A stretch of 64,000 bases of DNA, taken from assembly GCA_028716725.1 (NCBI GenBank), contig JAQUPG010000008.1, forward strand, positions 3,653-67,652. Reading direction: 5' to 3'. The notes under the pieces were generated by a model. It was not told where the DNA came from. It worked only from the letters and a program-made list of their open reading frames with translations, and searched no databases. Origin of the DNA: Patescibacteria group bacterium (GTDB taxonomy: Bacteria > Patescibacteriota > Patescibacteriia > Patescibacteriales > JAQTRU01). Shown here in pieces: positions 1 to 64,000 of this stretch. A program made the translations under genes and the position numbers. Numbering within the stretch: position 1 is the first letter of the stretch; every line of letters starts with the position of its first letter.

Positions 1-1390
1 TAACGGCGATTTTTCCGAATCAGTGGCAAAAGCCCTGGAATTAATTGAAGGCACTTTCGGCTTGGCTATTGTCCAAAAAGGAGAAAATAAGATAATCGCG
101 GCCCGGCGCGGTTCACCCTTGGTTTTGGGTTTGGGCGAGGGAGAAATGTTTATCGCCTCCGATGTCTCGGCCGTTCTGGATTACACGAAAAGAATTATTT
201 ATTTAAATGACGACGAATTGGCGATCGTTGAGAAAGATAGTTATTCGGTTAAGAATTTAAAAGGCGAGGAGGTTAATAAAAAAGTCCATGAAATAAAATG
301 GACTTTGGACCAGATTGAAAAAAAGGGCTTTAAGCATTTTATGCTTAAAGAAATTTTTGAGCAGCCGGAAGCGATTATCAATACTTTGCGCGGCCGGATA
401 AAAGAGGGGAAAATAAAGTTAAGCCTTGATTTAAATATGAATTCTTTAAAAAGAATTATCATCGTGGCCTGCGGCACGAGCTGGCATTCGGCTTTAATCG
501 GTAAGCATCTTTTAGAAAAGATTGCCGGCGTTCCGGTAGAAGTTGATTACGCTTCCGAGTTCCGTTATCGGGACCCGCTTATCAGGGAAGGCGATTTAGT
601 AATAGTAATTTCGCAGTCAGGAGAAACCGCGGATACTTTGGCGGCTTTAAGGGAAGCTAAAGCCCGCGGCGCTAAAATTCTCGGAATTGTTAATGTGGTC
701 GGTTCAACAATTTCCCGGGAAGTCGACAGCGGAATTTATCTTCATGCCGGGCCGGAAATCGGCGTGGCGAGCACCAAGGCTTTTACGGTCCAGGTTGTGG
801 ATTTATTGCTTCTGGCTTTATTTTTAAGGCAGGAGAAAGGGCTGGATTTACAGAAGGATATTATTCGTAATTTAGAGACACTTCCGGAGAAAATAAGGGA
901 AGCTTTGGGGCAATCAGATAGCATTAGAGAATTGGCGGAAAAATTTGTAAATTGCAAAAATATCCTTTATCTTGGTCGCGGCCTTAATTTTCCGGTCGCT
1001 TTAGAGGGGGCTTTAAAATTAAAAGAAATTTCTTATATTCACGCCGAGGGCTATCCGGCGGCGGAAATGAAGCATGGCCCGATTGCTTTAATTGATAAAG
1101 ACATGCCGGCTTTATTTATCGCCACTCGGGATAATACTTATGAAAAGATTTTATCCAATATGGAGGAAATAAAAGCCCGGGGCGGAGAAATTATTGCGGT
1201 TGTGAACGAAGATGATAAAAAAGTTATTGGGTTGGCCGGGAGCATTATAAAGGTGCCGTCGGTTTCTTGCGAACTTACGCCGGTAGTTAACGCCATCCCG
1301 ATGCAGCTTTTTGCTTACCATGTGGCGGACTTAAGAGGCATAGATATGGATAAGCCGCGCAATTTAGCCAAGTCGGTAACCGTGGAATAG
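1..1390 (+). CDS. glmS: Glutamine--fructose-6-phosphate aminotransferase, isomerase (2x SIS) part; 5' end cut by window edge
   Basis: Frame open to position 1; SIS motifs ACGTSWHSALIGK and ISQSGETADT; canonical C-terminus LAKSVTVE. Confidence 0.92.
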   Translation, partial: NGDFSESVAKALELIEGTFGLAIVQKGENKIIAARRGSPLVLGLGEGEMFIASDVSAVLDYTKRIIYLNDDELAIVEKDSYSVKNLKGEEVNKKVHEIKWTLDQIEKKGFKHFMLKEIFEQPEAIINTLRGRIKEGKIKLSLDLNMNSLKRIIIVACGTSWHSALIGKHLLEKIAGVPVEVDYASEFRYRDPLIREGDLVIVISQSGETADTLAALREAKARGAKILGIVNVVGSTISREVDSGIYLHAGPEIGVASTKAFTVQVVDLLLLALFLRQEKGLDLQKDIIRNLETLPEKIREALGQSDSIRELAEKFVNCKNILYLGRGLNFPVALEGALKLKEISYIHAEGYPAAEMKHGPIALIDKDMPALFIATRDNTYEKILSNMEEIKARGGEIIAVVNEDDKKVIGLAGSIIKVPSVSCELTPVVNAIPMQLFAYHVADLRGIDMDKPRNLAKSVTVE

Positions 1391-1576
1391 AAAATATGAT
1401 ACTAATATACTAATGAATGCGAATGATGCTAATAATACTAATACTCGAACGCCGCAAATACGAATTCGTATTATTAGTATCATTCGTATTTCTCTGTTAG
1501 ATGTTTAAAAATCACTAAAAATATTCGTATCAAAGTTTAATCTAAAGGTTTAAAAATAAACAAATGTGTTGAACAT

Positions 1577-2032
1577 ATGGCAAATTTAAAATATACAATT
1601 CGGGAACTCAGAGAAGAAGATTTAAATCCGGAGAAAGGATTTTTGAAGACTTTATCTAATTTAAGCAAAACCAATAATCTTTCCCTAAAAAAAATGAAAG
1701 AGATATTCAAGGAAGTAAAAGAAAAAGAAAATAGCTGTATTTTTGTGGCCATAAGCGGGGATGGAAAAATAATCGGTTCAATAAAATTAATAATTGAGAG
1801 GAAGTTTTCTCATGGCGGAAAGCGGGCCGGGCATATAGAAGACGTGGTGACCAGAAAAGGGTTTGAAAATATGGGCATAGCCAGTTCCTTAATTAAAAAA
1901 ACTCTGGAACAGGCCCGGAAGCGCGGATGCTACAAGGTGATTCTTGATTCCCGCGAAGAATTAATCTCTTTTTATAAAAAATTTAAATTTTATAAATTTG
2001 AGAATTGCTTAAGAATTGATTTTAATAAATAA
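1577..2032 (+). CDS. GNAT acetyltransferase resembling eukaryote-type glucosamine-6-phosphate N-acetyltransferase (GNA1)
   Basis: 151 aa; IIERKFSHGGKRAGHIEDVVT ... GCYKVILDSREELISFYKKFKF aligns from memory with yeast GNA1 IIERKIIHELGLCGHIEDIAV ... GCYKIILDCDEKNVKFYEKCGF. Confidence 0.65.
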   Translation: MANLKYTIRELREEDLNPEKGFLKTLSNLSKTNNLSLKKMKEIFKEVKEKENSCIFVAISGDGKIIGSIKLIIERKFSHGGKRAGHIEDVVTRKGFENMGIASSLIKKTLEQARKRGCYKVILDSREELISFYKKFKFYKFENCLRIDFNK

Positions 2033-2035
2033 TAT

Positions 2036-2779
2036 ATGGGAACAACCAAAATTGTAATCTTAGCCGCAGGCAAGGGGGTAAGAATGAATGCTTCCCTGCC
2101 TAAAGTTTTAGTGCCTTTGGCCGGCCGGCCGATAATAGAATATTTAATCCGTTCCATTATAGAATCCGGAGTAGACAGCCGTCCGATACTAGTCGTTTCC
2201 CCGGATAATAAAGAAATAATTAGAAAAGCTTTATCTGTTTATAATTGCGATTACGCTATTCAGGAAGAGCAATTAGGCACCGGCCATGCCTTAGCCTGCG
2301 CCCGTAGCCTATTTGGCCCGGAAATAAAAAACGTCATAAGCTTTTACGGGGACCATCCTTTTGTCCGGGCCGAGGCCGTGAAAAAACTGGCTGACAGCCA
2401 TCAGGGAGTTATTACCATGGTCACGGTAAAGTTGGATGACTTTGAAGATTATAAGAAAAATTTCTATCAGTGGGGCCGGATTATGAGGGGCAAAGACGGG
2501 GAAGTTAAAAAAATCGTGGAATTCAAAGACGCGACCGAAGCCGAGAAGGAAATAAAAGAGGTTAATCCGGGTTTTTATTGCTTTGACAAAAACTGGGTTT
2601 GTGCTAATATTGATAAATTGAAAAATGACAATAAGCAAAAAGAGTATTATCTGACCGATTTAGTCGGTTTGGCTTTTTCTCAAGGTGAAAAAATAAATAC
2701 AATAACGATTGATCCGCGCCAGGCCGTAGGCATCAACAGCCCGGAAGAATTGGCGATTGCGGAAAAATTGATAAAATAA
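2036..2779 (+). CDS. glmU: UDP-N-acetylglucosamine pyrophosphorylase; GlmU N-terminal uridyltransferase domain only, no left-handed beta-helix acetyltransferase domain
   Basis: 247 aa; ILAAGKGVRMNASLPKVL, QEEQLGTGHA, EFKDATEAEKEIKEVNPG, EYYLTD match the GlmU N-domain; ORF stops where the LbH domain would start. Confidence 0.8.
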   Translation: MGTTKIVILAAGKGVRMNASLPKVLVPLAGRPIIEYLIRSIIESGVDSRPILVVSPDNKEIIRKALSVYNCDYAIQEEQLGTGHALACARSLFGPEIKNVISFYGDHPFVRAEAVKKLADSHQGVITMVTVKLDDFEDYKKNFYQWGRIMRGKDGEVKKIVEFKDATEAEKEIKEVNPGFYCFDKNWVCANIDKLKNDNKQKEYYLTDLVGLAFSQGEKINTITIDPRQAVGINSPEELAIAEKLIK

Positions 2780-2917
2780 AAAAATAGATATAATAAAAGG
2801 CAAGTCCTGATACTTAGGGGTTGGCTTTTTTTACTTCTATTGACATTTAAATAATTAGTAGTAAGATAGATTGAACCCTTAATTATTAGTTCACATCATA
2901 ACAAGGAGGTTTAAAAG

Positions 2918-3406
2918 ATGTGGTCCATTTTAATTGTTCTCTTGTTTCTTTGTGGTCTAGCCGCCGTCTTGGAAGCATTTAATGCGCGGGCAACAAATAA
3001 TCTATCGGATCGGATACTCGCCTGTTTGGGCGTTATTACGTTTGTGTTCGGCACGTTTTTCGCGATTATAACCTATGATGCCTATCACACTTGGCCGGTG
3101 CGACATACTCTTAAGCTGACTGTCGTTGCGGCCCAGAAATCTATGGGTCCGATCACGTGCCAATATCAAGATGAAAAGGGTACCATTCGTTTCATCACCA
3201 TCCGTATCTTTGATATTTATCCTAAGGATGGATACACGGTTGACCAAAGGCAGCAACTTGGTCGAATAATTCTTTTCAAACCCCGGGAGATCCATACCGA
3301 TAATATACCCGGCGGAATTTCCCTGGAAGTTATTCCGGCACACTATGAACTTACCGATGAGTTTGATAGGGAAGTCGTCGACCGTCTTAGCCAGCGAGCC
3401 GTGTGA
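2918..3406 (+). CDS. Hypothetical membrane protein (2 N-terminal TM segments)
   Basis: AAGGAGG SD 8 nt upstream; own TTGACA-N16-TAAGAT promoter; higher GC than flanks; no recognisable family. Confidence 0.5.
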   Translation: MWSILIVLLFLCGLAAVLEAFNARATNNLSDRILACLGVITFVFGTFFAIITYDAYHTWPVRHTLKLTVVAAQKSMGPITCQYQDEKGTIRFITIRIFDIYPKDGYTVDQRQQLGRIILFKPREIHTDNIPGGISLEVIPAHYELTDEFDREVVDRLSQRAV

Positions 3407-3507
3407 GTGGAAAGATTTCTCTCTTAGAAGACGAGGAAGAAAAAATCAGCCAGTCCTTAAATACTTGGGGCTGGTTTTTTAATGGGTTTTAAGTCTTTTA
3501 TTTACGG

Positions 3508-3535
3508 TTGACAGAAAATATTTATATGTTAAGAT
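3508..3535 (+). promoter_or_regulatory. Near-consensus sigma70-type promoter (TTGACA-N16-TAAGAT) driving an orphan transcript
   Basis: TTGACA 3508-3513, TAAGAT 3530-3535; the same architecture recurs at about 2848, 31342-31370(-) and 37930-37958. Confidence 0.5.
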
Positions 3536-3541
3536 GTAGGC

Positions 3542-3690
3542 AACATGACGGAGCTATCGGTCGTGCGTCTGCTAAAGCGGATGAAATCCAAACGGCTGGG
3601 TAGAGTTTGACTCCCCTTTAAGCTGTTAGATAGCCCCCACTTTTAATTCGTGTGTTCCGGAACATGCAAATTATAAAGTGGGGTTTTTAT
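3542..3690 (+). ncRNA. Candidate small RNA (about 150 nt), family unknown
   Basis: Promoter-to-terminator unit with no downstream + strand gene; helix GGAGCTATC/GATAGCCC; hairpin CGTCTGC-TAAA-GCGGATG; terminator CCCCACTTT(3635-3643)/AAAGTGGGG(3675-3683)+T5; also contains an SD-less 21-codon ORF at 3545-3610. Confidence 0.35.
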
Positions 3691-3735
3691 TTTATAGGAA
3701 AAATATTTTGTATTGCGGCGGAGAAAAAAAATTAA

Positions 3736-4377
3736 TTACCCTCCCGTGAAAATATAAAGTAAGACAACTATAAATATTATGGTTAAAGTCCAGCCGATTT
3801 TTTTCTTATTATTTAAGAAACAGTAAACAATGCCGATTAAGTTTAAAGATAGGAATAAAATTAAAAGATTAAAGAATAAAAATATGCCTCCCCAAAAACT
3901 GGATAAATAATCTATGTAATCAGCGCATGGCCTCAAACCCTTAGGGCCTCCGCAGGCGGGGCCGTCTTTATAATTAGAAAAAGTATAAGCAAACAACAAA
4001 AAAGGAATGATTAAGCCCAGAAGGAATGCTTTTTTTGATTTTAAAAAGTTTTCTATTTTTTTATGGTTTTTAATAAATTCAAATATAAATCCAATGATGA
4101 AACCAATGACGAAAGCAAGGATTGAGCCGACGATAAAGAAAAGACCATAAGCTATCAGGCATTCGTTAAAGCTGCCGGTTGAGCCAACATAGTTCCGGCA
4201 TTCCCAGTTTTGGCGCGGGCCGATTATAACAGCAATAATAACACTGAATACCAACCATAATACTACGAATTTCACCCCGGTCTTTAAACAAAAAAATAAT
4301 TTTTCTCTCATAAGATTAAATTTAAAAATTTTTATTTTATACCATTCTATTGTAAAATAGTTTATTAAAAATATCAA
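3736..4377 (-). CDS. Hypothetical polytopic membrane protein
   Basis: 213 aa with several hydrophobic segments; no recognisable family. Confidence 0.45.
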   Translation of the reverse strand: MIFLINYFTIEWYKIKIFKFNLMREKLFFCLKTGVKFVVLWLVFSVIIAVIIGPRQNWECRNYVGSTGSFNECLIAYGLFFIVGSILAFVIGFIIGFIFEFIKNHKKIENFLKSKKAFLLGLIIPFLLFAYTFSNYKDGPACGGPKGLRPCADYIDYLSSFWGGIFLFFNLLILFLSLNLIGIVYCFLNNKKKIGWTLTIIFIVVLLYIFTGG

Positions 4378-4451
4378 GGCAGGGAAAGCTGTATTTGCTT
4401 TAAAATTGGCGATTTATTATAATTGAAGTACGTATTAAAATACGTACATAA

Positions 4452-4640
4452 ATGCATACTAAAAATATGGCCAGAAGGAGATTAAACCAAAAGGAAATAA
4501 GAAAAATTACTAAAAACGGGAATAGTTATTCGGTTTCTATCCCGATTGAGGTTCTAAAGGAGTTAAAATGGCGGGAGAAGCAGAAAGTTATTGTTAAAAA
4601 GAAGGGCAGAAATCTAATTATTAGCGATTGGAAAAAATAA
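4452..4640 (+). CDS. AbrB/MazE (SpoVT-AbrB fold) small DNA-binding protein
   Basis: 62 aa; ITKNGNSYSVSIPIEVLKELKW...KVIV swapped-hairpin-type motif. Confidence 0.5.
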   Translation: MHTKNMARRRLNQKEIRKITKNGNSYSVSIPIEVLKELKWREKQKVIVKKKGRNLIISDWKK

Positions 4641-4641
4641 T

Positions 4642-5145
4642 ATGGAGATAGCAATTTATATTATAATTTTATATTTTATCCTTGTTTTTTTTCTTTCCCG
4701 TTTTATTATTCCCCATCTTTCTTTCGGCCCTGACTCAATGCCCGAAAAAATTCCGGCAGAGATGGAAAAAGTAATTGAGGACCTGAAAAATAAAGTTAAT
4801 TCATCAAGGGAATTTTTAGAGCTGGCTTTTAATTATTTAGGGACAAGATATCATTCCGAGCGGCTGGCAACGGTTTTAAAGTTTCATTTTATGTTTAAAA
4901 GTCTGGAAGATATCTGGAGCCGGACCGGTTTTATTCCCTGCAATCAAAGTAATTTTTTACTGCGAATTTTTTTAGTAAAAAGCGGATGGTTTAAAGATGA
5001 AAAAATTCGGCGGAAACATTTTTTTGTTAATTTTGTCCCGCATCAGTATTTGCAAGTTAAATTAGAAAATAAGTGGCTTGATGTTGACGTCGGAGAAAAA
5101 TATCGGGGTATGCCAATCGGGAGACATTTAAAATATTTTGGATAA
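4642..5145 (+). CDS. Membrane-anchored transglutaminase-like (Cys-His-Asp) protein
   Basis: N-terminal TM; GFIPCNQSNFLLRIFLVKSGW ... VPHQYLQVKLENKWLDVDV fits the transglutaminase-core C...H...D pattern; start 1 nt after the upstream stop. Confidence 0.5.
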   Translation: MEIAIYIIILYFILVFFLSRFIIPHLSFGPDSMPEKIPAEMEKVIEDLKNKVNSSREFLELAFNYLGTRYHSERLATVLKFHFMFKSLEDIWSRTGFIPCNQSNFLLRIFLVKSGWFKDEKIRRKHFFVNFVPHQYLQVKLENKWLDVDVGEKYRGMPIGRHLKYFG

Positions 5146-5209
5146 CGACCTCTCCCCTTTCCCCTCTCCTAATTAGGAGAGGGGAGCTAGAGGGGTGAGG
5201 TAAAAATAT

Positions 5210-6562
5210 ATGCGTCAAATTTTAGACCTACATATTCATTCTAGATATTCCCGGGCCTGTTCCTCGCAGCTTAATTTATCCAGCATTGATGCCACCTGCC
5301 GGATTAAGGGAATAGATATTATCGCCACTGGAGATTTTACTTATCCGGAATGGTTTTTTAATATTAAAAGTGAATTGGAGGAGATTGATAATTCGGGGCT
5401 GTATAAACTTAAAGAAGCAAGGGATGATAAAGTAAACCCCGCACCATTTGGCAATTATGCTCAAGGCACCAAGGGTGCTATTGCCAAATGGTGCGGGGTA
5501 AAGTTTTTACTTTCCACGGAATTATCTTTAATTTATAAGGATGGTGAAAGGGTGAGGCGAATTCATATCGTCGTACAGGCGCCGAATACTGCCGCGGTGG
5601 AAGAGCTAAATAATTATCTGGATAAAAAATATAATATCCGCTCTGACGGTAGGCCGATTTTAGGCATGAAAGCGCCGGAACTGGTTAAGCTTTGCTTATC
5701 AATCCATCCCAAATTTTTAATTTACCCGGCCCATATCTGGACGCCCTGGTTCGCGGTTTTCGGCTCTAAATCTGGTTTTGATTCTATGGAAGAATGCTTT
5801 CATGACGAGACAAAAAATATTTACGCCATAGAAACCGGACTTTCAAGCGACCCGGCTATGAATTGGCGTTTGTCGGCTTTGGACAAATTAACGATTCTTT
5901 CCAACTCCGACGCCCATAGTCTGCCCAATCTTGGCCGGGAAGCTAATGTTATGGATTTGGATGAAATTAGTTATGATGAAATATATAGGGTGATAAAAGA
6001 AAAAGATTTGAATAAATTGAAATACACGATTGAATTCTATCCGGAAGAGGGCATGTATCATTTTGACGGGCACCGGGATTGTAAGATAAGATTTTCGCCC
6101 CAAGAAACGAAAAAACATAAAGGCATTTGCCCGGTTTGCAAAAAACCCTTAACTGTGGGTGTGATGAACCGGGTCAATGAATTAGCTGATCGACCCGCCT
6201 TCGCCGAGGCTACGGCGGGCAAGCCCGTTGGTTTAAATCCGCCAGCTGGGCAAGCCAAATTTATTAAATTAGTGGAACTGGATAAAATAATTGCCGAAGC
6301 TTTAAATATAAAAAGCCGCCAGTCACGTCAGGTGCAGGCGGAATATAATAGTTTAATTAAAAAGGTTGGATCGGAGATGAATATTTTATTGAATGAATCT
6401 CTAGAAAATTTAAGCAAAATGACTCTGCCAATAATTGTAAAAGGCATAGAAAGAGTCAGGGAAGGAAAATTAATAGTTGAGCCCGGATTTGACGGCCAAT
6501 ACGGGACAGTAAAAATATTTTCCGCGAAAGAAAAAGAAGATAAACAATGTAAATTATTTTAA
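5210..6562 (+). CDS. Endonuclease Q (EndoQ) family PHP-domain nuclease with Zn-ribbon
   Basis: LDLHIHSRYSRA, PAHIWTPW, SNSDAHS, YHFDGHRDC...CPVCKKPLTVGVMNRVNELADR, PGFDGQYG resemble Pyrococcus EndoQ; carries two GC-rich palindromic in-frame inserts. Confidence 0.75.
   Translation: MRQILDLHIHSRYSRACSSQLNLSSIDATCRIKGIDIIATGDFTYPEWFFNIKSELEEIDNSGLYKLKEARDDKVNPAPFGNYAQGTKGAIAKWCGVKFLLSTELSLIYKDGERVRRIHIVVQAPNTAAVEELNNYLDKKYNIRSDGRPILGMKAPELVKLCLSIHPKFLIYPAHIWTPWFAVFGSKSGFDSMEECFHDETKNIYAIETGLSSDPAMNWRLSALDKLTILSNSDAHSLPNLGREANVMDLDEISYDEIYRVIKEKDLNKLKYTIEFYPEEGMYHFDGHRDCKIRFSPQETKKHKGICPVCKKPLTVGVMNRVNELADRPAFAEATAGKPVGLNPPAGQAKFIKLVELDKIIAEALNIKSRQSRQVQAEYNSLIKKVGSEMNILLNESLENLSKMTLPIIVKGIERVREGKLIVEPGFDGQYGTVKIFSAKEKEDKQCKLF
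5436..5499. repeat. CCCGCACC-family palindromic element, in frame inside the EndoQ CDS
   Basis: Perfect 20-bp arms ACCCCGCACCATTTGGCAAT (5436-5455) / ATTGCCAAATGGTGCGGGGT (5480-5499); nested GCACC/GGTGC; encodes NPAPFGNYAQGTKGAIAKWCG. Confidence 0.8.
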
Positions 6563-6697
6563 CTCGTTGAGGTCAGATACAAACAAAAAACGCCTCAAGA
6601 TTAATTCTGGGCGTTTTTTGTTCCTCCTCGTTCGCCAAACAGATAAGCTTTAATTAATTTACGGCCTATTTGTCTGGCGAAGAGGAGCAATTTTGTT

Positions 6698-6814
6698 TTA
6701 TCTTCTCTTCCTCTTCTTTGTCGCTTTCTTTCTTTTAGCGACCTTCTTCTTAGCCGGTTTTCTTTTCGCAACTTTTCTCTTCTTGGTTGCTTTCTTTCTT
6801 TTTTTCGCTGCCAT
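6698..6814 (-). CDS. Small (38 aa) extremely basic Lys/Arg/Ala-rich protein (histone-H1-like composition)
   Basis: GGGGG SD-like run 9 nt upstream of ATG; MAAKKRKKATKKRKVAKRKPAKKKVAKRKKATKKRKRR; below the ORF-track size cutoff. Confidence 0.45.
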   Translation of the reverse strand: MAAKKRKKATKKRKVAKRKPAKKKVAKRKKATKKRKRR

Positions 6815-7158
6815 TTTAATCACCCCCTTTCTTAAGCGCAGATTATTTTGCGCAGATAAATAAAATAATAAATTTTATTTTTTTATTCCTTCCCTTTATA
6901 TTATACAAAAATATTTTTTTCTTGGCAATGATCTCTTATAATTTTCTTTCATAAAATATTTTTTTATCTTTCAATTATATTATACAGGATATTTTTTAAA
7001 TTAACAATAGTTTTTTTGATAAAATAAAAAAATAAAATAAAAAAATAAAAAACTGTCTCCACATTTTTTATTTTTTTACCCGTTTTCATATTATTTTAAT
7101 CATCTTGCCTTGATAATTTTCTTATGCTATCTTATAGGCAGATTGGATAATATTTTTT

Positions 7159-7261
7159 ACCCCGCACCTTTTAGCGAGGCATTAAAGTCCTCTCTAAAAG
7201 GTTTATTTTCTGCTTAAAAATTCCATTACAAATGGATTTTATACCCTAAAAGGTGCGGGGT
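7159..7261. repeat. CCCGCACC-family palindromic element forming most of the recA 5' leader
   Basis: Perfect 16-bp arms ACCCCGCACCTTTTAG (7159-7174) / CTAAAAGGTGCGGGGT (7246-7261); the inner CCTCTCTAAAAGG can pair with the same 5' arm. Confidence 0.75.
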
Positions 7262-7271
7262 TAGCAAAGAT

Positions 7272-8306
7272 ATGTCAAATGAAGAAAAGATCAAGGAGGG
7301 TGGTGAAAAAGACAAGCGCCAGGAAGCGGCCATGACGGCCATGGACCAGATAAAAGAGAGGTTTGGCGATGGGGCGATTATGAAGTTTGGTGAAGCGAGA
7401 AAATCCGATGTGGATGTTATCCCGACCGGCTGCCTTTCCCTAGATATTGCTTTGGGGATTAATGGGGTGCCGCGGGGGCGGGTGATAGAGATTTTCGGGC
7501 CGGAAGCTTCAGGAAAGACTACCCTGGCCCAGCATATTGTGGCGGAAGCGCAGAAGATAGGCGGGATTGCCGCCTTTATTGACGCCGAGCATGCTTTAGA
7601 CCCGGATTACGCGGCCAGGATCGGGGTGAATATAAAAGATATGCTTATCTCCCAGCCGGATACCGGGGAGCAAGCCTTAGAAATTGTGGAAACTTTAGCC
7701 CGGTCTAACGCGGTGGATATCATCGTGGTTGACAGCGTGGCGGCCTTGGTTCCGCAGAAAGAAATTGAGGGGGAGATGGGCGACCAGCATATGGGTTTGC
7801 AGGCGAGGCTGATGAGCCAGGCCTTGCGGAAATTAACCGGCGTTGTTTCCAAGTCAAAAACCGTAGTAATTTTTATAAATCAGATAAGGTTTAAAATCGG
7901 CGTTTTTTTCGGCAATCCGGAAACGACCACCGGCGGCAATGCTTTAAAGTTTTACTCTTCGGTGCGAATTGAAGTGAGGCGGGCAGCCCAGATTAAACAG
8001 GGAGACAAAATTATCGGCAACCGCGTAAAGGCCAAAGTGGTAAAAAATAAAGTGGCGGCTCCGTTCCGCACCTGCGAATTCGATATTATGTATAATGAAG
8101 GCATTTCCGTGGCCGGAGATTTGCTTGACACCGGCGTGGCTTATGGCGCCATAAGCAAATCCGGCAATTCTTATTCTTTTGGGGATGTTAAACTGGGCGT
8201 AGGCCGGGAGAACGCCAGGAAATTCTTAAGGGCGGATAAAAAATTAATGAAAGAAATCAGAAGGAAAATAATGTCGGAAGTAAAAGCGCGGGAGATGGAA
8301 GAGTGA
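7272..8306 (+). CDS. recA: Recombinase RecA
   Basis: [11 protein letters not shown] Walker [10 protein letters not shown], full-length RecA-like sequence. Confidence 0.97.
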
Positions 8307-8448
8307 GAGTTTATAAAGTTAAAAAGTTCATAAAGTTATAAAGTTGTTTATTTTTTTGTGTTTTCTAAGACTTTGTAACTTTTTACTTTATAAACTTTTA
8401 ACTGATATCTGTTTTAATGCTACTCATTTAATAACCGGTATTACCCTT

Positions 8449-9141
8449 ATGCTTAAGAAAAATACTTACATCATTTCCCTGGGCGGGTCTTTGGTAGTTA
8501 CGCCGGAGGGGATTGACTGGAAACTTTTAAAAGGATTCCGGAGCTTGATTTTAGAAGAAGTCAGGAAAGGCAAAAGATTTTTTATCATTGTTGGCGGAGG
8601 GGTTACCTGCCGGAAATATAATGAGGCTGCCCGCAAAACCGCTAAAGTCAGCCAAACGGAATTGGACTGGCTGGGAATTTATTCCGGCCGGCTTAATGCC
8701 CGTTTATTAAAAACTATTTTTGGGCCGATAGCTTATCCGGAAATTATTACTGACCCGATCGCCCCCTTATCTGCTAAAAACAAAATAATTATCGGTAGCG
8801 GCTGGAAACCGGGCTGGTCAACGGATTATGTGGCGACGGTTATGGCCCGGGAGCATAAAGCGAAGACCGTGATTAATTTGTCGAACATTGACTACGTTTA
8901 TACCGCTGACCCGAGAAAATATAAAAATGCCAAACCAATAAAGGAAATGAATTGGCAGAATTTCAGAAAATTAGTTGGCAATAAATGGAATCCGGGATTG
9001 AACGCTCCGTTTGATCCGGTGGCTTCGCGGTTAGCGCAAAAATTGGGGTTAGAAGTAATAATAATGGATGGAAAGAAATTGGGGAATCTGAAAAATTATT
9101 TGGGAGGTAAACAGTTTAAAGGGACAGTGATAAAGAATTAG
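8449..9141 (+). CDS. pyrH: Archaeal-type UMP kinase (amino-acid-kinase fold)
   Basis: ISLGGSLV, IVGGGVTCRKY, GWKPGWSTD, NIDYVYTADP; internal ATG at 8449 preferred over the TTG at 8344, which adds a nonsense hydrophobic extension. Confidence 0.7.
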   Translation: MLKKNTYIISLGGSLVVTPEGIDWKLLKGFRSLILEEVRKGKRFFIIVGGGVTCRKYNEAARKTAKVSQTELDWLGIYSGRLNARLLKTIFGPIAYPEIITDPIAPLSAKNKIIIGSGWKPGWSTDYVATVMAREHKAKTVINLSNIDYVYTADPRKYKNAKPIKEMNWQNFRKLVGNKWNPGLNAPFDPVASRLAQKLGLEVIIMDGKKLGNLKNYLGGKQFKGTVIKN

Positions 9142-9327
9142 ATTAAGAGACAAAAAATATGCTTTTTAAAGGCATGTTTTTTATTTTTATGACTAATAAT
9201 TAGTTTTATGGTATAATATTCATAATTGGGATTCTTGTGATTTTTAGGATTCTTGGGAGGACGAGGATTTTTTATCCTAGAGATCCTAAGAATCGCAATA
9301 ATCCTAAAAATCTCAAACAACAAACTT

Positions 9328-10107
9328 ATGTTCCCCCATAAATTCTCTCTAATCTTAATATTTTCCATTATTCTGACCCTGGGCCTGTCTGTTTCCCTGG
9401 GGTCTCTAATGGCTGCCTGGACGGCTCCGGCCTCAACTCCTCCGGAAGGCAATATCACCGCTCCGATTAATACTAGTGATACTGGCCAGGCCAAGCAAGG
9501 CGGTTTGATTCTCAATACCGGCGGCAGCGCCAATGGCTTAATCATCCAGTTCGGCAATGTTGGTATAGGCACAACCAGCCCGCAAGCCAAATTGGAAGTA
9601 GCCGGCAATATTATTGCTGATGCTCCGACAGAAAATAATCATTTAGCGACCAAGGGTTATGTAGATGCAAGTTCGGGATCAGGGGGCCTGAAAGTGTATA
9701 AGAGCGATGGAACAACTTTACTCGGAACCTTTGGCGGGTTTTATGGAACTAACCCTCCTTCCGCTTGTTCTGGTTGGGGATTTTGGACACCGGCAGGAGC
9801 ATTGCATGTAATGGGGGGAACAGATTGCAACAATCCGCCGTCCAATGTCACTTTGTACTTTACGGGTACCGGCTGCACTGGTGGCTATCAAGCTAATTCC
9901 GGCAACGGTATTATGAAGAACTGTAATCAGTATTTTAATATTACCGGCGGAGACGGCTATTGTAATAATTTTCAAAGTTACCGCGATCCCGACTGCACCT
10001 GCCACAACATTTCGCAGCAATGTATAAGTATGTATGACTACGTAGCAGAGACTAGCGATCCTGTTCCAGGATACCTTTGCGGAGGAGGAAACTGTGTTGT
10101 GAAATAA
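9328..10107 (+). CDS. Secreted protein: signal peptide, tail-fibre-like module, then a Cys-rich C-terminal domain
   Basis: Signal MFPHKFSLILIFSIILTLGLS; GNVGIGTTSPQAKLEVAGN and HLATKGYVDA motifs; about 14 Cys in the last 130 aa; start moved to the internal Met. Confidence 0.55.
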   Translation: MFPHKFSLILIFSIILTLGLSVSLGSLMAAWTAPASTPPEGNITAPINTSDTGQAKQGGLILNTGGSANGLIIQFGNVGIGTTSPQAKLEVAGNIIADAPTENNHLATKGYVDASSGSGGLKVYKSDGTTLLGTFGGFYGTNPPSACSGWGFWTPAGALHVMGGTDCNNPPSNVTLYFTGTGCTGGYQANSGNGIMKNCNQYFNITGGDGYCNNFQSYRDPDCTCHNISQQCISMYDYVAETSDPVPGYLCGGGNCVVK

Positions 10108-10283
10108 TTACTAATCAAAAAAGGTAAAAAACGGCTTATTTTTTAAGGAAAATGGCCGTTTTTTTATTTCTTCCCCTTTTACTCTTGCCCTGTTTTAATA
10201 TTTCGTGTATAATAACTGCTGTTATCTAAATAGCAAAGAGAGATGAAATTAATAAATTTCATTTTTATTTTTTATTTCAAAAT

Positions 10284-13169
10284 ATGCCAAAAAACTCTAA
10301 TGGCGGACCGGAGGGAAAAATTAAAATCAAGGGCGCCCGCGTCCATAATTTAAAAAACGTCAGCTTGGAAATTCCCCGCAATAAATTCGTAGTCATTACC
10401 GGTTTGTCCGGTTCAGGCAAATCATCTCTGGCTTTTGATACGATTTATGCCGAAGGCCAGCGCCGGTATGTTGAATCTCTTTCCGCTTACGCCCGGCAAT
10501 TTGTGGGCTTAATGGATAAGCCGGATGTGGATTCAATTGAAGGTTTGTCCCCGGCGATTTCTATTGACCAAAAATCAACGTCCCATAATCCCCGTTCCAC
10601 CGTCGGAACGATTACCGAGATTTACGATTATCTGCGGCTTCTTTTTGCCCGCATCGGCGTACCTCATTGTCCGAAGTGCGGCCGGAAAGTAAAGCAGCAT
10701 TCTTTGGATGAAATTGTTGACCAGGTGGGAAAAACTTATTTGGGGGAAAATATAATGATTCTGGCCCCGATTGTTAAAGACCGGAAAGGGGAGCATAAAA
10801 ATATCGTGGAAAGGATTGTTAAAGCCGGATTTAGCCGGGTAAGGTTTGACGGCGCCATTTTTTCATTGGAGGAGATAGAAGATATGGCGGTGGACAAAAA
10901 GAAAAAACATACGGTAGAAATCGTGATTGACCGCTTATTGGTTTCTAAAAACAAAGAAGACATGGCCCGGCTTTCAGAAAGTTTGGAAAAAGCCCTTGAT
11001 CTGGCTAATGGTTTAGTAACGATTGCCCCGCAAAATCAGGCCGGAAAATCTCAGCTGGCCGAGAATACTTATTCCCAGCTTTTTGCCTGCCCGGACTGTG
11101 GCATTAGTTTGCCGGAGTTGGAACCAAGAAATTTTTCTTTTAATTCGCCTCATGGCGCCTGCCCCGAGTGCTCCGGCTTAGGAACAAAACTGGAAATTGA
11201 CCCGCAGCTTATTATAAATTCGAATTTAACTATAGCTCAGGGCGCGATCAGGCCCTGGGCCCATAACACGGCTTCCGGGCAAACCTGGATGATGAGGATT
11301 TTAGGCACGGTCGCGGCCAAGCACGGGTTTGATTTAAATACGCCGGTTAAAGACTTAACCAAAAAGCAATTAGAGATTGTTCTTTACGGCTCGGGTGATA
11401 AAAATTATAACGTGGAGTATTCAAGCGACCGTTTTACCGGCGAAATGACAACCGATTTCGAGGGGGTTATTCCTAATTTGGAAAGGCGGTATAAGCAGAC
11501 AGAATCGGATTATATTAGGAAAGAAATTGAGCAATATATGCGGGTCCTGATCTGCCCGGCTTGCGGCGGCAAAAGGTTAAAGCCGGAAATGCTGGCGGTT
11601 AAGGTTAATGGTTTGTCCATAAACGATATTTCCGTTAAAGCCATAAATGAAGCCAAGAATTTCTGCGAGGAGCTGGAAAAATCAAAAAATTTATCCGCTC
11701 GGGACAAAAAAATTTCGGCCCAGATTGTAAAAGAAATCTGCGCCCGCTTAGACTTTCTCTCTAATGTCGGGCTTGATTATTTGTCTTTAGACAGGGCTTC
11801 GGCGACTTTGTCCGGGGGCGAGTCCCAGCGCATTCGGCTGGCCACCCAGATCGGCTCGGCTCTGGTCGGAGTTTTATATATTTTAGATGAACCTTCTATC
11901 GGACTCCATCAGCGGGACAATAATAAACTGATAAACACCTTGAAGAAACTGCGGGATTTAGGCAATACCGTAATTGTCGTGGAGCATGACGAAATGACAA
12001 TGATGGCGGCTGACCATATTGTTGATGTCGGCCCGGGGGCCGGGGAGCATGGGGGAAAAATTATCGCCCAGGGCAGCCCCGCCCAAATAAAAGCCTCATC
12101 TTCTTCTTTGACCGGCCAGTACCTTTCGGGGAAAAAATCCATTCCGGCGCCGGCAAAATACCGTGCGGGAAACGGGAAAAATTTAACAATACTTGGCGCG
12201 ACCGAGCATAATTTAAAGAATATTAATGTCTCTATTCCCTTGGGCAAGTTTGTAGCCATCACCGGCGTTTCCGGCTCGGGCAAATCTACTTTAATGGACG
12301 ATATTTTAGCCCGGGCTTTAAACCAGAAATTTTATCGGGCTAAGGCCGAACCCGGCCAGCATAAAAAAATCGAGGGCTGGCAGCATATTGATAAAGTCAT
12401 AAATATCGACCAGTCTCCTATCGGCCGCACCCCGCGCTCTAACCCCGCCACTTATACCGGCGCGTTCACGTCCATCAGAGATTTATTCGCTTCTTTGCCC
12501 GAAGCAAAAATCAGGGGATATAAGGCGGGACGTTTTTCTTTTAACGTGGTGGGCGGAAGATGCGAGGCTTGCGGCGGTGACGGCTTAGTAAAAATTGAAA
12601 TGCAGTTTTTATCCGATGTTTATGTGGAGTGCGAAGTCTGCCACGGCCAGAGATATAATAAAGAAGCTTTGGAAATTTATTATAAGGATAAAAATATTTC
12701 CGACGTCCTCAATATGACCGTGGAAGAAGCCATGAATTTTTTTAAGAATATCCCGGCGATTTATCAGAAGCTCGTAACTTTAAATGAAGTGGGATTAAGC
12801 TATATAAAGCTTGGCCAGAGCGCCACGACTTTGTCCGGCGGGGAAGCGCAAAGAGTGAAACTGGCGACGGAGTTATCGCGCCGGGCAACAGGCAGAACCC
12901 TATATATCTTGGACGAGCCGACAACCGGGCTGCATTTTGACGATATAAAAAGATTGCTTGAGGTTTTAGGCCAGTTGGCGGATAAGGGCAATACGGTTTT
13001 AATTATTGAGCATAATTTAGACGTCATAAAATCCGTGGACTGGATTATTGATTTAGGACCGGAAGGCGGAGAGGCGGGCGGAGAAATCGTGGCGGCCGGC
13101 ACGCCCAGAGAAGTGGCGAAAATTAAGAAAAGTTATACCGGGCAATATTTAGCAAAGATATTAAAATAA
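10284..13169 (+). CDS. uvrA: Excinuclease ABC subunit A
   Basis: Two ABC ATPase modules ([34 protein letters not shown]) and Zn-finger Cys clusters. Confidence 0.97.
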
Positions 13170-13171
13170 TA

Positions 13172-13188
13172 CCTGCCTCATCGGCAGG
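13172..13188. repeat. CCTGCC...GGCAGG GC-rich palindrome (degenerate copy)
   Basis: CCTGCCTCATCGGCAGG immediately after the uvrA stop. Confidence 0.6.
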
Positions 13189-13204
13189 CGGGTAAAAATA
13201 TAAA

Positions 13205-13242
13205 GAGCTCAACTCCGACGCGTCGGGGTTGAGCTCCTTTTT
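13205..13242 (+). terminator. Intrinsic terminator of uvrA
   Basis: GAGCTCAACTCCGACGCGTCGGGGTTGAGCTC stem followed by T5. Confidence 0.75.
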
Positions 13243-13246
13243 AGAT

Positions 13247-13279
13247 AAAAAAAGAGAGGCGATGAACAATGTCATCGCC
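13247..13279 (-). terminator. Intrinsic terminator closing the GC-rich region on the - strand
   Basis: GGCGATGA(13258-13265)/TCATCGCC(13272-13279); on the - strand followed by CTCTCTTTTTTT. Confidence 0.55.
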
Positions 13280-14225
13280 CCTTTACTATCTCGAAGTTTT
13301 CTTCCTCCTTATTCCTCGGAAATAGAGGAAACATCAGTCCGGTAATTTCCGCGGCTCATTCCCGGTTAATCATCAGGCTTTGTAGGTATGGAACCGAAAG
13401 CCGGGAAGGCCGGTGGACGGCGGGGAGTATCGTCGTGTGTTGAATCGTGCGATTCCCCGAAACCGGGCTGGCGTGGAAACAGAAATCTCCGCTGCACTGT
13501 TTGGGCTTCAATTTGGTCGCCGAGTCGGGAGTTGGCCTTCGAGCGATAACACTCGTAGAGTGTTTACGGTAAGGTAACCAAAGACTCCTTCGGACGCTGG
13601 TGAGCCGCTTAAAGTGCAGAGTCGCTTTACATCCCCTTGCGGAGGATGTTATTTTTGGTGAAACTTGTTGAATTCGCGCGGTTACCGCCTATTTTCTACA
13701 CGAGGTTTTACTCGTGTCATCATTGGTTATAGCTACCTTTGGTGTTATAGGTTGGGTTTTGCCGCGCCAGACGCGGAATGTGCTGCTTTAGCGCCCCCAC
13801 AACGATATTATCTATTGTGGGGGCTAGTAATTTTTTTGTTCCAACGATTGTGCATGGTGTCGACCCGTCTTTCTTACTTCGGGTTTTCCCGTCCCGTTTC
13901 TTGGCCGCTCGTGTGGGCCGTACGTTTAGGACGGGTTTGTTCCTCGATTCGATCTCAGGCCCGCTTCCTCATCTTCCGGGATTTAGCCGGAGCCGGGGGA
14001 AGCGGTCCGCGCCGAGCGTCAGTGTCGGTTGATGGTCGTACCGGGCGCCGAGGTGTCGATGACGATCATGATCGGATTTTCGAACCCGGTTCCTAACATG
14101 GTGTTGCTTTTGCGATTGGGCGCTGCTCGAGCCATGGAGTGCCTCCGGCGTGGGTTTGGGCGAATGATTCGACCTGGCCTCCGAGGATTGGAGACCGCTC
14201 TTTGCGGTTTTTTAAGCCGCGATGT
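13255..14225 (-). ncRNA. Candidate very large (about 0.95 kb) structured ncRNA, family unknown; strand assignment tentative
   Basis: No credible ORF; GC about 60% against AT-rich flanks; many perfect 7-10 bp helices; end-to-end helix 13305-13320 / 14180-14193; - strand promoters and terminator, but also a + strand hairpin+T6 at 14193-14213. Confidence 0.5.
14019..14135 (-). CDS. 38-codon SD-preceded small ORF inside the GC-rich region (coding status uncertain)
   Basis: GGAGG (14142-14146) 6 nt upstream of ATG; MARAAPNRKSNTMLGTGFENPIMIVIDTSAPGTTINRH. Confidence 0.25.
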   Translation of the reverse strand: MARAAPNRKSNTMLGTGFENPIMIVIDTSAPGTTINRH

Positions 14226-14229
14226 TTTT

Positions 14230-14299
14230 ATTTTAACTGAATATATTTTTTTGTCAAATAACGATTTAGCAATATATCACATCTTTTTAATATTGTCAA
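14230..14299 (-). promoter_or_regulatory. Two tandem near-consensus sigma70-type promoters pointing into the GC-rich region
   Basis: P1 TTGACA(14299-14294)-N17-TATATT(14276-14271); P2 TTGACA(14257-14252)-N16-TAAAAT(14235-14230). Confidence 0.5.
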
Positions 14300-14350
14300 T
14301 AGTTAATGAATAAATTAACTAATATTTATTTAAAATTAGCCAAAAAGTTA

Positions 14351-14923
14351 TTATTCAATATTTTTTTCGCTAAATACCTGGGCCGTAAAGACTTTTAATT
14401 TAACATCCCCTGTCTTTTTATAGCAATCTGGATCTAGCCCGGCTTTTTGCGAGCACAATTGGCTTAAAAATTCTTCTAAATCCCAGCCAGTTTCCCTTGC
14501 TACCTGGGGTAAAAACACGCCGCCCTGCCTACCTTTTTCTACAATTACTCCCTCTTCGCCAAGTTTAATATTCTGCCAATTGTCAATTTCTTCAGGAACG
14601 GACAAGACGCTTATTTCATAATCCAATTTATCTAATTCATTTTCCGCCACGGGGTTAAACCTATAATCTTCGCTGGCTGCCGCTATAGCCATATCGCGCA
14701 CTACTTCCCAAAGAGGTTTGTCAGAAGGAATAATTTGGCCGATGCAGCCGCGCAACTGCCTGCCTTTATGCAAGGTGACAAAAGCGCCCTCCTGCTTTTT
14801 TAATCTTTCATCCTTAATATTAAACTCTGGAACCCTGCCTCCGCGCACATAATCTTCCACGGTTTGGCGGGCAATTTTTAGTAATTCTTTTTTCTGGTTT
14901 TTATTTAATAGTTCCGAGCTCAT
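14351..14923 (-). CDS. AMMECR1 domain protein
   Basis: GAFVTLHKGRQLRGCIGQI signature. Confidence 0.8.
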   Translation of the reverse strand: MSSELLNKNQKKELLKIARQTVEDYVRGGRVPEFNIKDERLKKQEGAFVTLHKGRQLRGCIGQIIPSDKPLWEVVRDMAIAAASEDYRFNPVAENELDKLDYEISVLSVPEEIDNWQNIKLGEEGVIVEKGRQGGVFLPQVARETGWDLEEFLSQLCSQKAGLDPDCYKKTGDVKLKVFTAQVFSEKNIE

Positions 14924-15792
14924 ATTTTCTTCAGAACTTTTAGGATTTGTTTATGGACCTTGCCATTGCTAGCGGCTATATATTTGCTTTTTAAATTCCA
15001 TTCCTTTCCGGAAAAATCAGTTACCTTTCCGCCGGCTTCCCGGACAAGTAAGACTCCGGCGGCCACGTCCCAGGAATTGGCTCCGGGGATAACGATTGTT
15101 TCTACCCTGCCGCAGGCGACATAAGCAAGCTCAATGGCGGCGCTGCCAAGCTGGCGGCAATCCAGGCCGCTTAATTTTTGTTTAGTATGATAAGCCAGGG
15201 CTTTTTTTATATCTTTTTCTCTGTGGCTGTGGCAGAAAGTATTTAAGACCTTGCCGGAGGAAATTTTTGAAACTTTAATTTTTTTGTTATTTAGATAAGC
15301 GCCTTTATTTTTTTCCGCCCAGTATAATTCGCCTAAGACCGGAATAAAAATTACGCCCAGGATAATTTTATCCTTATGGGCCAGGGCGATAGAAACTGAC
15401 CAAAGGGGGTTGTGCATAGAAAAATTAGTGGTCCCGTCCAAAGGATCAACAATCCAGAGATAATCGGTCCCGCACCTTTTAAAATATTCTGCTGATTTAT
15501 GGTAAGTTTTTTTATTTTGTCTAAAAGGTGTGGGATTTGTCTGCCCGGCTTCTTCGGATAATATCTGATGATCAGGGAAATATTTTTTTATGGCTCTGAT
15601 TATAATTTTTTCTGCCGTCAGATCCGCCTTAGTTAAAATTTCATGGCGGGACTTTAATTTTATCTTAGCCCGGTCAAAATTAGCATATTCGCGCAAAAGT
15701 ACTTTTCCGGCTTTTTTGGCGGCCTCAATAGCTACTTTTTTAAATTGGTTGTTCACCCCGTTAGAAGTTTTAAATAAATTGTTCTTTTTCAT
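14920..15792 (-). CDS. Inositol monophosphatase family protein (SuhB-like), with repeat-derived N-terminus and an internal repeat insert
   Basis: WIVDPLDGTTNF, ILSEE, WDVAAG motifs. Confidence 0.85.
   Translation of the reverse strand: MKKNNLFKTSNGVNNQFKKVAIEAAKKAGKVLLREYANFDRAKIKLKSRHEILTKADLTAEKIIIRAIKKYFPDHQILSEEAGQTNPTPFRQNKKTYHKSAEYFKRCGTDYLWIVDPLDGTTNFSMHNPLWSVSIALAHKDKIILGVIFIPVLGELYWAEKNKGAYLNNKKIKVSKISSGKVLNTFCHSHREKDIKKALAYHTKQKLSGLDCRQLGSAAIELAYVACGRVETIVIPGANSWDVAAGVLLVREAGGKVTDFSGKEWNLKSKYIAASNGKVHKQILKVLKKI
15468..15535. repeat. CCCGCACC-family palindromic element, in frame inside the IMPase-family CDS
   Basis: Arms TCCCGCACCTTTTA (15468-15481) / CTAAAAGGTGTGGGA (15521-15535), one G/A mismatch; encodes the PTPFRQNKKTYHKSAEYFKRCG insert. 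Confidence 0.7.
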
Positions 15793-15855
15793 AACTATTT
15801 TTAGTTATACTTATTTTCCCCTTAATAGAAGACGTTCTTTAAACTTCTAATGGGG
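15756..15855. repeat. CCCCGTTAGAA-family inverted-repeat element spanning the IMPase start codon
   Basis: CCCCGTTAGAAGTTT (15756-15770) / AAACTTCTAATGGGG (15841-15855); start codon at 15792 lies inside; encodes ...TSNGVN. Confidence 0.7.
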
Positions 15856-15856
15856 C

Positions 15857-16348
15857 TCATATTAATTCTAAAAGTTTTAATTCTAATTTATTGTTTTTCG
15901 TATTCCAAGTGGCAAAAGTGGCTTTTCCCCACATTCCGCCCAGTTCCCCGGGATTAACTAATTTAACTTCGTCAATTTCTTCCAGGGCGGGTTTATGGCT
16001 GTGGCCGAAAAAAATTATATCACAATGGCCGGAATGTAAGACTTTATCAATGAAGTGAGCTTCATGGCAGAGCCCGACAATCTGCCCGTCAAGTTTAAAT
16101 CTTCCGGTTTTTCCGAAATAACTGATGTTTTTAAATTTTTTTAATTCTTTTTCCCCGTACAATTCAATATTTCCCCTGACAAGATAAATGGAATTTTTAA
16201 ATTTTTTTCCTAAAACGGAAAGAGTCTCACTGTTAGTCAGGTCGCCGGCGCAGATAATTTTTTTAATTTTGTTTTTTTTGCTCCAATTTAGGAATTTATT
16301 TAAATTAACTAAATTATCGTGGATATCAGCGATAATGGCTATGAGCAT
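15857..16348 (-). CDS. YfcE/MJ0936-type metallophosphoesterase
   Basis: IIADIHDN, CAGDL, VRGNIE, FFGHSHKP motifs. Confidence 0.8.
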   Translation of the reverse strand: MLIAIIADIHDNLVNLNKFLNWSKKNKIKKIICAGDLTNSETLSVLGKKFKNSIYLVRGNIELYGEKELKKFKNISYFGKTGRFKLDGQIVGLCHEAHFIDKVLHSGHCDIIFFGHSHKPALEEIDEVKLVNPGELGGMWGKATFATWNTKNNKLELKLLELI

Positions 16349-16352
16349 AAAT

Positions 16353-17492
16353 TTAATTGGCGAAAAAATAATAAAGTTCGTAAATTAAGCCGGCGATGAA
16401 CATAAAAGAAAGAAGAAGTATTATTGGTTTGTTTATTTTATTTTTTATTATAGACGTTTGTTCTTTTTTCTTCTTTACTTCTAAAAGGAGCCAGAGATAA
16501 AGCAGGCCGATTAGACCGCCGGTAAAAGCGCCAGCCAAACTTACTATTTTTGTTAAGTCGCGCAACCCCAATAAATAAAGGAGAAGCGGGATAAAGCAAG
16601 CCAGGGCCCAGGCAATATTTTTATTAAATTTGAAGTCCCACCAGAAAGTTTCCCGGATAGACTGGGCGATAACCAGAAAAGAAGTGACAATTGCCAGTAA
16701 TCCCAAAATTAGGGCAAAAATTATAACGCCGTCTGATAAAACCGAGCGCAGGCCGACTAAAGTGTCGGGTGAGGTGTTATTTCCGGTAATCCCAACAATA
16801 ACAAAAGTAAAGACAAGCATCATGGCCACCGGGATAAAAGTTCCCCAGGCAATCGCACTCTTAATATTTTCTCTTTTTTGGGCCAGGAGTTTACAAACTG
16901 AAGGGACAGCGGCGCTGCCGCCAACGGCAAAGAAAATCGGGCCGTAAGGCAGAAAAAAATTAGGCCAGGAGACAAGATGAAAGTTATCAAAATTGATATA
17001 GCCCCATCCGTGCCAGGCCAGTAGCCCCACCATAAAAACTAACAGTCCGGCCATAATTAATTCTACTGAAGCGATTAATTTAATTCCGGAAAAGACAACG
17101 GCGGCTTGGAATAAAAACAAAATTATAGAATAGGTAAAAACGTTTCCGCCAAAAGCCGGATTTAGCAATTCATAAAGAAAAATTCCGCCGACGATAATAT
17201 AGGCGAGTAGGGCCCCGTAGTCTCCGATCAGGCTTATTACAAGGGAAAAAATTTTTCCCCGCCGGCTAATATATTTTTCCGCATAACCGGGCAACCGGTG
17301 TTTTTCCTCGGTAGACAAGATTATTTCCGCGTAAATTTTGTGGAGGAAATATTGGACTAAACCCAAGGCAGGGAGATAGATAAAAAGCAAAATAATACCC
17401 GATTTATTAATGACAAAAGGAATAGAAAACATCCCGACCCCGATAATGGTTCCGGCTAAAGTGGCAATAGCATGAAAATAATTTTTACTCAT
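16353..17492 (-). CDS. Amino-acid permease-like transporter (about 11 TM; aromatic amino-acid permease-like)
   Basis: 379 aa polytopic protein; N-terminal AGTIIGVGMFSIP pattern; family assignment weak. Confidence 0.5.
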   Translation of the reverse strand: MSKNYFHAIATLAGTIIGVGMFSIPFVINKSGIILLFIYLPALGLVQYFLHKIYAEIILSTEEKHRLPGYAEKYISRRGKIFSLVISLIGDYGALLAYIIVGGIFLYELLNPAFGGNVFTYSIILFLFQAAVVFSGIKLIASVELIMAGLLVFMVGLLAWHGWGYINFDNFHLVSWPNFFLPYGPIFFAVGGSAAVPSVCKLLAQKRENIKSAIAWGTFIPVAMMLVFTFVIVGITGNNTSPDTLVGLRSVLSDGVIIFALILGLLAIVTSFLVIAQSIRETFWWDFKFNKNIAWALACFIPLLLYLLGLRDLTKIVSLAGAFTGGLIGLLYLWLLLEVKKKKEQTSIIKNKINKPIILLLSFMFIAGLIYELYYFFAN

Positions 17493-17508
17493 AAACTAAA
17501 GCGCATAA

Positions 17509-17528
17509 CCTGCCTGCCGGCAGGCAGG
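17509..17528. repeat. Perfect 20-nt GC-rich palindrome CCTGCCTGCCGGCAGGCAGG
   Basis: Intergenic, between two - strand genes; related copies at 13172, 41023, 41165 and 62628. Confidence 0.8.
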
Positions 17529-17564
17529 CGTGGAACGCGTAACGCGAGACAAACCATAGATGGT

Positions 17565-18644
17565 TTATTCTTCAATAATTAATTTTCCCTGTTTTATTTG
17601 TTTTTTACAAGTTTCTGGCAAATCTGACCAGGCAATTAAATCAGAAAAAAATTTTTCTTTTTCCGGTTCTGCCATTAATTCCGGCTGGCTTAGCTTTGAT
17701 TTTAGGGGATAGAGAGAAAACTTGGTTTTTTCTTCTGTTAATTCTACTCCAACTGCCAGTTCCTCCTGTGTGTCGGAAGAAAAATATTGGTCAAAAATGA
17801 AATTGCCCAGAGAATAAAAAATCGGTTTATTTTTGTAAATTTCTAAACCCTGGACGACATGGGGATGATGCCCGATTATTATGTCAGCGCCCGTGTCAAT
17901 TAAAGTATGCGCTACCTCCTGCTGGATTTTATTAAATCGATGTTCGTATTCCGTTCCCCAGTGGATGTTAACAATAACCATGTCCGTTTGTCCGGCTAAA
18001 TTTTCTATTATTTTCTTCGCGGCCGCTTCGTCAAATTTTCTATAAACCATACTGAATCCGGTCAGTCCTATTTTTTTCCCCGCGATTTCTATTATTTTTC
18101 CGCTGCAATCTCCGGTTTGGCCATCCGGGCAGCCGCTATAATAAAAACCTTGGGTTTCCAGGTTATTTCTGGTCTCAATTATACCACGCTCGCCCTGGTC
18201 GGCAAAATGGTTATTGGCCAGGTTAAAGAAATTAAAATTGTATTTTTTTAGATTAGAGATTATCTCCGGAGAAAAAGAAAAATCATAAGACATCTCCGGC
18301 TTATAGTGGGCGCCGTTATCCGTAACCGCCCCTTCTAAATTCCCGCTTATAAGGTCATGGCCAGAGAAAAAATTTTTTTCATCCAAATTTTCAAAAAGAT
18401 AGGAAAATCCTTTTTGGCTAATTTTTTCTCCGACATGGCGGTCAAGCATTAAATCCCCAAGAAAAAGTATTTTTAAAGAGGCGATTTTACCGTCTTCTTG
18501 CCCGGGAGTAAGGAGCGAATGATTATTCGGCCTTTTTATTTCCGAATAAAATGCCAATATTAAAAATAGGGCGGTTAGAAGGACTGCGGCGAGGCTCAAG
18601 GTTTTTATTAGTTTTTTGGGGCTGGTTTTAAGGGGGAAATCCAT
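17565..18644 (-). CDS. CapA/PgsA-type metallophosphatase (poly-gamma-glutamate synthesis CapA family)
   Basis: LGDLMLDR, NLANNHFADQGERG, GHHPHV motifs; N-terminal TM. Confidence 0.75.
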   Translation of the reverse strand: MDFPLKTSPKKLIKTLSLAAVLLTALFLILAFYSEIKRPNNHSLLTPGQEDGKIASLKILFLGDLMLDRHVGEKISQKGFSYLFENLDEKNFFSGHDLISGNLEGAVTDNGAHYKPEMSYDFSFSPEIISNLKKYNFNFFNLANNHFADQGERGIIETRNNLETQGFYYSGCPDGQTGDCSGKIIEIAGKKIGLTGFSMVYRKFDEAAAKKIIENLAGQTDMVIVNIHWGTEYEHRFNKIQQEVAHTLIDTGADIIIGHHPHVVQGLEIYKNKPIFYSLGNFIFDQYFSSDTQEELAVGVELTEEKTKFSLYPLKSKLSQPELMAEPEKEKFFSDLIAWSDLPETCKKQIKQGKLIIEE

Positions 18645-18715
18645 AATTTAATTATAACGCAAATAAAGAAAAAACCATATCCAGGTATGGTTTTTTCTTT
18701 ATTTATAAATTGTAT

Positions 18716-19285
18716 TTATTTCCTCATCTTAACCTCGTAGTTTATCTGTTCTATCTTCCTTAAATTTCCTTTGGCCTGGTCGTATTTAGTGCGCAGGTAG
18801 CCGGCCATGTCAAAGACTATCAATTGGTCCATAATTTCATTCAGGGTGTTTTTTGTTTTCTCCACTTCGGAAAATTTTCCGGCCGCGGCCTGGTTAATGG
18901 CGTAGCGCACCAATTCGCCGGTCGTATCGCAAATTCCTCCCAAATAGCTTTCAAAGCTTAAATTTACTTCTTTAATTTTATCGATTTTTTTGCCGCTGAT
19001 TAAAAAATAAAACATTTTTGCCTCGGCATATTCTTCCGCTCCGGCCCGGTATGCCCCCTCTTCGTTAATCCTTTTCCAGCCGAAATTTTTTTCTAATTTC
19101 TGAAAAATTTTTTCTATGGCCTCGAGATTTTCTTCCGCCTTTTTAATCTCTCCCCGGTGCAGGGAAAAAATCACCCTCTTGGAATCATGCAGAACGATAT
19201 TAGCCAGGCTGATAATTTGCCGGCGCTGGCTATTTTGTTCGTCGTGTTCTTTTTTTAACTTCTCAATGAATTTTTTGTTTATCAT
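18716..19285 (-). CDS. Translin/TRAX family protein
   Basis: SYLGGICDTTGELVRYAIN...YLRTKYDQAKGNLRKIEQINYEV parallels the TRAX DYLLGVADLTGELMR... region. Confidence 0.65.
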   Translation of the reverse strand: MINKKFIEKLKKEHDEQNSQRRQIISLANIVLHDSKRVIFSLHRGEIKKAEENLEAIEKIFQKLEKNFGWKRINEEGAYRAGAEEYAEAKMFYFLISGKKIDKIKEVNLSFESYLGGICDTTGELVRYAINQAAAGKFSEVEKTKNTLNEIMDQLIVFDMAGYLRTKYDQAKGNLRKIEQINYEVKMRK

Positions 19286-19303
19286 ACTATAGTTTATAAT
19301 TTA

Positions 19304-21010
19304 TTACTTCTCTTCGGCGACCCTGAAGACCTCCTCAACGCTGGTCGTCCCGTCCAAAGCTTTTAAGAGTCCGTCCTGGACCATAGTCACCATTCCGTTT
19401 TTAACCGCGATTTCCCGGATATCATATTCGCTTAATTGCGCAGATAAAATCAGTTTTTCTATTTCTTTATTCATAATCAGAATTTCATAAATTCCAATCC
19501 GCCCCTTATAGCCAATTTCCTGGCAGGCCGGGCAGCCGGCGCCTTTATAAAATTTCAGGTTATTAAAATCAATTTCTTTTTTATATTCATCTGATAGTTT
19601 TTCCAGAATTTCTTTTACTCTTTTTAAAGTCTCTTCGTCAATTTCCGCCGGCTGTTTGCATTTTGCGCAAAGCCGCCTGACTAAGCGCTGGCCGATTATA
19701 GCGTTAATGGCCGGGGCAAGCAGAAACGGTTTAGCGCCCATGGACAGGAATCTCGGGATGGCGCCGGCGGCATCATTGGTGTGGATAGTGGATAAAACCA
19801 GATGCCCGGTTAAGGCCGCCTGGATGGCGACTTCCGCCGTTTCCAAATCGCGGATTTCGCCGACCATAATTACGTCCGGGTCCTGGCGGACAATCGAGCG
19901 CAGGGCTTTGCCGAAAGTGTAATCTTTATTCGTTTGAGACTGGTTTATTCCTTGAAGCTGGTATTCAATCGGGTCTTCAACCGTTATAATTTTAGTTTCC
20001 GGCTTGTTTAGTTTTTTTAAAATGGCGTAAAGGGTGGTCGTTTTACCGGATCCGGTCGGCCCGGTCGTGACGATCATGCCGTTGGGCCGCTCCACTTCCT
20101 TTTTTAACTGGTTGAAAGCTTTGTCTCTTATGCCTAAATCTTCAAAAGCCAGCCCGACCGTGCTGGAACGAAGCAATCTCATAACTACGCTTTCGCCGTA
20201 GTTAGTGGGAAGGAAAGAAACTCTTATATCAATCCGTTCCTTTTTGGTATAAATGGAAATGCGGCCGTCCTGGGGCTTGTCATTGATATTTATTTTTACG
20301 CCGGCCAGGCCTTTTAAGCGGGAAATAATTTTTTGCCAAAATTGCTTGTCCAAAATGGCGATATCATGCAGCACGCCGTCAATTCTTAAACGGACTTTTA
20401 TTTCTTTCTCCTCCGCTTCTATATGCATATCCGAAGACCCTGATTTAATCGCCGCCGCCATAATGATAGTAATGGTGTCGCTGATTTGGGAGCCGTTAAT
20501 TTTTTCCTGCAAATCGCGGAAAGAGGAAAATTCTTCGCTGTATTTTTCCAACTCTTCCTCGGTTATTTTTACTCCTTTTATATGCTCGGTAACTTTCGGG
20601 ATTGTTTTATAGAGTTTTAAGGCGTAGTTTAAACTAAAGGAAGAAATTAAATAAATTTTTCCATTAGTATGGTATTTTTCGTTTATTTTTTTAAAAAGTT
20701 CTTCAACCTGGCTATTGTCCGGATCCGCCGTTCCCAGGCGGATATTCCGGCCGTCATAATGAAAACAAACCGTTTTTAAACGGCTGGCTTCCCCCTCGTC
20801 TATAAGAGCGAGGGCTTCGGGGCTGATAGGGAAGCCGTATAAATTAATATAAGGCAGGCCTAAACTCGCCGCTTCTTTTTCCGCCGCCGCTTCCGCTTCT
20901 TTCATTTTTATTTCCCCCTGTTTTTTGGAAAATTTGGCCTGGGCGCTCTCGTCTTCCTCCTTTTCTGGCGGAATGATTAAGTCTTCAATTGATTGGGTAT
21001 TTTTAGCCAT
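19304..21010 (-). CDS. GspE/PilB-type secretion/pilus assembly ATPase
   Basis: TGPTGSGKTTT Walker A, MVGEIRD, HLVLSTIHTNDA, C-terminal CxxC...CxxC. Confidence 0.9.
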   Translation of the reverse strand: MAKNTQSIEDLIIPPEKEEDESAQAKFSKKQGEIKMKEAEAAAEKEAASLGLPYINLYGFPISPEALALIDEGEASRLKTVCFHYDGRNIRLGTADPDNSQVEELFKKINEKYHTNGKIYLISSFSLNYALKLYKTIPKVTEHIKGVKITEEELEKYSEEFSSFRDLQEKINGSQISDTITIIMAAAIKSGSSDMHIEAEEKEIKVRLRIDGVLHDIAILDKQFWQKIISRLKGLAGVKININDKPQDGRISIYTKKERIDIRVSFLPTNYGESVVMRLLRSSTVGLAFEDLGIRDKAFNQLKKEVERPNGMIVTTGPTGSGKTTTLYAILKKLNKPETKIITVEDPIEYQLQGINQSQTNKDYTFGKALRSIVRQDPDVIMVGEIRDLETAEVAIQAALTGHLVLSTIHTNDAAGAIPRFLSMGAKPFLLAPAINAIIGQRLVRRLCAKCKQPAEIDEETLKRVKEILEKLSDEYKKEIDFNNLKFYKGAGCPACQEIGYKGRIGIYEILIMNKEIEKLILSAQLSEYDIREIAVKNGMVTMVQDGLLKALDGTTSVEEVFRVAEEK

Positions 21011-21114
21011 AAATTAAATAAGTAGAAATAGGTTGTAATTTAATCATAGCAGAATAGAAAAAATAAATAAAGAAGGCTTTTGGCCTTCTTTATTATAATA
21101 AATTTTTATTTTTT

Positions 21115-22143
21115 TTATTTTCTCCATCCCTCAACTATCCTTTCAATTTTACTCACTCCCCCGCGGCTGACCAGCTCTGTAAAAAGGCCGGTCCAGGAAG
21201 TTATCTGGAAAGTCGTTAAAGCCGCTCCGCCGCCGACGACTATGGCGAGCAGAACAACCAAGCCGACAATAATTATCAGCCAGAAGCCGATAAAAGATAT
21301 GGCTTTGTATAAAATAAGAGCCAGGAATAAGAAGGGCACAATTAAAATTAAGACGGCTAAAATTATAGCCAGTCCCACCAAGAAGCTGATAAAGAATAAA
21401 ATAAAAGCCATTTCAATGCTTATGAGCCAGTTTTTGGTAAATAATTGCCAGCCCTCTTTTATGGCGTCGGCAAAACGGCTGCCCTTTATAACCACATAGC
21501 AGATAGCGTATTTAACTATAAAAGAAAGGACAATCGCCAGCGGAATAAGAAGTATAAATAAAATTATGTATAGGGAGGCCGTTATTGCCGGGCTCATTCT
21601 CGCCGCCCAAAAGACAACCGGCAGGCTGATTAAGAAAAAAGCCAGGCAGATAATAATTTTTATAATTATATTTAGCCCCAGGACCGGCCAAAAATATTTT
21701 ACTCCGGCGGCCACCCCTCTTCTAACTCCGGAAGGCAGCTCTTTTTTGTTGCCGATAATTTCTGCGGAATTATTTACCAAAGCGGTTTGAGAAACAATCA
21801 TCAGCCAGATTAAGAAAATAAAAAGAGCTAAAATAACCAAGCTAACCAGAATTAAAATAATAGCCGTAACGGGGTCAGTTTTTAAGAGCCCGCCCATATT
21901 AGCCAGGCCGGTTCGGCTAAAAATTCCGGTTTCGGCCAGCCGGGAAAAGTTAGGAAAAAGATTTTGAGTCGTATCGCCGCCGATTCCCCGGACAAGAACT
22001 TGATATTCCCCGCCGCCGCCGATTAGAGTGGCGAATAGACCGAAGAACCACAAGTACTTATGGCGCCAAGTAATGGAAAGGGCCTGCTTTAGAATGTTGC
22101 GATAAAGAGACATATAATTGGAATGATAAATGTCAAATGACAA
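21115..22143 (-). CDS. Hypothetical polytopic membrane protein
   Basis: 342 aa, many TM segments. Confidence 0.5.
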   Translation of the reverse strand: MSFDIYHSNYMSLYRNILKQALSITWRHKYLWFFGLFATLIGGGGEYQVLVRGIGGDTTQNLFPNFSRLAETGIFSRTGLANMGGLLKTDPVTAIILILVSLVILALFIFLIWLMIVSQTALVNNSAEIIGNKKELPSGVRRGVAAGVKYFWPVLGLNIIIKIIICLAFFLISLPVVFWAARMSPAITASLYIILFILLIPLAIVLSFIVKYAICYVVIKGSRFADAIKEGWQLFTKNWLISIEMAFILFFISFLVGLAIILAVLILIVPFLFLALILYKAISFIGFWLIIIVGLVVLLAIVVGGGAALTTFQITSWTGLFTELVSRGGVSKIERIVEGWRK

Positions 22144-22318
22144 ATATCAAATTAAAATTATTAGTTATATTTATATTATAACATAATATTTAGGAATCAA
22201 GAAGTTAAAAAGTGTTATTAGTGTTTTATTGACAAAAATTAAATTGTATGCTATATTATTTAATCCAAGATTTTAGCTCATTCACAAAAAAAACACCCCT
22301 CAAAAAGGATATACAACT

Positions 22319-22729
22319 ATGGGAACGGAAAGAAAAAAGCTGGTTATGGTGGTCTGCCCAGACCGCACAAGAAGGTGCAATATAAGGAATGGTTTGGCCA
22401 GAGCGGGAATTAGGCCCGAAATGATTGTTGAAATAGGTGATATTACTTCTGCCCTGGCAAATTTGATGACCTACGAATTCACCATGATTTTTTCAGACCA
22501 TAACGGTGTAATAAACGCCCTTGATTTTCTGAAGCAATTAAAGGAGTTTGAAAAAGGTAAATTCAAGAACATCCCTTTCGTTATAATAGCAAAGAAGGGG
22601 GTGCTGGAGGATGTTTTCGAAGCAGGAAAACTGGGGGTGATGGGCTTTATCTTGTTTGATCCCCCGGCGACAACCGAATTCGAATTTTTAAAGAAACTGA
22701 AGGATTTGTTAACGGGGTGGTTGATTTGA
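22319..22729 (+). CDS. CheY-like receiver-domain protein with degenerate active site
   Basis: LVMVVCPD ... MIFSDHN ... FVIIAK layout; conserved Lys position not evident. Confidence 0.45.
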   Translation: MGTERKKLVMVVCPDRTRRCNIRNGLARAGIRPEMIVEIGDITSALANLMTYEFTMIFSDHNGVINALDFLKQLKEFEKGKFKNIPFVIIAKKGVLEDVFEAGKLGVMGFILFDPPATTEFEFLKKLKDLLTGWLI

Positions 22730-22765
22730 GCCGTTTTTCTTGTGAAGAAGACGGCTCATTTTTAT

Positions 22766-22881
22766 TTGACTTTTCCCGCTTAAAGAGTTAAATTTAAAGT
22801 ATAAAATAACTAACCCAAGGAGGAAACCCCGATGAGATAAATTAATATCTCACGGGGCAAGGGAGGGTTAGTTTTTTTTGT
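22766..22881 (+). promoter_or_regulatory. Promoter plus terminator-shaped leader hairpin upstream of purN-purL
   Basis: TTGACT(22766-22771)-N17-TAAATT; outer stem AACTAACCC(22808-22816)/GGGTTAGTT(22865-22873), purine-rich internal loop, inner stem CCCCGATGAGAT/ATCTCACGGGG, then T8; SD + ATG AGA TAA mini-ORF at 22832-22840. Confidence 0.4.
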
Positions 22882-22948
22882 CCTTTGATAGAGGGAATGG
22901 AGAATAATGAGTTTTTGATAAATCACACGAAACCGAAGGGAGACGGAG

Positions 22949-23644
22949 ATGAAAGATAATAGTCTGTCAAAACCGAAAGTTTTAGTTTTTGCCTCGGGTA
23001 GTAAGGATGGCGGCGGTTCTGGATTTCTGGAATTGGTAGAATTTTCCAGAACGACCCCGCCAGTTCTTGATGCCGAAATTGTCGGTGTCGTTTCAAATCA
23101 CTCTGAAGGTGGAGTCTACAAAAAAGCAGAAAGATTAGGTGTTCCTTTTTGCCATTGGTCAGGACCTTTTGGAGCAGGTGGCTATGAGTATTATGTAAAT
23201 ATGTTTAGAGCTGATTACGTGATGCTCTCTGGTTGGTTAAAGCTCGTTCACGGCTTAGATCCAGTCCGAACAGTTAATATTCATCCCGGGCCTCTGCCGG
23301 AATTCGGGGGTCCAGGCATGTATGGCCATCATGTTCATGAAGCGGTTATGCGGGCTTACCGTGAGGGAAAAATAACTCAAAGTGCGGTAACCATGCATTT
23401 CGTGGATGAAAGATATGACCATGGGCCAATAATTTTTCAGCTGCCGGTTTTAATCCGGCCGGATGATACGCCGGAAACGCTGGCTGGGCGCGTGAATGAA
23501 AAAGAGCGGGCTTGGCAAAGCTTCATTCTTAACCTGGTGGTTAACGGACATATCAGGTTAGAAGGTGAAATGGACAATTGGCAACTGATTGCCGAAAAGA
23601 AATTCACCGGAGAAGTTCCCGGATTCATAGGCAAGTATATTTAA
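22949..23644 (+). CDS. purN: Phosphoribosylglycinamide formyltransferase
   Basis: VFASGSKDGGGSG, NIHPGPLP, HFVDERYDHGPII motifs. Confidence 0.8.
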   Translation: MKDNSLSKPKVLVFASGSKDGGGSGFLELVEFSRTTPPVLDAEIVGVVSNHSEGGVYKKAERLGVPFCHWSGPFGAGGYEYYVNMFRADYVMLSGWLKLVHGLDPVRTVNIHPGPLPEFGGPGMYGHHVHEAVMRAYREGKITQSAVTMHFVDERYDHGPIIFQLPVLIRPDDTPETLAGRVNEKERAWQSFILNLVVNGHIRLEGEMDNWQLIAEKKFTGEVPGFIGKYI

Positions 23645-23659
23645 GAAAGTGAGAAAAAA

Positions 23660-26600
23660 ATGAGCCAAGAAATGTATCACTTTTACACGACCCCCTTCTT
23701 ATCCGACGAAAAAATCGCGGCTTTGCATTTGACGCTTGGCGGACTGGTTAATGATCTAACTGGCGTGCGGAGTGAGCGGGTTTTCAATGTCGGATCAGAC
23801 AGGGCTTTGACGGAAAAAGAGTTGGAGATACTCAAGTCATTGCTTCACTATCCGCAGTTGCATAACATAGCGGATAACACCTTTTTAGATTGGAGCAGAA
23901 ATACGCTTGAGGTGGCGCCGCGGTTGAATTTCGCAACTTCGGATTCAACCAACGCAGTTTCCATCTGCCAGTCTTGCGGCTTACCGTCTATCTTTCGGGT
24001 TGAACAGGGAAGGCGTTATCGGTTGCTTTTAGGCAACAGGGTCATAACGGATGAAGAAAGAGAACGAATATTGCCCTTGCTTCATGACAAGATGGTGGAG
24101 TGTTTCTATCCGGGCAAACTCAAATCTTTCGACGTAAAACGCGACCCGGAGGAGTACATCACCATTCCGGTGATGGAACGGGGTATTGAAGCTTTGCGAG
24201 AGGCCAATAAGGAATACGGCACTGGCATGGACGAGATGGATATCGGCTACTATTACCATCTGATCACGGAATTACTTAAGCGAAATCCGACTTTGGCCGA
24301 GTTTAGGGATTTGGGTAATTCCAACTCTGAGCATTCGCGCCATCACGTCTTCCGCGCCAAATTGATTATCGATGGCGTTGAAGCGCCGTTTACCTTAATG
24401 GAGCTGATCAGGGGCACGCTCAAAAACACAGCCAACAGCGTTATCGCTTTTCATGATAATTCCTCGGCCATAGCCGGTTATCCGGTTTCGGTTTTGATTC
24501 CGACAGATCCGAGTATGCCCTCGCCGATGAGAATGGCTGAATTGCTGTATCATTTTGTTTTGACCTGCGAAACCCATAACCATCCTTGTCTTTGGGCCGC
24601 TTATCCCGGCGCCGCGACAGGCGGCGGCGGCAGACGGCGGGACAATGAGGATGTAGGACGCGGTGGCATCGTAGTGGCAGCTTCAACCGGATTCTTGGGC
24701 GGAAACCTTTATTTGCCCGATTACCCGTTGCCCTGGGAAGATCCGTCTTTCAAGTACGACCCTAGGACTGAAGCGCCGATTGACTTTTTTATCAAAGCGA
24801 CTAACGGTGCATTTAATGACGGCAACGAGTTTGGTGAACCGGTTATCCTGGGCTTTGCCGAAAGTCTGGGAATTATAATCGGCAAGGAACGCTGGGAAAA
24901 TATCAAGCCAGTGATGTTTACCGGTGGTTTCGGTTTTATAGACCAACGGCATATCGCCAAACGTCAGCCGGAAAAAGGATGGTATGTTGTAAAATTCGGC
25001 GGTTTAGGATATTTGGTTGGTGATGGCGGCGGATCCGCTTCATCAATGATTCAGGGACAGAATGACGCCGACCTGGATTTCAAATCGGTTCAGCGCGCTG
25101 ACGGAGAAATGGCACGTAAGGCCGACAGTGTGATCAGGGCTTGTATCCATTTGGGAGACGATAACCCGATTGAAGTGGCTCATGATCAAGGAGCTGGAGG
25201 CAATGGCAATATACTGAAGGAGCTCGTTGATCCGGCTGGCGCTGAACTCTATCTTAGGGCAATTCCTCTGGGCGACAAGACCATGACCGTGGATCAAATC
25301 TGGGTAGCTGAATATCAGGAAAATCACGGAGTGTTGGTTCGTCCGGAGAATTGGAAAAAGTTTAAAGCTATCTGCGAACGGTATAAATGCCCCTATGCTA
25401 TAGTGGGCGTGATTACTGGCGACGGCAAGGTCGTGGTGATTGACAAAAAAAACAAGACCAAGCCGATTGATCTGAAATTGCAACATATTTTCGGTGATTA
25501 CCCCCAGAAGACCTATGAGGATAATACCAGAAAGCTGGATCTTAGGCCCTTGGCATTGCCATCGGGGTTAACGGTCAGGCAGGCGCAAGAGCTGGTGTTT
25601 CGGCTGATGGGAGTGGCTTCGCATGAATGGATTACGGATAAAGTGGATAGAAGCGTAACCGGCAAAGTGGTGCAGCAACAATGTGTCGGTCCGTTGCAAA
25701 TTCCTTTGTCCAATTATTCCATAATTACGCCAGGGCCTTTCACAACCACGGGCGAGGCGAATTCGATTGGCCAATGCCCATCTATTGGTTTGATTTCATC
25801 TGAATCAATGGCCAGAATGGCGGCGGCGCGAGCGCTCCTAAAGTTGATATGCGTCAAGGTTAGTCGGCGCGATGGGATTAAGGTCTCGGCAAACTGGATG
25901 CTGGCAGCGAAATTGCCCGGCGGTTTGGCCTGGCTCTATTACGCCGCTAAAGCGTTGCACGATTTTCTGGCCTTAATCGGAGTTGATGTTGATGGCGGCA
26001 AGGATTCACTGTCTATGGCCGCTAAAGTCGCCGACGAAATTATCAGGTCTTTCGGTACTTTAGTTATTTCCACTTACGCGGCTTGTCCGGACTACCGGCT
26101 GAGATTGACGCCGGATATCAAATGTCCGGGAGAAAGCAGGCTAATGTATCTGGACTTGGCTAATGGACAAACTCGTTTAGGCGGCAGCGCTTTGGCGCAT
26201 GTGCTTAAGCAGGTTGGTACCGAATGTCCGGACGCTGACGCAGAACAATTGAACGCGGCGTTTGACTTGGTACAAACAATTTTGGAAACAGATTTACTCT
26301 TGTCAGGCCATAAACGAAGTCGCGGCGGATTGGTTGCGACGCTTTCTGAAATGGCTTTCGCCGGAAATTGCGGTTTGGATTTGTCTCTTGCTCATCTAGG
26401 CAACCCCTCGGCTTTGGCCATGATGTACAACGAGGAGCTGGGCATGGTGTTTGAGTATCTGCCCAAACATGAGCAGGAGTTAATTGACAGGTTCGGATCG
26501 GCCGGATTGGAAAAGGCTGTGCATCTGATCGGGACGACCCAAAGGGAAAAGCGAATTAAAATCGCTTATAATGGCGAAGCGGTTCTGGATGAAGATATGA

Positions 26601-27580
26601 GGCAGTCGCGGCAGACTTGGCGTGACACGTCTTTCCATCTAGACCTCAAGCAAACGACCAGGTCTTGTGCTTTGGCCAAGCGCAAGAATATCTTTGATCG
26701 CGTCGGACCGAACTACCGCTTAACCTTTGATCCGGATTTATATCCGGCGGTAACTCTGGATTATCCGGGCAAGCCAAGGGTGGCAATCATCCTGGAAGAA
26801 GGCTCAAACTCGGACGAGGAGATGAAAAACGCGTTTTATCTGGCTGGCTTTGATCCTTGGGATGTCCATATGACCGATATCGCTTCCGGAAAAATTAGTT
26901 TGAGCATTTTCCGCGGTGTGGCATTTGTCGGCGGATTTTCCTACAAAGATGTTCTCGGGTCAGCCAAGGGTTGGGCGGGCGTAATTAGGTATAATGAGCG
27001 CGTGGCTCAAGAGTTCGCCGATTTCTTCGCCCGGCCAGATACTTTCAGTCTGGGTATCTGTAACGGCTGCCAGTTGATGGCCTTGCTCGGCATCGTGCCT
27101 TTCAAGGTTGATGAGGCTAAGCAACCGGTGTTCGTCCAAAACAAGAGTGAACGGTTTGAATCAGGTTTCCCGAATGTCCGAATTTTTCATTCCAATTCAA
27201 TTTTCCTCAAAGGCATGGAAGGTTCGGTGTTAGGCGCGCCAGTAGCGCATGGAGAGGGAAAGTCATTTTTCCCTGACCAGGAAATAATGCAAACAGTGCT
27301 GGCAGAAAATCTGGCGCCCATCAGGTTCGTGGACGATTATGGTGCGCCCACGGAAGATTATCCCTTAAACCCCAACGGTTCGCCGTTGGGCATTACCGCG
27401 TTATGTGATCGCACCGGACGGCATTTAGCTTTTATGGAGCATCCGGAAAGGGTACATATTCCGTACCAATGGCATTGGTGGCCCAGGGAGTGGAAGTATA
27501 TTAACTCCCCCTGGCTGAGGCTGTTTCAGAACGCCTTCCGTTGGTGTCAGGCCACCGAAGATCTTTCGAACATTCAATAA
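23660..27580 (+). CDS. purL: Phosphoribosylformylglycinamidine synthase, single-chain large type
   Basis: 1306 aa; ETHNHP, AIR-synthase-like repeats, C-terminal glutaminase GICNGCQ...HGEG. Confidence 0.95.
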   Translation: MSQEMYHFYTTPFLSDEKIAALHLTLGGLVNDLTGVRSERVFNVGSDRALTEKELEILKSLLHYPQLHNIADNTFLDWSRNTLEVAPRLNFATSDSTNAVSICQSCGLPSIFRVEQGRRYRLLLGNRVITDEERERILPLLHDKMVECFYPGKLKSFDVKRDPEEYITIPVMERGIEALREANKEYGTGMDEMDIGYYYHLITELLKRNPTLAEFRDLGNSNSEHSRHHVFRAKLIIDGVEAPFTLMELIRGTLKNTANSVIAFHDNSSAIAGYPVSVLIPTDPSMPSPMRMAELLYHFVLTCETHNHPCLWAAYPGAATGGGGRRRDNEDVGRGGIVVAASTGFLGGNLYLPDYPLPWEDPSFKYDPRTEAPIDFFIKATNGAFNDGNEFGEPVILGFAESLGIIIGKERWENIKPVMFTGGFGFIDQRHIAKRQPEKGWYVVKFGGLGYLVGDGGGSASSMIQGQNDADLDFKSVQRADGEMARKADSVIRACIHLGDDNPIEVAHDQGAGGNGNILKELVDPAGAELYLRAIPLGDKTMTVDQIWVAEYQENHGVLVRPENWKKFKAICERYKCPYAIVGVITGDGKVVVIDKKNKTKPIDLKLQHIFGDYPQKTYEDNTRKLDLRPLALPSGLTVRQAQELVFRLMGVASHEWITDKVDRSVTGKVVQQQCVGPLQIPLSNYSIITPGPFTTTGEANSIGQCPSIGLISSESMARMAAARALLKLICVKVSRRDGIKVSANWMLAAKLPGGLAWLYYAAKALHDFLALIGVDVDGGKDSLSMAAKVADEIIRSFGTLVISTYAACPDYRLRLTPDIKCPGESRLMYLDLANGQTRLGGSALAHVLKQVGTECPDADAEQLNAAFDLVQTILETDLLLSGHKRSRGGLVATLSEMAFAGNCGLDLSLAHLGNPSALAMMYNEELGMVFEYLPKHEQELIDRFGSAGLEKAVHLIGTTQREKRIKIAYNGEAVLDEDMRQSRQTWRDTSFHLDLKQTTRSCALAKRKNIFDRVGPNYRLTFDPDLYPAVTLDYPGKPRVAIILEEGSNSDEEMKNAFYLAGFDPWDVHMTDIASGKISLSIFRGVAFVGGFSYKDVLGSAKGWAGVIRYNERVAQEFADFFARPDTFSLGICNGCQLMALLGIVPFKVDEAKQPVFVQNKSERFESGFPNVRIFHSNSIFLKGMEGSVLGAPVAHGEGKSFFPDQEIMQTVLAENLAPIRFVDDYGAPTEDYPLNPNGSPLGITALCDRTGRHLAFMEHPERVHIPYQWHWWPREWKYINSPWLRLFQNAFRWCQATEDLSNIQ

Positions 27581-27597
27581 CAAGGAGTAAAACCTTT

Positions 27598-27635
27598 AAA
27601 CCCCGCCAACACGAAGTTGGCGGGATTTATTTTAC
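27598..27635 (+). terminator. Intrinsic terminator of purL
   Basis: CCCGCCAAC-ACGAA-GTTGGCGGG followed by a T-rich run. Confidence 0.65.
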
Positions 27636-27637
27636 CT

Positions 27638-27691
27638 AAAAAAAGAGGCTCGGTTAAACGTGATGATATTGCTATCACGTTTAACCGAGCC
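27638..27691 (-). terminator. Strong intrinsic terminator ending the small-ORF operon
   Basis: Perfect 18-bp stem 27647-27664 / 27674-27691; on the - strand followed by CTCTTTTTTT. Confidence 0.75.
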
Positions 27692-27696
27692 AAAAG

Positions 27697-27726
27697 CTAC
27701 CATTCGTCCCAGTCCCAACCGTACAT
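27697..27726 (-). CDS. 9-codon Trp-rich mini-ORF MYGWDWDEW (translation plausible, function unknown)
   Basis: GGAGGG 5 nt upstream; ATG overlaps the upstream stop (TAAGATG); the terminator follows directly. Confidence 0.25.
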   Translation of the reverse strand: MYGWDWDEW

Positions 27727-27727
27727 C

Positions 27728-27874
27728 TTAGCCCTCCGTCAATTCAGTTTTTTTCAATTCTATTCCCATTTCTGCCGCTACTGTTCTCAATACTTCCGCG
27801 CGGTTTTCTTTGTCTACTCCCGCCAGCGTCTTTTTTATCTGGGCAACTGCCAGATTTTTTTGAGAGTCGCTCAT
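27728..27874 (-). CDS. Hypothetical 48-aa protein
   Basis: AGGAGGAGGG SD; MSDSQKNLAVAQIKKTLAGVDKENRAEVLRTVAAEMGIELKKTELTEG. Confidence 0.4.
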   Translation of the reverse strand: MSDSQKNLAVAQIKKTLAGVDKENRAEVLRTVAAEMGIELKKTELTEG

Positions 27875-27919
27875 TTTCGTTTCCCTCCTCCTGCGGTTGG
27901 TGATATTTTTTTTCGATCT

Positions 27920-28099
27920 TCAGCTTGGCCAGACTTCTTTTGGCAGACTGACCCCCTTAAAACCCCGGAAGCCCGATTCGATAAAATTGGGCTTTGTTAG
28001 GTTGCCATTTCCCGCTGGAGAAAAAGCAGGTTCATCTCCTGCGAGCTCGACTTGTTTCTCGCCATTGCCGGTAAAGCCAGCCTCTGTCTCTTTAGCCAT
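27920..28099 (-). CDS. Hypothetical 59-aa protein (low complexity)
   Basis: GGGGGA SD; start at the internal Met of track ORF 27920..28141, 9 nt after the upstream stop. Confidence 0.4.
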   Translation of the reverse strand: MAKETEAGFTGNGEKQVELAGDEPAFSPAGNGNLTKPNFIESGFRGFKGVSLPKEVWPS

Positions 28100-28109
28100 T
28101 TCTTCCCCC

Positions 28110-28328
28110 TTACAGCAGAGTGTTAAAGATTTGCCGCGCACTTTTCATAAAGCAGCCGTTAATTCCTTGAGTTTCGAAGATAATAATAATTGAACAAATT
28201 CCCTGGAGCAGTTCCAGCCTTGGTTTTTTCTGAAGGCGTTCTAAGGTCTCTTGAAAAAAAACTTTATTGCCGCCAATAGCTGAATTAACGATGATTGAAG
28301 TGAGATCTTGAGTTGATTGATTGTTCAT
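28110..28328 (-). CDS. Hypothetical 72-aa protein
   Basis: GGAGGG SD; first gene of a four-cistron, tightly spaced - strand unit. Confidence 0.45.
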   Translation of the reverse strand: MNNQSTQDLTSIIVNSAIGGNKVFFQETLERLQKKPRLELLQGICSIIIIFETQGINGCFMKSARQIFNTLL

Positions 28329-28553
28329 TCTTCCCTCCGTTTATGTTTTTGTATTTTATAGTCTTTTAGAAAGAGCATATAAAAAAACTGGCTCCCCTTA
28401 CGAGGAGCCAGTTTTTCGTTTTCCCTAGTGAGTTTAACTTATCAAATAGTTAAAGCATCACAAAAAACTGATCTCCTCATGGAGCCATAGAACCAAAAAC
28501 CAAAGAAGAAATAAGTTTTTCGTAATGCCTTAATCATAAAAATATTGAATTTA

Positions 28554-28580
28554 CCCCGTTAGATAATATATTTAATGGGG
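28554..28580. repeat. CCCCGTTAGA-family short hairpin copy
   Basis: CCCCGTTAGATAATATATTTAATGGGG. Confidence 0.6.
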
Positions 28581-28737
28581 TTTTACTCTCTGTGGATAAT
28601 TATATCATAAATATGGGCAAAGTCAAACAAATTGTGGATTTTTTATATTTTTACATTAAAAAATAGCTAATATTAAATAAAAATTAAAAGGCAATTTGTT
28701 TTTAGCAAATTGCCTTTATTTCCCAAATTTTTGCATT

Positions 28738-29127
28738 TCAGGCCATTAAGTCCTGAAAGCAGTTAAGCATGGCCCGGGCGACGGCCATATGGGAATTGGT
28801 CGGGTGTTCGTCGTTCCTTTTGCATCTTCGGCTGTCTCCGTTTGAGCCGATCTGAATATGGGCATGAGCCTTGCACCCGCCCCTATAAGGCAGGTTTGCC
28901 CCGCAGGCAAGAAGCGTTATTTCCTGGTCACTGCCCAGATCGGGGGCGCAAGAAACAACCATTTCTTTTATCGCCCTAAATATGGCGTGGTGGATATTTT
29001 CCTGCCCCTGGCTGGCGCAAGAAATTTTTTCTTCACCCCTTGGGGTAGCGAAAACGAGAGTAGCGGTCGGAATCATTCCCGTCCCGTCAGATACCTGAAC
29101 GGTTTTTATGGCGAGATCAGCAATCAT
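28738..29127 (-). CDS. Stand-alone LeuA-dimer (allosteric R-region)-like domain protein
   Basis: 129 aa; two beta-alpha-beta-like halves (VSDGTG..ATLVFA..ASQGQENIHHAIFRAI / HAHIQIG..NSHMAVARAMLNCF) resembling the C-terminus of LeuA/CimA; assignment by eye. Confidence 0.4.
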   Translation of the reverse strand: MIADLAIKTVQVSDGTGMIPTATLVFATPRGEEKISCASQGQENIHHAIFRAIKEMVVSCAPDLGSDQEITLLACGANLPYRGGCKAHAHIQIGSNGDSRRCKRNDEHPTNSHMAVARAMLNCFQDLMA

Positions 29128-29142
29128 TTCTTTTCTCCCTGT

Positions 29143-29274
29143 TTAGAGATCCATTATGCCGACGAAAATCATTTCTTCCCCGTTCCACCAAAACAATTTT
29201 TCTGCAGAACTGGGGTTTGTTGGCGGTTCGTTTCCCTGACCATCCGTTTCCGGTTTTTCCGTGTCTTCTTCCAT
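29143..29274 (-). CDS. Hypothetical acidic 43-aa protein
   Basis: GAGGAGG SD; MEEDTEKPETDGQGNEPPTNPSSAEKLFWWNGEEMIFVGIMDL; stop 15 nt before the next start. Confidence 0.35.
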   Translation of the reverse strand: MEEDTEKPETDGQGNEPPTNPSSAEKLFWWNGEEMIFVGIMDL

Positions 29275-29501
29275 TTGGCGCCTCCTCGGTTATGAATAGT
29301 TGTGCGGTTGCATATTTAAAAAAGAACAATCAAAAAAACCACCCCATTCGGGTGGCTTTTCCTATGTTTATAAAATAATCTGGTTATAGTTTATTTATAC
29401 GAAAGCAAGCCACCCGAGAGGGAAGTAAGAGTAACAATCCTAACAGCAAGTTTTTTTGAATAGCTTGTTTCATATTATTAAGACTAGTATAACATACTTA
29501 G

Positions 29502-29545
29502 AAAAAAAAGCAACCCCCTTACAAAATGAATTTTATAAGGGGGTT
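29502..29545 (-). terminator. Intrinsic terminator of the cimA-like gene
   Basis: AACCCCCTTA(29512-29521)/TAAGGGGGTT(29536-29545); T8 on the - strand. Confidence 0.7.
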
Positions 29546-29551
29546 TTATAG

Positions 29552-31114
29552 TTATTGTTTTTCCTCCTTTTCTTTTTCTTTGACGATCCGATAGCAGTAA
29601 GCGTCCCAAAGAGCTTCCCAGGCCGCTTCTAGAAAATCGGCGTTAACTCCCATAACCGTCCAGGATTCCTTTTCATCCGTGAAAGTGGCGATGACCCTAA
29701 CTTTGGCGGCGGTATCAAGTTCAAAATTGAATATCTCCGGCCGAAAGTCAGCCAGCCTTACTTCTTCTAGGAAAGGGAAATAAGGAAGTAAAGCGCGGCG
29801 CAGAGCCTGGTTTAAACCGTCAACTCCGCCTGCCCCTTCAGCATTAACCAATATTTTTTCCTCAGCAACAGTTATGGTTAAGCTGGCTTCGCTTTGAATT
29901 GCCTGCCGGCCGATTTTTTCATCCCACGTTCTCCATTTTTTGAACTTAGGAAGAGGAGGAAGCTCTCCTAATTTTCCCAGCAGCCAAAGGTAAAAAGAAG
30001 CTCGGGCTTGTCCTAAATCTTTACCCTCGTCACAGAGCTGGTTAAATTCGTCCATAAATTTTTTGGCTAGCCCTCTGGCAATAGTAAGGCCGAATTCTTT
30101 CGCTACAGTAACCAAATTAGATGCTCCGGAACCCTCGGCCAGTTCGGTTCTTTCCTTATTTCCGACAAATTTTGGAGGAGCGTGAAAATAACTGCCAGGG
30201 TCTTTTTCATGGCCATCAGTATGCATGCCGGCTTTAGTGGCAAAAGCATTTTCTCCTACCCAAGGTTCAAACGGGTTTGGCTTTATGTTTAAAGCGCGGC
30301 AAACCAGGACATAAATCGAGCAAAGGTTTTGTAAAGAATTGAGAGGAAAATTATTTAACCCTTGTTCTTCCCAGACCAGATCAGGAAGGAACGTAGTTAT
30401 GGGTGCGTTGCCGACTCTTTCGCCGATGGTGCCGATGGTTCCCTGAATGTGGTTTATGCCAAGTTCCCAGGCTAGTTCAGAGAGGGCCGAAGCTCTTCTT
30501 CGGTCATCGTGGAAATGAACGCCGAGCCGGTCCAGAGGAATAATTTTCGAGACCTCAGTAATTACTTGAGTTACTTCCAGGAAATTTATTCCGCCGTTAG
30601 TATCGCAGAGGACAATCCAGGTTGCTCCGGCTTCGGTCGCTGCCAAAAGAACCTTCTCGGCATAATCTCTATCGCCGTTTAGCCAAGCATCAAAAGCATG
30701 TTCAGCATCAAAGATTACTTCCAAGCCGGCTTCAACCAAAGTTCTTATTGAATCTCTGATAGTTTGGAGATAATCATCCGGGTTTTGCTTTAGTGATTTT
30801 TCTACATCCCGGCGACGTGTTTTGCCGACTAACACTCCGACCGGAACCCCGAGTTTTATGATGTTTTTTACATCTTCCGGATGAGTTCGGCCAAAAGCAG
30901 CAATTTTGGCTTTTAACCCAAGCTTTAGCGCTTCCTGGATAAGTCGACGACTGGCTCTGCGGGAATTGGCAAAACCAAGTTCAAGGTAGCTAACCCCTAA
31001 TTCGGAAATGGCAGTAGCAGCTTTTAAGACATCTTTGATGTTGGTTATTTTTGCCCATATTCTTTGGGCGCCATCCCGAAAAGTCGTGTCTAAAACCACT
31101 AAATTTTTTTTCAT
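29552..31114 (-). CDS. cimA: Citramalate synthase / 2-isopropylmalate synthase family (DRE-TIM metallolyase + LeuA-dimer C-terminus)
   Basis: LDTTFRDGAQ, GVHFHDD (HxH), C-terminal regulatory domain; the cimA symbol is suggested by the Ile-rich leader and is not proven. Confidence 0.8.
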   Translation of the reverse strand: MKKNLVVLDTTFRDGAQRIWAKITNIKDVLKAATAISELGVSYLELGFANSRRASRRLIQEALKLGLKAKIAAFGRTHPEDVKNIIKLGVPVGVLVGKTRRRDVEKSLKQNPDDYLQTIRDSIRTLVEAGLEVIFDAEHAFDAWLNGDRDYAEKVLLAATEAGATWIVLCDTNGGINFLEVTQVITEVSKIIPLDRLGVHFHDDRRRASALSELAWELGINHIQGTIGTIGERVGNAPITTFLPDLVWEEQGLNNFPLNSLQNLCSIYVLVCRALNIKPNPFEPWVGENAFATKAGMHTDGHEKDPGSYFHAPPKFVGNKERTELAEGSGASNLVTVAKEFGLTIARGLAKKFMDEFNQLCDEGKDLGQARASFYLWLLGKLGELPPLPKFKKWRTWDEKIGRQAIQSEASLTITVAEEKILVNAEGAGGVDGLNQALRRALLPYFPFLEEVRLADFRPEIFNFELDTAAKVRVIATFTDEKESWTVMGVNADFLEAAWEALWDAYCYRIVKEKEKEEKQ

Positions 31115-31172
31115 CTTTTTCCTCCGTCAGTGATTGTGTTTATTTTTGAATGAACGTTTTTTCAGGAATAAA

Positions 31173-31370
31173 CAAAAAATCGCCTGGCTTTGAAGACGAT
31201 TTTTTACAGTTTTTTATTTTAATATTTTGTTTATTCTGATTTTGTCTTCAAAGCACAATAAAATTGATTATCAATAATGATAATCCCGATAATGCCAATA
31301 ATAATTATTGTGCTTTGCGCTAAATTCATATGATTATTCTTATCTTATACGATTGTTTTTAATTTGTCAA
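31173..31370 (-). promoter_or_regulatory. Leader-peptide transcription attenuator (promoter, Ile-rich leader ORF, 1:2 / 2:3 / 3:4 alternative helices, terminator)
   Basis: TTGACA(31370-31365)-N17-TAAGAT(31347-31342); seg1 31317-31305, seg2 31261-31244, seg3 31197-31187, terminator hairpin 31200-31179 + U-run. Confidence 0.6.
31231..31329 (-). CDS. 32-aa leader peptide with 10 Ile codons
   Basis: MNLAQSTIIIIGIIGIIIIDNQFYCALKTKSE; ATG about 6 nt from the predicted TSS (near-leaderless). Confidence 0.55.
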   Translation of the reverse strand: MNLAQSTIIIIGIIGIIIIDNQFYCALKTKSE

Positions 31371-31522
31371 ATGCTTTCTAAAATTAGGTAAATTCGGCCC
31401 TTTCACCAATTTGCCAAAAGCCAATAAATAATATAGAATAAAGATATATTTGGTTATTTTTTACTAGCGTAAAAAAGCCGCAACTACGAATGCGGCACAT
31501 GCGAATTATTAAATAAAAATAT

Positions 31523-32743
31523 ATGGCAAAAGTCATAACTGATAGAAGTAAAATTAGAGAAGTTTTGGAGAGGGGAGTGGAAAATATTTATCCGGATAAA
31601 GAATCTTTGGAAAAAGTTTTATCATCAGGAAAAAGGATAAAGCTTTATTGCGGTTTTGATCCAAGCGCCCCATCCCTGCACATCGGCAATGCCATCCAGC
31701 TAAATAAATTAGCCCAGTTTCAGGCTTTAGGGCACGAAGTTATTTTTTTAATTGGGGATTTTACCGGCATGATTGGCGACCCGACCGATAAAGCGGCGGC
31801 CCGGAAAAAAATGACTAGAAAAGAAGTTTTGGCTAATGCCAAAAATTACAAAAAGCAAGCCAGCGCTTATTTAAGTTTTTCCGGCAGGAACAAAGCGAAA
31901 ATAATGTATAACAGCAAATGGAACGATAAATTAAATTTTGCTGGTTTAATTGATTTGGCTTCTAATTTTACAGTCCAGCAAATGATTGCCAGGGATATGT
32001 TTCAGGACCGCTTAAAAGAAGACAAGCCGATTTATCTCCATGAATTTCTCTATCCTTTGGCCCAGGGCTATGACAGCGTGGCCATGGACGTTGATTTGGA
32101 AATCGGAGGCAATGACCAGATGTTTAATATGCTTTGCGGCAGGGATTTGATGAAAGCCATAAAGGGGAAAGAAAAATTTGTTTTAACTACGAAACTATTG
32201 GTTGATCCGACCGGAAAGAAAATGGGCAAGACCGAGGGCAATATTGTAAACCTGGACGAGAATCCTCAGGACATGTACGGAAAAATTATGTCCTGGCCGG
32301 ACGGAGTGATTATCCCGGGTTTTGAACTTTGTACAAAGATACCGATGGCCGAGGTGGAAAAAATAAAAAGAGAACTGGAGAACGGGAAAACAAATCCCAG
32401 AGATTTTAAAATGAAATTGGCTTATGAGATAACGAAAATGAATTGGGGAGAAAAAAAAGCCGAGGAAGCGCAGGATTATTTTGTTAAGACGATACAGAAG
32501 AAAGAAGCACCGGATGAAGTTAAAAGTAAAAAGTTAAAAGTAAAAAGTATGAATATAGTCGATTTGTTAGTGGAGGTAGAATTGGCGAGTAGTAAAAGTG
32601 AAGCTCGGCGTTTAATAGAACAAGGCGGGATAAAAGTTGGCGAGCAAGTTATTAGTGATATTGGCAAAAAAATTGAGGTAACAAAAAATGGTGTTTTAAT
32701 TCAGAGAGGAAAGAGGCAATTTATTAAAGTAATTGGGGAATAA
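31523..32743 (+). CDS. tyrS: Tyrosyl-tRNA synthetase
   Basis: HIGN and KMGKT class I motifs; C-terminal S4-like domain. Confidence 0.95.
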   Translation: MAKVITDRSKIREVLERGVENIYPDKESLEKVLSSGKRIKLYCGFDPSAPSLHIGNAIQLNKLAQFQALGHEVIFLIGDFTGMIGDPTDKAAARKKMTRKEVLANAKNYKKQASAYLSFSGRNKAKIMYNSKWNDKLNFAGLIDLASNFTVQQMIARDMFQDRLKEDKPIYLHEFLYPLAQGYDSVAMDVDLEIGGNDQMFNMLCGRDLMKAIKGKEKFVLTTKLLVDPTGKKMGKTEGNIVNLDENPQDMYGKIMSWPDGVIIPGFELCTKIPMAEVEKIKRELENGKTNPRDFKMKLAYEITKMNWGEKKAEEAQDYFVKTIQKKEAPDEVKSKKLKVKSMNIVDLLVEVELASSKSEARRLIEQGGIKVGEQVISDIGKKIEVTKNGVLIQRGKRQFIKVIGE

Positions 32744-32910
32744 TTAATGCTTCGCTAGGATTTACTTTTGTGACTCTGCTATTTTCCTTGTCATCCCGGC
32801 CCGCGAGCCGGGATCCAGAATTAAACGGCAGGAATGTCTAGCATAATTTTACTGGTTTAATAGTCTGTGCGGCTTTCTTCTGGATTCCCGCTTTCGCGGG
32901 AATGACGGGG
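32744..32910. repeat. Composite repeat: 5' GCTTCGCTAGGA..TACTTTTG module plus two GC-rich hairpins in inverted orientation
   Basis: TTAATGCTTCGCTAGGATTTACTTTTG matches the 5' ends of the 36585 and 37689 copies; GTCATCCCGGCCCGCGAGCCGGGATCCAGAA (32790-32820) and TTCTGGATTCCCGCTTTCGCGGGAATGAC (32878-32906). Confidence 0.6.
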
Positions 32911-32930
32911 GATGTATTAGTAAGAAGATT

Positions 32931-34658
32931 ATGTATACGTTGGAAAAAATAAAAGAACATATTGCAGAGAAAATTAATAAGGCGCTGGGAGAAGAAATTA
33001 TTAAGGCGTCCTCTTTAGTTTATCCGCCCAGTCTGGAAATGGGAGATTTAAGCTTGCCCTGCTTTCAGCTAATCGGAGCGACGAAAAAATCTCCGGCCGA
33101 GTCGGCTGATTTTTTAATCAATAAGATTTCGGCTGATGATATAATTACTAATTTAAAAGCGATTGGGCCGTATTTAAATTTTACGATTAACAAGGAATAT
33201 TTAACCGAGGAAGTGATGAAAGAAATATCAAAGGAAAAGGAAGAATATGGAAAAAACAAAACGGGCAAGGGCGAGAAGGTAATGATAGAATATTCTAATG
33301 CCAATACGCACAAAGAGTATCACATCGGCCATTTGCGAAATATCTGCTATGGGGAAGCGGTAAAAAGGATTTTGGCAGCCAGCGGCTATAAAGTTATACC
33401 GGTTTCCTATATCAATGATTTCGGCATTCATGTCGCCAAGACTTTGTGGAATTATGACGATTTTATAAAAGAAAAAAGCTTAAAAGAAAAAATCGAAAAA
33501 ATGCCGGAGGAAGAAAAAGGCTATCTTTTAGGCGAAATGTACGTGGCGGCCTGCCGGCGGGAAGAAAAAGATAAGACTGCCAAAACCATGATAAGTTTTT
33601 TTATGAAAAAACTGGAAAGCCGGCAGGGAGCCGAATATAAGCTTTGGCAGAAAACTAGGGAGTGGAGCATAAAATATTTCGCCAAAATTTATGAGGAGTT
33701 GGGCGTTTGTTTTAAAGATATTTTTTACGAAAGCCAGTATATTGATAAGGGAATAAAAATGGTGAAACGTCTCCGGGCCGAAGGGATTTTAAAAGAAAGC
33801 GAAGGGGCCGTAATTGCCGATTTGGAAAAATTGGGCGTGCTTTTATTCTTGCGCTCGGACGGAACCGCGCTTTATCCGGTGGCGGACGTTCCTTTGGCCA
33901 TTGATAAATTTAAAAAATATAAAATAGATAAATCAATTTACGTCGTGGACATAAGACAGAGCCTGTACTTTAAGCAGCTCTTCGCGGTTTTAGAAAAAAT
34001 GGGGTATAAGCAAAAATTAATTCATTTAGGCTACGAGTTTGTCAATCTGCCTTCGGGAATGATGTCTTCCCGGACCGGGAATGTTATCACTTACCGGGGT
34101 TTAAAAGAGGAGATGCTATCTAAAGCCGCGGGAGAAACGAAAAAAAGGCATAAAGACTGGCCGCAAGATAGAGCGGAAGAAGTGGCAGAAAAGATTACTT
34201 TAGGCGCCATGAAATTTGAAATGATAAAGGTTAGTGCTAGTAGCGTTATCACTTTTGACATAAACAAAGCTTTGCAATTTGACGGTTACACCGCGGCTTA
34301 TCTACAATATACTTATGCCAGGATAAACAGCATTTTCCGCAAATCGCAAATCGCAAATCGCAAATCGCAAAATTTCAAGTCTGAAGAATTAGTTGAGGAT
34401 AAGGAAAATAATTTGATATTGAAATTGGCAAAATACCCGGAAGTGGTGGAAAAAGCCGGGGAGAGTTATGATCCGGCGGAAATTGCCAAATATTTATTTG
34501 AGTTGGCCCAGGATTTTAATGATTATTACCATAGCGTACCGGTTTTAAAAGCTGACGATGATGTCAGAAGCGCAAGACTGGCGATGCTTTCGGCTATTAG
34601 CCAAGTGCTCGCAAATGGATTAGAATTATTAGGGATAGAAGCATTAGAAGAAATGTAA
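32931..34658 (+). CDS. argS: Arginyl-tRNA synthetase
   Basis: SNANTHKEYHIGHLRN (HIGH), MSSRTG (KMSKS-like), DALR anticodon-binding end. Confidence 0.95.
   Translation: MYTLEKIKEHIAEKINKALGEEIIKASSLVYPPSLEMGDLSLPCFQLIGATKKSPAESADFLINKISADDIITNLKAIGPYLNFTINKEYLTEEVMKEISKEKEEYGKNKTGKGEKVMIEYSNANTHKEYHIGHLRNICYGEAVKRILAASGYKVIPVSYINDFGIHVAKTLWNYDDFIKEKSLKEKIEKMPEEEKGYLLGEMYVAACRREEKDKTAKTMISFFMKKLESRQGAEYKLWQKTREWSIKYFAKIYEELGVCFKDIFYESQYIDKGIKMVKRLRAEGILKESEGAVIADLEKLGVLLFLRSDGTALYPVADVPLAIDKFKKYKIDKSIYVVDIRQSLYFKQLFAVLEKMGYKQKLIHLGYEFVNLPSGMMSSRTGNVITYRGLKEEMLSKAAGETKKRHKDWPQDRAEEVAEKITLGAMKFEMIKVSASSVITFDINKALQFDGYTAAYLQYTYARINSIFRKSQIANRKSQNFKSEELVEDKENNLILKLAKYPEVVEKAGESYDPAEIAKYLFELAQDFNDYYHSVPVLKADDDVRSARLAMLSAISQVLANGLELLGIEALEEM
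34338..34372 (+). repeat. Tandem heptamer (CGCAAAT x4 plus a partial unit) inside the argS CDS
   Basis: Read directly; translated as RKSQIANRKSQN. Confidence 0.85.
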
Positions 34659-34836
34659 TGTTCAAGACGTTCGTCTATTTTTAAACCTTTTTGTGAACCA
34701 TTAATGCGAATACTTTAGTGATTTTGATAAATTATCAGAGGAATGCGAATGCTACAAATAAATACGAATTATTTATTGTAAAAGAACGGCAACGCTGGAG
34801 AACGTGCCGTTTGGGTAGCCATATTTATAGATTGTT

Positions 34837-35091
34837 TTAACGGGTTATATGCCCGTGTCCCTTTAGGGCTTCAAAAAAAGAGCGGTGAAATACGATACGC
34901 GGAGGGTTTGGTAGGGGCGTAATTAGTGTGTGGTGATCGAACAAGGGTGATTTGGATGATGCTGGGGTATTTCTTTCTCTCGGTGTATGGGAAGATGCGC
35001 TCGGGAGAGGTGGGATCAGTATGTAGTGATTAAATAAGGGCGATCTGGTTGAGCCAGGTCCCGCGGGTGTCCACTTATTAGGATTATTCAT
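34837..35091 (-). CDS. Hypothetical Pro-rich 84-aa protein with an internal tandem repeat (coding status uncertain)
   Basis: GAGGAGGAG SD; repeats SPLFNHYILIPPLP / SPLFDHHTLITPLP; region is GC-richer and G-rich on the + strand. Confidence 0.3.
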   Translation of the reverse strand: MNNPNKWTPAGPGSTRSPLFNHYILIPPLPSASSHTPRERNTPASSKSPLFDHHTLITPLPNPPRIVFHRSFFEALKGHGHITR

Positions 35092-35173
35092 TTTCTCCTC
35101 CTCGTTTTTTCTGGTTTATGCTTACATAATAAAATACATTGATTATTAAGTCAATTATCGATAAAATAATAAT

Positions 35174-36499
35174 ATGGTAGAAGAAAAGAATAATTTAATG
35201 GATAAAATTGAGTCTTTATGCAAAAGGCGGGGTTTTGTTTTTCCTGATTCGGAAATTTACGGGGGTATGGCTAATACCTGGGATTACGGGCCTTATGGCG
35301 CGGGAATGAGGAAAAACATAAAAGACCGGTGGTGGAAAAAATTTGTCCAGGACCGGGACGATATGGTCGGTTTGGACGCGGCCTTGATTATGAATCCGAA
35401 GGTCTGGGAGGCTAGCGGGCATCTGGCTAATTTTAAAGACCCGATGGTGGAGTGCGAGAAATGTCATGGCCGGTTTCGGGAAGATGATTTAGAAAATAAC
35501 CCTTCGGCTGGGGTCGGGGCAGGAAAATGCCCGGATTGCGAAGGGAAGCTGACGGCTCCGAAGCAGTTTAATATGATGTTTAAGACTTTTTTCGGCCCGG
35601 CCGAAGAAAGCGCCAATGTCGCTTATTTCCGGCCGGAAACCGCCCAAGGGATTTTTGTTAATTTTAAAAATATTATTGACACGACCAGGAAGAAACTTCC
35701 TTTTGGCATCGGCCAAATCGGCAAAGCTTTCCGCAATGAAATTACGCCGGGCAATTTTATTTTCCGAACCCGCGAGTTTGAGCAGATGGAAATAGAATAT
35801 TTTATTCCCGTCCCGAAAAAGGACAAGGACTGGGAAAAGTATTTCGAGGACTGGCGGAAAGAAATGATCGGCTGGATAAAAGACTTGGGCATTGACGTAA
35901 AAAAAGAAATCCACGAACTAAACGTGCCTAAAGATGAGCTCGCGCATTATTCTAAAAAAACCATTGATTTTGAATATAAGTTCCCTTTTGGCCAGAAAGA
36001 ATTATATGGTTTGGCTTACCGGACTGATTTTGATTTAAAAAGCCACGGTTTAGATTATACTGACGAAGATGGCAATAAATTTATTCCGCATGTGATTGAA
36101 CCGTCTTTAGGAGTTGACCGGAGTTTTTTGGCAGCTTTGTGCTCGGCTTATACGGAAGAAAAAGTGAAAGATGAAATGCGGGCGGTATTAAAGTTGCCGG
36201 TTTGGCTCTCTCCGGTTAAGATTGCGGTTTTTCCCTTGCTTAAAAATAAGCCGGAGTTGGTAAAAAAAGCCAAAGAGATTTTTAATGGTTTAAAAACAGA
36301 TTATGTTTGCGAGTTTGATGATAACGGCAACGTAGGCAAGCGATACAGGCGGCAGGATGAAATCGGCACGCCTTATTGCCTTACCGTAGATTTTGACAGT
36401 CTGGAAAAAGATGACGTGACCGTGCGCGACCGCGACAGTATGAAGCAGGTGAGGGTAAAAATAAAAGAGTTGGGAGATTATTTTAAGTATAAGCTGTAA
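35174..36499 (+). CDS. glyQS: Glycyl-tRNA synthetase, alpha2 dimeric type
   Basis: Class II motifs (FRPETAQG, GKAFRNEI, GVDR), Zn-ribbon insertion, C-terminal anticodon-binding domain. Confidence 0.95.
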   Translation: MVEEKNNLMDKIESLCKRRGFVFPDSEIYGGMANTWDYGPYGAGMRKNIKDRWWKKFVQDRDDMVGLDAALIMNPKVWEASGHLANFKDPMVECEKCHGRFREDDLENNPSAGVGAGKCPDCEGKLTAPKQFNMMFKTFFGPAEESANVAYFRPETAQGIFVNFKNIIDTTRKKLPFGIGQIGKAFRNEITPGNFIFRTREFEQMEIEYFIPVPKKDKDWEKYFEDWRKEMIGWIKDLGIDVKKEIHELNVPKDELAHYSKKTIDFEYKFPFGQKELYGLAYRTDFDLKSHGLDYTDEDGNKFIPHVIEPSLGVDRSFLAALCSAYTEEKVKDEMRAVLKLPVWLSPVKIAVFPLLKNKPELVKKAKEIFNGLKTDYVCEFDDNGNVGKRYRRQDEIGTPYCLTVDFDSLEKDDVTVRDRDSMKQVRVKIKELGDYFKYKL

Positions 36500-36584
36500 T
36501 AATTTAAATTAAGATATTTTTAACGGCTTAGCATTTTTAAAAATGACTGAGCCGTTTTTGGATTAAAGAGATAACTAAAGATGC

Positions 36585-36785
36585 AATAACGCTTCGCTAG
36601 GACCTACTTTTGCCCGCCTTGCCGTCCGCCTCGTCGGCGAGACGGGGCGAGGCAGGTAACCAAAAGTAGGCAAAAGTTTCGGGGGCCTCCCGCCTTCGCT
36701 AACGCTTCGGCGGGCAAGCAATTCTTAGCTCAGCCTGCCCCGCAGTCTTGCGGGGTTCGGCCCCCGAACCCCATGGTGATTTAAA
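36585..36785 (+). repeat. Structured repeat copy A (201 nt), immediately upstream of the ComEC-family MBL gene
   Basis: AATAACGCTTCGCTAGGAC...; helix CCTACTTTTG(36603-36612)/CAAAAGTAGG(36661-36670); helix TTCGGGGGCC(36678-36687)/GGCCCCCGAA(36759-36768); ends CCCCATGGTGATTTAAA. Confidence 0.7.
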
Positions 36786-36812
36786 GAAGTGTGATTATGC
36801 TATAATTAAAAT

Positions 36813-37670
36813 ATGTCTGCCAAACTTTATAAAATTTTATTGATTTTAGGCATTGTCATAACTTTATCGGCCGTTCCGGTTTTTGTTTTATCTTACGATC
36901 CACCTAAAGAGCTAGAAGTAGATTTTTTTGACGTGGGACAAGGGGACGCGATTTTAATTAAATCGCCAATGGGCCAGAATATTTTAATCGACGGCGGTCC
37001 GGATAATAAAGTTATCGAAGAACTGGGTAAAAATTTGCCTTTTTGGGACAAGCAGATTGATTTAATGGTTTTAACCCACCCGCATGACGACCATGCCACC
37101 GGCTTAATTGAAGTAATAAAGAGATATAGCGTAAAAAAGATTCTTTATACCGGCGTTGTCCATGGCGCGCCTAATTATCTGGCCTGGCTAGAAGAGGTTA
37201 GGGAAAGAAAGATACCCTTGATAATTATTGACCGGCCGCAAAAAATCGTTTTGGGTGATAGCTGTTATTTAGATATAATATATCCGACCAAAAGTTTGCT
37301 TGGGCAAGAAGTGGAAAATTTGAATAATAGTTCTATTGTGGCCAAATTGGTTTATGGCCAGACAAAATTTTTACTGACGGGCGATGCTGAAGCAGAAGTG
37401 GAGAAAGAATTGCTTGACGTTAGGGTTGACTTATCCGCCCAGGTTTTAAAAACCGGGCATCATGGTTCCGATACTTCTTCCAGTGAAGATTTTTTAGAAG
37501 CGGTGAATCCAAAATTAGCAGTTATTCAGGTTGGCAAAGACAATGACTTCGGCCATCCCAGCTTAAGGATATTAAAAAGATTAGAAAGAATTGGGGCAGA
37601 AATTTTGCGGACTGATATTAATGGGGCAGTGAAAATAATAAGCAATGGGAAAGAGATAGATAGAAAGTAA
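36813..37670 (+). CDS. ComEC/Rec2-related metallo-beta-lactamase-fold protein (stand-alone C-terminal domain with TM anchor)
   Basis: FFDVGQGDAILI, LTHPHDDHATGL, GHHGS motifs. Confidence 0.8.
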   Translation: MSAKLYKILLILGIVITLSAVPVFVLSYDPPKELEVDFFDVGQGDAILIKSPMGQNILIDGGPDNKVIEELGKNLPFWDKQIDLMVLTHPHDDHATGLIEVIKRYSVKKILYTGVVHGAPNYLAWLEEVRERKIPLIIIDRPQKIVLGDSCYLDIIYPTKSLLGQEVENLNNSSIVAKLVYGQTKFLLTGDAEAEVEKELLDVRVDLSAQVLKTGHHGSDTSSSEDFLEAVNPKLAVIQVGKDNDFGHPSLRILKRLERIGAEILRTDINGAVKIISNGKEIDRK

Positions 37671-37688
37671 TAGAGTTTAATAATTAAT

Positions 37689-37855
37689 AATAACGCTTCG
37701 CTAGGACTTACTTTTGTAACCGTTCGACTGAGCTCACGCCGAAGCCAAAAGTAAGCAAAAGTTTCGGGGGTCTCAATTCGCTATCACGCTGATTAAGCTA
37801 TAAATTGGCTCGCCTTGGCGCTCAGTTCGGCCCCCGAACCCCCTGGTGATTTAAA
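37689..37855 (+). repeat. Structured repeat copy B (167 nt), immediately downstream of the MBL gene
   Basis: Same conserved ends as copy A; helix CTTACTTTTG(37707-37716)/CAAAAGTAAG(37746-37755) shows a compensatory C:G to T:A change; variable loops. Confidence 0.7.
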
Positions 37856-37964
37856 ACGTCGTTATCCAAATTAGTTATTTAACGAAGCGTAGCAAAATAC
37901 GGCTTGAAAGCCGTATTTTTTTGTTTCCCTTGACAAGCCCTTTTTTATATGCTAAGATAGCCAG

Positions 37965-38208
37965 TTAACAATTAAAGGTCGTTTTAAACGGGTCAGGCAC
38001 GACAAGCATGGGGATTTTCTTATTAGGGTTCTTAGGCCCATAATAGGAAGTAAAAGAAGTAATAAATAAATCCAGATATGCCGGTCAAGAATTAAGAATT
38101 TTTTGTTTTCTGTTTTGGGCTTAGAAACACCTAAAGGAAATTTTCTTGCCTGCCCGTTTAAGTCGGCCTTTTGTTTTAAAAAACACGGTTTTAACGCCGT
38201 GCTTTTTT
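37965..38208 (+). ncRNA. Candidate rod-shaped small RNA (198-nt irregular hairpin), 6S-like architecture; identity unconfirmed
   Basis: TTGACA(37930-37935)-N17-TAAGAT(37953-37958); 5' arm from 37974 pairs with 3' arm ending 38171 (about 27 bp closing stem, then ATTTTC/GGAAAT, TTAGG/CCTAA, TTAGGCCC/GGGCTTAG); A/U-rich centre; no downstream + strand gene. Confidence 0.45.
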
Positions 38209-38224
38209 ATTTTGATGATTCTAT

Positions 38225-40132
38225 TTATTGCTTGATGTCTGCATTCTCCGGAGTTGAAGAAGCGGTTGTTAATTCTTCCACGCCTATAAGGCAGACTTCC
38301 TGCCAGGGAACGTAATGGGAGGAAAATCTTTTAGACTTTACTTCCGGGGTAGAAGTGGCGGTCGAAGCCGGATAAGTGACTTTATAATCGAAATAAGCGT
38401 CCGCTCCGTTATGGGCTTTTTCTGTGCATTTTTTCTCGCCGACTGGTAGATCCAGAGTTTCTACAATCTTGGTTGGTCCGGGTTTGACGATATTGTAAAT
38501 TGTCGGGTCGGTTTTTTCCACGATCCGGCCGTCATTAGTTCCCCAGAAATCGAAATACAAATTATCTCCGGCAATCCGCGTCTGGATTAGAATGTAGTGG
38601 CCGGTATCGTTAATAAACCGGACATCAGGCCAGGGGCTATAAATCGTCGCATCCGTGCCGGCCGGCTCATAATAAGAAACTCGGTAAGAATGGTTTTGTC
38701 TCATAGTTATGGGCAGCCCAGTAGCCACGGCTCCCCGGAACATAGTCGTGCCGATCTGGCATAACCCGCCGCCGTATTCCGGAATAGTTTCATTGCCCTT
38801 TATGACTAATTCAGGCAGATAACCGGTTTCAGCCTCAATTTCTCCCAGGGCTTTATTCAAAGAAAATTCTTCGTCGGGTTTTATTAAGATGCCGTTTAAC
38901 GAATCAGAGCCGACTTTTATATTATGGCGCCTATTAACCGGAGAGCCGGCAAAATTAGACTCCCCGGTGCCGATAATTTCTCTTATGCCCAAATCATTTA
39001 TGGTTCCGGTATCAACCGTACTTTTCATTTCTTCAGTTGTCAGTTCGACCGTATTATTTTTATTATTTATAAATTCATCCCTGATCTTATTTATATCGTC
39101 TTCTATTTTTAACTTTAAGCCGTCCTGGCTGCCCTGAAATTCGGCTACCCGGCCGTTGCTCATTTTAAAGCGGGCGTCAATCGGCTCCCTTTCTATTTCC
39201 GGAGCGACAGTTTTCTCTAAAAATTCGGTTAATTTTTCCGGGCTTAAACTAACTATTATTTCCCCCTCTTTATTTCGGCCGGAATCTTGGCTATTTTCCC
39301 GGCGCTCCAAAGCCAGCATATCGGCCAGCTGCTTTTTTTCTATAATCCATTTCTTTTTTTGGTAGACTAAAGTCAGGGGAGAAGTTTCCAGAATTTTTTC
39401 CGCCTCGGCTTCAACGTTCAGGCATTCATTTTTGTAGATAGAAGGATAATCGGTTTTACTGGTAAGTTCTATCGCAGAGAAATCCAGCTTATTTAATTTT
39501 ATTTTTAATTCTTCTATGGCCCTGGCGTAATCTATGACTTTCCCAAGTTTTTCTTCATCCAGGGAGAAAATAATTTTTTCCGGATTCTCCGGCGTGGTCG
39601 TGGCGGTTAAAGCAGCGCTTCGGCCCGGGTTAGCGAATTTTTCATAATTAGTTTTAAGGATTTTTTCTATTTCCCCCTCATTTAGGGAATAGATTATTCC
39701 GGCTTGTTTTCCGAAGATAAGGGCTGTGGCCTTGTCCTGCAGGTTAAGGAAAAAATTTCTGTCCCGGCCGAAAGAAAAAATTTCCTCGCTGGTTTTTTCA
39801 GGCTCAAAAGAAACAATCCGGTAAGCGAGGTCAGCCTCCAAAGAAGAGATAGTCGGCGTAAGGGTAGTTTGGGAATCGGCATATTTAAACCTTAATCCGG
39901 TCCGGTTAAGATCATCTATTTTTTCTCCCAATAACTTTTCCGCCCCGGCCTTTGTCAGCCCGCTTAAATCTATATTTCCCATTCTAATCCCCGGGTAGAT
40001 TCTTCCTTCATATTGCTTTTCAAAAATTAAAAAAGCGCCGGCCAGTATGGCCAGGGAAATAAAAAAAATAGCCACAAGAATAAGTAGCCATTTCAAAAAT
40101 CGGTTTTTGATCAGGTTAATGCCCGGCATCAT
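38225..40132 (-). CDS. VanW family protein
   Basis: N-terminal TM; C-terminal GGGLCQIGTTMFRGAVATGL...QNHSYRVSYY VanW signature. Confidence 0.8.
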   Translation of the reverse strand: MMPGINLIKNRFLKWLLILVAIFFISLAILAGAFLIFEKQYEGRIYPGIRMGNIDLSGLTKAGAEKLLGEKIDDLNRTGLRFKYADSQTTLTPTISSLEADLAYRIVSFEPEKTSEEIFSFGRDRNFFLNLQDKATALIFGKQAGIIYSLNEGEIEKILKTNYEKFANPGRSAALTATTTPENPEKIIFSLDEEKLGKVIDYARAIEELKIKLNKLDFSAIELTSKTDYPSIYKNECLNVEAEAEKILETSPLTLVYQKKKWIIEKKQLADMLALERRENSQDSGRNKEGEIIVSLSPEKLTEFLEKTVAPEIEREPIDARFKMSNGRVAEFQGSQDGLKLKIEDDINKIRDEFINNKNNTVELTTEEMKSTVDTGTINDLGIREIIGTGESNFAGSPVNRRHNIKVGSDSLNGILIKPDEEFSLNKALGEIEAETGYLPELVIKGNETIPEYGGGLCQIGTTMFRGAVATGLPITMRQNHSYRVSYYEPAGTDATIYSPWPDVRFINDTGHYILIQTRIAGDNLYFDFWGTNDGRIVEKTDPTIYNIVKPGPTKIVETLDLPVGEKKCTEKAHNGADAYFDYKVTYPASTATSTPEVKSKRFSSHYVPWQEVCLIGVEELTTASSTPENADIKQ

Positions 40133-40145
40133 AAGTTTTTCCTTA

Positions 40146-40367
40146 TCAGTTTTCTTCCGTATTTAAAAGTTCGTTTAAGATATCCTTGGCTAGATCTTTT
40201 TTATTTCTCTCTTTTTCTTTATTGCCGGCAATAGTGAAAATTAAAACCGCCCCTTCTTTGGCTTCGGCCGGCAGCTTATCTTTCGGCCAGATAATTGTTT
40301 CCCCCTTTTCTGTTTTTAAAACAGCTTTTTCATTTTCGAAGCGGTCTATTGTCAGAGAATATTCCAT
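40146..40367 (-). CDS. DUF3006-like small protein
   Basis: LTIDRFENEKAVL...IIWPKDKLPAEAKEG pattern. Confidence 0.5.
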   Translation of the reverse strand: MEYSLTIDRFENEKAVLKTEKGETIIWPKDKLPAEAKEGAVLIFTIAGNKEKERNKKDLAKDILNELLNTEEN

Positions 40368-40373
40368 ATTCTT

Positions 40374-40826
40374 TTATTTTTCTTTTATTTTAACGGAAAT
40401 CTGCTTGGTGGCTTTGGACTTAGGCAGGGCGATGGTCAGAACCCCATTTTCCAAAACCGCTTCAATTTCTTCCGCTTTAACTTCGACAGGCAGGATTATG
40501 GAGCGGGAAAAAGATCCCCAATAGCATTCTCTGTATAAATAGTCGTCATCCCGTATTTCTTCCTTTTCCTCTCTTTTTCCCCTAATAGTTAGCATGTCAT
40601 TGTTTATAGAAATATCTATATCTTCCGGCTTAACTCCGGCGATAGTTGACTTTACCACAATCATCTTCGGCGTCTGGTAGACGTCAATTGATAATTGCCC
40701 TTCTTCGTAATCGTCATCCATCCATTCATTTGTTTCTTCCCCGTCCCTTATTTCTAATTCCCCGCCATCGTTTTCTCCAGGAGCTTTATTGTCAATCCCG
40801 GCCAGTTTTTTAAAAAAGTTGCTCAT
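40374..40826 (-). CDS. Hsp20/alpha-crystallin small heat-shock protein
   Basis: GVKPEDIDISINNDMLTIRGKR...FSRSIILP...ENGVLTIALPK. Confidence 0.9.
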   Translation of the reverse strand: MSNFFKKLAGIDNKAPGENDGGELEIRDGEETNEWMDDDYEEGQLSIDVYQTPKMIVVKSTIAGVKPEDIDISINNDMLTIRGKREEKEEIRDDDYLYRECYWGSFSRSIILPVEVKAEEIEAVLENGVLTIALPKSKATKQISVKIKEK

Positions 40827-40922
40827 ATTTTTAAAATGATAAAATATTAAGTTATTATATTCTAATTATAAAATTATTATCGTTTTTAAGCAAGGGTATT
40901 TTAATTTTGAGAGTTTTAAGGT

Positions 40923-41047
40923 GTGGGCTTAAGAGGGCTCGAAGCTCCTCGGTGCCATCCTCGGTGCCGAAACGAGAAAACGGGGTTGACCTTCACGATG
41001 TCAATCCCAAGTACTCGGGACTCCCTGCCTGCCGGTAGGTAACCAAC
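40923..41047 (-). pseudogene. Decayed tRNA-Val-like copy interrupted by GC-rich inserts
   Basis: Keeps the TGGGCTTAAGAGGGCTCGAA, TGACCTTCACGATGTCAA and AACCAACT blocks of the adjacent tRNA-Val; 5' acceptor and D stem lost; contains CCTGCCTGCCGGTAGG. Confidence 0.45.
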
Positions 41048-41069
41048 TTTTAAGGTAATTAAAATTTTT

Positions 41070-41143
41070 GTGGGCTTAAGAGGGTTCGAACCTCTGACCT
41101 TCACGATGTCAACGTGACGCTCTAACCAACTGAGCTATAAGCC
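41070..41143 (-). tRNA. tRNA-Val (anticodon GAC)
   Basis: Hand-folded cloverleaf: acceptor GGGCTTA/TAAGCCC, D GCTC/GAGC, anticodon stem TCACG/CGTGA with loop TTGACAT, T stem AGAGG/CCTCT with TTCGAAC; CCA not encoded. Confidence 0.9.
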
Positions 41144-41151
41144 CATTCTGT

Positions 41152-41264
41152 AGTGCGCTTGGATGCCTGCCTGCCGGTAGGCAGGGACTCGAACCCGCCC
41201 GCCTTGCTTCGCAAGGCGAAGCGGGCGGGCCATCGACCCCCCGTTCACCCCGTTAAATTTTGCG
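41152..41264 (-). pseudogene. Decayed tRNA-Ile-like copy with two palindromic inserts in the T arm
   Basis: GTGCGCTTGGAT / ACTCGAACC / CCATCGACCCCC blocks match the adjacent tRNA-Ile; inserts CCTGCCTGCCGGTAGGCAGG (41165-41184) and CGCCCGCCTTGCTTCGCAAGGCGAAGCGGGCGGG. Confidence 0.45.
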
Positions 41265-41363
41265 CTTTATCGGTGCGCTTGGATGGACTTGAACCATCGA
41301 CCCCCGCTTTATAAGAGCGGTGCTCTAACCAACTGAGCTACAAGCGCAAAATAATTTAACGGG
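41247..41363. repeat. CCCCGTTAAATT / AATTTAACGGGG inverted repeats bracketing the tRNA-Ile gene
   Basis: Perfect 12-nt arms at 41247-41258 and 41352-41363. Confidence 0.65.
41273..41346 (-). tRNA. tRNA-Ile (anticodon UAU)
   Basis: Acceptor GCGCTTG/CAAGCGC, D GCTC/GAGC, anticodon stem CCGCT/AGCGG with loop CTTATAA, T stem GATGG/CCATC with TTCAAGT. Confidence 0.85.
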
Positions 41364-41366
41364 GCA

Positions 41367-41403
41367 AGTAAGAGCGGTGCTCTAACCAACTGAGCTACTG
41401 GTG
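41367..41403 (-). pseudogene. Orphan tRNA 5' half (acceptor GCACCAG, through the anticodon loop CTTAC..)
   Basis: GCACCAGTAGCTCAGTTGGTTAGAGCACCGCTCTTAC; no matching 3' half found in the window. Confidence 0.4.
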
Positions 41404-41533
41404 CTTGAAAATAAAAAAAGCTGTTTTTTCTACTATTAAAGAATTTAACATTATATTAATTTTCTGACAAGAAGGAAAGAAAAAAGGGCTGATTGGGATC
41501 AGCCCCTTTTTTTACGGTGCGATTCTTTGATTT

Positions 41534-41875
41534 TTATCCTACGATTTCCGGTTGTTCTTCTGGATTTTCCACGATAACAAAACCGGCGCGAATGAACAAC
41601 GGCTTATTCCTCTGTTCTTTGGGAAGTTTGGGTTTAATTGCTAGGTCCCACAAAGCCAAGTGGAACGCTATCCTTTGTTCGACTTTTCCACTTTTCTCGG
41701 CACGTTTCTCGGCGGTAAAAAGAGCTTTTTCCAGCAGGGTCATGACCCTGATAACCCTGTCATTCTTTCCCTGTGGAGTTTCTGGTTCGACAAAATCCTC
41801 TGTCTCGAAGATTTCCCAAAATTCCGCGAGATCGGTTCCCTCGAATACTTCAACCGGGTTCAGCACTGTCCTCAC
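41534..41875 (-). CDS. Hypothetical protein (GC-richer, adjacent to the tRNA cluster)
   Basis: 113 aa, acidic N-terminus; GGGGG SD-like run upstream of a GTG start. Confidence 0.4.
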   Translation of the reverse strand: MRTVLNPVEVFEGTDLAEFWEIFETEDFVEPETPQGKNDRVIRVMTLLEKALFTAEKRAEKSGKVEQRIAFHLALWDLAIKPKLPKEQRNKPLFIRAGFVIVENPEEQPEIVG

Positions 41876-41930
41876 CCCCTTCTTGTTTAGATTTGTGAAA
41901 AAGCGATTATTTGAAAAAACGGATTAATTA

Positions 41931-43211
41931 TTAAAACGGGAGTTTTTTTAATTTTTCCTCTATGAGTCCAATGATTTCTTTTTCCGCGGCTCCTAACGGC
42001 TTATTGATTTCCGCCTGAGCCAGCCGCCGGTCGCCGGTCGGATTATATTCCCTGATTAATTCCATAGAGTCGATATTTTTTACCGAATAGACGAATAAAC
42101 TGGTGGTCGGATAATTAAATTTTTGGTTGTTTACCCCGTTAGAAATAATGCCCCGTTGATCTGCATCAGAATTAGATGCCTCATTGGAATTTCTAATGGG
42201 GCTTTCTCCATTCCCCGATATATCATTTTCCGGAACTCTTTCGTAGATAATGGCAATTATTTTTGCCAGGGGGATATTGACGATAAGCTCATCAATCACT
42301 TCGCTTAAATCATCTTCCTCCGCCTCGGTTTTTAAGAAATCAATATGGGAAAGAGTTGACCAGACCAGTTTATTGTCAAGGCTTCCGGTAAGCCGGGCCA
42401 GAACCCGCCCCCATAATTTTAAAACGTTTAAAGTCCGGGAGCGGTAAAGCATATTAACAATTTCTTCCCGGCGCGCGCCCATGGAAATAAGCTCGGAAGT
42501 GGCGTTTAAAGTGTGCGGGGTGATATTCGGAGTCTTAAAACTTCTGGTTTTGTAGATTATGCCGGTCAGCAAGCAAGTGGCAATATCCTCGTCAATTAAT
42601 TCCCGGGAATAGCTTTCGAACAAAGAGAATAAAATTTCGGAAACGGAAACCGCGTTTAACTCCGTAAGGTTTATCTGTCCGAATTCCTCGTTGTCGCTCT
42701 GGTGGTCAATATTTATAATCGGGGTTTTATAAAAGAATTCCGTGTCATTGTCGTAAATTTTTCCGAGAGATTCTAAATCCGGGGCGTCAAGGGTAATAAT
42801 CAAATCGTATTTAAACCCGCCGGTGGAAGAAGTTATGTCATCCTCGGTGAAAAAGCCTTCTTTCGGGGAGATGATAAAGTTTAAGCTGCTTTTTTCCAGC
42901 TTGTATTTTATCTGGCTGACCTTGGCGTTGGTGATGTCCAGGGAAATTATAAATTTGCGCAGATTTTCCAGCTCATTTTTTATTTCCGAAAAAGCCGGCA
43001 GAAAGGAAAAAAGCTTGCCGGCCGTCGGCGAGGAATTATTGGTTTTAGGTTTTTCCGCCACTATTTCCGCGTTTTTTCCTAATTTTTTTAAAAACAAAAA
43101 TAAGGCCAGGGCGCTGGCGACTGAATCTCCGTTCCAAACATGGGAGAAAGTTATTAAGATATTGTTAGCTTTTTTGATTTGTTCAAAAATTTGTTGCTCC
43201 TGAGTCAGCAT
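41931..43211 (-). CDS. DHH/DHHA1 phosphoesterase (NrnA-like) with a repeat-derived insert
   Basis: DGDSVASALAL, DHH-type IDHQ and DHHA1-type GGGH-like regions. Confidence 0.75.
   Translation of the reverse strand: MLTQEQQIFEQIKKANNILITFSHVWNGDSVASALALFLFLKKLGKNAEIVAEKPKTNNSSPTAGKLFSFLPAFSEIKNELENLRKFIISLDITNAKVSQIKYKLEKSSLNFIISPKEGFFTEDDITSSTGGFKYDLIITLDAPDLESLGKIYDNDTEFFYKTPIINIDHQSDNEEFGQINLTELNAVSVSEILFSLFESYSRELIDEDIATCLLTGIIYKTRSFKTPNITPHTLNATSELISMGARREEIVNMLYRSRTLNVLKLWGRVLARLTGSLDNKLVWSTLSHIDFLKTEAEEDDLSEVIDELIVNIPLAKIIAIIYERVPENDISGNGESPIRNSNEASNSDADQRGIISNGVNNQKFNYPTTSLFVYSVKNIDSMELIREYNPTGDRRLAQAEINKPLGAAEKEIIGLIEEKLKKLPF
42134..42201. repeat. CCCCGTTAGAAAT-family element in frame inside the DHH CDS
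   Basis: CCCCGTTAGAAAT (42134-42146) / ATTTCTAATGGGG (42189-42201); encodes PIRNSNEASNSDADQRGIISNG. Confidence 0.75.
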
Positions 43212-43462
43212 AACCTAAAGTTAAAAATTATTTTGTCAGTCTTTTAATATATATTAATTTATCTTTAGTGTCAAGTGTTTAATTCTGAGGGTTAGATAGC
43301 TTAAAAATCTTATTTTAATAATAACAAAAATTTCGTGTTTAAAAAATAAGAGATCCCTCGCTACGCTCGGGATGAGAGTGTTTCATAATTATTCAACACT
43401 CTCAATTTGTGTGGTTTTTTCTTGCCAAAATAAGCTAATTTTGGTAATCTTTAAGGTATGAA

Positions 43463-43561
43463 CCCCGTTAGAAATTCTATCGGTTAAAGGGTAAAGAAAT
43501 TTTTAACAGGGGAAAAGATTTACAAATATGAAGAAAGAAAACAAAAAGATTTCTAACGGGG
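43463..43561. repeat. CCCCGTTAGAAAT-family element containing the valS start codon
   Basis: CCCCGTTAGAAAT (43463-43475) / ATTTCTAACGGGG (43549-43561); the ATG at 43528 lies inside; encodes MKKENKKISNG. Confidence 0.75.
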
Positions 43562-46212
43562 TGAACAAAGATTTGCCAAAAGCGTACAATCCGCAGGATT
43601 ATGAGGATAAAATTTACGGGGAATGGGAAAAGTCAGGGTATTTCAACCCTGATATTTGTGTTCGCAAAGGAATCTGTGAGAAGAATGCCAAGCCATTTAC
43701 CATAATCTTTCCTCCGCCAAATATTACGGATAAGCTGCATTTAGGCCATGGTTCTAATTTAGCGATTGAAGATTTGCTGACACGTTATCACCGGATGAAA
43801 GGTTATCGGACTTTGTGGTTGCCCGGGACTGATCATGCGGCCATTGCTACGCAGAATGTAGTGGAGCGGAAAATCTTAAAAGAAGAGGGTAAGACGCGGC
43901 ATGATTTAGGTAGGGCCAAATTTTTAAAAAAAGTTTGGGATTTTGCAAAAGTTACGCAGGTGACAATCTTAAAGCAGTCTAGGAAAATGGGCGCCTCGCT
44001 GGATTGGTCAAGGCAGGCCTTTACCTTAGACGAGCCGAGAAAGAAAGCGGTGAGAAAAATGTTTGTTGAGATGTATAAAGAGGGAATAATTTACCGCGGG
44101 GAAAGAATCGTTAATTGGTGCCCGCGTTGCCATTCCACTTTAGCTGATGATGAAGTTAATTATAAGGAGCAAAAAGCGAAATTATATACTTTTAAATATA
44201 GCCGGGATTTTCCTTTTGCCATTGCCACCACCCGGCCGGAAACTAAATTAGGTGATACGGCCGTAGCGGTTAACCCGAAAGACAAGCGTTACAAAAAATA
44301 CATCGGGAAAATTTTTGCCATAGATTTTGTGGGTGTGCCTTTAAAATTAAAAATTATTGCGGATAGAAACGTTGATATGAAATTCGGGACCGGCGCTGTC
44401 GGCGTTACCCCGGCTCATTCCATGGTTGACTGGCAAATGGCCGAAGCCAATAGACTGCCAATCGTAAAAGTAATTAATGAGGAAGGGAAAATAAAAAATA
44501 ATTTTGGCAAATATTCAGGCAAAGGCGTTTTGGCCGCCAGAGAAATAATCGCGGAAGAATTAAAAAAACAAAAGTTATTGGAAAAGGAAGAAGAAATGGA
44601 TAATAATTTATCTATCTGCTACCGTTGCGGCACACCGATTGAACCTTTGCCGTCAAAGCAATGGTTCGTGTCCGTGGATAAAAAATTAAAGCGATTAGGC
44701 GATAAGTCGTTAAAGGAAAAAGCCATAGAAGTGGCTAAAACCGGAAAAATAAAATTTATCCCCGAAAGGTTTACGAAAAAATATTTAGACTGGATGGAAA
44801 ATTTACATGACTGGTGTATCAGCCGACAGATTTGGTTTGGGCATGAAATACCGGTTTGGTATAAGGATAAAGAAATTTATGTGGGCGAAGAAATCCCGAA
44901 AGGCAAAGGTTGGGTTCAGGATGAGGATACTTTAGATACCTGGTTTTCTTCTGGCATGTGGACTTTTTCAACTTTAGGCTGGCCTGATGATTTTAAAAAT
45001 AGAAAAAAGTCTGGCGATTTAACAAATTATCATCCCACCCAGGTTTTGGAAACCGGTTATGAAATTTTAACCCTTTGGGTTTCCCGAATGATAATGATGT
45101 CGGAGTTTGCTTTAGAGGAAATTCCTTTTGAGAAGGTATATTTACATGGCATGGTTTTAGACAAGCAGGGCAAAAAAATGAGCAAATCAAAGGGCAATGG
45201 AATTGACCCGATTGATGTTATAAATAAATACGGTACGGATGCGGTCCGTTTGTCTTTACTAATCGGAAATACGCCGGGTAATGACACCAGGGTTTTTGAA
45301 GAAAAAATCGCCGGGTTTAGGAATTTTACGAATAAACTTTGGAATATTTCCCGTTATATAATTACGAATTACGAATTGTCAATTACGAATTTAAAAATTG
45401 ATTATAAGAATTGTACTTTGGCCGATAACTGGATCTTGGAAGAGCTGGATGAGGTTAGATTTTTAGTGGATAAAAAAATAAATAGCTATGAATTTTCCGC
45501 GGCCGGAGAAATATTAAGAGATTTTACCTGGGATAAGTTTGCTGACTGGTATCTGGAGATTGCCAAAATTGAAGGCGATAAATCAAATATTCTGATTTAT
45601 GTTTTAAAGAATTTATTAATATTATGGCATCCATTCATGCCTTTTGTGACAGAAGCAATTTGGCAGGAAATGGGAAATTCGGAATTTTTAATGGTTGAAA
45701 AATGGTCTAAGGTAGGATCATCTATATCCGTAGGAGTTGATGTAAGAGATGGGGGAGGTGTATTAAGAAAGGACGAAATGAATTTGATAAAAGATATTAT
45801 TATTTCTATCCGCAACGCCCGGGCGGAAAATAAAGTTGAACCGGGCAAAAAAGTGAAAGCCATAATTTACGCTGGTCGTCTAAAAAATCTGGTTGAGTCG
45901 CAAGTGGATTTAATTAAAGGATTGCGGACTGGTATTAGCGAATTGGAAATTAAAGAAAATGGCCCGAAGATTAAAAATGAAATTTATTTAACCGTGGCCG
46001 GGGTGGAAATTTATTTAATCGGGGCAATCGACAGGGAAAAAGAAAAAGAAAGAATTAAAAAAGAAATAGCTAATCTCAAAAAAATGATTTCCCTGACCGA
46101 GAAGAAATTAGAGAATAAAGAGTTTACGGCTAAGGCGCCGGCTGAGATAGTTAAAAAGGAAGAGGAGAAATTAAAATCCTGGCAAGAAGCGCTCGAAAAA
46201 TTAAAAAAGTAA
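43528..46212 (+). CDS. valS: Valyl-tRNA synthetase
   Basis: PPPNITDKLHLGH (HIGH), KMSKSKGN, C-terminal coiled coil. Confidence 0.97.
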   Translation: MKKENKKISNGVNKDLPKAYNPQDYEDKIYGEWEKSGYFNPDICVRKGICEKNAKPFTIIFPPPNITDKLHLGHGSNLAIEDLLTRYHRMKGYRTLWLPGTDHAAIATQNVVERKILKEEGKTRHDLGRAKFLKKVWDFAKVTQVTILKQSRKMGASLDWSRQAFTLDEPRKKAVRKMFVEMYKEGIIYRGERIVNWCPRCHSTLADDEVNYKEQKAKLYTFKYSRDFPFAIATTRPETKLGDTAVAVNPKDKRYKKYIGKIFAIDFVGVPLKLKIIADRNVDMKFGTGAVGVTPAHSMVDWQMAEANRLPIVKVINEEGKIKNNFGKYSGKGVLAAREIIAEELKKQKLLEKEEEMDNNLSICYRCGTPIEPLPSKQWFVSVDKKLKRLGDKSLKEKAIEVAKTGKIKFIPERFTKKYLDWMENLHDWCISRQIWFGHEIPVWYKDKEIYVGEEIPKGKGWVQDEDTLDTWFSSGMWTFSTLGWPDDFKNRKKSGDLTNYHPTQVLETGYEILTLWVSRMIMMSEFALEEIPFEKVYLHGMVLDKQGKKMSKSKGNGIDPIDVINKYGTDAVRLSLLIGNTPGNDTRVFEEKIAGFRNFTNKLWNISRYIITNYELSITNLKIDYKNCTLADNWILEELDEVRFLVDKKINSYEFSAAGEILRDFTWDKFADWYLEIAKIEGDKSNILIYVLKNLLILWHPFMPFVTEAIWQEMGNSEFLMVEKWSKVGSSISVGVDVRDGGGVLRKDEMNLIKDIIISIRNARAENKVEPGKKVKAIIYAGRLKNLVESQVDLIKGLRTGISELEIKENGPKIKNEIYLTVAGVEIYLIGAIDREKEKERIKKEIANLKKMISLTEKKLENKEFTAKAPAEIVKKEEEKLKSWQEALEKLKK

Positions 46213-46216
46213 AATC

Positions 46217-46510
46217 ATGTTTTATAATTTAAAGTCATTGCTGCCCAAGTCAATCAAGCGGGCGGGCATTGCTAACGAGCTAAAGAATAAGCAGATTATA
46301 GATTTTTTTAATTTAGCCAAGAAAGTATTTTTACGCGCGGAACTGGCTGACCGGGTCAAGCCTATGTATTTAAGGAATAAAATATTATATATCGCTTCTT
46401 TATCCTCGGTGGCGGCGGAAAGATTGGGGCCCAGGCAGGCGGAAATTGTCGCCGAGATAAATAAAAAATTCGGGCCGGGGACGGTTAAGAAAATAAAATT
46501 TATCACTTGA
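46217..46510 (+). CDS. DUF721 (DciA-like) domain protein
   Basis: 97 aa; ...LRNKILYIASLSSVAAERL...EIVAEINKKFG pattern typical of DUF721. Confidence 0.5.
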   Translation: MFYNLKSLLPKSIKRAGIANELKNKQIIDFFNLAKKVFLRAELADRVKPMYLRNKILYIASLSSVAAERLGPRQAEIVAEINKKFGPGTVKKIKFIT

Positions 46511-46544
46511 AAGAGATGAATTAAAATGGTAAAGTTTTAATATC

Positions 46545-46964
46545 ATGACCCTAAGATCTTACTTGATTATAATGCTTTTAACGACCTTGGTTTGCTGGGC
46601 GGCTTTTATTTTTATTTTATCAACGGTTAACCCGGAAATTACCAACTGGCTGGGTTTTTCCCTTTTTTACCTGTCTTTATTCTTGTCTTTGTCCGGCAGC
46701 GCCGCGATTGTCGGTTTTTTAATAAGGTTTGTCGGCTTAAGGCATGAGCTGGCTTTTTATTCGGTTAAAACCGCTTTCCGGCAGTCATTTTTATTCGCCT
46801 TTTTAATCGTCGCGGTTTTATTTTTACTGGCGTATAATTTATTTACCTGGCTTAATTTGTTTTTCCTGGTTATTGGGCTTTCGCTTTTAGAATTTTTTCT
46901 GATAAACTACGGCTCCCGCCGGGTAAAATATCCGGTTAATAATTTAAACGAAGAGTTCAAATAA
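46545..46964 (+). CDS. Hypothetical membrane protein (4 TM)
   Basis: 139 aa, hydrophobic. Confidence 0.5.
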   Translation: MTLRSYLIIMLLTTLVCWAAFIFILSTVNPEITNWLGFSLFYLSLFLSLSGSAAIVGFLIRFVGLRHELAFYSVKTAFRQSFLFAFLIVAVLFLLAYNLFTWLNLFFLVIGLSLLEFFLINYGSRRVKYPVNNLNEEFK

Positions 46965-46966
46965 AT

Positions 46967-47992
46967 ATGAAAGATAAAATAGAAAAATTAAAAGAAGAAA
47001 TACTGGATAATTTGGTTAAGGCGAAAGAAGAAGGGGCTTTGCGCGATTTAGAAATTAAATATCTTGGCCGCAAGGGCGAACTGACGAAAATTTTGCGCAG
47101 CTTAAAAGATTTAAGCGGAAACGAGAAAAAGGAAATAGGCCAATTAGCCAATGAGATTAAAAAGGAAATAGAAGATAAATTTGCGGAGATGAAAAAAGCT
47201 TTTTCCGGGAAAGAGAAAAAGGAACAGACGGACGTAACTTTGCCGGGCGAAAAAATAGGGCGCGGCCATCTTAATCCGGTTACGATCGTCCAGAACGAAC
47301 TGGAAGATTTATTTATTTCTATGGGCTTTATGGTTTTGGACGGCCCGGAGCTGGAAAGCGATTTTTATAATTTTACCGCCGTTAATATCCCGCCAAACCA
47401 TCCGGCGCGGGACATGCAGGACACGTTTTACATTGATAAGAAAAATAAGGACGGCGAATATGATTTGGTCATGCGGACCCATACTTCCTCGGTGCAGGTT
47501 CGGGCGATGCAAAAATACGGGGCGCCTTTGCGCTGCGTCGTGCCGGGAAAATGCTTCCGCTGCGAGGCGACGGACGTCAGGCATGAGCATACTTTTTACC
47601 AGATAGAAGGACTGATGATTGATAAAAATATAAGTTTGGCTAATATGAAAGCGGTGCTCGAAACCGTGGCTAAGAAACTTTACGGCGAGGAGACGAAACT
47701 GCGCATGCGGCCGAAGTTTTATCCCTTTGTCGAGCCGGGAGCCAACGGGGAAGTGACTTGCTTCCTGTGCCAGGGCGAAGGCTGCCTTTTATGTAAAAAC
47801 AGCGGTTGGCTGGAAATTTTTGGTTCGGGCCTGGTTCACCCCAATGTTTTAAGAAACGGGGGGATTGACCCGAAAATTTACAGCGGTTTTGCTTTTGGCT
47901 TTGGTTTAAACAGAGTCACGCAGCTTAAATACGGGATTGATGATGTACGATTGTTTAATAGCGGAGACATGAGATTTCTGCAGCAGTTTTAG
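46967..47992 (+). CDS. pheS: Phenylalanyl-tRNA synthetase alpha subunit
   Basis: Class II motifs; HPARDMQDTFY, GRCFRCE-like, FGFGLNR. Confidence 0.97.
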   Translation: MKDKIEKLKEEILDNLVKAKEEGALRDLEIKYLGRKGELTKILRSLKDLSGNEKKEIGQLANEIKKEIEDKFAEMKKAFSGKEKKEQTDVTLPGEKIGRGHLNPVTIVQNELEDLFISMGFMVLDGPELESDFYNFTAVNIPPNHPARDMQDTFYIDKKNKDGEYDLVMRTHTSSVQVRAMQKYGAPLRCVVPGKCFRCEATDVRHEHTFYQIEGLMIDKNISLANMKAVLETVAKKLYGEETKLRMRPKFYPFVEPGANGEVTCFLCQGEGCLLCKNSGWLEIFGSGLVHPNVLRNGGIDPKIYSGFAFGFGLNRVTQLKYGIDDVRLFNSGDMRFLQQF

Positions 47993-48071
47993 GTTTAGTT
48001 AATCAGTTAGATAGTTGAATAGTTAAATAGTTTAATTGTTCGTCTGGGAAATTTAATTTACAACCAATGGT

Positions 48072-48449
48072 ATGGCAACAGGCCTAGAGAATTTGAAGAT
48101 TTATAAATTATCTGTTCGACTAGAAATTTTTTTACATAAAGTTCTTAAAGAAAAATTTCCTCCCGAGGAGAAATATAGAAGCGTAGATCAGCTAAAAAGA
48201 TCTTCTTCCTCGGTATCAAACAACATCGCCGAAAGTTATGGCCGGTATTCGTATGGGGTAAAGATAAAACATTTATATATTGCCAGAGGAGAGGCGGAAG
48301 AGACCAGGAGCGGGATGCAGAGAGCGAATAAGAAGGGGTTTGTTTCTGGGGAAATTACCGATTTTACCGTGAATAAATACACAGAATTAATAAAGGCGAT
48401 AAATGGCTATATAAATTTTTTAAAAGATCAACAGAACAAAAATAATTAA
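48072..48449 (+). CDS. Four-helix-bundle protein (23S rRNA intervening-sequence protein family) inserted between pheS and pheT
   Basis: LKIYKLSVRL...QLKRSSSSVSNNIAESYGRYS...YIARGEAEET. Confidence 0.75.
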   Translation: MATGLENLKIYKLSVRLEIFLHKVLKEKFPPEEKYRSVDQLKRSSSSVSNNIAESYGRYSYGVKIKHLYIARGEAEETRSGMQRANKKGFVSGEITDFTVNKYTELIKAINGYINFLKDQQNKNN

Positions 48450-48475
48450 CTGTTTAACTAAGAAACTATTTAACT

Positions 48476-50899
48476 ATGTTACTATCATTAAACTGGCTAA
48501 AAGATTTCGTCGATATTCCGAAGAGCGTTACTCCGGAAGATTTAGGTTTGAAATTGTCCGCCCATACGGTTGAAATTGACAGCGTTAAAGCCGAAAAAGA
48601 AAAGTTCGATAAAATAGTGGTTGGAAAAATTTTAGAACTAAAAAAGCATCCGTCCGCGGACCGGCTGCAGCTTGTTAAAGTTGATATCGGCAAAGAAAAA
48701 TTAGATATCGTCTGCGGGGCGACTAATATCAAGCCGGGTGATTTTGTGCCGGTCGCTTTGGTCGGGGCAATACTCCCCAATGGTTTGGAAATAAAAGCGG
48801 CGGAAATCAGGGGAGTAAAATCAAACGGCATGCTTTGCGCCGAAGATGAACTGGGAATAGGAGAGGATCATACCGGGATTATGATTTTGGCCAAAGGGAA
48901 AAAGGGGGAGAATCTAGCCGAATATTTTAAACTAGGTGATACGGTCTTTGAAGTTGACAATAAATCAATTACCAACCGGCCGGACCTTTGGAATCATCTG
49001 GGCATGGCCCGGGAGATCGCCGCTTTTTTGGATTTAAGATTAAAAGAACCCGGGCTGGATTTAAATAAATTAAACAAAGGCAAAGGCCGGGGAGAAAAAT
49101 TAAAAGTGGCGGTGAAAGATTCTGAATTATGCCCGCGGTACATGGCAATCGCGGTCAGCGGCATAACCATCGGCCCTTCGCCAAAATGGATGCAGGAAAG
49201 GTTGTCCGCCGTCGGCATGCGCCCGATCAGCAATATTGTTGATATTACCAATTACGTGATGCTTGAACTCGGGCAGCCCCTGCACGCCTTTGACGCTAAT
49301 TTAGTCAAGGAAATTTCCGTGCGCCGGGCGAAAAAGGGAGAAGAAATGGAAACTTTGGACGGGCAGAAAAGGGAGCTGGACGAGAATATGCTTTTAATTA
49401 CCGACGGGAAAAAACCCATTGCCGTTGCCGGAGTCATGGGCGGGCTGGCTAGCGAGATTAGCGATAATACCGCCTCCATTATAATTGAAGCCGCCAATTT
49501 CGAGCCGGTGCAGATAAGAAAAACTTCCCGGAAACTTGGTTTGCGCACGGAAAGCTCGATGCGCTTTGAAAAATCGCTTGACCCGAATTTATGCGCCTCC
49601 GCCATTGCCCGGGCCGTGGAGCTCGTTAAGCAATTATGCCCAAAAGCCGAAGTCGCAAGCGATTTGGTTGATATTAAAAATTTTAAACTGGAACAGGGGC
49701 CGATTGCCATAAGTTTGGAATGGCTGGAAAAAATAATCGGGGAAAAATTTGAAGAGAAAAGAATAATAAAGATTTTAGAGAATCTGGGGTTTGCGGTTAA
49801 AAAGAACGGGGAAAAACTGGAAGTGGTTGTCCCGTCCTGGCGGGCGACCAAGGATATTTCCATTCCCGAAGATGTAGTTGAGGAAATCGTCCGGATTTAC
49901 GGATATAACAATCTAAAGCCCCAAATGCCGAAAGTCTTGATGCAGGCGCCGCTTATCAACGAAGAAAGAAAATTGGAGAGAAAAATAAAAGAAATTTTAA
50001 GCCAGGGAGCGAAATTGTCGGAAGTTTACAATTATTCTTTCGTCAACGAGGAGCAACTGAAAAAATTAAAAATGGAAATAAGGGATTATGTGAAACTGGC
50101 TAACCCGATTGCGAGCCAGCACACCCTCCTGCGCCAGAGCCTGGCGCCGAATTTGCTGGAAAACGTAAAGACCAACCAGGCCCGCTACGGCGAATTCGGC
50201 TTGTTCGAAATCGGCAATATTTTTATGGACTTAACCGGCGCGGAAGACAAGGGCGGCCAGAAAGAAAAGCTTCCTTTTCAGGAAAGAAAATTAGGGGTTA
50301 TTTTAGCCGGCGAGAAAAAGGGAGACGTTTTCCGGAAGATAAAAGGGATAGTTGAATATTTATTTGATCATTTCGGCCTCGCCGCCGGCTTTGAAATTTT
50401 AGAAGATTTGCCGGGCTGGGCGGAGAGTAAGACGGCGGCTAAAATAGTTTTAGAGGGAGAAAAAGAAACTGCGCTGGGCCTGGTCGCCGGACTTGATAGC
50501 CGGGTGGCCGCATCCTTAAACATAAAAAAGGAAACGGCCATCGCGGAAATAAGCTTTAAGGAATTAGCCGGCTTAATCTTTGATAAAGGGATAAAGAAAT
50601 ACGAAAAATTACCAAAGTATCCGCCGGTGGTCAGGGATTTGGCTTTTGTCGTCGGAAGCAAGATATTATATAATGATATAAAGAAAGAAATAGAAAATTT
50701 CAGCAAGCTGGTAAAAAAAGTGGAGTTGTTCGACGTTTATGAGGGGGAAGGATTGGGAGAAGATAATAGAAGCCTGGCTTTCCACATTATTTACCAGGCC
50801 CCGGACAGGACTTTAACGGCCGAAGAGATAGAAAGAGAACAGGCCGGCCTGATAAAGACGCTGGAGAAAAAATTCGAAGCGCAAATAAGAAATTTTTAA
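48476..50899 (+). CDS. pheT: Phenylalanyl-tRNA synthetase beta subunit
   Basis: N-terminal tRNA-binding domain, B3/4, B5 and FDX-ACB domains in order. Confidence 0.97.
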   Translation: MLLSLNWLKDFVDIPKSVTPEDLGLKLSAHTVEIDSVKAEKEKFDKIVVGKILELKKHPSADRLQLVKVDIGKEKLDIVCGATNIKPGDFVPVALVGAILPNGLEIKAAEIRGVKSNGMLCAEDELGIGEDHTGIMILAKGKKGENLAEYFKLGDTVFEVDNKSITNRPDLWNHLGMAREIAAFLDLRLKEPGLDLNKLNKGKGRGEKLKVAVKDSELCPRYMAIAVSGITIGPSPKWMQERLSAVGMRPISNIVDITNYVMLELGQPLHAFDANLVKEISVRRAKKGEEMETLDGQKRELDENMLLITDGKKPIAVAGVMGGLASEISDNTASIIIEAANFEPVQIRKTSRKLGLRTESSMRFEKSLDPNLCASAIARAVELVKQLCPKAEVASDLVDIKNFKLEQGPIAISLEWLEKIIGEKFEEKRIIKILENLGFAVKKNGEKLEVVVPSWRATKDISIPEDVVEEIVRIYGYNNLKPQMPKVLMQAPLINEERKLERKIKEILSQGAKLSEVYNYSFVNEEQLKKLKMEIRDYVKLANPIASQHTLLRQSLAPNLLENVKTNQARYGEFGLFEIGNIFMDLTGAEDKGGQKEKLPFQERKLGVILAGEKKGDVFRKIKGIVEYLFDHFGLAAGFEILEDLPGWAESKTAAKIVLEGEKETALGLVAGLDSRVAASLNIKKETAIAEISFKELAGLIFDKGIKKYEKLPKYPPVVRDLAFVVGSKILYNDIKKEIENFSKLVKKVELFDVYEGEGLGEDNRSLAFHIIYQAPDRTLTAEEIEREQAGLIKTLEKKFEAQIRNF

Positions 50900-50918
50900 T
50901 AAATAACCCTTTAAAACT

Positions 50919-51284
50919 ATGAAGGAGATAAAAAGAATAAAAAATCTGTCTTTGGCTAAAATTACCGCGGCGATTTACGGTTTAGTCGGGTTTTTCGTGG
51001 CCATAGCCGTCGCTATCATGACCATGGCTAATATTATTATCCGGGAAGAGGCGAGCGGCTCGGTCCTGCTCATTACTCTTTTTAATTTCGGGATTGGAAT
51101 TTTAATCGGGCTGGCGACCGCGGTGGCCACGGCGATTATCGGCTGGATAATCGGCTTTCTGGGTGCCGCTTTTTACAATATGTTTGCCAAACGCTTAGGC
51201 GGGATAAAGTTTGATTTAGTTGAAAGCGAAGAAACCCTTCGGCAGGCTCAGGGTGAAGACAGAAAAGAAGGGGAGCAGGCATAA
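50919..51284 (+). CDS. Hypothetical membrane protein
   Basis: 121 aa, 3 TM; the C-terminal ETLRQAQGEDRKEGEQA tail looks repeat-derived. Confidence 0.45.
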   Translation: MKEIKRIKNLSLAKITAAIYGLVGFFVAIAVAIMTMANIIIREEASGSVLLITLFNFGIGILIGLATAVATAIIGWIIGFLGAAFYNMFAKRLGGIKFDLVESEETLRQAQGEDRKEGEQA

Positions 51285-51326
51285 AATTATTTAATATTAA
51301 GGAGGATAATTTTCTCCGCTAACAAT

Positions 51327-51641
51327 ATGTATTTAATCCAAGACAGCAAAGACCTTCTTTATGTCGTTTTAGCTTTTTGCATCCTCTGGCTGACGATTTT
51401 TCTGGCCTGGTTTATTTATTATCTGGTTATGATTATGCGCCAGGCCTACAGGATAGTAAAGGAAACCCGGGAAAAAATCAACAAGGTTGACGAAATCCTT
51501 AAATCCCTGAAAGAAAAAATCGAGCACAGCGCCTCTTATCTGGTTTTAATAAGCGACGGCGTGAAAAAATTAGTGGAAGTGATAAAAGAAAGAAGCGAAG
51601 AGAGAAAAGAGAAGAAGATTAAAGTGAAAACGAAGAAATAA
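51327..51641 (+). CDS. Hypothetical membrane-anchored protein
   Basis: 104 aa, one TM plus a charged helical tail. Confidence 0.4.
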   Translation: MYLIQDSKDLLYVVLAFCILWLTIFLAWFIYYLVMIMRQAYRIVKETREKINKVDEILKSLKEKIEHSASYLVLISDGVKKLVEVIKERSEERKEKKIKVKTKK

Positions 51642-51647
51642 ATTTGT

Positions 51648-52076
51648 ATGCCGAAAAAGGTTTTAAAAAATAAAGGCCTAAGCGCTCCTTTTTGTATAGA
51701 CTCCAGGGGGGAAATCAGAAGGTATAATTTCAAAGGCGCAAAGTTTAACGTTTTATTTACTAAAGCCGGAAAATACCGGAGCGGCGATTTTCATCCGGTT
51801 ATTCAGTACGATTTAATTTTAAAAGGCAAGTACCAAATTACTTTTCGCAAAGGCAATAAGAATATAGTTTTTACAAAAGGAGAGAACGAACTGATAATTA
51901 TTCCGCCCAACACCCCGCATTTGTTTAAATCCTTAACCGACACGGTAATGCTGGAATGGTGGGACGGGCCGTTTGAAGTCGGGTATTACCAGCCGTATCG
52001 GAAGATAGTGGAAAGGCAGTTTACCCCGTACCCCAGAAATGCCCCGAGGTCTGCGGGGTTTAAAAAGAAGAAATAA
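51648..52076 (+). CDS. Hypothetical protein, cupin-like beta-barrel (weak)
   Basis: GDFHP...IIIPPNTPHLF pattern only. Confidence 0.35.
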   Translation: MPKKVLKNKGLSAPFCIDSRGEIRRYNFKGAKFNVLFTKAGKYRSGDFHPVIQYDLILKGKYQITFRKGNKNIVFTKGENELIIIPPNTPHLFKSLTDTVMLEWWDGPFEVGYYQPYRKIVERQFTPYPRNAPRSAGFKKKK

Positions 52077-52141
52077 AATATATTTAAATTAAACAAAAAA
52101 GAATGGGTTGCGGTCCCATTCTTTTTTGTTATTACGGATTT

Positions 52142-52366
52142 TTATCTTCCGTAAGTACTAGTATTTTTGTGACAACTTTGGCAGAGAATTTCGCAGTTAC
52201 TTAATACATCAAGTCCACCAGCAGCAATAGAATGTTTGTGATGTGCTTCCCAGCCTAACAGTCCATCACTTCCCTGGGATTCCCAGCGCAATGTTTTATT
52301 GCACTTTTCACATCTTCCCTCGGCGTTCTGCCAAGCTTTTTTAATTACCTCATCTGAAAATGCCAT
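52142..52366 (-). CDS. Small HNH endonuclease
   Basis: CEKC...WEAHHKHSIAAGG...NCEILCQSCHKN. Confidence 0.7.
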   Translation of the reverse strand: MAFSDEVIKKAWQNAEGRCEKCNKTLRWESQGSDGLLGWEAHHKHSIAAGGLDVLSNCEILCQSCHKNTSTYGR

Positions 52367-52600
52367 AAGCTAAATTAAAGTAGAATTGTAAAATATTTAA
52401 GCCAAAGGCGAAATAATATCTTACAATAACGGCTTTAACTAATTATATCCCTTATTTTTTTTAAAACCCGTCTATGGTATAATGAAAATGCTAAATACCA
52501 ATAGGGGAGAGAAGCCCCAAAAGGGTTAAAAAAAGACTTCTCATGGGAATAGGCCGCCGCAAACGGCCTATTCTGTTATATTATCATGTCGTGTTCGAAT

Positions 52601-52649
52601 TTGTCAACTCTTGACGGCTCTTGACAATAAATAGCCTCTACCGTATAAT
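52601..52649 (+). promoter_or_regulatory. Consensus promoter of the LexA/CI-like gene overlapped by inverted TTGTCAA/TTGACAA repeats (possible operator)
   Basis: TTGACA(52621-52626)-N17-TATAAT(52644-52649); TTGTCAA(52601-52607) ... TTGACAA(52621-52627); GTCAA-CTC-TTGAC. Confidence 0.5.
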
Positions 52650-52670
52650 GTTAATAAATAGCCAAATTAT

Positions 52671-53336
52671 ATGAAATTACATCTACACCCCATACAAAGA
52701 AAACTACTTTATATTGCTGATAAGATAAACTATAAAGAAGATGGTTTGCGTAATATTGGTAGAAAAATAGGGGTTTCGCACCCCCAAAAGATTGTGCACC
52801 ACCTTAATCAGCTAGAGGCAAAAAAGCTAATAAAAATAAATAGAGACACGGGCGAAATAGAAAGATTAATACAAATAGAGGAACCCGAATCGGATGTAAT
52901 AAATATTCCTATTTACGGCTTTGCTGATTGCGGTAATGCTACCGTTATCGCTGAGCAGAAAACCGAGAAGTACCTGCAAGTATCAAAAAATTTTTATAAT
53001 GGTTCCCATTTATTTGCTATCCATGCGGTTGGTCAATCAATGAATAAAAAAATAAATAATGGTGATTTCGTCATAATTAATCCCGATGATAAAAATTATC
53101 AAAATGATGATATTGTTTTAGTCGTTATTGATGACTGTGCCACAATAAAAAAATATAAAGAAATAAATGCAAATAAGATTGGACTTTATCCCGATTCAAG
53201 TGATAAAAATTTTCAGCCAATTTTTATAACACCAGGGGATAAGACGGTTATAAATGGAAAAGTGATTGACGTTCTTCCCGGAGATGAATTGGCGCTGGAA
53301 GAAGAATTAATTTATGAACCTGTTGACGATATGTAA
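52671..53336 (+). CDS. LexA/phage-CI-like repressor (wHTH + S24 peptidase domain)
   Basis: IPIYGFADCGNA...AVGQSMNKKINNGDFVII...ATIKKY (Ser...Lys dyad layout). Confidence 0.8.
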   Translation: MKLHLHPIQRKLLYIADKINYKEDGLRNIGRKIGVSHPQKIVHHLNQLEAKKLIKINRDTGEIERLIQIEEPESDVINIPIYGFADCGNATVIAEQKTEKYLQVSKNFYNGSHLFAIHAVGQSMNKKINNGDFVIINPDDKNYQNDDIVLVVIDDCATIKKYKEINANKIGLYPDSSDKNFQPIFITPGDKTVINGKVIDVLPGDELALEEELIYEPVDDM

Positions 53337-53490
53337 CTTAAAATAAAAAACAAAAAATCCGCGTCCCTGGTCAAGGTAGCAGATCTTTTGTATTTCACGT
53401 ACAAATATCCACAGGATATTTATACGCTTTTATAAATTAATTATAGCAAGGTATCCCCCAACTTACAAGCGGATATTTTGTTAAAAATCT

Positions 53491-54207
53491 ATGTTATTAA
53501 TAGAATCACAGGGTTTGCTAGTAAAAAAATTACAGCAGAAATTATTTGAGCTCAGTTATAATACAGGTTCAGTTGACGGTATTTTTGGCCCCAGAACCCA
53601 AAGAGCTATTATATGTTTCCAGCGAGATAACAATTTAGACATTGATGGGGTTGTTGGTGATGAGACATGGAAAAAGTTATTTAATGAACCTTTCCCTCAA
53701 CCTTTAGCGATAGAAACTCCCCCATCTCAAGAAAAATGCTTTCAGATATTTGGCGATTTCCGTATTCCGGGCTGGAAAGAGCAAAGTTTAGTTAAATGCG
53801 ATCTATCGGAATTTAAAGAAGAATTAAAGGATGTATTTTTTGATTGGATGACTGAAAATGATAAAGCTTTTATCCATAATAATTGGTTTGGTTTTATGAC
53901 TCATAAATCAGTTGCTTCTAAATTTCAAGAAGCTTTTAGAAATGTTATCAGCAGAGGATTACATAAACAAATAAAAACTTTTGGTGGTTGCTTTAATCCT
54001 CGCCAGATAAGAGGTGGGCAATCTTGGTCAACTCATTCTTGGGGTATAGCGATTGATATAAACCCTAAATGGAATCGCTTTGGTCAGAAGAATTTTGAAA
54101 TGAGTGAAAATTTAGCGAGATGTTTTGAAGATATAGGTTTTGTCTGGGGCGGAAGATGGACTGGTTTTCCCGATGCGATGCATTTCCAATATGCAACGGT
54201 TAGATAA
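53491..54207 (+). CDS. Peptidoglycan-binding domain + M15-family (VanY/endolysin-like) peptidase
   Basis: VDGIFGPRTQRAIICFQRDNNLDIDGVVG; HSWGIAIDINP...DAMHFQY. Confidence 0.8.
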   Translation: MLLIESQGLLVKKLQQKLFELSYNTGSVDGIFGPRTQRAIICFQRDNNLDIDGVVGDETWKKLFNEPFPQPLAIETPPSQEKCFQIFGDFRIPGWKEQSLVKCDLSEFKEELKDVFFDWMTENDKAFIHNNWFGFMTHKSVASKFQEAFRNVISRGLHKQIKTFGGCFNPRQIRGGQSWSTHSWGIAIDINPKWNRFGQKNFEMSENLARCFEDIGFVWGGRWTGFPDAMHFQYATVR

Positions 54208-54230
54208 TTGCATAAATTAAAAACAAAATT

Positions 54231-54440
54231 ATGCCAATAAATAAAACTACAAAATGTATAATCTGCGGTGTACTCATGGCGGGGTTAGTAGCATCAGAAT
54301 CAGATGTATTATGCCGAGAGTGTTCAGAAAAAAAACAAAAGCATATTCCCGAAAATGGATTTGCTCATGAGGCTTTATTTTATAATTTTTATGATACCCC
54401 ATTAACTACAACCTCAGGAACATTTACTAGCAATTTATAG
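54231..54440 (+). CDS. Small Zn-ribbon protein
   Basis: CIICG...CRECS. Confidence 0.4.
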   Translation: MPINKTTKCIICGVLMAGLVASESDVLCRECSEKKQKHIPENGFAHEALFYNFYDTPLTTTSGTFTSNL

Positions 54441-54458
54441 TTTTGATTATCTATACTT

Positions 54459-55382
54459 ATGCCAGAAGATAATTTTTGGGATATAACGAATAAACCTCAA
54501 ACAAAAACGAAATTAAAAATTTTGAATAATTATTTATTTGCTTGGGCGAAAATATTAGCTAGCCAAAAGTGGTGCAATCAGATGTATTATATCGATTGCT
54601 TCGCCGGCAGAGGGAAGTATAATAATGAGGGCATAGCAGATTCCGTCCTCGGTTCCCCGCTGATTGCCATGGAGATAGCAAAAATAATTAAGAAAAAATA
54701 TAATAAAGATATAAGATGCATTTTTATAGAGGAGGATAAAAAGATATTTTTAGAATTACAAAAGTTTGTCAGTCCATATATTGAAGATGGTTTGCACCCA
54801 GAATTAATATATGGCAACGTGAACAAAAAAATAGAGGATGTAATAAAGGCTGTTTCCGGCCGAGATCCGGTATTTTTTTTCATCGACCCTGATGGCATAA
54901 AAATCGACAGGGGAATGTTGGAAAAGGCTATGAATATACCAAATGTTGCTAAAGAATTTTTAGTAACCTATATCTGTAAGGGGGTAGAAAGATGTTACGC
55001 TCTAGGCAAAAAATGCGATGAAGATTTGCCAATCAGTATACAGAAGAAAGCAATAGGCAACTTAAGAAGAATCCAAAAATTCTTTGGAGACGATTGGAAA
55101 TATTTAACCAAAGAAGAAAAAGGTAATTTAAAAATATATTTGAATATTGTTGCGGATCATAATGACAAAATGGATGGAAAATATAAACTTGGTGCAAAGA
55201 TTATTGATATTTGCTATAACAGTGGACGGAATAAATACTATTTAATTTTTCTTTCCCGAAATGCTAACGCTAAAGGAATTATTGAAGATATTTATATAAA
55301 AATAAAGATTGATGGGACCCTGTTTTCCTCTTTTTCCAAGAGACAACAGAAAGAAATGTTCCAGGGAAAATTTGATATTTAA
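54459..55382 (+). CDS. TcmP-like (three-Cys-motif partner protein) Rossmann/methyltransferase-like protein
   Basis: N-terminal W..T..KT..K...L..YL, YIDCFAGRGKY, GSPLIAME, FFFIDPDG; family name recalled from TIGRFAM, not searched. Confidence 0.6.
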   Translation: MPEDNFWDITNKPQTKTKLKILNNYLFAWAKILASQKWCNQMYYIDCFAGRGKYNNEGIADSVLGSPLIAMEIAKIIKKKYNKDIRCIFIEEDKKIFLELQKFVSPYIEDGLHPELIYGNVNKKIEDVIKAVSGRDPVFFFIDPDGIKIDRGMLEKAMNIPNVAKEFLVTYICKGVERCYALGKKCDEDLPISIQKKAIGNLRRIQKFFGDDWKYLTKEEKGNLKIYLNIVADHNDKMDGKYKLGAKIIDICYNSGRNKYYLIFLSRNANAKGIIEDIYIKIKIDGTLFSSFSKRQQKEMFQGKFDI

Positions 55383-55429
55383 AAGTTTGCTTGGTATAAT
55401 AAAAATATTGAGATACAAAAGCAAACCCC

Positions 55430-56290
55430 ATGCTTAAAATAACAAGGAGCTCTCTACTTTATAAAAGTAGAGTTGAATATGCGGATTATTGCATTAACCA
55501 CATCGAGGGCTGTTCTCACGGCTGTCGGTTTCCTTGCTATGCCATGATGATGAAAAAAAGATGCGGGGTGATAAAGAATTATAACGACTGGATTAAGCCA
55601 AAAATCGTAAGTAACGCATTAGAATTATTAGATAGAGAAATCCCAAAACTAAAAAATAAAATTAAGGTTGTTCATCTTTGTTTTACCTCCGACCCCTTTA
55701 TGTATAACCAGCCGGAAGTTTCCAGTCTGACTTTAAAAATAATAGAGAAATTAAATAAAGCGGGTATAAGATGCACGGTTTTAACAAAAGGAGTTTATCC
55801 GAAAGAATTGGCTGATGTAAGTAAATATAGCGTTAATAACGAGTATGCCATAACCTTGGTTTCTTTGGACAGTAATTTTAAAAATACTTTTGAACCGGGT
55901 GCTGCCCCGTATAAACAAAGAATTGAATCATTGAAACATCTTCATGATAAGGGGCTTAGAACCTGGATAAGTATGGAACCTTATCCAACCCCAAATTTAG
56001 TAGGACAAAATTTACTGAAAATATTAAATGAGATTAAATTTGTTGATAAAATAATTTTTGGCAAATTGAATTATAACGTGCGCGTGTCCGAATTTTTAGA
56101 TAACAAAGATTTTTATGATAGATGTGCGAATATTGTTGTAAATTTTTGCAATCAAAATAAAATTGGTTATCATATAAAATACGGAACAGCTAGGGAAGAC
56201 AATAAAAAGACGGAAAAAATTTTAAAGAAGATTTCCGTTTCGGACAAATTAGAAATTTATAATTTAACCCAGACGTCATTAAATGTATAA
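55430..56290 (+). CDS. Radical-SAM-like / SplB(COG1533)-like protein with a CxxxCxxxC three-Cys motif
   Basis: HIEGCSHGCRFPCYA; downstream CFTSDPF, TVLTKG, EPGAAPYKQRIESL layout. Confidence 0.6.
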   Translation: MLKITRSSLLYKSRVEYADYCINHIEGCSHGCRFPCYAMMMKKRCGVIKNYNDWIKPKIVSNALELLDREIPKLKNKIKVVHLCFTSDPFMYNQPEVSSLTLKIIEKLNKAGIRCTVLTKGVYPKELADVSKYSVNNEYAITLVSLDSNFKNTFEPGAAPYKQRIESLKHLHDKGLRTWISMEPYPTPNLVGQNLLKILNEIKFVDKIIFGKLNYNVRVSEFLDNKDFYDRCANIVVNFCNQNKIGYHIKYGTAREDNKKTEKILKKISVSDKLEIYNLTQTSLNV

Positions 56291-56352
56291 AAAATAAAGA
56301 ATCAAACAAAAAATGAACCCCGGTTGGGGTTCATTTTTTTGTATGTAATTTT

Positions 56353-58590
56353 TTATTTCTTATATCCGCAATCTTTATTGCTGCATTTCACCCCGTCTTT
56401 GGCTTCTACTAATAACGCGCCGCAATCAGGGCATTTCTCGCCGGTGGGTTTTGCCCAAAAAGCGGTTTTACAGTCGGGATATTGGTTGCAGGCGTAAAAG
56501 ATTCCTTTGCGGCCGCGCTTCTGGACAATTTCGCCCTTTTCGCAGGCCGGGCAGTGGACGCCGGTTGATTTATTAGCGGTTTGATTTTCTTTTATATTTT
56601 TTAAATTCCGGCATTTCGGGAAAGCCGTGCAGGCGAGGAAAGGCCCGTAGCGGCCGACTTTTATGGCCATGGGGGAACCGCATTTTTCGCAGGTTTCGCC
56701 TTCGTATTTTTTCTGGATTTCCTCTATTTCCTTGTTATCCGCCCGGCCGTCTTTATCCTTGTCCGTTCCGGGCATGGACTTAATATTCTTGCAGTCGGGA
56801 AAAGCCGAGCAGGCCAGGAATTTTCCATAGCGCCCGGTTTTAATTATCATAGCGGCGCCGCACTTATCGCATTTTTCGTTTGATTTTTCTTCAGGCATAA
56901 TTTTATTTTTATCGATTTCCTGATATTTGTTAGTTAAATTATCATGGAATGGATCATAAAAATTTTCTATAACCGGCTGCCATTCGGTTTTGCCTTCGGC
57001 AATATCGTCCAAATTATTTTCCATGTCGGCCGTGAATTTATAGTCAACGATTTCGGAAAAATGCTTAACCAATAAATCAATCACCACGAAAGCGATGTCG
57101 GTCGGAGCCAGTTTTTTATTTTCGTCGCGGGTAACATAATTGCGCGCTTCAATCGTGGCTATGGTCGGGGCGTAGGTGGAAGGCCGGCCGATGCCGTATC
57201 TTTCCAAAGCTTTAACTAATCCGGCGTCGGAATAGCGGGCCGGCGGTTTGGTAAAATGCTGCTGGTCGTCCAGTTTTATTAAATCCAGCTCTTCTTTTTC
57301 TTTTACTTCCGGCAATTGCATTTCCTTGCTTTTCTCCGGGTAAATTTTCAAATAGCCGTCAAATTGTAAAACCTGGCCGGTGGCCCTAAACTGGTAAGCC
57401 GTGCCCTGAGCGTCAACGTCAATAACCGTGGCGTCGACAATCGCGGCCGGCATCTGGCTCGCTAACGCTCTTTGCCAGATTAATTTGTATAATCTGTATT
57501 GCCCGCCGACCAGAGACGATTTAACCGAGTCCGGAGTTCTGGCCGCTTCGGTCGGACGGATGGCTTCGTGGGCTTCCTGGGCGTTTTTTGATTTAGTTTT
57601 AAAAGCGCGGGGAGAGGGCAGGCAGTATTTTTCTCCCAAGTTTTCCTTTAAATAATCTTTGGCTTCGCTTAAAAATTTTCCGGACAGGTTCAGGGAGTCG
57701 GTCCTCATGTAAGTGATAAATCCTTTTTCGTATAATTGCTGGGCAACCGTCATGGTCTGCTTGGCGCTAAACCCGAGCCAGCGGTTGGCGGTCTGCTGCA
57801 GGGTGGAAGTGGTAAAAGGCGCGGGCGGATTTTTTTTCGTTTCTTTTTTTTCAACCCTGGCGGCGAGATACTTGGCGCCTTTAAGTTCGCTTAAAACCTT
57901 TTTTGCCTGTTTCTCATTTTTTATTTTAAGCTTATCAACGGTTTTCCCGCCTATCTTATTTAAAGCGGCGATAAATTCTTCTCCGGTTTTTTCTTTTTTA
58001 AGGCTGGCTAAAACGCTCCAATATTCTTCGGGCTTAAAATCCTTAATCTGCCTTTCCCGTTCAACGATTAAGCGGACGGCCACGGATTGCACCCGGCCGG
58101 CGGATAATCCCCGGGCTACCTTTTTCCATAAAAACGGGGAAAGCTCATAGCCGACTAAGCGGTCTAAAATCCGGCGGGCCTGCTGGGCGTCAACCAATTT
58201 CATATCAATCTGGCGGGGGCTGTTTAAAGCTTCCAAAATCGCGTCTTTGGTAATTTCGTGGAAAACTATTCTTTTGGTTTTCTTTTTATCTAAGTTAAGG
58301 GCTTCGGCCAAATGCCAGGCAATCGCTTCCCCCTCCCGGTCTTCATCAGAAGCCAAAATGACGCTGGTGGCTTTTTTCGCCAAGTCTTTCAGTTTAGCCA
58401 CGGTTTTTTTTGATTTGGCCGGGATGACGTATTTCGGGGTAAAGCCGTTGGCCATATCAATCCCCATAACGCTTTTCGGCAGATCGCGGATATGGCCGAA
58501 AGAAGACTCGATTTTATAATCGGGGCCTAAAAATTTTGTGATGGTTTTGGCTTTGGTCGGCGACTCGACAATAATTAAATTTTTACTCAT
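56353..58590 (-). CDS. topA: DNA topoisomerase I
   Basis: Toprim IVESPTKAKT, SDEDREGE, catalytic YMRTDS, four C-terminal Zn-ribbons; ATG at 58590 preferred over the TTG at 58626. Confidence 0.95.
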   Translation of the reverse strand: MSKNLIIVESPTKAKTITKFLGPDYKIESSFGHIRDLPKSVMGIDMANGFTPKYVIPAKSKKTVAKLKDLAKKATSVILASDEDREGEAIAWHLAEALNLDKKKTKRIVFHEITKDAILEALNSPRQIDMKLVDAQQARRILDRLVGYELSPFLWKKVARGLSAGRVQSVAVRLIVERERQIKDFKPEEYWSVLASLKKEKTGEEFIAALNKIGGKTVDKLKIKNEKQAKKVLSELKGAKYLAARVEKKETKKNPPAPFTTSTLQQTANRWLGFSAKQTMTVAQQLYEKGFITYMRTDSLNLSGKFLSEAKDYLKENLGEKYCLPSPRAFKTKSKNAQEAHEAIRPTEAARTPDSVKSSLVGGQYRLYKLIWQRALASQMPAAIVDATVIDVDAQGTAYQFRATGQVLQFDGYLKIYPEKSKEMQLPEVKEKEELDLIKLDDQQHFTKPPARYSDAGLVKALERYGIGRPSTYAPTIATIEARNYVTRDENKKLAPTDIAFVVIDLLVKHFSEIVDYKFTADMENNLDDIAEGKTEWQPVIENFYDPFHDNLTNKYQEIDKNKIMPEEKSNEKCDKCGAAMIIKTGRYGKFLACSAFPDCKNIKSMPGTDKDKDGRADNKEIEEIQKKYEGETCEKCGSPMAIKVGRYGPFLACTAFPKCRNLKNIKENQTANKSTGVHCPACEKGEIVQKRGRKGIFYACNQYPDCKTAFWAKPTGEKCPDCGALLVEAKDGVKCSNKDCGYKK

Positions 58591-58638
58591 ATTGTAAAGT
58601 ATTATACAATTTTTTATTTTTCGCAAGCCTGAAGGCTT

Positions 58639-59742
58639 CTATCTGGCTAAAATGTAATACATGCCCCCTAAATTTTTTACCATGCCTTTCATTTCCATTA
58701 TGACCAGTGTACTATTTGTTTCCGCGGTGTCAAGTCCGGAAGCGCGGACAAGCTCGTCAACATGGATTGGTTCGAAGGAAAGAAGGGCGATTATTTTTTT
58801 CTCATTTTCCCCTTCCGGCATTATGGTTTTGGCGCTGATATAGGCCGTGGCCCGGGTAAGATTAAGGGACTCGATAATGTCCGAGGCGCCGGTAACGACT
58901 TTGGCCCCTTCCTTTATAAGCTTATTGGGCCCGGCGGAAACCGGAGAATGGATATGGCCGGGCACGGCAAAAACTTCGCGGTTCTGCTCCAAGGCGTAAG
59001 CGGCCGTGATTAAAGCCCCGGATTTTTCCCCGGCTTCTATAACTAAAGTCCCTAAACTTAGGCCGGAAATAAGGCGGTTTCTTTGCGGGAAATTGTGGCG
59101 CAAGGGCGGAGTGCCAAGAGGCAGTTCCGACATTATGGCTCCGCCGGAAGCGATAATTTTATCCGCCAAATAGCGGTTTTGCGAAGGATAAATATTTTCC
59201 CTGTCCAGGCCCGAGCCCAAGACGGCAATGGTTTTTCCTCCGGTCGCCAAAGTCGCCAGATGGGCCAAAGAGTCGATGCCCAAAGCCAGGCCGCTCGCGA
59301 TAGTCAGGCCGTTAGCCGCCAGATCTTTTACGAGATAATCCGTTATTTGCTCTCCATAAGCGGTGAATTTTCTCGTGCCGACCACGGCTAAAGTAAAATC
59401 ATTTTTTAAATCAAGCTCTCCTTTGTAGTAGATTAGGGGAGGAGGGTTATAGATTTCATTTAAGAGGGCGGGGTAGGATTTGTCCGTAATTGCCATAATC
59501 TTTATATCCTCTTTTATTATCTTGGCGATCAACCGGTCAGGGTCAATTTCCCTTCGGGTCGCGATAAATTCTTCGGCAATATTTTCTTCAACGCCGGCTT
59601 TTAGAAGTTCCGGAAGGCCGGCCCGGAAAGCGTTTTCTAACCGGCCGTCCTCGGGGAGAAAATATTTTAGCAATTTTTTGAACCGGATTGGCCCGAATTT
59701 TTGGAATTTATTTAAAGCCACCCAGTATTTCAGGTTTTCCAT
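58639..59742 (-). CDS. dprA: DNA processing protein DprA
   Basis: AVVGTRKFTAYG, GLALGIDS, full DprA Rossmann domain plus C-terminal wHTH. Confidence 0.93.
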   Translation of the reverse strand: MENLKYWVALNKFQKFGPIRFKKLLKYFLPEDGRLENAFRAGLPELLKAGVEENIAEEFIATRREIDPDRLIAKIIKEDIKIMAITDKSYPALLNEIYNPPPLIYYKGELDLKNDFTLAVVGTRKFTAYGEQITDYLVKDLAANGLTIASGLALGIDSLAHLATLATGGKTIAVLGSGLDRENIYPSQNRYLADKIIASGGAIMSELPLGTPPLRHNFPQRNRLISGLSLGTLVIEAGEKSGALITAAYALEQNREVFAVPGHIHSPVSAGPNKLIKEGAKVVTGASDIIESLNLTRATAYISAKTIMPEGENEKKIIALLSFEPIHVDELVRASGLDTAETNSTLVIMEMKGMVKNLGGMYYILAR

Positions 59743-59756
59743 ACTTTAGGGGCTCG

Positions 59757-59794
59757 CCCCGTTAGAAATTTTAATTTTTAAATTTCTAATGGGG
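59757..59794. repeat. CCCCGTTAGAAATTT / AAATTTCTAATGGGG hairpin copy just upstream of dprA
   Basis: 15-nt arms, 8-nt loop. Confidence 0.75.
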
Positions 59795-59829
59795 TTGACT
59801 AAAAATTTAAGGTGTGCTAATATAATATA

Positions 59830-60190
59830 TCAAAACTCCTCGCCCCGTTAGAGAAATTTTTTAACGGGGCAAAGGTAAGAAATAGACGATTCTGCCCTAG
59901 TTATTTTAAAATCAAAGAGTCGTGGGCTAGAAGTTGGTCATTTTCCGCTGAGGCACAATACTTTTAATAATAGAAAAGCCGATAACGAATAGGGTAATTT
60001 CTCTAACGGGGTAAACCAATGGCCCTCAATTTACTACTTGCTTCTGGGCGTTAGTTTGTAGATTGCTTTCCTCCTTGGTGATTTATAAATTAATTTGTCC
60101 CTTATCAGCAAGTAGTAAATCGGAGGCGATTGGGAAAAACCGGCTATCAAGATTTGTTTTTTTAAATTAAATTACTGATAGCTTTTTTAA
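59830..60190 (+). ncRNA. Possible non-coding transcript(s) in the 0.6 kb dprA-tRNA spacer; very tentative
   Basis: TTGACT-N17-TAATAT at about 59795-59823; helix ATTTACTACTTGCT/AGCAAGTAGTAAAT (about 60040-60120); GCTATCA...TGATAGC + T6 at about 60144-60188; no ORF. Confidence 0.2.
59843..60011. repeat. 169-nt element with perfect 16-nt terminal inverted repeats CCCCGTTAGAGAAATT / AATTTCTCTAACGGGG
   Basis: Arms at 59843-59858 and 59996-60011. Confidence 0.75.
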
Positions 60191-60377
60191 TTTCTGAAAA
60201 TATTTTAACATATTAAAAAAGGGAAAGATAGTATTTAAAATTTTGTCTAGGAGTGATGAAAGTCAAATTGACCCTCCTTGATTTGGCCGAAGTCTCAAAT
60301 AGGGCCTTGTGCCTTTGCTCCTAGGCAATATTTTGAACATTATTTTATCCTCGCACTTTTCTATATTTATTACTGGT

Positions 60378-60454
60378 CGGGGTGTAGCACAGCCTGGTTA
60401 GTGCGCTTGTTTAGAAAACAGGAGACTCGGGTTCAAATCCCGCCACCCCGACCA
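60378..60454 (+). tRNA. tRNA with anticodon AGA (nominally Ser/UCU) but a short variable arm and Pro-like acceptor; identity unresolved
   Basis: Acceptor CGGGGTG/CACCCCG, A73, encoded CCA; D GCAC/GTGC; anticodon stem CTTGT/ACAGG with loop TTAGAAA; T loop TTCAAAT (49:65 T:C mismatch). Confidence 0.7.
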
Positions 60455-60458
60455 AAAA

Positions 60459-60489
60459 AGACCCGCTTTAATTGTTAGGGTCTTTTTTC
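60459..60489 (+). terminator. Intrinsic terminator after the tRNA
   Basis: AGACCC...GGGTCT followed by T6. Confidence 0.65.
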
Positions 60490-60509
60490 TTTTTTATCTT
60501 TTACGTTAA

Positions 60510-61079
60510 TTACAGAGCTAACTCTGTAATTAATTTTTTTATAATTTCCAGCTCTTCTTTCTTGAATTTTTCCAAGACAAATTTACCCGCCTCCATTTCA
60601 TTTCGGCGAGGCAGGTCTGCCGGCACTCTAATTGCCATTTCCGTGCGGATGCCGATTCTAATTCTCTTAAAATTCTTAGTCTTAAGATGGTTTATAATTG
60701 ACTCGACGCCTTTGTGGCCGGCGCTGCGGGAATCAATGGAAATTTTATATTTGCCTAAATTGATGTCAATATCATCGTGAATAACGGTTAAAATTTCCGA
60801 CAAATCGCTGTCTTTAACTTTAAACACGCCTAGTTTTTTCGGCAATAATTTATAGTAGGCTAAAACCGCCCGGACGGATTGGCCGGAATTATTCATGAAA
60901 GTTTGCGGCTTGACTAAAATAGTGTTTCCTCTTTGGCAGATTTGGGCCTGAAATTTTTTATTAGTTTTCCAGCCGCCTCCGATTTTTTCGGCCAAAGCGT
61001 CAAGGGCCATAAAACCGACGTTATGCCGGGTATTCTCATATTTTTTGCCTGGATTGCCCAGGCCGATGATAATATGCAT
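60510..61079 (-). CDS. pth: Peptidyl-tRNA hydrolase
   Basis: IIGLGNPGKKYENTRHNVGF, HDDIDI, GHKG motifs. Confidence 0.95.
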   Translation of the reverse strand: MHIIIGLGNPGKKYENTRHNVGFMALDALAEKIGGGWKTNKKFQAQICQRGNTILVKPQTFMNNSGQSVRAVLAYYKLLPKKLGVFKVKDSDLSEILTVIHDDIDINLGKYKISIDSRSAGHKGVESIINHLKTKNFKRIRIGIRTEMAIRVPADLPRRNEMEAGKFVLEKFKKEELEIIKKLITELAL

Positions 61080-61086
61080 ATGCGAT

Positions 61087-61190
61087 TGTCATTGCGAGGA
61101 GCGAAGCGACGAAGCAATCTAACGAACTATTAAAATAGCAAAATGTACGTGAGATTGCTTCGACCCGAAGCGTCGGGTCTCGCAATGACA
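61087..61190. repeat. 104-nt GC-rich palindromic element filling the pth-der spacer
   Basis: TGTCATTGCGAG(61087-61098)/CTCGCAATGACA(61179-61190); GAAGCAATCT(61111-61120)/AGATTGCTTC(61152-61161). Confidence 0.8.
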
Positions 61191-61191
61191 G

Positions 61192-62589
61192 TTAATTTTC
61201 ATGTTTCCCATGCACTTTCTTCCCCTTGTCTACTTCTATGCCAATCGGCGTCCCCAAAAATCCATATTTTTCCCGCAGGCGGTTGGCGATAAAGCGGACA
61301 TAAGAAAAATGAAGGTCGTCCCGCGATCCAATCCGCAGCTGGAATTTCGGCGGATTGCTGCTTATTTGCTTGAATTCGTAAATGTGGGGCTTCTTTACGC
61401 CCTTGCCTTTGGCCGGCAGATGGATTTTTACGATCCTTAAGAGAAATTTATTAAGCTGGGAATCGCCCAAAATTATTTTTCTTCCCTCGTTAATTTCCAG
61501 GATTAAATCCAGAATTTTATTTGTCTTGCTGCCGGTCAAAGCGGAAGTAAAATGGATCGGCGCCCAGGTTGCGAAAGGAAATGAGCCGTAGATATAATTA
61601 GAATATTTTTTTGGGTCTTTCTTCTTAATTAAGTCCCATTTATTGGCGATAATAAGGAAACTGACTTTTCTTTCCATTATTTCTTCAACCAGCTTGGCGT
61701 CCTGGTGGGTTATGCCTTCATTTATATCAATAACCAGCAAAGCGATATTGGATTTTTCCAAAGCTTTTAAGGATTTGGCAATTCCGTGTTTTTCCAGCCC
61801 TTTAGTTTTTGTCCCTTTTTTGCTGATGCCGGCCGTATCAACCAAGATAATCGGCTTATCTTTGTAGATTATTTCCGTATCCTGCGGTTCGCGGGTGGTG
61901 TGCGGTTCCGGGCTGACAATAACCCGCTCATAGCCCAAAATTGAATTTAAGAGGCTTGATTTGCCGACGTTGGGCTTACCGATGATGCAGACTTTGACGG
62001 CTTCCATTTCCCCCTCTCCTCCCGGAACAGCAATTTTTTTAAATTTTATTTTTTTAAAAATTAAATCAAGCAGGTCCCCGGTGCCGGCGCCGGTAGCGGC
62101 GGAAATCGGGAAAGGTTCGCCCAGGGCCAGTTTATTAAATTCAGCCGATTCGGAGGCCTGCCGGTGATTGTCAACTTTATTAGCCACCAGAATTATTTTT
62201 TTCGTTTCTTTCAAAGATTTTTTAAGAAACAGGGCCATCTGCCTGTCCATCGGCAATAAGCCGGTTTTGGCATCAACCAAAAATAAAATTAAATCGGCCC
62301 GCTTTAAATATTGCCGGGCCTGATGCTGGACCTTGGCTTCTATACTGCCCGGTTTTTCTTCGGCGGAAATTTTCTTCGGCAGATCTATAATACCTCCGGT
62401 ATCGACCACAATAAATTTTTTTCCCCGCCAGCCGACTTCGTTTATGTTGCTGTCTCTGGTCGTGCCGGCGATATTGGAAACTAAGGCCTGATTTTTTTCC
62501 ACCAGGCGGTTAAAAAGAGTTGATTTGCCGACATTGGCCCGGCCGAAGATAATAACGGTCGGGAGGTTATTTTTATTATTTGAGTTCAT
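61192..62589 (-). CDS. der: GTPase Der (EngA)
   Basis: Two G domains (GRANVGKST, GKPNVGKSS) plus a KH-like C-terminus. Confidence 0.95.
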   Translation of the reverse strand: MNSNNKNNLPTVIIFGRANVGKSTLFNRLVEKNQALVSNIAGTTRDSNINEVGWRGKKFIVVDTGGIIDLPKKISAEEKPGSIEAKVQHQARQYLKRADLILFLVDAKTGLLPMDRQMALFLKKSLKETKKIILVANKVDNHRQASESAEFNKLALGEPFPISAATGAGTGDLLDLIFKKIKFKKIAVPGGEGEMEAVKVCIIGKPNVGKSSLLNSILGYERVIVSPEPHTTREPQDTEIIYKDKPIILVDTAGISKKGTKTKGLEKHGIAKSLKALEKSNIALLVIDINEGITHQDAKLVEEIMERKVSFLIIANKWDLIKKKDPKKYSNYIYGSFPFATWAPIHFTSALTGSKTNKILDLILEINEGRKIILGDSQLNKFLLRIVKIHLPAKGKGVKKPHIYEFKQISSNPPKFQLRIGSRDDLHFSYVRFIANRLREKYGFLGTPIGIEVDKGKKVHGKHEN

Positions 62590-62627
62590 AATTCTTTATT
62601 AATAGTCAATAATCAATAATCACATTC

Positions 62628-62647
62628 CCTGTCTGCCGACAGGCAGG
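62628..62647. repeat. CCTGTCTGCCGACAGGCAGG palindrome (variant of the CCTGCC family)
   Basis: Intergenic, just upstream of the der start. Confidence 0.7.
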
Positions 62648-62751
62648 TAAACAATATCTAATAATTAAACTTCAATAACCAGACAATTTATTTAATTGGT
62701 TATTGAATATTGAAATTTGTTTGATTATTGGAATTTGGTTATTGGTTATTT

Positions 62752-64000
62752 TTACTTCTCCGGATTGTCCACTCCCGAAGAAGTTTTGTCCGCATCCTGG
62801 CCCAAAATCAGGATGAAATCCGGCTGCTCGGGATTCTTTTCGTCTTCCAGTTCTTTCTTTATGTCGTCAATCAGCCATTGGGGCAGATTAAAGGAAACGT
62901 TAGCTCCGGTTTTTTCTTTTAAGACGGATAAGGATTCCATTTTTTCCCCGTACGTAAGGTCGTAAATTACGGATTTTTGAAAGTCCCGGTGGCTGCAATT
63001 GCTGATGCGGGCGACGTTAAACCCGTATTTTTCCAAATCTAAAGCGGTAACGCTCGCCAGGCCGTTTATCCAGGTGCCGTTCCTTATATCCAAAGAAGAT
63101 TTTTCCACCTTAACTTTTGTCTTGGCTTCAATCGGAGCGTCGGAAAAAATATTATTGACCAGGTACTGGATTTCCGCGAAGTCGCCGCTTCGGGGAGTTA
63201 GAATATAGGCGCCGTCTTCGCCCCTGGTTTCAACCAGGAGACCGTTGGCGCTATTATCCAGAACTTTGTTGGTGATGTTTTCTCCCGAAACGTCTTTAAA
63301 CATATTCCAGAGTTTTATGGCTTCCCAGATTTTTACGTTAGTGCTTAAATGTTCGTCAAATTCGCTCAAGATGTTGGTAATTATACTTGGCCGGAATAAA
63401 GTATTTTTAGACAGGAATTTATTTTTAGCCGCTTCTATAACTTTCTGCTGCCGCCGGGCGCGGGCGAAATCCGAGCCCTCGGCTCCGCCTGCGTGCCGGG
63501 AGCGGACATATTTTAAGGCCAGTTCGCCGTCCATTTTCTGCCACCCGGCCGGGATATGAAGATGTTCGAACCTGGCTTCATAAGGTTCGGCTTCTTCCAT
63601 TCCCATTATCGGATAAGATGGGTCGTCCAGGGTGTTGTCTACGTAAACGTCAATTCCGCCCAATTCATTTATAATATTTACAAAGCCCTCAAAATCAAGG
63701 CGGATAAAATAATCCACCGGAGTTTCCAAAACATCGCTTAAGGCCTGCGAAATGGCGACTCCGCCGCTTCCCGGAGTCTTCGCCTCCGCATAAGCATTGA
63801 CATTATTTATTTTTCTCCAGCCCAGGCCTTCCATCGGGATGGTTAAGTCGCGGGGGATAGAAAGCAGGGCCACCTTTTTTGTCGAGGGCTCTAAACTGGC
63901 AAGCATTACCGTATCGGTCAAATACCCGCCGTCATGATTTTTTCCGCCCATGCCCAAAAGGAGAAGATTAATCCTGTCCCGGTCTTCGCCCTTTAGCTGC
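62752..64000 (-). CDS. LytR-CpsA-Psr (LCP) family protein; N-terminus beyond the window edge
   Basis: INLLLLGMGGKNHDGGYLTDT, SIPRDL, LCP core followed by a LytR_C-like end; frame open to position 64000. Confidence 0.85.
   Translation of the reverse strand, partial: QLKGEDRDRINLLLLGMGGKNHDGGYLTDTVMLASLEPSTKKVALLSIPRDLTIPMEGLGWRKINNVNAYAEAKTPGSGGVAISQALSDVLETPVDYFIRLDFEGFVNIINELGGIDVYVDNTLDDPSYPIMGMEEAEPYEARFEHLHIPAGWQKMDGELALKYVRSRHAGGAEGSDFARARRQQKVIEAAKNKFLSKNTLFRPSIITNILSEFDEHLSTNVKIWEAIKLWNMFKDVSGENITNKVLDNSANGLLVETRGEDGAYILTPRSGDFAEIQYLVNNIFSDAPIEAKTKVKVEKSSLDIRNGTWINGLASVTALDLEKYGFNVARISNCSHRDFQKSVIYDLTYGEKMESLSVLKEKTGANVSFNLPQWLIDDIKKELEDEKNPEQPDFILILGQDADKTSSGVDNPEK

Follow-up and report, generated by a model that had tools for sequence, protein, structure and literature searches.

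What does the long gap between uvrA and the AMMECR1 gene encode in this Patescibacteria genome, and on which strand is it read? Genomes of Patescibacteria are tiny and hold little spare DNA. In the 64,000 nucleotides that we analysed (the 64-kb window), the gap of 1182 nt is the largest between ORFs of at least 120 aa, and the largest ORF-free stretch is 13248-14223. Neighbouring genes, known by their Pfam labels only, are AMMECR1, inositol monophosphatase, metallophosphatase, permease, PGA_cap, Translin and uvrA. An initial annotation of the window proposed that the gap holds a giant structured non-coding RNA. The outcomes that it named as refuting were checked as far as our tools reach, and none of them appeared. 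Our best explanation, at a probability of roughly 0.6, is a stand-alone minus-strand gene for a large structured RNA, the 3' domains of which most likely form a binding platform.

The body of this RNA (13248-14223) has a G+C content of 53.1%, compared with 41.5% for the whole window and 46.3% for uvrA. The local counts in the initial annotation, 37/60 for 13381-13440 and 8/60 for 14281-14340, are exact, and the contrast between the body, the window and uvrA is milder than these 60-nt counts suggest.

Homologs and coding potential of the interval

Nine further distinct versions, full or partial, were found at the same AMMECR1/uvrA position in related Patescibacteria (the syntenic loci L004, L005, L018, L022, L023, L028, L031, L036 and L038). 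The homologs are about 600-1000 nt in length, and the unit of promoter, body and terminator is common to these relatives. A metagenome scan with the tandem-promoter pattern described below returned L025 and L028-L032 as true homologs; at L026/L027 (phage-like small genes) and L033/L034 the promoter match stands before unrelated sequence, and these loci are not members of the family. L038 is a new contig obtained from a protein search with the antisense frames, in which the other matches were to the contig of L005 only. Metagenome contigs often break off inside the RNA region. Samples with such genomes include the sources of GCA_028713775.1, SRR22315506/08, SRR22388187, SRR8437218, ERZ272489xx and JGI 3300005645/3300028167; the contig from SRR22388187 (L036) stops precisely at the stem of the terminator. 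In a more distant relative, L007, AMMECR1 and uvrA are 80 nt apart, which indicates that the RNA gene is clade-specific. Searches with an nhmmer profile and with an E-core covariance model (the E-core is described below) turned up no further copy in the window and no match in loci where AMMECR1 is at most 66% identical, and the known extent of the family is about 10 sequences from one narrow clade.

The minus strand of the region carries no ORF of 60 aa or more, as had been reported, and the three plus-strand ORFs do exist (143, 84 and 94 aa, the first rich in R, L, G and S). The absence of a coding signal is borne out by the homologs: 69 of 318 indels (22%) are multiples of three and the other 78% break the frame, no ORF is kept across homologs on either strand, and ten ORFs taken from both strands have no match in Pfam. 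The sense frames had no matches in a protein database either.

A fast-evolving coding gene on the plus strand, with candidates at 13665-14096 and 14029-14313, is hardly credible. Most homologs do have plus-strand ORFs of 73-170 aa, some of which are called by gene callers on several contigs, but from one homolog to the next these ORFs change position and frame, the indels are of the frame-breaking kind, and Pfam has no match. A profile of the antisense translations recovers only the same loci among 5.8 billion proteins, and no plus-strand promoter in the region is better than 9/12. Stop codons are rare on the plus strand because this strand, opposite a U-poor sense RNA (19%), is itself poor in A.

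Promoters, terminator and strand

Two tandem near-consensus sigma-70 promoters and a terminator on the minus strand, seen in the initial annotation, were recovered by consensus match and are conserved in the homologs. Their positions, together with those of the transcript and of the adjoining uvrA terminator, are:

14271-14299, minus strand: upstream promoter Pa, TTGACA, 17-nt spacer and TG-extended TATATT; 11/12 consensus match
14230-14257, minus strand: downstream promoter Pb, TTGACA, 16-nt spacer and TAAAAT; 11/12 match
13248-14223, minus strand: predicted RNA of about 975 nt, delimited by promoters and a terminator that are conserved
13247-13282, minus strand: intrinsic terminator (13255-13282, 11-bp stem) and U7 tract
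13205-13236, plus strand: uvrA terminator (context), hairpin with T-rich tracts on both sides

In every homolog Pa has a -35 and an extended -10 element that are invariant or almost so, Pb is kept throughout, and each member has a terminator, with numerous compensatory changes. Counting both strands, the window has only 10 sites that match the consensus at 11 or more of 12 positions, and Pa and Pb are the sole tandem pair. By consensus match, the region thus has its own promoter and Rho-independent terminator, conserved and on the same strand, as an independent RNA transcription unit would have. The promoter and terminator calls are consensus matches only and the transcript is deduced from them; transcription would start at about 14223 (from Pb), and the transcript would be about 42 nt longer if it started from Pa.

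The orientation had been left open, and we assign the RNA to the minus strand because of the conserved polarity of the promoters and terminator and because G-U cells are twice as frequent as A-C cells in the 3' domain (14 vs. 7, our own count). The corresponding signal in the hairpin P4 is weak (about 11:9 G-U:A-C, own count). The region folds better than chance, with MFE z-scores against 20 shuffles of about -3.7 for the minus strand and -3.85 for the plus strand, and these similar values do not tell the strands apart. The plus-strand hairpin followed by T6, on account of which the orientation had been left open, is the complement of the minus-strand hairpin P0.

The RNA unit and uvrA are convergent, with their two terminators 20 nt apart, and the uvrA terminator hairpin, T-rich on both sides, may serve as an additional stop for the RNA on the minus strand. 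This convergence, and the position of a conserved junction (the E-core) immediately upstream of the terminator, would also fit a cis-acting element, in which strong convergent transcription modulates uvrA by interference or antisense read-through and the E-core is a sensor before the terminator. We consider such an element improbable: there are two successive minus-strand terminators (the RNA's own and then the bidirectional uvrA hairpin), no alternative antiterminator pairing was seen, and in L004 the RNA is separated from uvrA by an S21-like gene that has a promoter and a terminator of its own. About 700 nt of conserved upstream structure would also be left without explanation.

Helices, covariation and mosaic alleles

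The overall build of the RNA is a series of hairpins (P0-P7 and Ha) with A/C-rich linkers, followed by the compound domains Hb and E-core. From the 5' end, in window coordinates, the features are:

14204-14220, minus strand: P0 hairpin, GCGG-CUUAAAAAA-CCGC; long forms only
14176-14196, minus strand: P1 hairpin, GGUCUCC/GGAGGCC; present in all members
14019-14146, minus strand: SD1 (GGAGG) and ORF1 of 38 codons (ORF at 14019-14135), in the optional 5' module
14026-14044, minus strand: P2 hairpin, CCGGU...ACCG, then a conserved AUCUGAC motif with the ORF1 stop
13961-14005, minus strand: P3 compound hairpin, CCGCUUCC...GGAAGCGG; counterparts with altered stems in all members
13864-13936, minus strand: P3b (ACCCGUCC...GGGACGGG) and P3c (CCCG...CGGG) hairpins; long forms only
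13793-13824, minus strand: P4 hairpin, GCCCCCACAA/UUGUGGGGGC; 11 instances aligned
13678-13776, minus strand: local hairpins P5 (13762-13776), P6 (13699-13716) and P7 (13678-13688), with A/C-rich linkers
13629-13649, minus strand: Ha hairpin, ACAUCCUC-CGCAA-GGGGAUGU; a hairpin here in all 9 sequences
13492-13619, minus strand: Hb domain with nested helices Hb (CUGCAC/GUGCAG), Hb2 (GGCU/AGCC) and Hd (CGUC/GGCG)
13528-13588, minus strand: Hc, a variable hairpin inside the Hb domain
13335-13470, minus strand: E-core, a multi-helix junction of about 135 nt, closed by CAG-CC-CGGUU / ACCGG-A-CUG
13286-13325, minus strand: E4, a CUAUUUC/GAGAUAG helix around the hairpin GAAG-AAAA-CUUC

All of the local helices listed in the initial annotation are present, and about 15 helices survive changes on both sides when tool outputs and by-eye comparison are taken together. 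Read from the sequences, P1 changes on both sides to GGUUUCC/GGAAACC and GGCUUCC/GGAAGCC in other members. The P2 stem covaries by eye (CCCGG/CCGGG in L028, AUAUCC/GGAUAU in L022) and is retained in forms that lack ORF1. P4 ends a repeated module, consisting of an SD-like motif, a hairpin, AAUCGCC and P4, that is doubled in L005 and L031; seven of its nine pairs have changed on both sides, compared with 3.1 ± 1.3 in shuffles (2/500) and 2-4 in slid controls. The P5-P7 stretch is variable among homologs. Ha retains almost no sequence identity, and for each of its six pairs at least one sequence has both bases replaced.

The compound domains behave in a similar way. Hb, Hb2 and Hd pair in 9/9 sequences with altered arms, and Hd was also obtained from RNAalifold. 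The E-core is the most conserved part of the RNA body; it holds the GGGGAAUCG...CGAU..CCCC hairpin (13421-13459) and the helix UUCCCGG/CCGGGAA, its closing helices pair in 7/7 sequences, and its covariance model scores 91-137 bits in 7 members. When L038 is compared with L028, a G-to-A change in L038 converts U-G into U-A in a helix of the UUCCCGG/CCGGGAA type. The inner hairpin of E4 has the counterpart GGGAG-GAAA-CUCC in other members. For the GGGAG/GGGAA segment there are two alternative 5' arms with which it may pair. For the 3' domain that holds the E-core (30 pairs, 92.2% of cells paired), 9 pairs have changed on both sides vs. 4.8 ± 1.4 in shuffles, with 0/500 shuffles reaching 9 and slid controls giving 0-5.

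Compensatory pairs therefore exceed both the shuffled and the slid controls, as expected of a conserved structured RNA, with each helix resting on 7-11 related sequences. Because the consensus structures come from the very alignments on which they were scored, they have an advantage over the slid controls, and the shuffles ignore phylogeny. The 4-bp helices Hb2 and Hd and the comparisons of P1-P3 were chosen by eye; MAFFT and RNAalifold misaligned the 3' arms when applied to the whole Hb block, and the helices were rechecked by hand. At this depth of about 10 sequences the covariation statistics are suggestive and below R-scape grade, and they lend support to many helices. The pattern suggests that helices are maintained by compensatory change while the primary sequence diverges fast, and the sequence of Hb and the E-core is more conserved than pairing alone requires.

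Two long-range pairings did not hold. The end-to-end helix proposed between 13305-13320 and 14180-14193 is not conserved across homologs; in our reading of the sequences, the 5' arm of this helix forms the loop of the conserved P1, and the 3' arm belongs to an insertion seen only in the window and L004. A 13-bp pairing of 13346-13358 with 13601-13613 is, by eye, without equivalent in L018, L005 and L028.

The alleles are mosaic. A 5' module of about 300 nt is optional, with L022 and L028 as short forms, and the 3' halves of long and short alleles are almost identical. One member has a different 3' domain, L031 is without the E-core, and in L035 an IS element occupies the place where the promoter is expected and the contig carries no RNA. 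The state of L031 and L035 implies that the 3' junction is dispensable in some genomes.

Alleles that are clade-specific, fast-evolving and mosaic, contigs that often end inside the region, and an IS element at the same site in L035 would be compatible with non-functional DNA, either a decaying pseudogene or the remnant of a mobile element or prophage, in which the hairpins are incidental. This explanation has little to recommend it, however, because conservation within the locus is highest in the tandem promoters and the terminator, and the helices are kept through two-sided changes. No frame shows protein similarity, a blastn search against phages and plasmids returned nothing, pattern scans of viral_contigs with the E-core motif and the promoter gave no match, and the locus shows no terminal repeats, inverted or direct, such as a mobile element would have. 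The last three results are equally negative for a functional RNA borne by a phage or mobile element.

Within the reading as a stand-alone structured RNA, we tentatively entertain, at somewhat worse than even odds, a new modular class of RNA of 0.6-1.0 kb, restricted to this lineage of Patescibacteria, with the 3' junction and Hb as core and with 5' modules that recombine. The core would be functional, for example as an RNP or as a catalytic or ligand-binding centre, and recombination between strains that occur together would add, remove, duplicate and swap the 5' hairpin modules. Such gain, loss and exchange of modules is the pattern expected under diversifying selection, as in phage or host conflict.

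Short reading frames, known families and possible roles

The SD-preceded ORF of 38 codons at 14019-14135 on the minus strand, noted before, is indeed there. SD1 and its AUG are kept in 7 long-form members, in which ORF1 has 48, 39, 38, 37, 31, 19 or 5 codons. A second SD site, near 13850 in the homologs, is kept in 8/9 with interchange of AUG and GUG (read from the sequences). Over 8 RNAs, AGGAG was observed 18 times vs. 5.3 expected, a modest excess with no repeat array.

These sites raise the alternative of an mRNA or dual-function RNA, with small proteins from ORF1, ORF2 or both as products and the structured remainder as a long stabilising UTR. We rate it as a minority explanation, though a serious one. 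A GGAGG-type SD stands at proper spacing from an AUG in 7/7 long forms (site 1) and 8/9 (site 2), the ORF1 peptides of the window and L036 have MxRAAPNR and GF[ED]NP in common, and the ORF1 stop falls inside the conserved AUCUGAC motif. However, L004 and L018 have an ORF1 of only 5 and 19 codons, L022 and L028 have none, the pN/pS of ORF1 is 0.35-1.2, and the window's ORF2 is without an SD and has a peptide unrelated to those of the homologs. Between L022 and L028, ORF2 differs by 1 synonymous and 4 second-position changes (own codon comparison), and L023 has a frame shift within it. The start codons lie within covarying hairpins, conservation is strongest in the non-coding 3' domains, and Pfam has no match. 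The frames, indels, pN/pS of ORF1 and Pfam results are all unlike those of a protein-coding gene, and it is not likely that the short ORFs encode the main product. At the two SD-plus-start sites ribosomes probably enter frames that are very short and not conserved; such entry could stabilise or regulate the RNA through translation, or reflect a minor dual function.

The initial annotation could not place the RNA in any family, and our searches agree. Rfam 15, with families that include self-cleaving ribozymes and riboswitches, finds at the gathering threshold only 3 tRNAs in the whole window, all elsewhere; in the region itself, at E up to 10, it returns terminator-like noise of at most 22 bits vs. 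thresholds of 38-100, and in five homologous loci, at E up to 1, nothing relevant. ARAGORN detects no tRNA or tmRNA in 12000-15500. Strings resembling a C/D box (CUGAUGA), an 11-nt receptor and a B12 box are not conserved (by eye). In the literature we found no description of such an RNA.

Stable RNA genes of Patescibacteria are known for insertions and introns, and strong promoters like those seen here resemble the promoters of housekeeping RNAs, as a divergent or insertion-laden member of a known family (RNase P RNA, tmRNA, 6S, SRP, group I/II intron, OLE, GOLLD, ROOL or HEARO) would predict. Such an origin is very unlikely given the lack of a relevant Rfam match at permissive E, the lack of a tRNA-like end, and the intrinsic terminator that forms the 3' end of the RNA. 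The RNA is also absent from the same site in L007, unlike a housekeeping RNA, and it interrupts no host gene, unlike an intron.

By analogy only, the RNA resembles OLE (RF01071), GOLLD, ROOL, raiA and HEARO in its multi-domain structure of several hundred nucleotides, compact genome, raised G+C and covarying helices, and in that its function is not deducible from sequence. It differs from all of these in that it matches no model, is known from one clade and about 10 sequences, is far more variable in length, and is mosaic. OLE is embedded in an operon with the genes of its partner proteins, whereas the window RNA has its own tandem promoters outside any such operon; going by the Pfam labels of its neighbours, no dedicated OapA/B/C-like partner genes lie alongside it, and AMMECR1 adjoins uvrA without the RNA in L007. 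GOLLD and ROOL are often phage-borne, whereas the window RNA was not found on phage or viral contigs.

RNAIII of Staphylococcus, which is 514 nt in length and encodes delta-hemolysin, and SR1/SR1P are similar in being independent lineage-specific transcripts (as deduced here) with a chain of hairpins, an SD-preceded 5' ORF and a 3' terminator. The window RNA differs in short ORFs that are not conserved in length or sequence, in being up to twice as long, in showing no evident target-pairing motif such as C-rich loops, and in its conserved multi-helix junction. With 6S, CsrB/RsmZ and CrcZ it shares a stand-alone gene with a terminator, an enrichment of SD-like (A)GGAG and, going by its strong promoters, a presumably high expression. 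Unlike those RNAs it has only 1-3 GGAGG motifs per RNA, several of them within helices, and no regular repeat array; unlike 6S it has no long hairpin with a central bubble, and no Rfam match.

Overall we take this to be a real, apparently new, narrowly distributed large structured RNA, and our best guess, by analogy, is a protein-binding or regulatory RNA, possibly with a dual function. The gene would be transcribed at a high level and its product would act as RNA. Hb and the E-core most likely bind protein or another RNA, which would make the molecule a scaffold or regulatory RNA, and the 5' hairpin array would be its accessory, fast-evolving part.

Leaving rRNA and introns aside, bacteria have only a small number of structured RNAs above about 500 nt, and every one of them has either posed a puzzle or opened up new biochemistry. 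The importance of this one is limited by its very narrow distribution and uncultivated hosts. That its architecture is mosaic and differs between strains is unusual for a structured RNA, and the long and short alleles provide a natural experiment. Should transcription and structure be confirmed, the 3' junction of 135 nt would offer a conveniently small target for probing, pull-down experiments and the determination of its structure. For the organism itself, a 1-kb non-coding gene with conserved tandem near-consensus promoters in so tiny a genome implies both a real cost and a real function.

A conserved, predicted transcription unit between uvrA and the AMMECR1 gene

A stretch of 1182 nt, the largest gap in the window between open reading frames (ORFs) of at least 120 aa, separates uvrA (10284-13169, +) from the AMMECR1 gene (14351-14923, -) and holds the candidate RNA gene (13248-14223, -). 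The sequence features listed in the initial annotation are present: its G+C counts were exact on recount (37/60 in 13381-13440, 8/60 in 14281-14340), the region has no minus-strand ORF of at least 60 aa, and plus-strand ORFs of 143, 94 and 84 aa are there as described. The G+C enrichment of the RNA body is moderate (53.1%, versus 41.5% over the window and 46.3% in uvrA). A consensus scan also recovered the proposed tandem promoters and terminator.

Predicted transcription signals of the candidate RNA gene
14299-14271, minus strand: upstream promoter, 11/12 consensus, with TG extension
14257-14230, minus strand: downstream promoter, 11/12 consensus
13282-13255, minus strand: terminator from the consensus scan, followed by U7

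Promoter sites of at least 11/12 number ten in the 64-kb window (both strands), and these two form the sole tandem pair. Further 11/12 promoter-like sites at 6900-6928 (-), in the gap 6562-7272, and 28599-28626 (-), in the gap ~28000-28738, lie in ORF-poor sequence and could drive small genes or other RNAs.

Because both strands fold better than shuffled sequences (z about -3.7 and -3.85), folding energy alone gives no strand. The polarity of promoters and terminator is the same in every homolog; read in the minus-strand sense, the 3' domain has 14 G-U versus 7 A-C cells and the hairpin P4 (13793-13824) a ratio of about 11:9, both by our own count. This evidence assigns the RNA to the minus strand. 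The plus-strand hairpin with T6, which had seemed to leave the orientation open, is present, but as an orientation cue it falls away, being the complement of the 5' hairpin P0 (14204-14220).

Homologs, distribution and mosaic alleles

Genome and metagenome collections were searched for homologs with the AMMECR1 protein; the DNA pattern of the promoter pair and mis-called ORFs served as further anchors. The window comes from a Patescibacteria MAG (GCA_028713775.1), and three contigs match it identically over the RNA region; nine further distinct versions were recovered (L004, L005, L018, L022, L023 (partial), L028, L031, L036 and L038). Each of them sits immediately downstream of AMMECR1 and, on contigs that extend far enough, is convergent with uvrA. 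Conservation is highest in the tandem promoter block and the terminator, and the distance from the start of the former to the latter runs from ~690 nt (L022, L028) to ~1090 nt (L005).

In a Parcubacteria relative (L007, 64% AMMECR1 identity; 9995-13566), AMMECR1 and uvrA adjoin each other convergently, 80 nt apart and without the RNA gene, and their adjacency therefore predates it. Profile and covariance-model searches gave no match in the more distantly related loci and detected only the one copy in the window. Together with the short spacer, this argues that the RNA gene is an insertion specific to a narrow clade, with AMMECR1 identity of ~78% or above.

Another contig (L035, 82% AMMECR1 identity; 2.7 kb) has no RNA and carries an IS element (1164-2111, -; rve integrase with HTH domains) exactly at the expected start of the tandem promoters, followed by a lipoprotein-like ORF. 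The Logan contig L036 (SRR22388187) starts in the gene preceding AMMECR1 and ends, at 1688, with the final base of the terminator stem; if SRR22388187 is a metatranscriptome, this contig would be direct evidence for the RNA 3' end and for read-through from AMMECR1.

The alleles are mosaic. In L038, the 5' half is that of L023 (the long form, with P0, the short frame ORF1 and the hairpin P3b) and the 3' half is almost the same as in the short-form L028, with the switch near the start of the Hb domain (13492-13619). In L031, a different 3' domain replaces the E-core, the 3' multi-helix junction (13335-13470). Five metagenome contigs (L017, L020, L021, L023, L024) break off inside the RNA gene or shortly before it, a pattern that differences among co-occurring strains would produce; these ends and the L038 hybrid suggest recombination and strain heterogeneity at the locus.

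The same-strand gene string leading to AMMECR1 reads T2SSE, Translin, PGA_cap, permease, metallophosphatase, inositol phosphatase, AMMECR1, and from Translin onward it recurs in every homologous contig reaching that far. The Translin member (18716-19285, -) is a 189-aa ORF with domain PF01997 by contig look-up; Translin is a nucleic-acid-binding family uncommon in bacteria. Between the RNA terminator and uvrA, L004 alone has a 55-aa ORF (11669-11836, +; MSDNARVAVKNGDVEKTLRTLEKRLRKSG...), which from its look we take to be ribosomal protein S21; a promoter-like sequence of its own accompanies it, as does a terminator similar to that of the RNA.

The tandem-promoter pattern (24 specified bases) also precedes a series of small ORFs with Shine-Dalgarno (SD) sites and a phage-like look in L026 (1-1500) and L027 (minus strand; JGI Ga0209976); both show no similarity to the RNA body, and one small ORF of L027 is mostly 21-nt tandem repeats encoding STG-rich heptads. 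L034 (254-530; = L033), an otherwise high-G+C contig, has downstream of the pattern a G+C-rich segment that carries GATGCGA-like tandem repeats of 7 nt, with a T-run at ~+270. We rejected this locus as an unrelated sequence, whose promoter match may be chance or convergent.

The window and five homologous loci, compared with Rfam 15, gave no match to a known family under either curated or permissive thresholds. Features of a tRNA-like RNA or a tmRNA were absent, phage records, plasmid records and viral contigs gave no similarity, and a literature search found no description of such an RNA. In size and ornateness it is similar to the orphan large RNAs OLE, GOLLD and ROOL; with RNAIII-type RNAs it shares a short ORF that follows an SD within a chain of hairpins. 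It belongs to none of these groups.

Conservation of structure

Three nested helices of the Hb domain pair in 9/9 sequences with altered arms (CUGCAC/GUGCAG in the window, CUGCGU/ACGCAG in L036, GCGUUA/UAACGC in L031), and the hairpin Ha is retained with almost no sequence identity. The perfect 10-bp hairpin that had been singled out at 13793-13824 (P4) is real and ends a module that every member has and that occurs twice in L005 and L031; over 11 instances, 7/9 pairs are altered on both sides, versus 3.1+/-1.3 in shuffles (2/500). Compensatory changes are also seen in hairpins P1, P2 and P3. The end-to-end closing helix of the initial annotation is not a conserved pairing: the P1 loop supplies its 5' arm, and the sequence of its 3' arm belongs to an insertion that L004 alone shares with the window. 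A 13-bp long-range pairing of the window was likewise set aside, having by eye no counterpart in L018, L005 or L028.

For seven 3' domains, RNAalifold predicts a nested junction in which 16/41 pairs are altered on both sides somewhere. Without the terminator there are 30 pairs, with 92.2% of cells paired (87.7% in shuffles) and 9 both-side changes, versus 4.8+/-1.4 in shuffles (0/500 reach this) and 0-5 in six slid controls.

Helices of the E-core in the window
13470-13461 with 13345-13335, minus strand: closing helix, CAG-CC-CGGUU with ACCGG-A-CUG
13421-13459, minus strand: hairpin GGGGAAUCG...CGAU..CCCC, enclosed by the junction

In other members the closing helix is CUAG-AA-CCAUU paired with AAUGG-GU-CUAG. 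The enclosed hairpin, already noted from the window, belongs to this junction, which also encloses a CCC/GGG helix and a further helix for which the 3' arm GGGAA/GGGAG has two candidate 5' partners. The pairing UUCCCGG/CCGGGAA is favoured because, as we read the two sequences side by side, L038 has replaced a G of L028 by A, which turns U-G into U-A with the upstream partner and would break the alternative. Compensatory changes occur in a GNRA-type hairpin near the 3' end and in the terminator. The E-core covariance model scores 91-137 bits in its seven source members and matches nothing outside them. These pairing statistics support a conserved structure without proving it, as they come from few related sequences and from structures drawn from the same alignments.

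Coding potential and the likely product

Under the main rival explanation, the locus would be an mRNA or dual-function RNA that works through its peptides. Two minus-strand sites retain, among the homologs, a GGAGG-like SD correctly spaced to AUG or GUG, and ribosomes may well bind there. Against this, the frames themselves are poorly kept. Internal indels in pairwise homolog alignments are multiples of three in 69/318 cases (22%), and open frames of both strands vary in position and phase and have no Pfam match. The long plus-strand ORFs arise because the sense RNA is U-poor (A 30%, C 28%, G 24%, U 19%), so that the opposite strand is A-poor and has few stop codons. ORF1 (14019-14135, -) has 38 codons in the window; its counterparts elsewhere have 48, 39, 37, 31, 19 and 5, short forms lack it, and its pN/pS is 0.35-1.2. 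The second frame, ORF2, which we read as ~16-39 codons, lacks the SD in the window, where its peptide is unrelated, and is frame-shifted in L023; between L022 and L028, by our reading, it shows one synonymous change and four at second codon positions. The start codon of ORF2 sits within a covarying hairpin. The peptides are thus probably not the conserved product, and we consider the rival unlikely.

The comparison shows a promoter, structured body and terminator conserved as a unit without a conserved encoded protein. With no known family matched, this supports the large structured non-coding RNA first proposed, and we place at about 0.75-0.8 the probability that the locus is a genuine structured RNA gene, transcribed independently and belonging to a new family. 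That it moreover acts as RNA and not through peptides is favoured with less confidence. The unit would be strongly transcribed. Sequence conservation in the Hb domain and E-core exceeds pairing needs, and these parts may serve to bind a partner, either protein or RNA, as a platform; among several conjectures this is simply the likeliest. The 5' modules would be accessory, and the SD-plus-start sites may load ribosomes on the short frames, serving stability, regulation or a minor second function. The relevance is to RNA biology, within the bounds of a narrow clade, a shallow alignment and transcription read from sequence: the RNA would be a new, narrowly distributed addition to the few large structured orphan RNAs of bacteria.

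Follow-up and report, generated by a model that had tools for sequence, protein, structure and literature searches.

What does a very short open reading frame (ORF) made up largely of isoleucine codons do immediately upstream of a citramalate-synthase-like gene in a bacterium of the Patescibacteria, a group usually described as lacking amino-acid biosynthesis? The locus lies on the - strand of a 64-kb stretch of DNA, hereafter the window, that belongs to a Patescibacteria MAG, as the guess of a CPR-like host in the original prediction had it. The reading favored here, with a probability of roughly 0.8, is that the ORF and the RNA around it form a ribosome-mediated leader-peptide transcription attenuator, which senses the supply of isoleucyl-tRNA and controls the citramalate-synthase-like (cimA-like) gene. 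It rests directly on the anatomy of the sequence, on statistics, on conservation and covariation among relatives, and on folding under masked ribosome footprints; from these we infer leader translation, stalling, isoleucine-dependent termination, the transcription start and the substrate of the enzyme.

Promoter, leader ORF, pairing segments, hairpin, Shine-Dalgarno (SD) sequence and gene ATG all lie on the - strand where they had been predicted (Table 1). In a promoter scan of positions 29000-33000 the leader promoter is the top promoter-like site on the - strand, matching at 10 of 12 positions; on the + strand, weak candidates (9/12) lie at 31264-31305, at a frequency no higher than in shuffles. 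TTGACAA is unchanged in all nine full-length sequences of alignment A2, and the -10 hexamer of relatives is TAAGAT, TAAAAT or TAAGCT, at a constant spacing of 12 nt to the ATG. Because the -10 hexamer ends so close to the ATG, the 5' untranslated region of the leader would be only ~5 nt long, and the ORF, which is without an SD, is probably leaderless or nearly so. The missing SD is less of an objection because most genes in the window are without one (10 of 45 starts have a strong SD), and in several of the genes a -10 box lies 6 nt upstream of the ATG. The cimA-like gene is among the few starts with a strong SD, which would be expected if it is transcribed through a long leader. The 10 Ile in 12 codons ascribed to the 32-codon leader are confirmed, and this run is the top score in the six frames of the 64 kb, where the best unrelated span of 12 codons reaches 8; maxima in 50 block shuffles are only 5-7.

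The mutually exclusive helices attributed to the transcript are likewise all present. Segment 1, CAAAGCACAATAA, is complementary to TTATTGTGCTTTG (31261-31249) over 13 Watson-Crick pairs, which make up the 1:2 helix, and the 2:3 antiterminator joins GCTTTGAAGAC (31254-31244) to GTCTTCAAAGC (31197-31187) over 11 pairs. The two alternative pairings of segment 2 overlap in GCUUUG, and the 2:3 helix and the terminator exclude each other through the GUCU and loop common to both. The terminator hairpin (31200-31179) is followed by TTTTTGTTT, with a U-tract of UUUUUGUUU (31178-31170) that ends ~45 nt upstream of the SD and 56 nt upstream of the gene ATG. Its core stem has just 7 bp, one of them U.G, and is weak at -6.8 kcal/mol; the upstream A-tract is able to lengthen it, and a terminator scan reports the same element as 31207-31172. 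At -39.7 kcal/mol, the 176-nt leader RNA is far more stable than its dinucleotide shuffles (-23.2 +/- 3.9 kcal/mol; z = -4.26), only one in 200 of which is as stable. The minimum free energy (MFE) structure includes the 1:2 helix and the terminator, and RNAalifold recovers 1:2, an inner hairpin and the terminator unaided. This inner hairpin, found in both the MFE structure and the RNAalifold consensus, has no compensatory changes and one change from U-A to U.G, and may possibly serve as a pause or nucleation hairpin.

If the device is an attenuator, transcription would begin ~5 nt upstream of the leader ATG and yield a message that is leaderless or nearly so. When isoleucine is scarce, the first ribosome would stall on the Ile-rich codons 8-19, hiding segment 1, and segment 2 would pair with newly made segment 3 to give an antiterminator of 11-14 bp; this would block the short 3:4 hairpin and let RNA polymerase continue into the gene. 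When isoleucine is plentiful, the ribosome would translate across segment 2 as far as the stop codon, or depart, and segment 2 would be hidden or the 13-bp 1:2 helix would re-form; the freed segment 3 would then build the 3:4 hairpin before the U-tract, and the transcript would end ~45 nt upstream of the SD. A second, putative attenuator of like build, with a Leu-rich leader, follows the gene and would control leuA in relatives.

Folding with the ribosome footprint masked used a transcript that ends at the terminator stem, the state in which the decision is taken. Masked folding of the full leader with its U-tract was set aside, as it always gives the terminator, with the A-tract pairing to the U-tract, and is not the decision-point state. 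With the A-site masked at codons 7-13, the modeled transcript contains the whole of 2:3 (11/11 pairs) and nothing of 3:4 (0/7), in line with the claim that a stall in the Ile run would free the antiterminator, and with the A-site masked at codons 25-33 it contains the whole of 3:4 (7/7); the position of the mask thus switches the fold, as a folding check was proposed to reveal. At codons 14-19 the simple mask leaves 1:2 possible, and blocking 1:2 there is a steric argument only. The original prediction also held that a ribosome at the stop codon would mask segment 2 and let the terminator form. The terminator does form in that state, but such a ribosome reaches over no more than a few nucleotides at the 3' edge of segment 2, so the outcome would be due mainly to re-formation of 1:2. 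The ribosome-free truncated transcript at equilibrium slightly prefers an extended antiterminator (-30.9 vs -28.9 kcal/mol), and termination would therefore depend on the order of co-transcriptional folding, as in trp.

Table 1. Features of the Ile-leader and Leu-leader regions, numbered by position in the window
Feature	Position	Strand	Details
Leader promoter, -35 hexamer	31365..31370	-	TTGACA; followed by 17-nt spacer
Leader promoter, -10 hexamer	31342..31347	-	TAAGAT; 12 nt 5' of leader ATG
Leader ORF	31231..31329	-	MNLAQSTIIIIGIIGIIIIDNQFYCALKTKSE; 32 codons + stop; without SD
Regulatory codons 8-19	31273..31308	-	10 Ile (1 ATA, 7 ATT, 2 ATC), interrupted by 2 Gly
Segment 1	31305..31317	-	CAAAGCACAATAA; codons 5-9; 5' strand of 1:2 helix (anti-antiterminator)
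Inner 8-bp hairpin	31266..31285	-	GAUUAUCA-UUAU-UGAUAAUC; within 1:2 loop; Ile codons 16-19 and codons 20-22
Segment 2	31244..31261	-	31261-31249 pairs with segment 1; 31254-31244 pairs with segment 3
Segment 3	31187..31197	-	3' part of terminator 5' arm + loop; 3' strand of 2:3
Intrinsic terminator	31170..31200	-	stem AUCGUCU/AGGCGAU (31200-31194 / 31185-31179), 8-nt loop, U-tract
Spacer, U-tract to SD	31126..31169	-	conserved in relatives
Regulated cimA-like gene	29552..31125	-	SD GGAGG 31125-31121; ATG 31114; 520-aa protein
Terminator of cimA-like gene	29512..29545	-	15-bp stem + U-tract
Companion Leu attenuator	29332..29513	-	right after cimA-like gene; 1.7 kb 3' of Ile leader
Leu-leader promoter		-	TTGCTT-N16-TGnTATACT; -10 hexamer 12 nt before leader ATG
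Leu leader ORF	29473-29384	-	MKQAIQKNLLLGLLLLLPSRVACFRINKL; 29 codons; SD-less
Leu antiterminator	29416-29407 with 29358-29349	-	CGGGUGGCUU with AAGCCACCCG
Leu attenuator terminator	29362-29332	-	
ORFs behind Leu attenuator	28738..29274	-	43-aa (29274-29143), 129-aa (29127-28738)

A search upstream of homologous genes, which had been proposed as a check, finds the Ile-rich mini-ORF kept, along with its Ile codons and the three helices, at eight further loci from Patescibacteria relatives whose downstream proteins share 68-78% identity. The whole device is found in L082/L084/L103, L083, L104, L105-L108, L109/L110 and L111, while L081 and L112-L116 have it in part; the contigs P0007, P0009, P0011 and P0012 are short and reach at most the terminator or segment 2. 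Frame, start and stop of the leader ORF are kept, with a length of 32 codons in eight of nine full-length sequences and 29 in L111. Codons 10, 11, 13, 14 and 16-19 are invariably Ile, with synonymous swaps between ATT and ATC at 11, 13 and 14, and positions 12 and 15 vary (G/A/T). Radical residue changes at codon 7 (T/I/A) and codon 25 (C/Y/R) coincide exactly with covariations in the RNA, which argues for selection on the Ile codons and the RNA rather than on the peptide. Compensatory double changes occur at 3 of the 13 pairs of helix 1:2 (AU to GC, CG to UA, UA to CG), and over the structure as a whole 98.2% of cells are paired, against 37-53% in slid registers. Helix 2:3 is paired in 99.2% of cells across 11 sequences, with AU, GU and GC at one pair, and the 3:4 terminator in 99% across 15 sequences; these two helices have one-sided changes only and no double changes. 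Where the terminator loop takes part in pairing with segment 2, the sole change is A to G, which keeps 2:3 (U.G). Because the sequences are closely related, the covariation stems from few events.

More distant homologues extend the pattern in part. Unrelated Ile-run ORFs, each followed by a hairpin and U-tract, precede the homologues L117 (44% identity) and L096 (31%); the upstream region of L001 (49%) is without a leader and has a tRNA-like sequence, read by eye. L001 is the one Patescibacteria locus in a profile search of genome contigs, which otherwise returned mainly Alphaproteobacteria. Upstream of the homologue L030 an Ile-rich ORF occurs without a terminator-like site and was dropped.

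The companion attenuator behind the cimA-like gene has 8 Leu in 9 codons and is conserved at 11 relatives' loci, with many synonymous swaps of Leu codons. In L083 and L104-L107 it precedes a LeuA paralogue (NF002086, 734 bits vs a cutoff of 532). Thus the amino acid of the leader tracks the enzyme controlled, with an Ile leader before the CimA-like protein and a Leu leader before LeuA. The twins share a distance of 12 nt from the -10 hexamer to an SD-less ATG, the 1:2, 2:3 and 3:4 helices, their genomic neighborhood and a target from the same enzyme superfamily; they differ in their codons, Leu instead of Ile, and their sequences are unrelated. The Leu twin also differs in its target, which is leuA in relatives and, in this genome, a 129-aa product predicted to resemble a stand-alone allosteric (regulatory) domain of the LeuA/CimA type. 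In BLASTP the 129-aa ORF matches neither LeuA nor the cimA-like protein, and the relation is visible only in the predicted fold. The tail of the cimA-like gene's terminator provides the weak -35 element, TTGCTT, of the next promoter.

What the regulated gene encodes bears on how the output of the device is understood. The 520-aa protein has the HMGL-like/HCS_D2/LeuA_dimer arrangement (PF00682, PF22617, PF08502), that is, an HMGL-like catalytic barrel and a C-terminal LeuA_dimer regulatory domain, as in CimA. The original preference for CimA over LeuA holds insofar as citramalate synthase (TIGR00977, 329 bits) is the best family, ~156 bits ahead of the next, a LeuA subfamily at 173 bits, but that score lies under the cutoff of 450, and the assignment as CimA, made from the sequence, is tentative. 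The Ile leader lends indirect support to a putative condensation of pyruvate with acetyl-CoA that is feedback-inhibited by Ile. It is conceivable, if unlikely, that the attenuator serves an output other than isoleucine biosynthesis, the enzyme having LeuA-like or homocitrate-synthase-like specificity or catalyzing a step that a reduced genome has kept as an orphan; the Ile run would then act as a general gauge of translation or branched-chain amino acid (BCAA) supply. Besides the score below the cutoff, this would fit the closest solved structures by sequence, which are homocitrate and isopropylmalate synthases, and the setting of the gene: no other ilv, leu (among them leuBCD) or BCAA genes occur within the 64-kb window, and the gene is isolated among aaRS genes; homologues in L117 and on the P0028 contig are likewise on their own. 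Genes on the - strand at 14351-21010, considered as an ilv/leu operon, are really pilB-like, HAD, transporter, phosphatase and similar genes. Against it, citramalate synthase is far ahead of all LeuA models (<=173 bits), and the neighboring paralogue in relatives is a canonical LeuA with a Leu leader, so that the two leaders discriminate two enzymes by amino acid; moreover, the absence of the pathway applies to the 64-kb window.

Two further explanations dispense with attenuation by a ribosome altogether. The mini-ORF might be a self-contained transcription unit for a functional small hydrophobic peptide, membrane-bound or type I toxin-like; in that case a separate weak promoter would serve the downstream gene, and the RNA pairings would be incidental. 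The product is ~30 aa long, hydrophobic in its core and charged at the C-terminus, a combination seen in many small membrane toxins, the mini-ORF does have a strong promoter and a terminator of its own, and the conserved block from terminator to SD holds TTGAAA-like and TAAAAC-like hexamers. The hydrophobic run, however, is just ~13-16 residues, the candidate internal -10 is without a T at position 6, and the promoter scan reports no site in the spacer at 31126..31169. Nor would such a peptide account for radical changes (codon 7 with codon 25) that keep the RNA pairing, for a loop that changes by a single A to G with 2:3 retained, for an adjoining Leu-rich leader of the same architecture before leuA, or for unrelated Ile-run ORFs before distant homologues, and it is very unlikely. 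Least probable is an RNA switch worked by a protein or small ligand (riboswitch-, T-box- or TRAP/PyrR-like), with the Ile codons a by-product of A+U-rich helices. Although the structure is conserved and covarying, with terminator and antiterminator alternatives, and the leader ORF is without an SD, no Rfam family matches at E <= 10 beyond terminator-like noise, and a specifier-loop or T-box architecture is absent. Codons 10-15 lie in the unpaired 1:2 loop, yet Ile is kept there while third positions change; since most of the Ile run lies in that loop, its conservation is inexplicable by structure. The conserved ATG, frame and stop, the eight Leu that the twin retains despite many synonymous swaps, and the standing of the Ile run as a six-frame extreme all tell against this explanation as well.

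An Ile-sensing attenuator at this locus would resemble well-known devices in logic and differ from each in build. The leaders of the E. coli and Salmonella ilvGMEDA operon (ilvL) and the thr leader are multivalent (Ile, Val and Leu; Thr and Ile), depend on an SD and control whole operons. In common with them the Ile leader has a short ORF rich in the regulatory amino acid, 1:2, 2:3 and 3:4 pairings and an intrinsic terminator, with ribosome position deciding between outcomes, and ilvL is also 32 codons long. Unlike them it is Ile-only, without an SD and probably leaderless, and stands before a single citramalate-synthase-like gene; sequence or Rfam similarity to them is absent. With E. coli trp it shares the four-segment logic and 1:2 and 2:3 helices of similar stability, and termination would thus depend, as in trp, on folding order and ribosome position. 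The trp leader has two Trp codons within segment 1 and its stop codon between segments 1 and 2, whereas the 12-codon run here begins in the last part of segment 1 and continues into the 1:2 loop, with the stop 11 nt downstream of segment 2.

A parallel in translation may be the ilvBNC attenuator of C. glutamicum, whose leader peptide IlvL is described in PMC11857589 as leaderless (citing Morbach et al. 2000); leader peptides in C. glutamicum precede leuA, trpE, ilvB and aroF (PMC3890552). The two would share translation of the leader without a ribosome-binding site, a transcript start essentially at the start codon, the logic of anti-antiterminator, antiterminator and terminator, and control of a BCAA pathway. 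The ilvBNC system, on the same account, differs in its host (Actinomycetota), its 15-aa Ile/Val/Leu peptide and its target, acetohydroxyacid synthase, and is unrelated in sequence.

An Rfam search of 29000-33000 at E <= 10 assigns no known family to the Ile leader, whose sole matches are STnc240 and STnc350 (E > 4) over the terminator; for the terminator of the Leu leader, Phe_leader scores 28.7 bits where its gathering score is 55. The device would work like Thr_leader, Leu_leader, His_leader, Trp_leader, Phe_leader and T-box, and belongs to none of these Rfam families.

No earlier report of a cimA leader peptide or attenuator was found in the literature, and searches for attenuation or isopropylmalate in Patescibacteria/CPR found nothing relevant. 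It is possible, though doubtful, that in this Patescibacteria clade the committed steps of both Ile and Leu synthesis are under paired, leaderless, single-amino-acid attenuators, which would be the first case of ribosome-mediated attenuation in CPR. If so, transcription and translation would be tightly coupled from the extreme 5' end of the transcript, and these reduced genomes would retain at least some of BCAA synthesis, perhaps as an incomplete pathway that they share with a host. The Leu attenuator of this genome would then appear to have been switched from leuA to a free-standing allosteric domain of the LeuA type, which might act as an amino-acid sensor in trans.

For annotation, an Ile leader on the CimA-like protein and a Leu leader on LeuA provide an independent argument, from sequence only, for the functions of two paralogues that are difficult to tell apart in uncultivated bacteria. 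For physiology, the locus indicates that some Patescibacteria regulate amino-acid biosynthesis genes by sensing tRNA charging, a form of control that requires coupled transcription and translation on messages that are probably leaderless. The mechanism itself is ordinary and nothing new in principle, and it is the host that is unusual. At 170 nt the device is compact and would be suited to heterologous systems.

The element upstream of the cimA-like gene is probably (about 0.8) a genuine isoleucine leader-peptide attenuator, and the interpretation first given to it is supported. Reading the - strand from 30900 to 31600 reproduced every promoter, ORF, segment and hairpin coordinate of the original prediction; the promoter is the top - strand match in a 4-kb promoter scan, and the 3:4 hairpin was also detected by a terminator scan. 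Ten Ile codons per 12 is the sole maximum in the six frames of the 64-kb window, where Ile accounts for 8.3% of the codons in genes, the next unrelated 12-codon window holds 8, and 50 block shuffles gave at most 7. Compared with dinucleotide shuffles, the leader RNA is more stably folded by 4.3 standard deviations, and its minimum free energy structure includes helix 1:2 (the anti-antiterminator) and the terminator.

Features of the probable Ile and Leu attenuators and adjoining sequence
Feature	Position	Strand	Detail
Ile-leader promoter	TTGACA 31370-31365; TAAGAT 31347-31342	-	17-nt spacer; sequence reading of 30900-31600
Ile leader ORF, 32 codons	31329-31231	-	MNLAQSTIIIIGIIGIIIIDNQFYCALKTKSE; ATG 12 nt past -10 hexamer
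Helix 1:2, 13 Watson-Crick pairs	31317-31305 (segment 1) with 31261-31249	-	-14.4 kcal/mol
Helix 2:3, 11 pairs	31254-31244 with 31197-31187	-	-13.5 kcal/mol
Helix 3:4, 7-bp hairpin	31200-31179	-	ATCGTCT/AGGCGAT, then TTTTTGTTT; -6.8 kcal/mol
Terminator of cimA-like gene	29545-29512	-	Leu attenuator directly beyond
Leu attenuator (new in this analysis)	29332-29513	-	leader ORF, antiterminator, terminator
Leu leader ORF, 29 codons	29473-29384	-	MKQAIQKNLLLGLLLLLPSRVACFRINKL
Leu-leader antiterminator, 10 bp		-	CGGGUGGCUU with AAGCCACCCG
Leu-leader terminator	29362-29332	-	
43-aa ORF (WWNG motif) and 129-aa ORF	28738-29274	-	after Leu attenuator

Relatives were taken as loci on metagenome and MAG contigs whose homologous proteins are 68-78% identical to the 520-aa product of the cimA-like gene. 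The same device is present on all of their contigs that reach far enough upstream (L082/L084/L103, L083, L104, L105-L108, L109/L110 and L111), each with a conserved Ile-rich mini-ORF, and its 3' part is present on the shorter ones; the relatives' leader peptides read MNLIQGTIVIIGIIGIIIIDNHFYCALKAKLE, MNLAQGTIIIIGIIGIIIIGNRFYCALKAKLE, MSLIQSIIIIIAIIGIIIIGNRSYYALKAKLK, MNLMQSAIIIITIIGIIIIDNRFYRALKAKLE and MNFIQSITIIIGIIAIIIIDNQFRYALKI. In a 15-row alignment (A2), 98.2% of cells are paired in the 1:2 plus 3:4 structure, versus 37-53% once the partners are shifted by 1-3 columns. Helix 1:2 carries two-sided changes at three pairs (AU to GC, CG to UA and UA to CG), a count behind which few evolutionary events stand because the aligned sequences are close relatives. 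The terminator 3:4 is 99% paired; for the antiterminator 2:3 the figure is 99.2% of cells, one pair occurring as AU, GU and GC, and double changes are absent. Given seven sequences and no structure, RNAalifold predicts 1:2, an inner hairpin and the terminator.

The leader could also be imagined as a gene for a functional peptide or toxin, or as an untranslated riboswitch-like element, and the pattern of substitution among nine sequences argues against both. Ile stands in 9/9 at codons 10, 11, 13, 14 and 16-19, with ATT and ATC interchanged at codons 11, 13 and 14, while the two non-Ile positions within the run are variable, G/A/T at one and G/A at the other. Codons 7 (T/I/A) and 25 (C/Y/R) undergo radical replacement, and these replacements coincide exactly with compensatory changes in the RNA. 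Since these replacements are RNA covariations and Ile is kept through synonymous swaps, selection appears to act on Ile codons, reading frame and RNA pairing rather than on peptide sequence, which disfavours a peptide or toxin gene; selection on codons and frame likewise speaks against an untranslated element.

The switching expected of an attenuator was recovered by folding transcripts cut off just where the terminator stem is complete, on the assumption that the U-tract has not yet left the hybrid, under a masked ribosome footprint: the folds alternate between 2:3 and 3:4, as had been proposed. Placing the A-site at codons 7-13 gives every pair of the antiterminator (11/11) and none of the terminator (0/7), in keeping with the claim that a ribosome stalled on the Ile run frees 2:3, but at codons 14-19 a simple mask still permits 1:2. 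A 70S ribosome would presumably not fit in the 43-nt hairpin loop, so 1:2 would not be expected with a stall there. That a ribosome reaching the leader stop restores the terminator is borne out (7/7 pairs at codons 25-33), and at the stop codon 1:2 re-forms as well. Without a ribosome, the extended antiterminator is slightly favoured at equilibrium (-30.9 vs -28.9 kcal/mol), so termination would have to depend on 1:2 forming first during transcription, as in trp.

The Ile leader ORF has no SD. An SD-like motif occurs at 10 of the 45 gene starts in the window, and several genes have a TATAAT-like -10 box that stops 6 nt short of the ATG (for example, starts 18644 (-), 35174 (+) and 36813 (+)), so that leaderless mRNAs may be widespread in this organism and SD-independent, probably leaderless, initiation seems normal. 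The 12-nt spacing from -10 to leader ATG is constant across all relatives, and Corynebacterium glutamicum ilvBNC offers a precedent for an attenuator with a leaderless leader peptide (PMC11857589). The cimA-like gene itself starts with a strong GGAGG SD, and the promoter scan found no promoter-like site between the Ile-leader terminator and that start, which together fit reading of the gene from the long leader.

The 520-aa product matches, at 100% identity, a protein from a MAG labelled 'Patescibacteria group bacterium', in agreement with the CPR-like host considered earlier, and contains HMGL-like, HCS_D2 and LeuA_dimer domains. The assignment to CimA rather than LeuA is tentative: the top NCBIfam model is citramalate synthase TIGR00977 (329 bits, versus 173 for the top 2-isopropylmalate synthase model), and the pairing of Ile and Leu leaders points the same way, but the score lies under the cutoff of 450. 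Solved structures, matched by sequence, place the protein only within the homocitrate/isopropylmalate/citramalate synthase superfamily, so 'CimA-like' would be the fitting name, specificity not being proven. The gene is solitary, flanked by purL and a series of aminoacyl-tRNA synthetase genes, and no ilv or leu genes were found within the 64-kb window. The synthetase genes form an unusual cluster around the locus (31523-36499 and 43528-50899, +), comprising tyrS, argS, a class II HGTP-type synthetase, valS-like, pheS and pheT, with a 23S rRNA-intervening-sequence protein gene (48072-48449, +) between pheS and pheT. A tRNA-Ile with anticodon UAU, an uncommon bacterial means of reading AUA, is encoded at 41272-41347 (-) adjoining tRNA-Val(GAC); the leader's first Ile codon is AUA.

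The Leu attenuator has a TGnTATACT extended -10, likewise 12 nt before an SD-less ATG, and none of the six frames holds a richer Leu run than its 8 Leu per 9 codons. Its 1:2 helix takes in the start codon (folding z = -4.2), and 11 relatives' loci retain the device, many of its Leu codons swapped for synonymous ones. The gene that follows in L083 and L104-L107 encodes a 505-aa protein over LeuA cutoffs (NF002086, 734 bits vs 532; TIGR00973, 667 vs 599). In this clade, then, the Ile leader goes with the CimA-like enzyme and the Leu leader with LeuA, each lying ahead of its gene, the strongest contextual support for the attenuator reading and the CimA assignment. The window, L103, L109 and L112 have, in place of leuA, a 43-62-aa ORF and a 129-aa ORF. 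Pfam gives no match for the 129-aa protein, and its LeuA match is only faint (E = 0.0017). Its single-sequence AlphaFold model (pLDDT 80.8; beta-beta-beta-alpha twice) matches only allosteric regulatory domains, those of Leptospira citramalate synthase and M. tuberculosis LeuA, which are its top 11 PDB matches (E 2.5e-5 to 1.2e-4, TM 0.54-0.67); the predicted fold is that of a stand-alone regulatory-domain-like protein.

All fetched loci were scanned for upstream ORFs rich in Ile, Leu or Val. Unrelated Ile-run ORFs precede a 31%-identical homologue in L096 (~2265-2420; MTRTSRIISIIGIIISPLRGG..., then a terminator-like hairpin and U-tract) and a 44%-identical homologue in L117 (5816-5950; MNSNSRNSKQIIIIINPLLKGRLFD, then a hairpin and U-tract). 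The scan found nothing comparable upstream of ~80 alphaproteobacterial homologues. In L001 (49% identity) no leader lies upstream, and a tRNA-like sequence was seen there by eye. In its predicted working the Ile device resembles the enterobacterial ilvGMEDA, thr and trp attenuators and also the leaderless C. glutamicum ilvBNC attenuator (PMC11857589); unlike these, it is Ile-only, SD-less and serves a single citramalate-synthase-like gene. No Rfam leader family matched it, and literature searches returned no report of leader peptides before cimA or of attenuation in Patescibacteria/CPR, an absence that is not proof of novelty. The mechanism itself is textbook; of note are the host, a design that is probably leaderless, and an Ile/Leu leader pair that annotates two paralogues.

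A G+C-rich hairpin with a T-tract (31477-31496, -; GCCGCATTCGTAGTTGCGGCTTTTTT) lies in the gap that separates the leader promoter from the divergent tyrS start; it was not found by eye in the relatives examined and may shield the promoter from antisense transcription. Several of these Patescibacteria contigs share a repetitive stretch of GTGTTTT/GTGCTTT type (e.g. CTTGTGTTTTTGTGTTTTCGCGCTTTCTGTGTTC) in their intergenic DNA, upstream of the leader promoter in L083 and L105-L109 and, by eye between tRNA-like sequences, at 2700-2770 of L001. The spacer from terminator U-tract to SD (31126-31169, -; CTTTGAAAAATGTTCATTTAAAAATAAAAC.ACAACCATCA) is strongly conserved, relatives included, and may hold a weak internal promoter or some other regulatory site. 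Exactly between the attenuator terminator and this spacer, L109 (~2771-2940) and L110 (~1794-1963) carry a ~170-nt insertion with ~18-bp terminal inverted repeats (GGGACTGTCTCCGAATGC...GCATTCGGTGACAGTCCC) that looks like a MITE.

Follow-up and report, generated by a model that had tools for sequence, protein, structure and literature searches.

In the 64,000-nucleotide stretch of Patescibacteria DNA that was analysed here (the window; GC content 41.5%), two GC-rich islands occupy the spacers on either side of a gene encoding an MBL-fold protein. Protein matches assign the window to a metagenome-assembled genome of the Patescibacteria (candidate phyla radiation, CPR). The question raised by this locus is what such paired islands are: boundaries of something that travels with the gene, scars of a local duplication, a functional RNA, or members of a dispersed repeat. 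In the initial annotation, both islands (copies A and B) were described as structured repeats with conserved ends, bracketing the gene like a cassette. The shared ends have been verified: the 5' module GCTTCGCTAGGAYYTACTTTTG, a 22-mer, occurs three times in the window (32749, 36591 and 37695, all on the plus strand) and the 3' module TTCGGCCCCCGAACCCCNTGGTGATTTAAA, of 30 nt, twice (36756 and 37826), with an expected count of zero for each. The element family to which they belong is real, structured and apparently undescribed, and on balance A and B are probably independently placed members, one of subfamily alpha and one of subfamily beta, of a low-copy, GC-rich, non-coding and non-autonomous family of interspersed elements in Patescibacteria (Table 1).

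Table 1. Features of the locus, in coordinates of the window
Feature	Position	Strand	Remarks
TyrRS gene	31523-32743		
Copy C, degraded (32745 to ~32925)	32745..32770	+	surviving 5' box and P2 5' strand only
Foreign GC-rich palindromic element (GTCATCCCGG...GGGAATGAC)	32790..32906	+	in place of the rest of C
ArgRS gene	32931-34658		
Class II synthetase gene, GlyRS type	35174-36499		
Copy A, full, subfamily alpha	36585..36786	+	R1 130 bits, E=6e-38
A, 5' box TAACGCTTCGCTAGGA	36587..36602	+	invariant across the family
A, possible closing helix P1, 5' strand	36594-36601	+	predicted fold
A, hairpin P2 (helix 1)	36603..36670	+	strands 36603-36612 and 36661-36670
A, P2 loop	36613-36656, 36657-36660	+	44-nt GC-rich insert, then ancestral TAAC
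A, linker CAAAAGT	36671..36677	+	conserved; also in distant type II copies
A, arm P3 (helix 2)	36678..36768	+	closing helix 36678-36687 with 36759-36768
A, alpha-type P3 interior hairpin CCCGCC..GGCGGG	36689-36714	+	
A, 3' box CCCC-A-TGGTGATTTAAA	36769..36785	+	
MBL-fold (ComEC C-terminal-like) gene	36813..37670	+	Pfam PF00753; stop codon 37668-37670
Copy B, full, subfamily beta	37689..37856	+	R1 149 bits, E=6.6e-44
B, hairpin P2	37707..37755	+	strands 37707-37716 and 37746-37755
B, P2 loop	37717-37720, 37721-37745	+	TAAC, then 25-nt insert
B, arm P3, beta interior	37763..37838	+	closing helix 37763-37772 (TTCGGGGGTC, one G:U) with 37829-37838
B, 3' box CCCC-C-TGGTGATTTAAA	37839..37855	+	
VanW gene	38225-40132	minus	

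The core of the element is about 145 nt long and is composed, in order, of a 5' box (RACGCTTCGCTAGG), hairpin P2 (10 bp, loop TAAC), the linker CAAAAGT, the long arm P3 with its 10-bp closing GC helix, CCCC, and a 3' box (TGGTGATTT(T)AAA). The minimal form, with these parts in 143 nt, is the copy of locus L013, in which P2 reads CYTACTTTTG-TAAC-CAAAAGTARG and P3 is closed by TTCGGGGGCC/GGCCCCCGAA. Two subfamilies are distinguished by the P3 interior, alpha (A, L001, L017 and L029) and beta (B, L013, L015 and L016), with TTCGCTA and AAGC common to both. Related loci were collected by scanning species-representative genomes and metagenome contigs for the 5' module, and syntenic loci through contigs encoding MBL and TyrRS homologues. 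By using a covariance model (R1) built from seven copies, together with public scans, nine distinct full copies were obtained from about seven Patescibacteria genomes or contigs, with scores of 107-170 bits: A and B of the window, L001, L013, L015, two in L016, L017 (the same copy as in L024 and L025) and L029.

An unfiltered search of the whole window with the model returned A, B and, weakly, C, that is, two full copies and a degraded one in 64 kb. The third, partial copy that had been placed near 32744 is confirmed as C. The exact 5' 22-mer is found once per representative genome (L001, L003), and its three occurrences in the window fall within 5 kb, with none in the other 59 kb. A recurrence of the 3' end had also been reported near 60076-60092; a match exists there (CCTTGGTGATTTATAA, 60073-60088), but it is neither a further copy nor an empty target, as it forms part of the apical stem of a different plus-strand hairpin (about 60015-60135) at which the covariance model finds nothing. 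Matches in L004 and L011 were dropped as chance because they lie inside coding regions. Inspection of the copy sequences revealed no conserved open reading frame on either strand, and a small open reading frame or type I toxin was likewise discarded by inspection, the short reading frames being variable between copies and non-hydrophobic. Rfam 15 gave zero matches at the gathering score and nothing credible at E<=10 over 32600-38200. No match was found in the viral contigs scanned with the element or in a plasmid search, and a phage origin was set aside after the search gave just one chance match of 33 nt.

The two helices carry the evidence that structure is what has been kept. In helix 1, CCTACTTTTG/CAAAAGTAGG of A corresponds to CTTACTTTTG/CAAAAGTAAG of B, a C:G to U:A double change, and in helix 2, TTCGGGGGCC of A and TTCGGGGGTC of B both pair with GGCCCCCGAA, a G:C to G:U change; both are exactly as had been claimed (the former as C:G to T:A in DNA letters). 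The covariance search that had been proposed extends the covariation beyond this pair of copies. Among the nine copies, both-sided changes occur in 5 of the 20 pairs of P2 and P3, two in P2 and three in P3, although those in P3 all come from one lineage, L016, and independent events are few. On the model-based alignment 96.7% of the cells are paired, in comparison with 33-56% when the partners are slid, and the covariation score is 0.141, versus 0.047 in shuffled and at most 0.044 in slid alignments. Distant relatives add the pair types G:C and U:A at the base of P2 (helix 1). P2 and P3 are thus maintained by compensatory change, and the claim of conserved helices is supported.

Between A and B, differences are found at 3 of 56 stem positions (helix 1, helix 2 and the inferred closing helix), all of them still pairing, and at 2 of 31 positions in boxes and junctions, in contrast with 29 of 56 aligned positions plus 15 gap columns in the P3 interior. 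The loops of the two copies had been described as completely different; this holds for their GC-rich inserts, which are unrelated and stand before TAAC in A and after it in B, but not for TAAC itself, which both copies have. Similarly, the interiors of helix 2 do differ to the extent just given, yet they are homologous, not wholly different as had been stated. RNAfold predicts a three-way junction for both copies (z-score -5.6 for A and -2.1 for B) and adds a possible closing helix, P1 (UCGCUAGG/CC(N)UGGUGA), which is invariant and has zero covariation. Folding energy was discarded as a guide to the strand, plus and minus being equally stable; the plus strand is favoured only by the invariant P1 and one G:U pair.

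Copies are situated in short permissive spacers between genes. These are the TyrRS-ArgRS and GlyRS-MBL spacers, the 3' untranslated region of MBL, a site 5' of a tRNA, and sites where a terminator precedes the copy and a promoter follows it. In all three spacers of the window, relatives differ in the presence of a copy. The TyrRS-ArgRS spacer is empty in L033 (18 nt), holds a full alpha copy in L017, L024 and L025, and holds a degraded one in L003 and in the window, where C begins 2 nt past the TyrRS stop codon. The GlyRS-MBL spacer, occupied by A in the window, measures 77-86 nt without the element in L005, L007 and L008, and contains other inserts and no element copy in L001, L006, L028 and L030. 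The spacer 3' of MBL is filled in the window (beta) and in L001 and L029 (alpha), lacks the element in L005, L006, L007 and L008, and has an insertion sequence instead in L030. Other insertions in these spacers include this insertion sequence, which has a DDE transposase, and, in L001, L006, L028 and L030, an inverted-repeat element rich in GC that is accompanied in some cases by a DUF559 gene. From the assemblies of two relatives, four stretches were sampled (L005 and L033; L003 and L006) and contained no intact copy; a genome scan of the L003/L006 assembly yielded a degraded copy only. A short-read assembly of the same strain as the window (L032) breaks within both A and B.

The gene between the two copies has a history of its own. 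Its protein is identical to one in GCA_028713775.1 and has thousands of close homologues in Patescibacteria. The order GlyRS-MBL-VanW recurs in L006, L007 and L008, and GlyRS also lies 5' of MBL in L001 and L005; among these loci, L005, L007 and L008 are without both repeats and L001 has the downstream one only. Because this synteny is conserved whether zero, one or two repeats are present, the MBL gene is a bystander core gene and not cargo.

Copies also decay and gain unrelated small GC-rich palindromes in their loops. The bare TAAC loop of P2 is found in five copies other than A and B; L001 has a 16-nt palindrome inside the linker, L029 a 16-nt palindrome (TCCCGCCTAGGCGGGA) that replaces the 5' strand of P2, and L016b a deletion within the 5' box. 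The foreign element that follows the remnant of C, a GTCAT...ATGAC palindrome, is kept in L003, and its right half also occurs in a spacer of L037 without type I sequence. The palindromes TCCCG..CGGGA and CCCGCC..GGCGGG were observed in the loops of A, L029 and L001, and also in a tRNA pseudo-copy and in a coding region.

With regard to the ends, the element has no terminal inverted repeats, and complementarity between them is limited to an imperfect internal UCGCUAGG/CCNUGGUGA, for which one strand needs G:U pairs. No target-site duplication is present between L033 (empty) and L024 (filled), the sole site that can be aligned at base level, nor in the other flanks, and no fixed tetranucleotide was seen in the left flanks of the copies. 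A similarity of the left flank to the 3' box, or a target duplication, was considered and dropped, as it appears in two of the nine copies only (L013 and L017). The two hairpins are unlike each other, P2 being AT-rich and P3 GC-rich, and no transposase, integrase or reverse transcriptase adjoins any copy.

The contexts of the copies are diverse, taking in ArgRS and MBL, a hemerythrin region, a tRNA and a 3' untranslated region, and no promoter or terminator is conserved at a fixed distance from the copies. B follows the MBL stop codon and precedes a predicted terminator (37894-37919), and in L001 and L029 the copies at the same site likewise stand before the conserved terminator; from this location, all three should belong to the MBL mRNA, which is likely for B. 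A lies past a terminator-like hairpin of GlyRS; an extended -10 box (TGCTATAAT) follows copy A at a distance of about 18 nt and stands 7 nt before the MBL ATG. Both L016 copies also lie between a terminator and the next promoter. A riboswitch or gene-specific cis-regulator was rejected, the contexts being varied and pointing to no single pathway. A Shine-Dalgarno role for GGTGAT of the 3' box, sequestered by the 5' box, was rejected as well: it stands 21-32 nt from the next ATG, and most window genes have no such sequence. Several window genes look leaderless.

The best fit for this set of observations is offered by structured interspersed repeats of the BOX, ERIC, bcr1 and REP kind: the copies are non-coding and intergenic, occupy several non-orthologous sites, differ in presence from site to site, and keep their fold by compensatory change. 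What is unusual is their low copy number and high conservation between genomes. Under this explanation, the element would be selfish or near-neutral, and a trans-acting factor might recognise a hairpin and the adjacent box on a single strand, in the manner of REP or IS200/IS605-like elements. Natural transformation and recombination could also carry it between strains. The L001 copy has an intact MBL 3' end in front of it and, behind it, a recognisable remnant of the ancestral 3' end with the spacer downstream. Homology-facilitated illegitimate recombination following DNA uptake would be expected to leave such a footprint, which suggests that same-locus spread from strain to strain by recombination is possible. 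Spread to new loci would need another route, for example the recognition of hairpin plus box on single-stranded DNA; this route would be consistent with the lack of inverted repeats and duplications, but not with unlike hairpins or with low copy number. Where transcribed, as is presumed for B, the hairpins would act as stable stem-loops that buffer mRNA decay or read-through.

Several observations tell against a mobile element. Classical REPs and MITEs are far more numerous; inverted repeats, target duplications and a flanking tetranucleotide are lacking; the hairpins differ from each other, whereas IS200/IS605 ends are alike; and no candidate mobilising gene lies near any copy. In addition, intact copies are 92-95% identical between genomes whose MBL, TyrRS and ArgRS genes are 69-83% identical, and conservation above that of the neighbouring protein genes would be explained just as well by an RNA with a function, kept by purifying selection.

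Such a selected, structured RNA module, occasionally relocated or lost, is indeed the serious rival, although we regard it as rather unlikely. It could be a cis unit (a processing site, a stabiliser or an attenuator) or a small trans-acting RNA, with the 5' hairpin module as a protein-binding handle. Besides the conservation just described, it is favoured by nearly invariant boxes and junctions next to hairpins that covary, by the low copy number, and by the 50-nt 5' module, which is joined to other 3' parts in L010, L012, L022 and L002. Eight of the nine full copies also follow the direction of the gene on their 5' side, which over about six independent sites is not significant. Against it stand the absence of the element from close relatives at all three window sites, the decay of individual copies (C, L029 and L016b), neighbouring genes without a common function, and the missing Rfam match and fixed promoter or terminator distance. 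Placement also varies, before a terminator in B, L001 and L029 and after one in A and L016.

A bolder form of the same idea starts from the 50-nt 5' module itself (box, P2 and CAAAAG), which recurs with unrelated 3' parts in the code-25 contigs L010, L012 and L022 and also in a Peribacteria genome (L002). According to this proposal, the module (RACGCTTCGCTAGG, the TACTTTTG/CAAAAGTA hairpin and CAAAAG) would be the protein-binding handle of a new CPR-wide class of structured RNA, mobile or functional at the RNA level, onto which lineage-specific 3' domains have been swapped in Parcubacteria-like, code-25 Gracilibacteria-like and Peribacteria lineages. The proposal is distinctly improbable in our estimation; if true, the RNA could be, for instance, the substrate or guide of some enzyme and not a passive DNA repeat. 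A terminator-like repeat in SDBV01 contigs also shares the 22-mer and the CTTTTG/CAAAAG hairpin that follows it. The SDBV01 repeats, from a non-CPR bacterium with multihaem cytochromes and histidine kinases, may be homologous or may match by chance, and they were left out of the family for that reason.

Local duplication followed by random divergence of A, B and C is a very remote prospect. The presence of three copies inside 5.1 kb would favour it, as would L016, where the duplicated unit exceeds the element on both sides. However, the flanks of A, B and C share nothing past the element, and divergence is concentrated in the P3 interior and spares the stems, where every change still pairs; the random divergence that the initial annotation had named as a refutation is thus not what the copies display. 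Moreover, the subfamilies of A and B are both found in other genomes. A shares 95% identity with the copies of L017 and L029, which lie at other loci, and 84% with B; B in turn is 94% identical to the L013 copy. Given that A is nearer to L017 and L029 than to B, in genomes whose genes are just 69-83% identical, the two copies are, judging from these identities, separate arrivals of two subfamilies and not a duplication around the gene.

The weakest explanation, in which A and B are boundaries of a mobile cassette carrying MBL (attC-like sites or direct repeats of a composite element), is rejected as next to impossible on synteny and the sequence of the ends: although two copies in direct orientation do bracket a single gene, and those of L016 bracket two, MBL is inherited vertically as a core gene, with 79-83% identity among relatives and a synteny independent of the repeats, A and B are each closer to copies elsewhere, most copies in other genomes are solitary, the ends are unlike the attC R''/R' cores (RYYYAAC and GTTRRRY) and do not pair mutually in the attC manner, and the neighbours (aminoacyl-tRNA synthetases, VanW and Hsp20) include no integrase.

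As regards significance, interspersed structured repeats appear to be undescribed for Patescibacteria, no account of such elements having been found in the literature searched. In genomes as tiny and compact as those of these bacteria, the retention of any non-coding element deserves notice. The covariance model should be useful for annotating metagenome-assembled genomes, explaining contig breaks and marking permissive spacers. Low copy number, conservation above that of neighbouring genes and a 5' module shared with code-25 lineages together pose the question of selfish DNA versus functional RNA.

Known systems resemble the element in part. Integron attC sites share with it a structured single-strand site, direct repeats flanking genes, a variable centre and conserved ends, but an attC site is one bulged hairpin with pairing R''/R' ends and GTT/AAC cores, accompanied by intI and cassette arrays, none of which the element has. 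From DDE-type MITEs it is set apart by the lack of terminal inverted repeats and target-site duplication. REP, BIME and REPIN sequences and the palindrome-associated elements derived from IS200/IS605 owe their mobility to a HUH tyrosine transposase that is specific for single strands and acts in trans. REPs are 20-40 nt long and abundant, with tens to hundreds per genome along with a RAYT gene, and they often lie in 3' untranslated regions, where they stabilise mRNA. IS200/IS605 ends form two similar hairpins, and insertion takes place next to a fixed tetra- or pentanucleotide without duplication. The element is likewise hairpin-based, intergenic and free of terminal inverted repeats and target duplications. 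Unlike REPs, it has a core of 145 nt and few copies; unlike IS200/IS605, it has dissimilar hairpins, no fixed flank, and no RAYT or TnpA gene near any copy.

Closer in size are bcr1 of the Bacillus cereus group and ERIC/IRU of enterobacteria, at about 130-160 nt, which resemble the element in a predicted RNA fold kept by compensatory substitutions and in differing presence at orthologous sites. Transcription takes them into the mRNAs of adjacent genes. Each is one long, imperfect palindrome whose ends are inverted, and bcr1 has a TTTAT target duplication, whereas the element consists of two separate hairpins between fixed, non-complementary boxes. In general architecture the likeness is to BOX of Streptococcus pneumoniae, a modular intergenic repeat with conserved end modules, a variable middle, a predicted stable RNA structure and no open reading frame. 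BOX elements number more than 100 per genome, are co-transcribed with neighbouring genes, vary by the tandem copy number of the middle module, and move by unknown means. The two have no sequence similarity, and here there are one to three copies, with variation arising through unrelated inserts and two interior subfamilies.

Finally, the GC-rich palindromes in the loops, the tRNA pseudo-copy and the coding region suggest that these genomes are subject to another insertion process of a more general nature. The nested palindromic inserts, and not the 145-nt core, can be likened by description to the GC clusters of yeast mitochondria and to dRS3/NIME of Neisseria, in which short palindromes rich in GC repeatedly invade AT-rich spacers as well as one another, so that mosaics build up.

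Behind the ~145-nt hairpin-rich element in L001, one of the loci of other genomes compared with the window, the final ~45 nt of the MBL-fold gene, together with its stop codon and the downstream spacer, occur a second time in decayed form at 6621-6690, as seen in comparison with the locus L007 (4635-4700). This decayed second 3' end argues that a replacement 3' end arrived with the insertion, which would be the pattern expected of recombination following DNA uptake. The MBL gene has also received a different, GC-rich inverted-repeat element, distinct from the ~145-nt one and delimited by the ends CCTC(A)C.CCCTCTCC... / ...GGAGAGGGG..GAGG. In L001, L006, L028 and L030 this element was inserted at the MBL start codon or just after it, with duplication of the start region, and in L006 and L028 it carries a gene for DUF559 (Vsr-like endonuclease). 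The coordinates of these and the other features are collected in the table.

Features in the window and in the compared loci
Feature	Location	Strand	Remark
Predicted promoter, ~200-nt transcript region and own terminator	window 37930-38210	+	sequence and fold
GC-rich inverted-repeat element	L001 5430-5582; L006 ~1990-2395; L028 ~830-1090; L030 ~215-385		
Intact tRNA-Ile(UAU)	window 41272-41347	-	within 41150-41400
GC-rich hairpin CCCGCCTTCGCCGAGGCTACGGCGGGCAAGC	window 6194-6224	+	inside ORF 5210-6562
Motif TTTCTAACGGGG(T)	window 15738, 42116, 43445; 43546, ~59995; L006 ~3340	+ (first three); inverted (43546, ~59995)	sequence
Short TATAAT-ATG spacing	window 36797-36815, 18644 region, 58590 region; also L005, L007		
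Multi-copy terminator-like ~70-nt element	L009, L014, L019, L020, L021, L026, L027 (SDBV01 contigs)		non-CPR bacterium
Larger duplicated spacer unit, ~500 nt	L016 2990-3530 and 4770-5245	-	
GC-rich stretches	window 34837-35100 and 13380-14190		G-skew at 34837-35100
~120-nt hairpin	window 60015-60135	+	fold energy

Small GC-rich palindromes occur elsewhere in the window. CCCGCCTTCGCCGAGGCTACGGCGGGCAAGC is almost identical to the GC-rich hairpin at 36689-36719 within copy A of the ~145-nt element and lies in frame (RPAFAEATAGKP) in the gene for a PHP-associated-domain protein, which together suggest that insertion of such palindromes extends to coding sequence. Partial duplicates flank the intact tRNA-Ile(UAU) gene: its 5' half is repeated, with 30 identical nt at 41369-41398, and its 3' half recurs as a pseudo-copy whose T-arm holds two GC-rich palindromic inserts; inverted repeats, CCCCGTTAAATT.../...AATTTAACGGGG, form the outer flanks of this region.

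The SDBV01 element (GGGACAGACCCGTCT..AGACTCGCTTCGCTAGGGTCTACTTTTGCCAAGGCTCAAAAGTCCC, then a T-run) has 22 nt and the following hairpin in common with the 5' module, the first 50 nt of the ~145-nt element, through either homology or coincidence. Both copies of the latter in the locus L016 sit within the larger spacer unit, which is assembled from numerous short GC-rich words (GTCATTGCGAGGCCGAAGG..., CCTAGCGA in three places, GCGGAGCG...); CCTAGCGA is the TCGCTAGG box read on the opposite strand. The initial annotation had placed a recurrence of the 3' end at about 60076-60092; this CCTTGGTGATTTATAA match falls in the apical stem of the ~120-nt hairpin, located in a 640-nt spacer upstream of tRNA-Ser. 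The fold is plus-strand specific (-62 kcal/mol, z = -5.7, against only -42.5 on the minus strand). The two GC-rich stretches gave no match in Rfam, and the single ORF tested there, 34837-35091, gave none in Pfam.

As regards expression signals, a -35-like TTGACA often stands directly downstream of TTTCTAACGGGG(T), a candidate promoter-proximal site. In several genes a TATAAT box lies just 6-8 nt 5' of the ATG and no Shine-Dalgarno sequence is present, a combination that suggests leaderless mRNAs; a Shine-Dalgarno-like motif is confined to about 5 of 33 long ORFs.

Downstream of copy B, a strong predicted promoter (TTGACA-17-TAAGAT, with TG upstream) precedes the ~200-nt region, for which a terminator is predicted at 38184-38201. 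The region is highly conserved, folds into a single long rod-like hairpin, and is kept in L001, L006, L007, L008 and L029; G:U pairs are frequent in it, and a few changes are compensatory. It has no match in Rfam; its size and shape suggest a 6S-like RNA.
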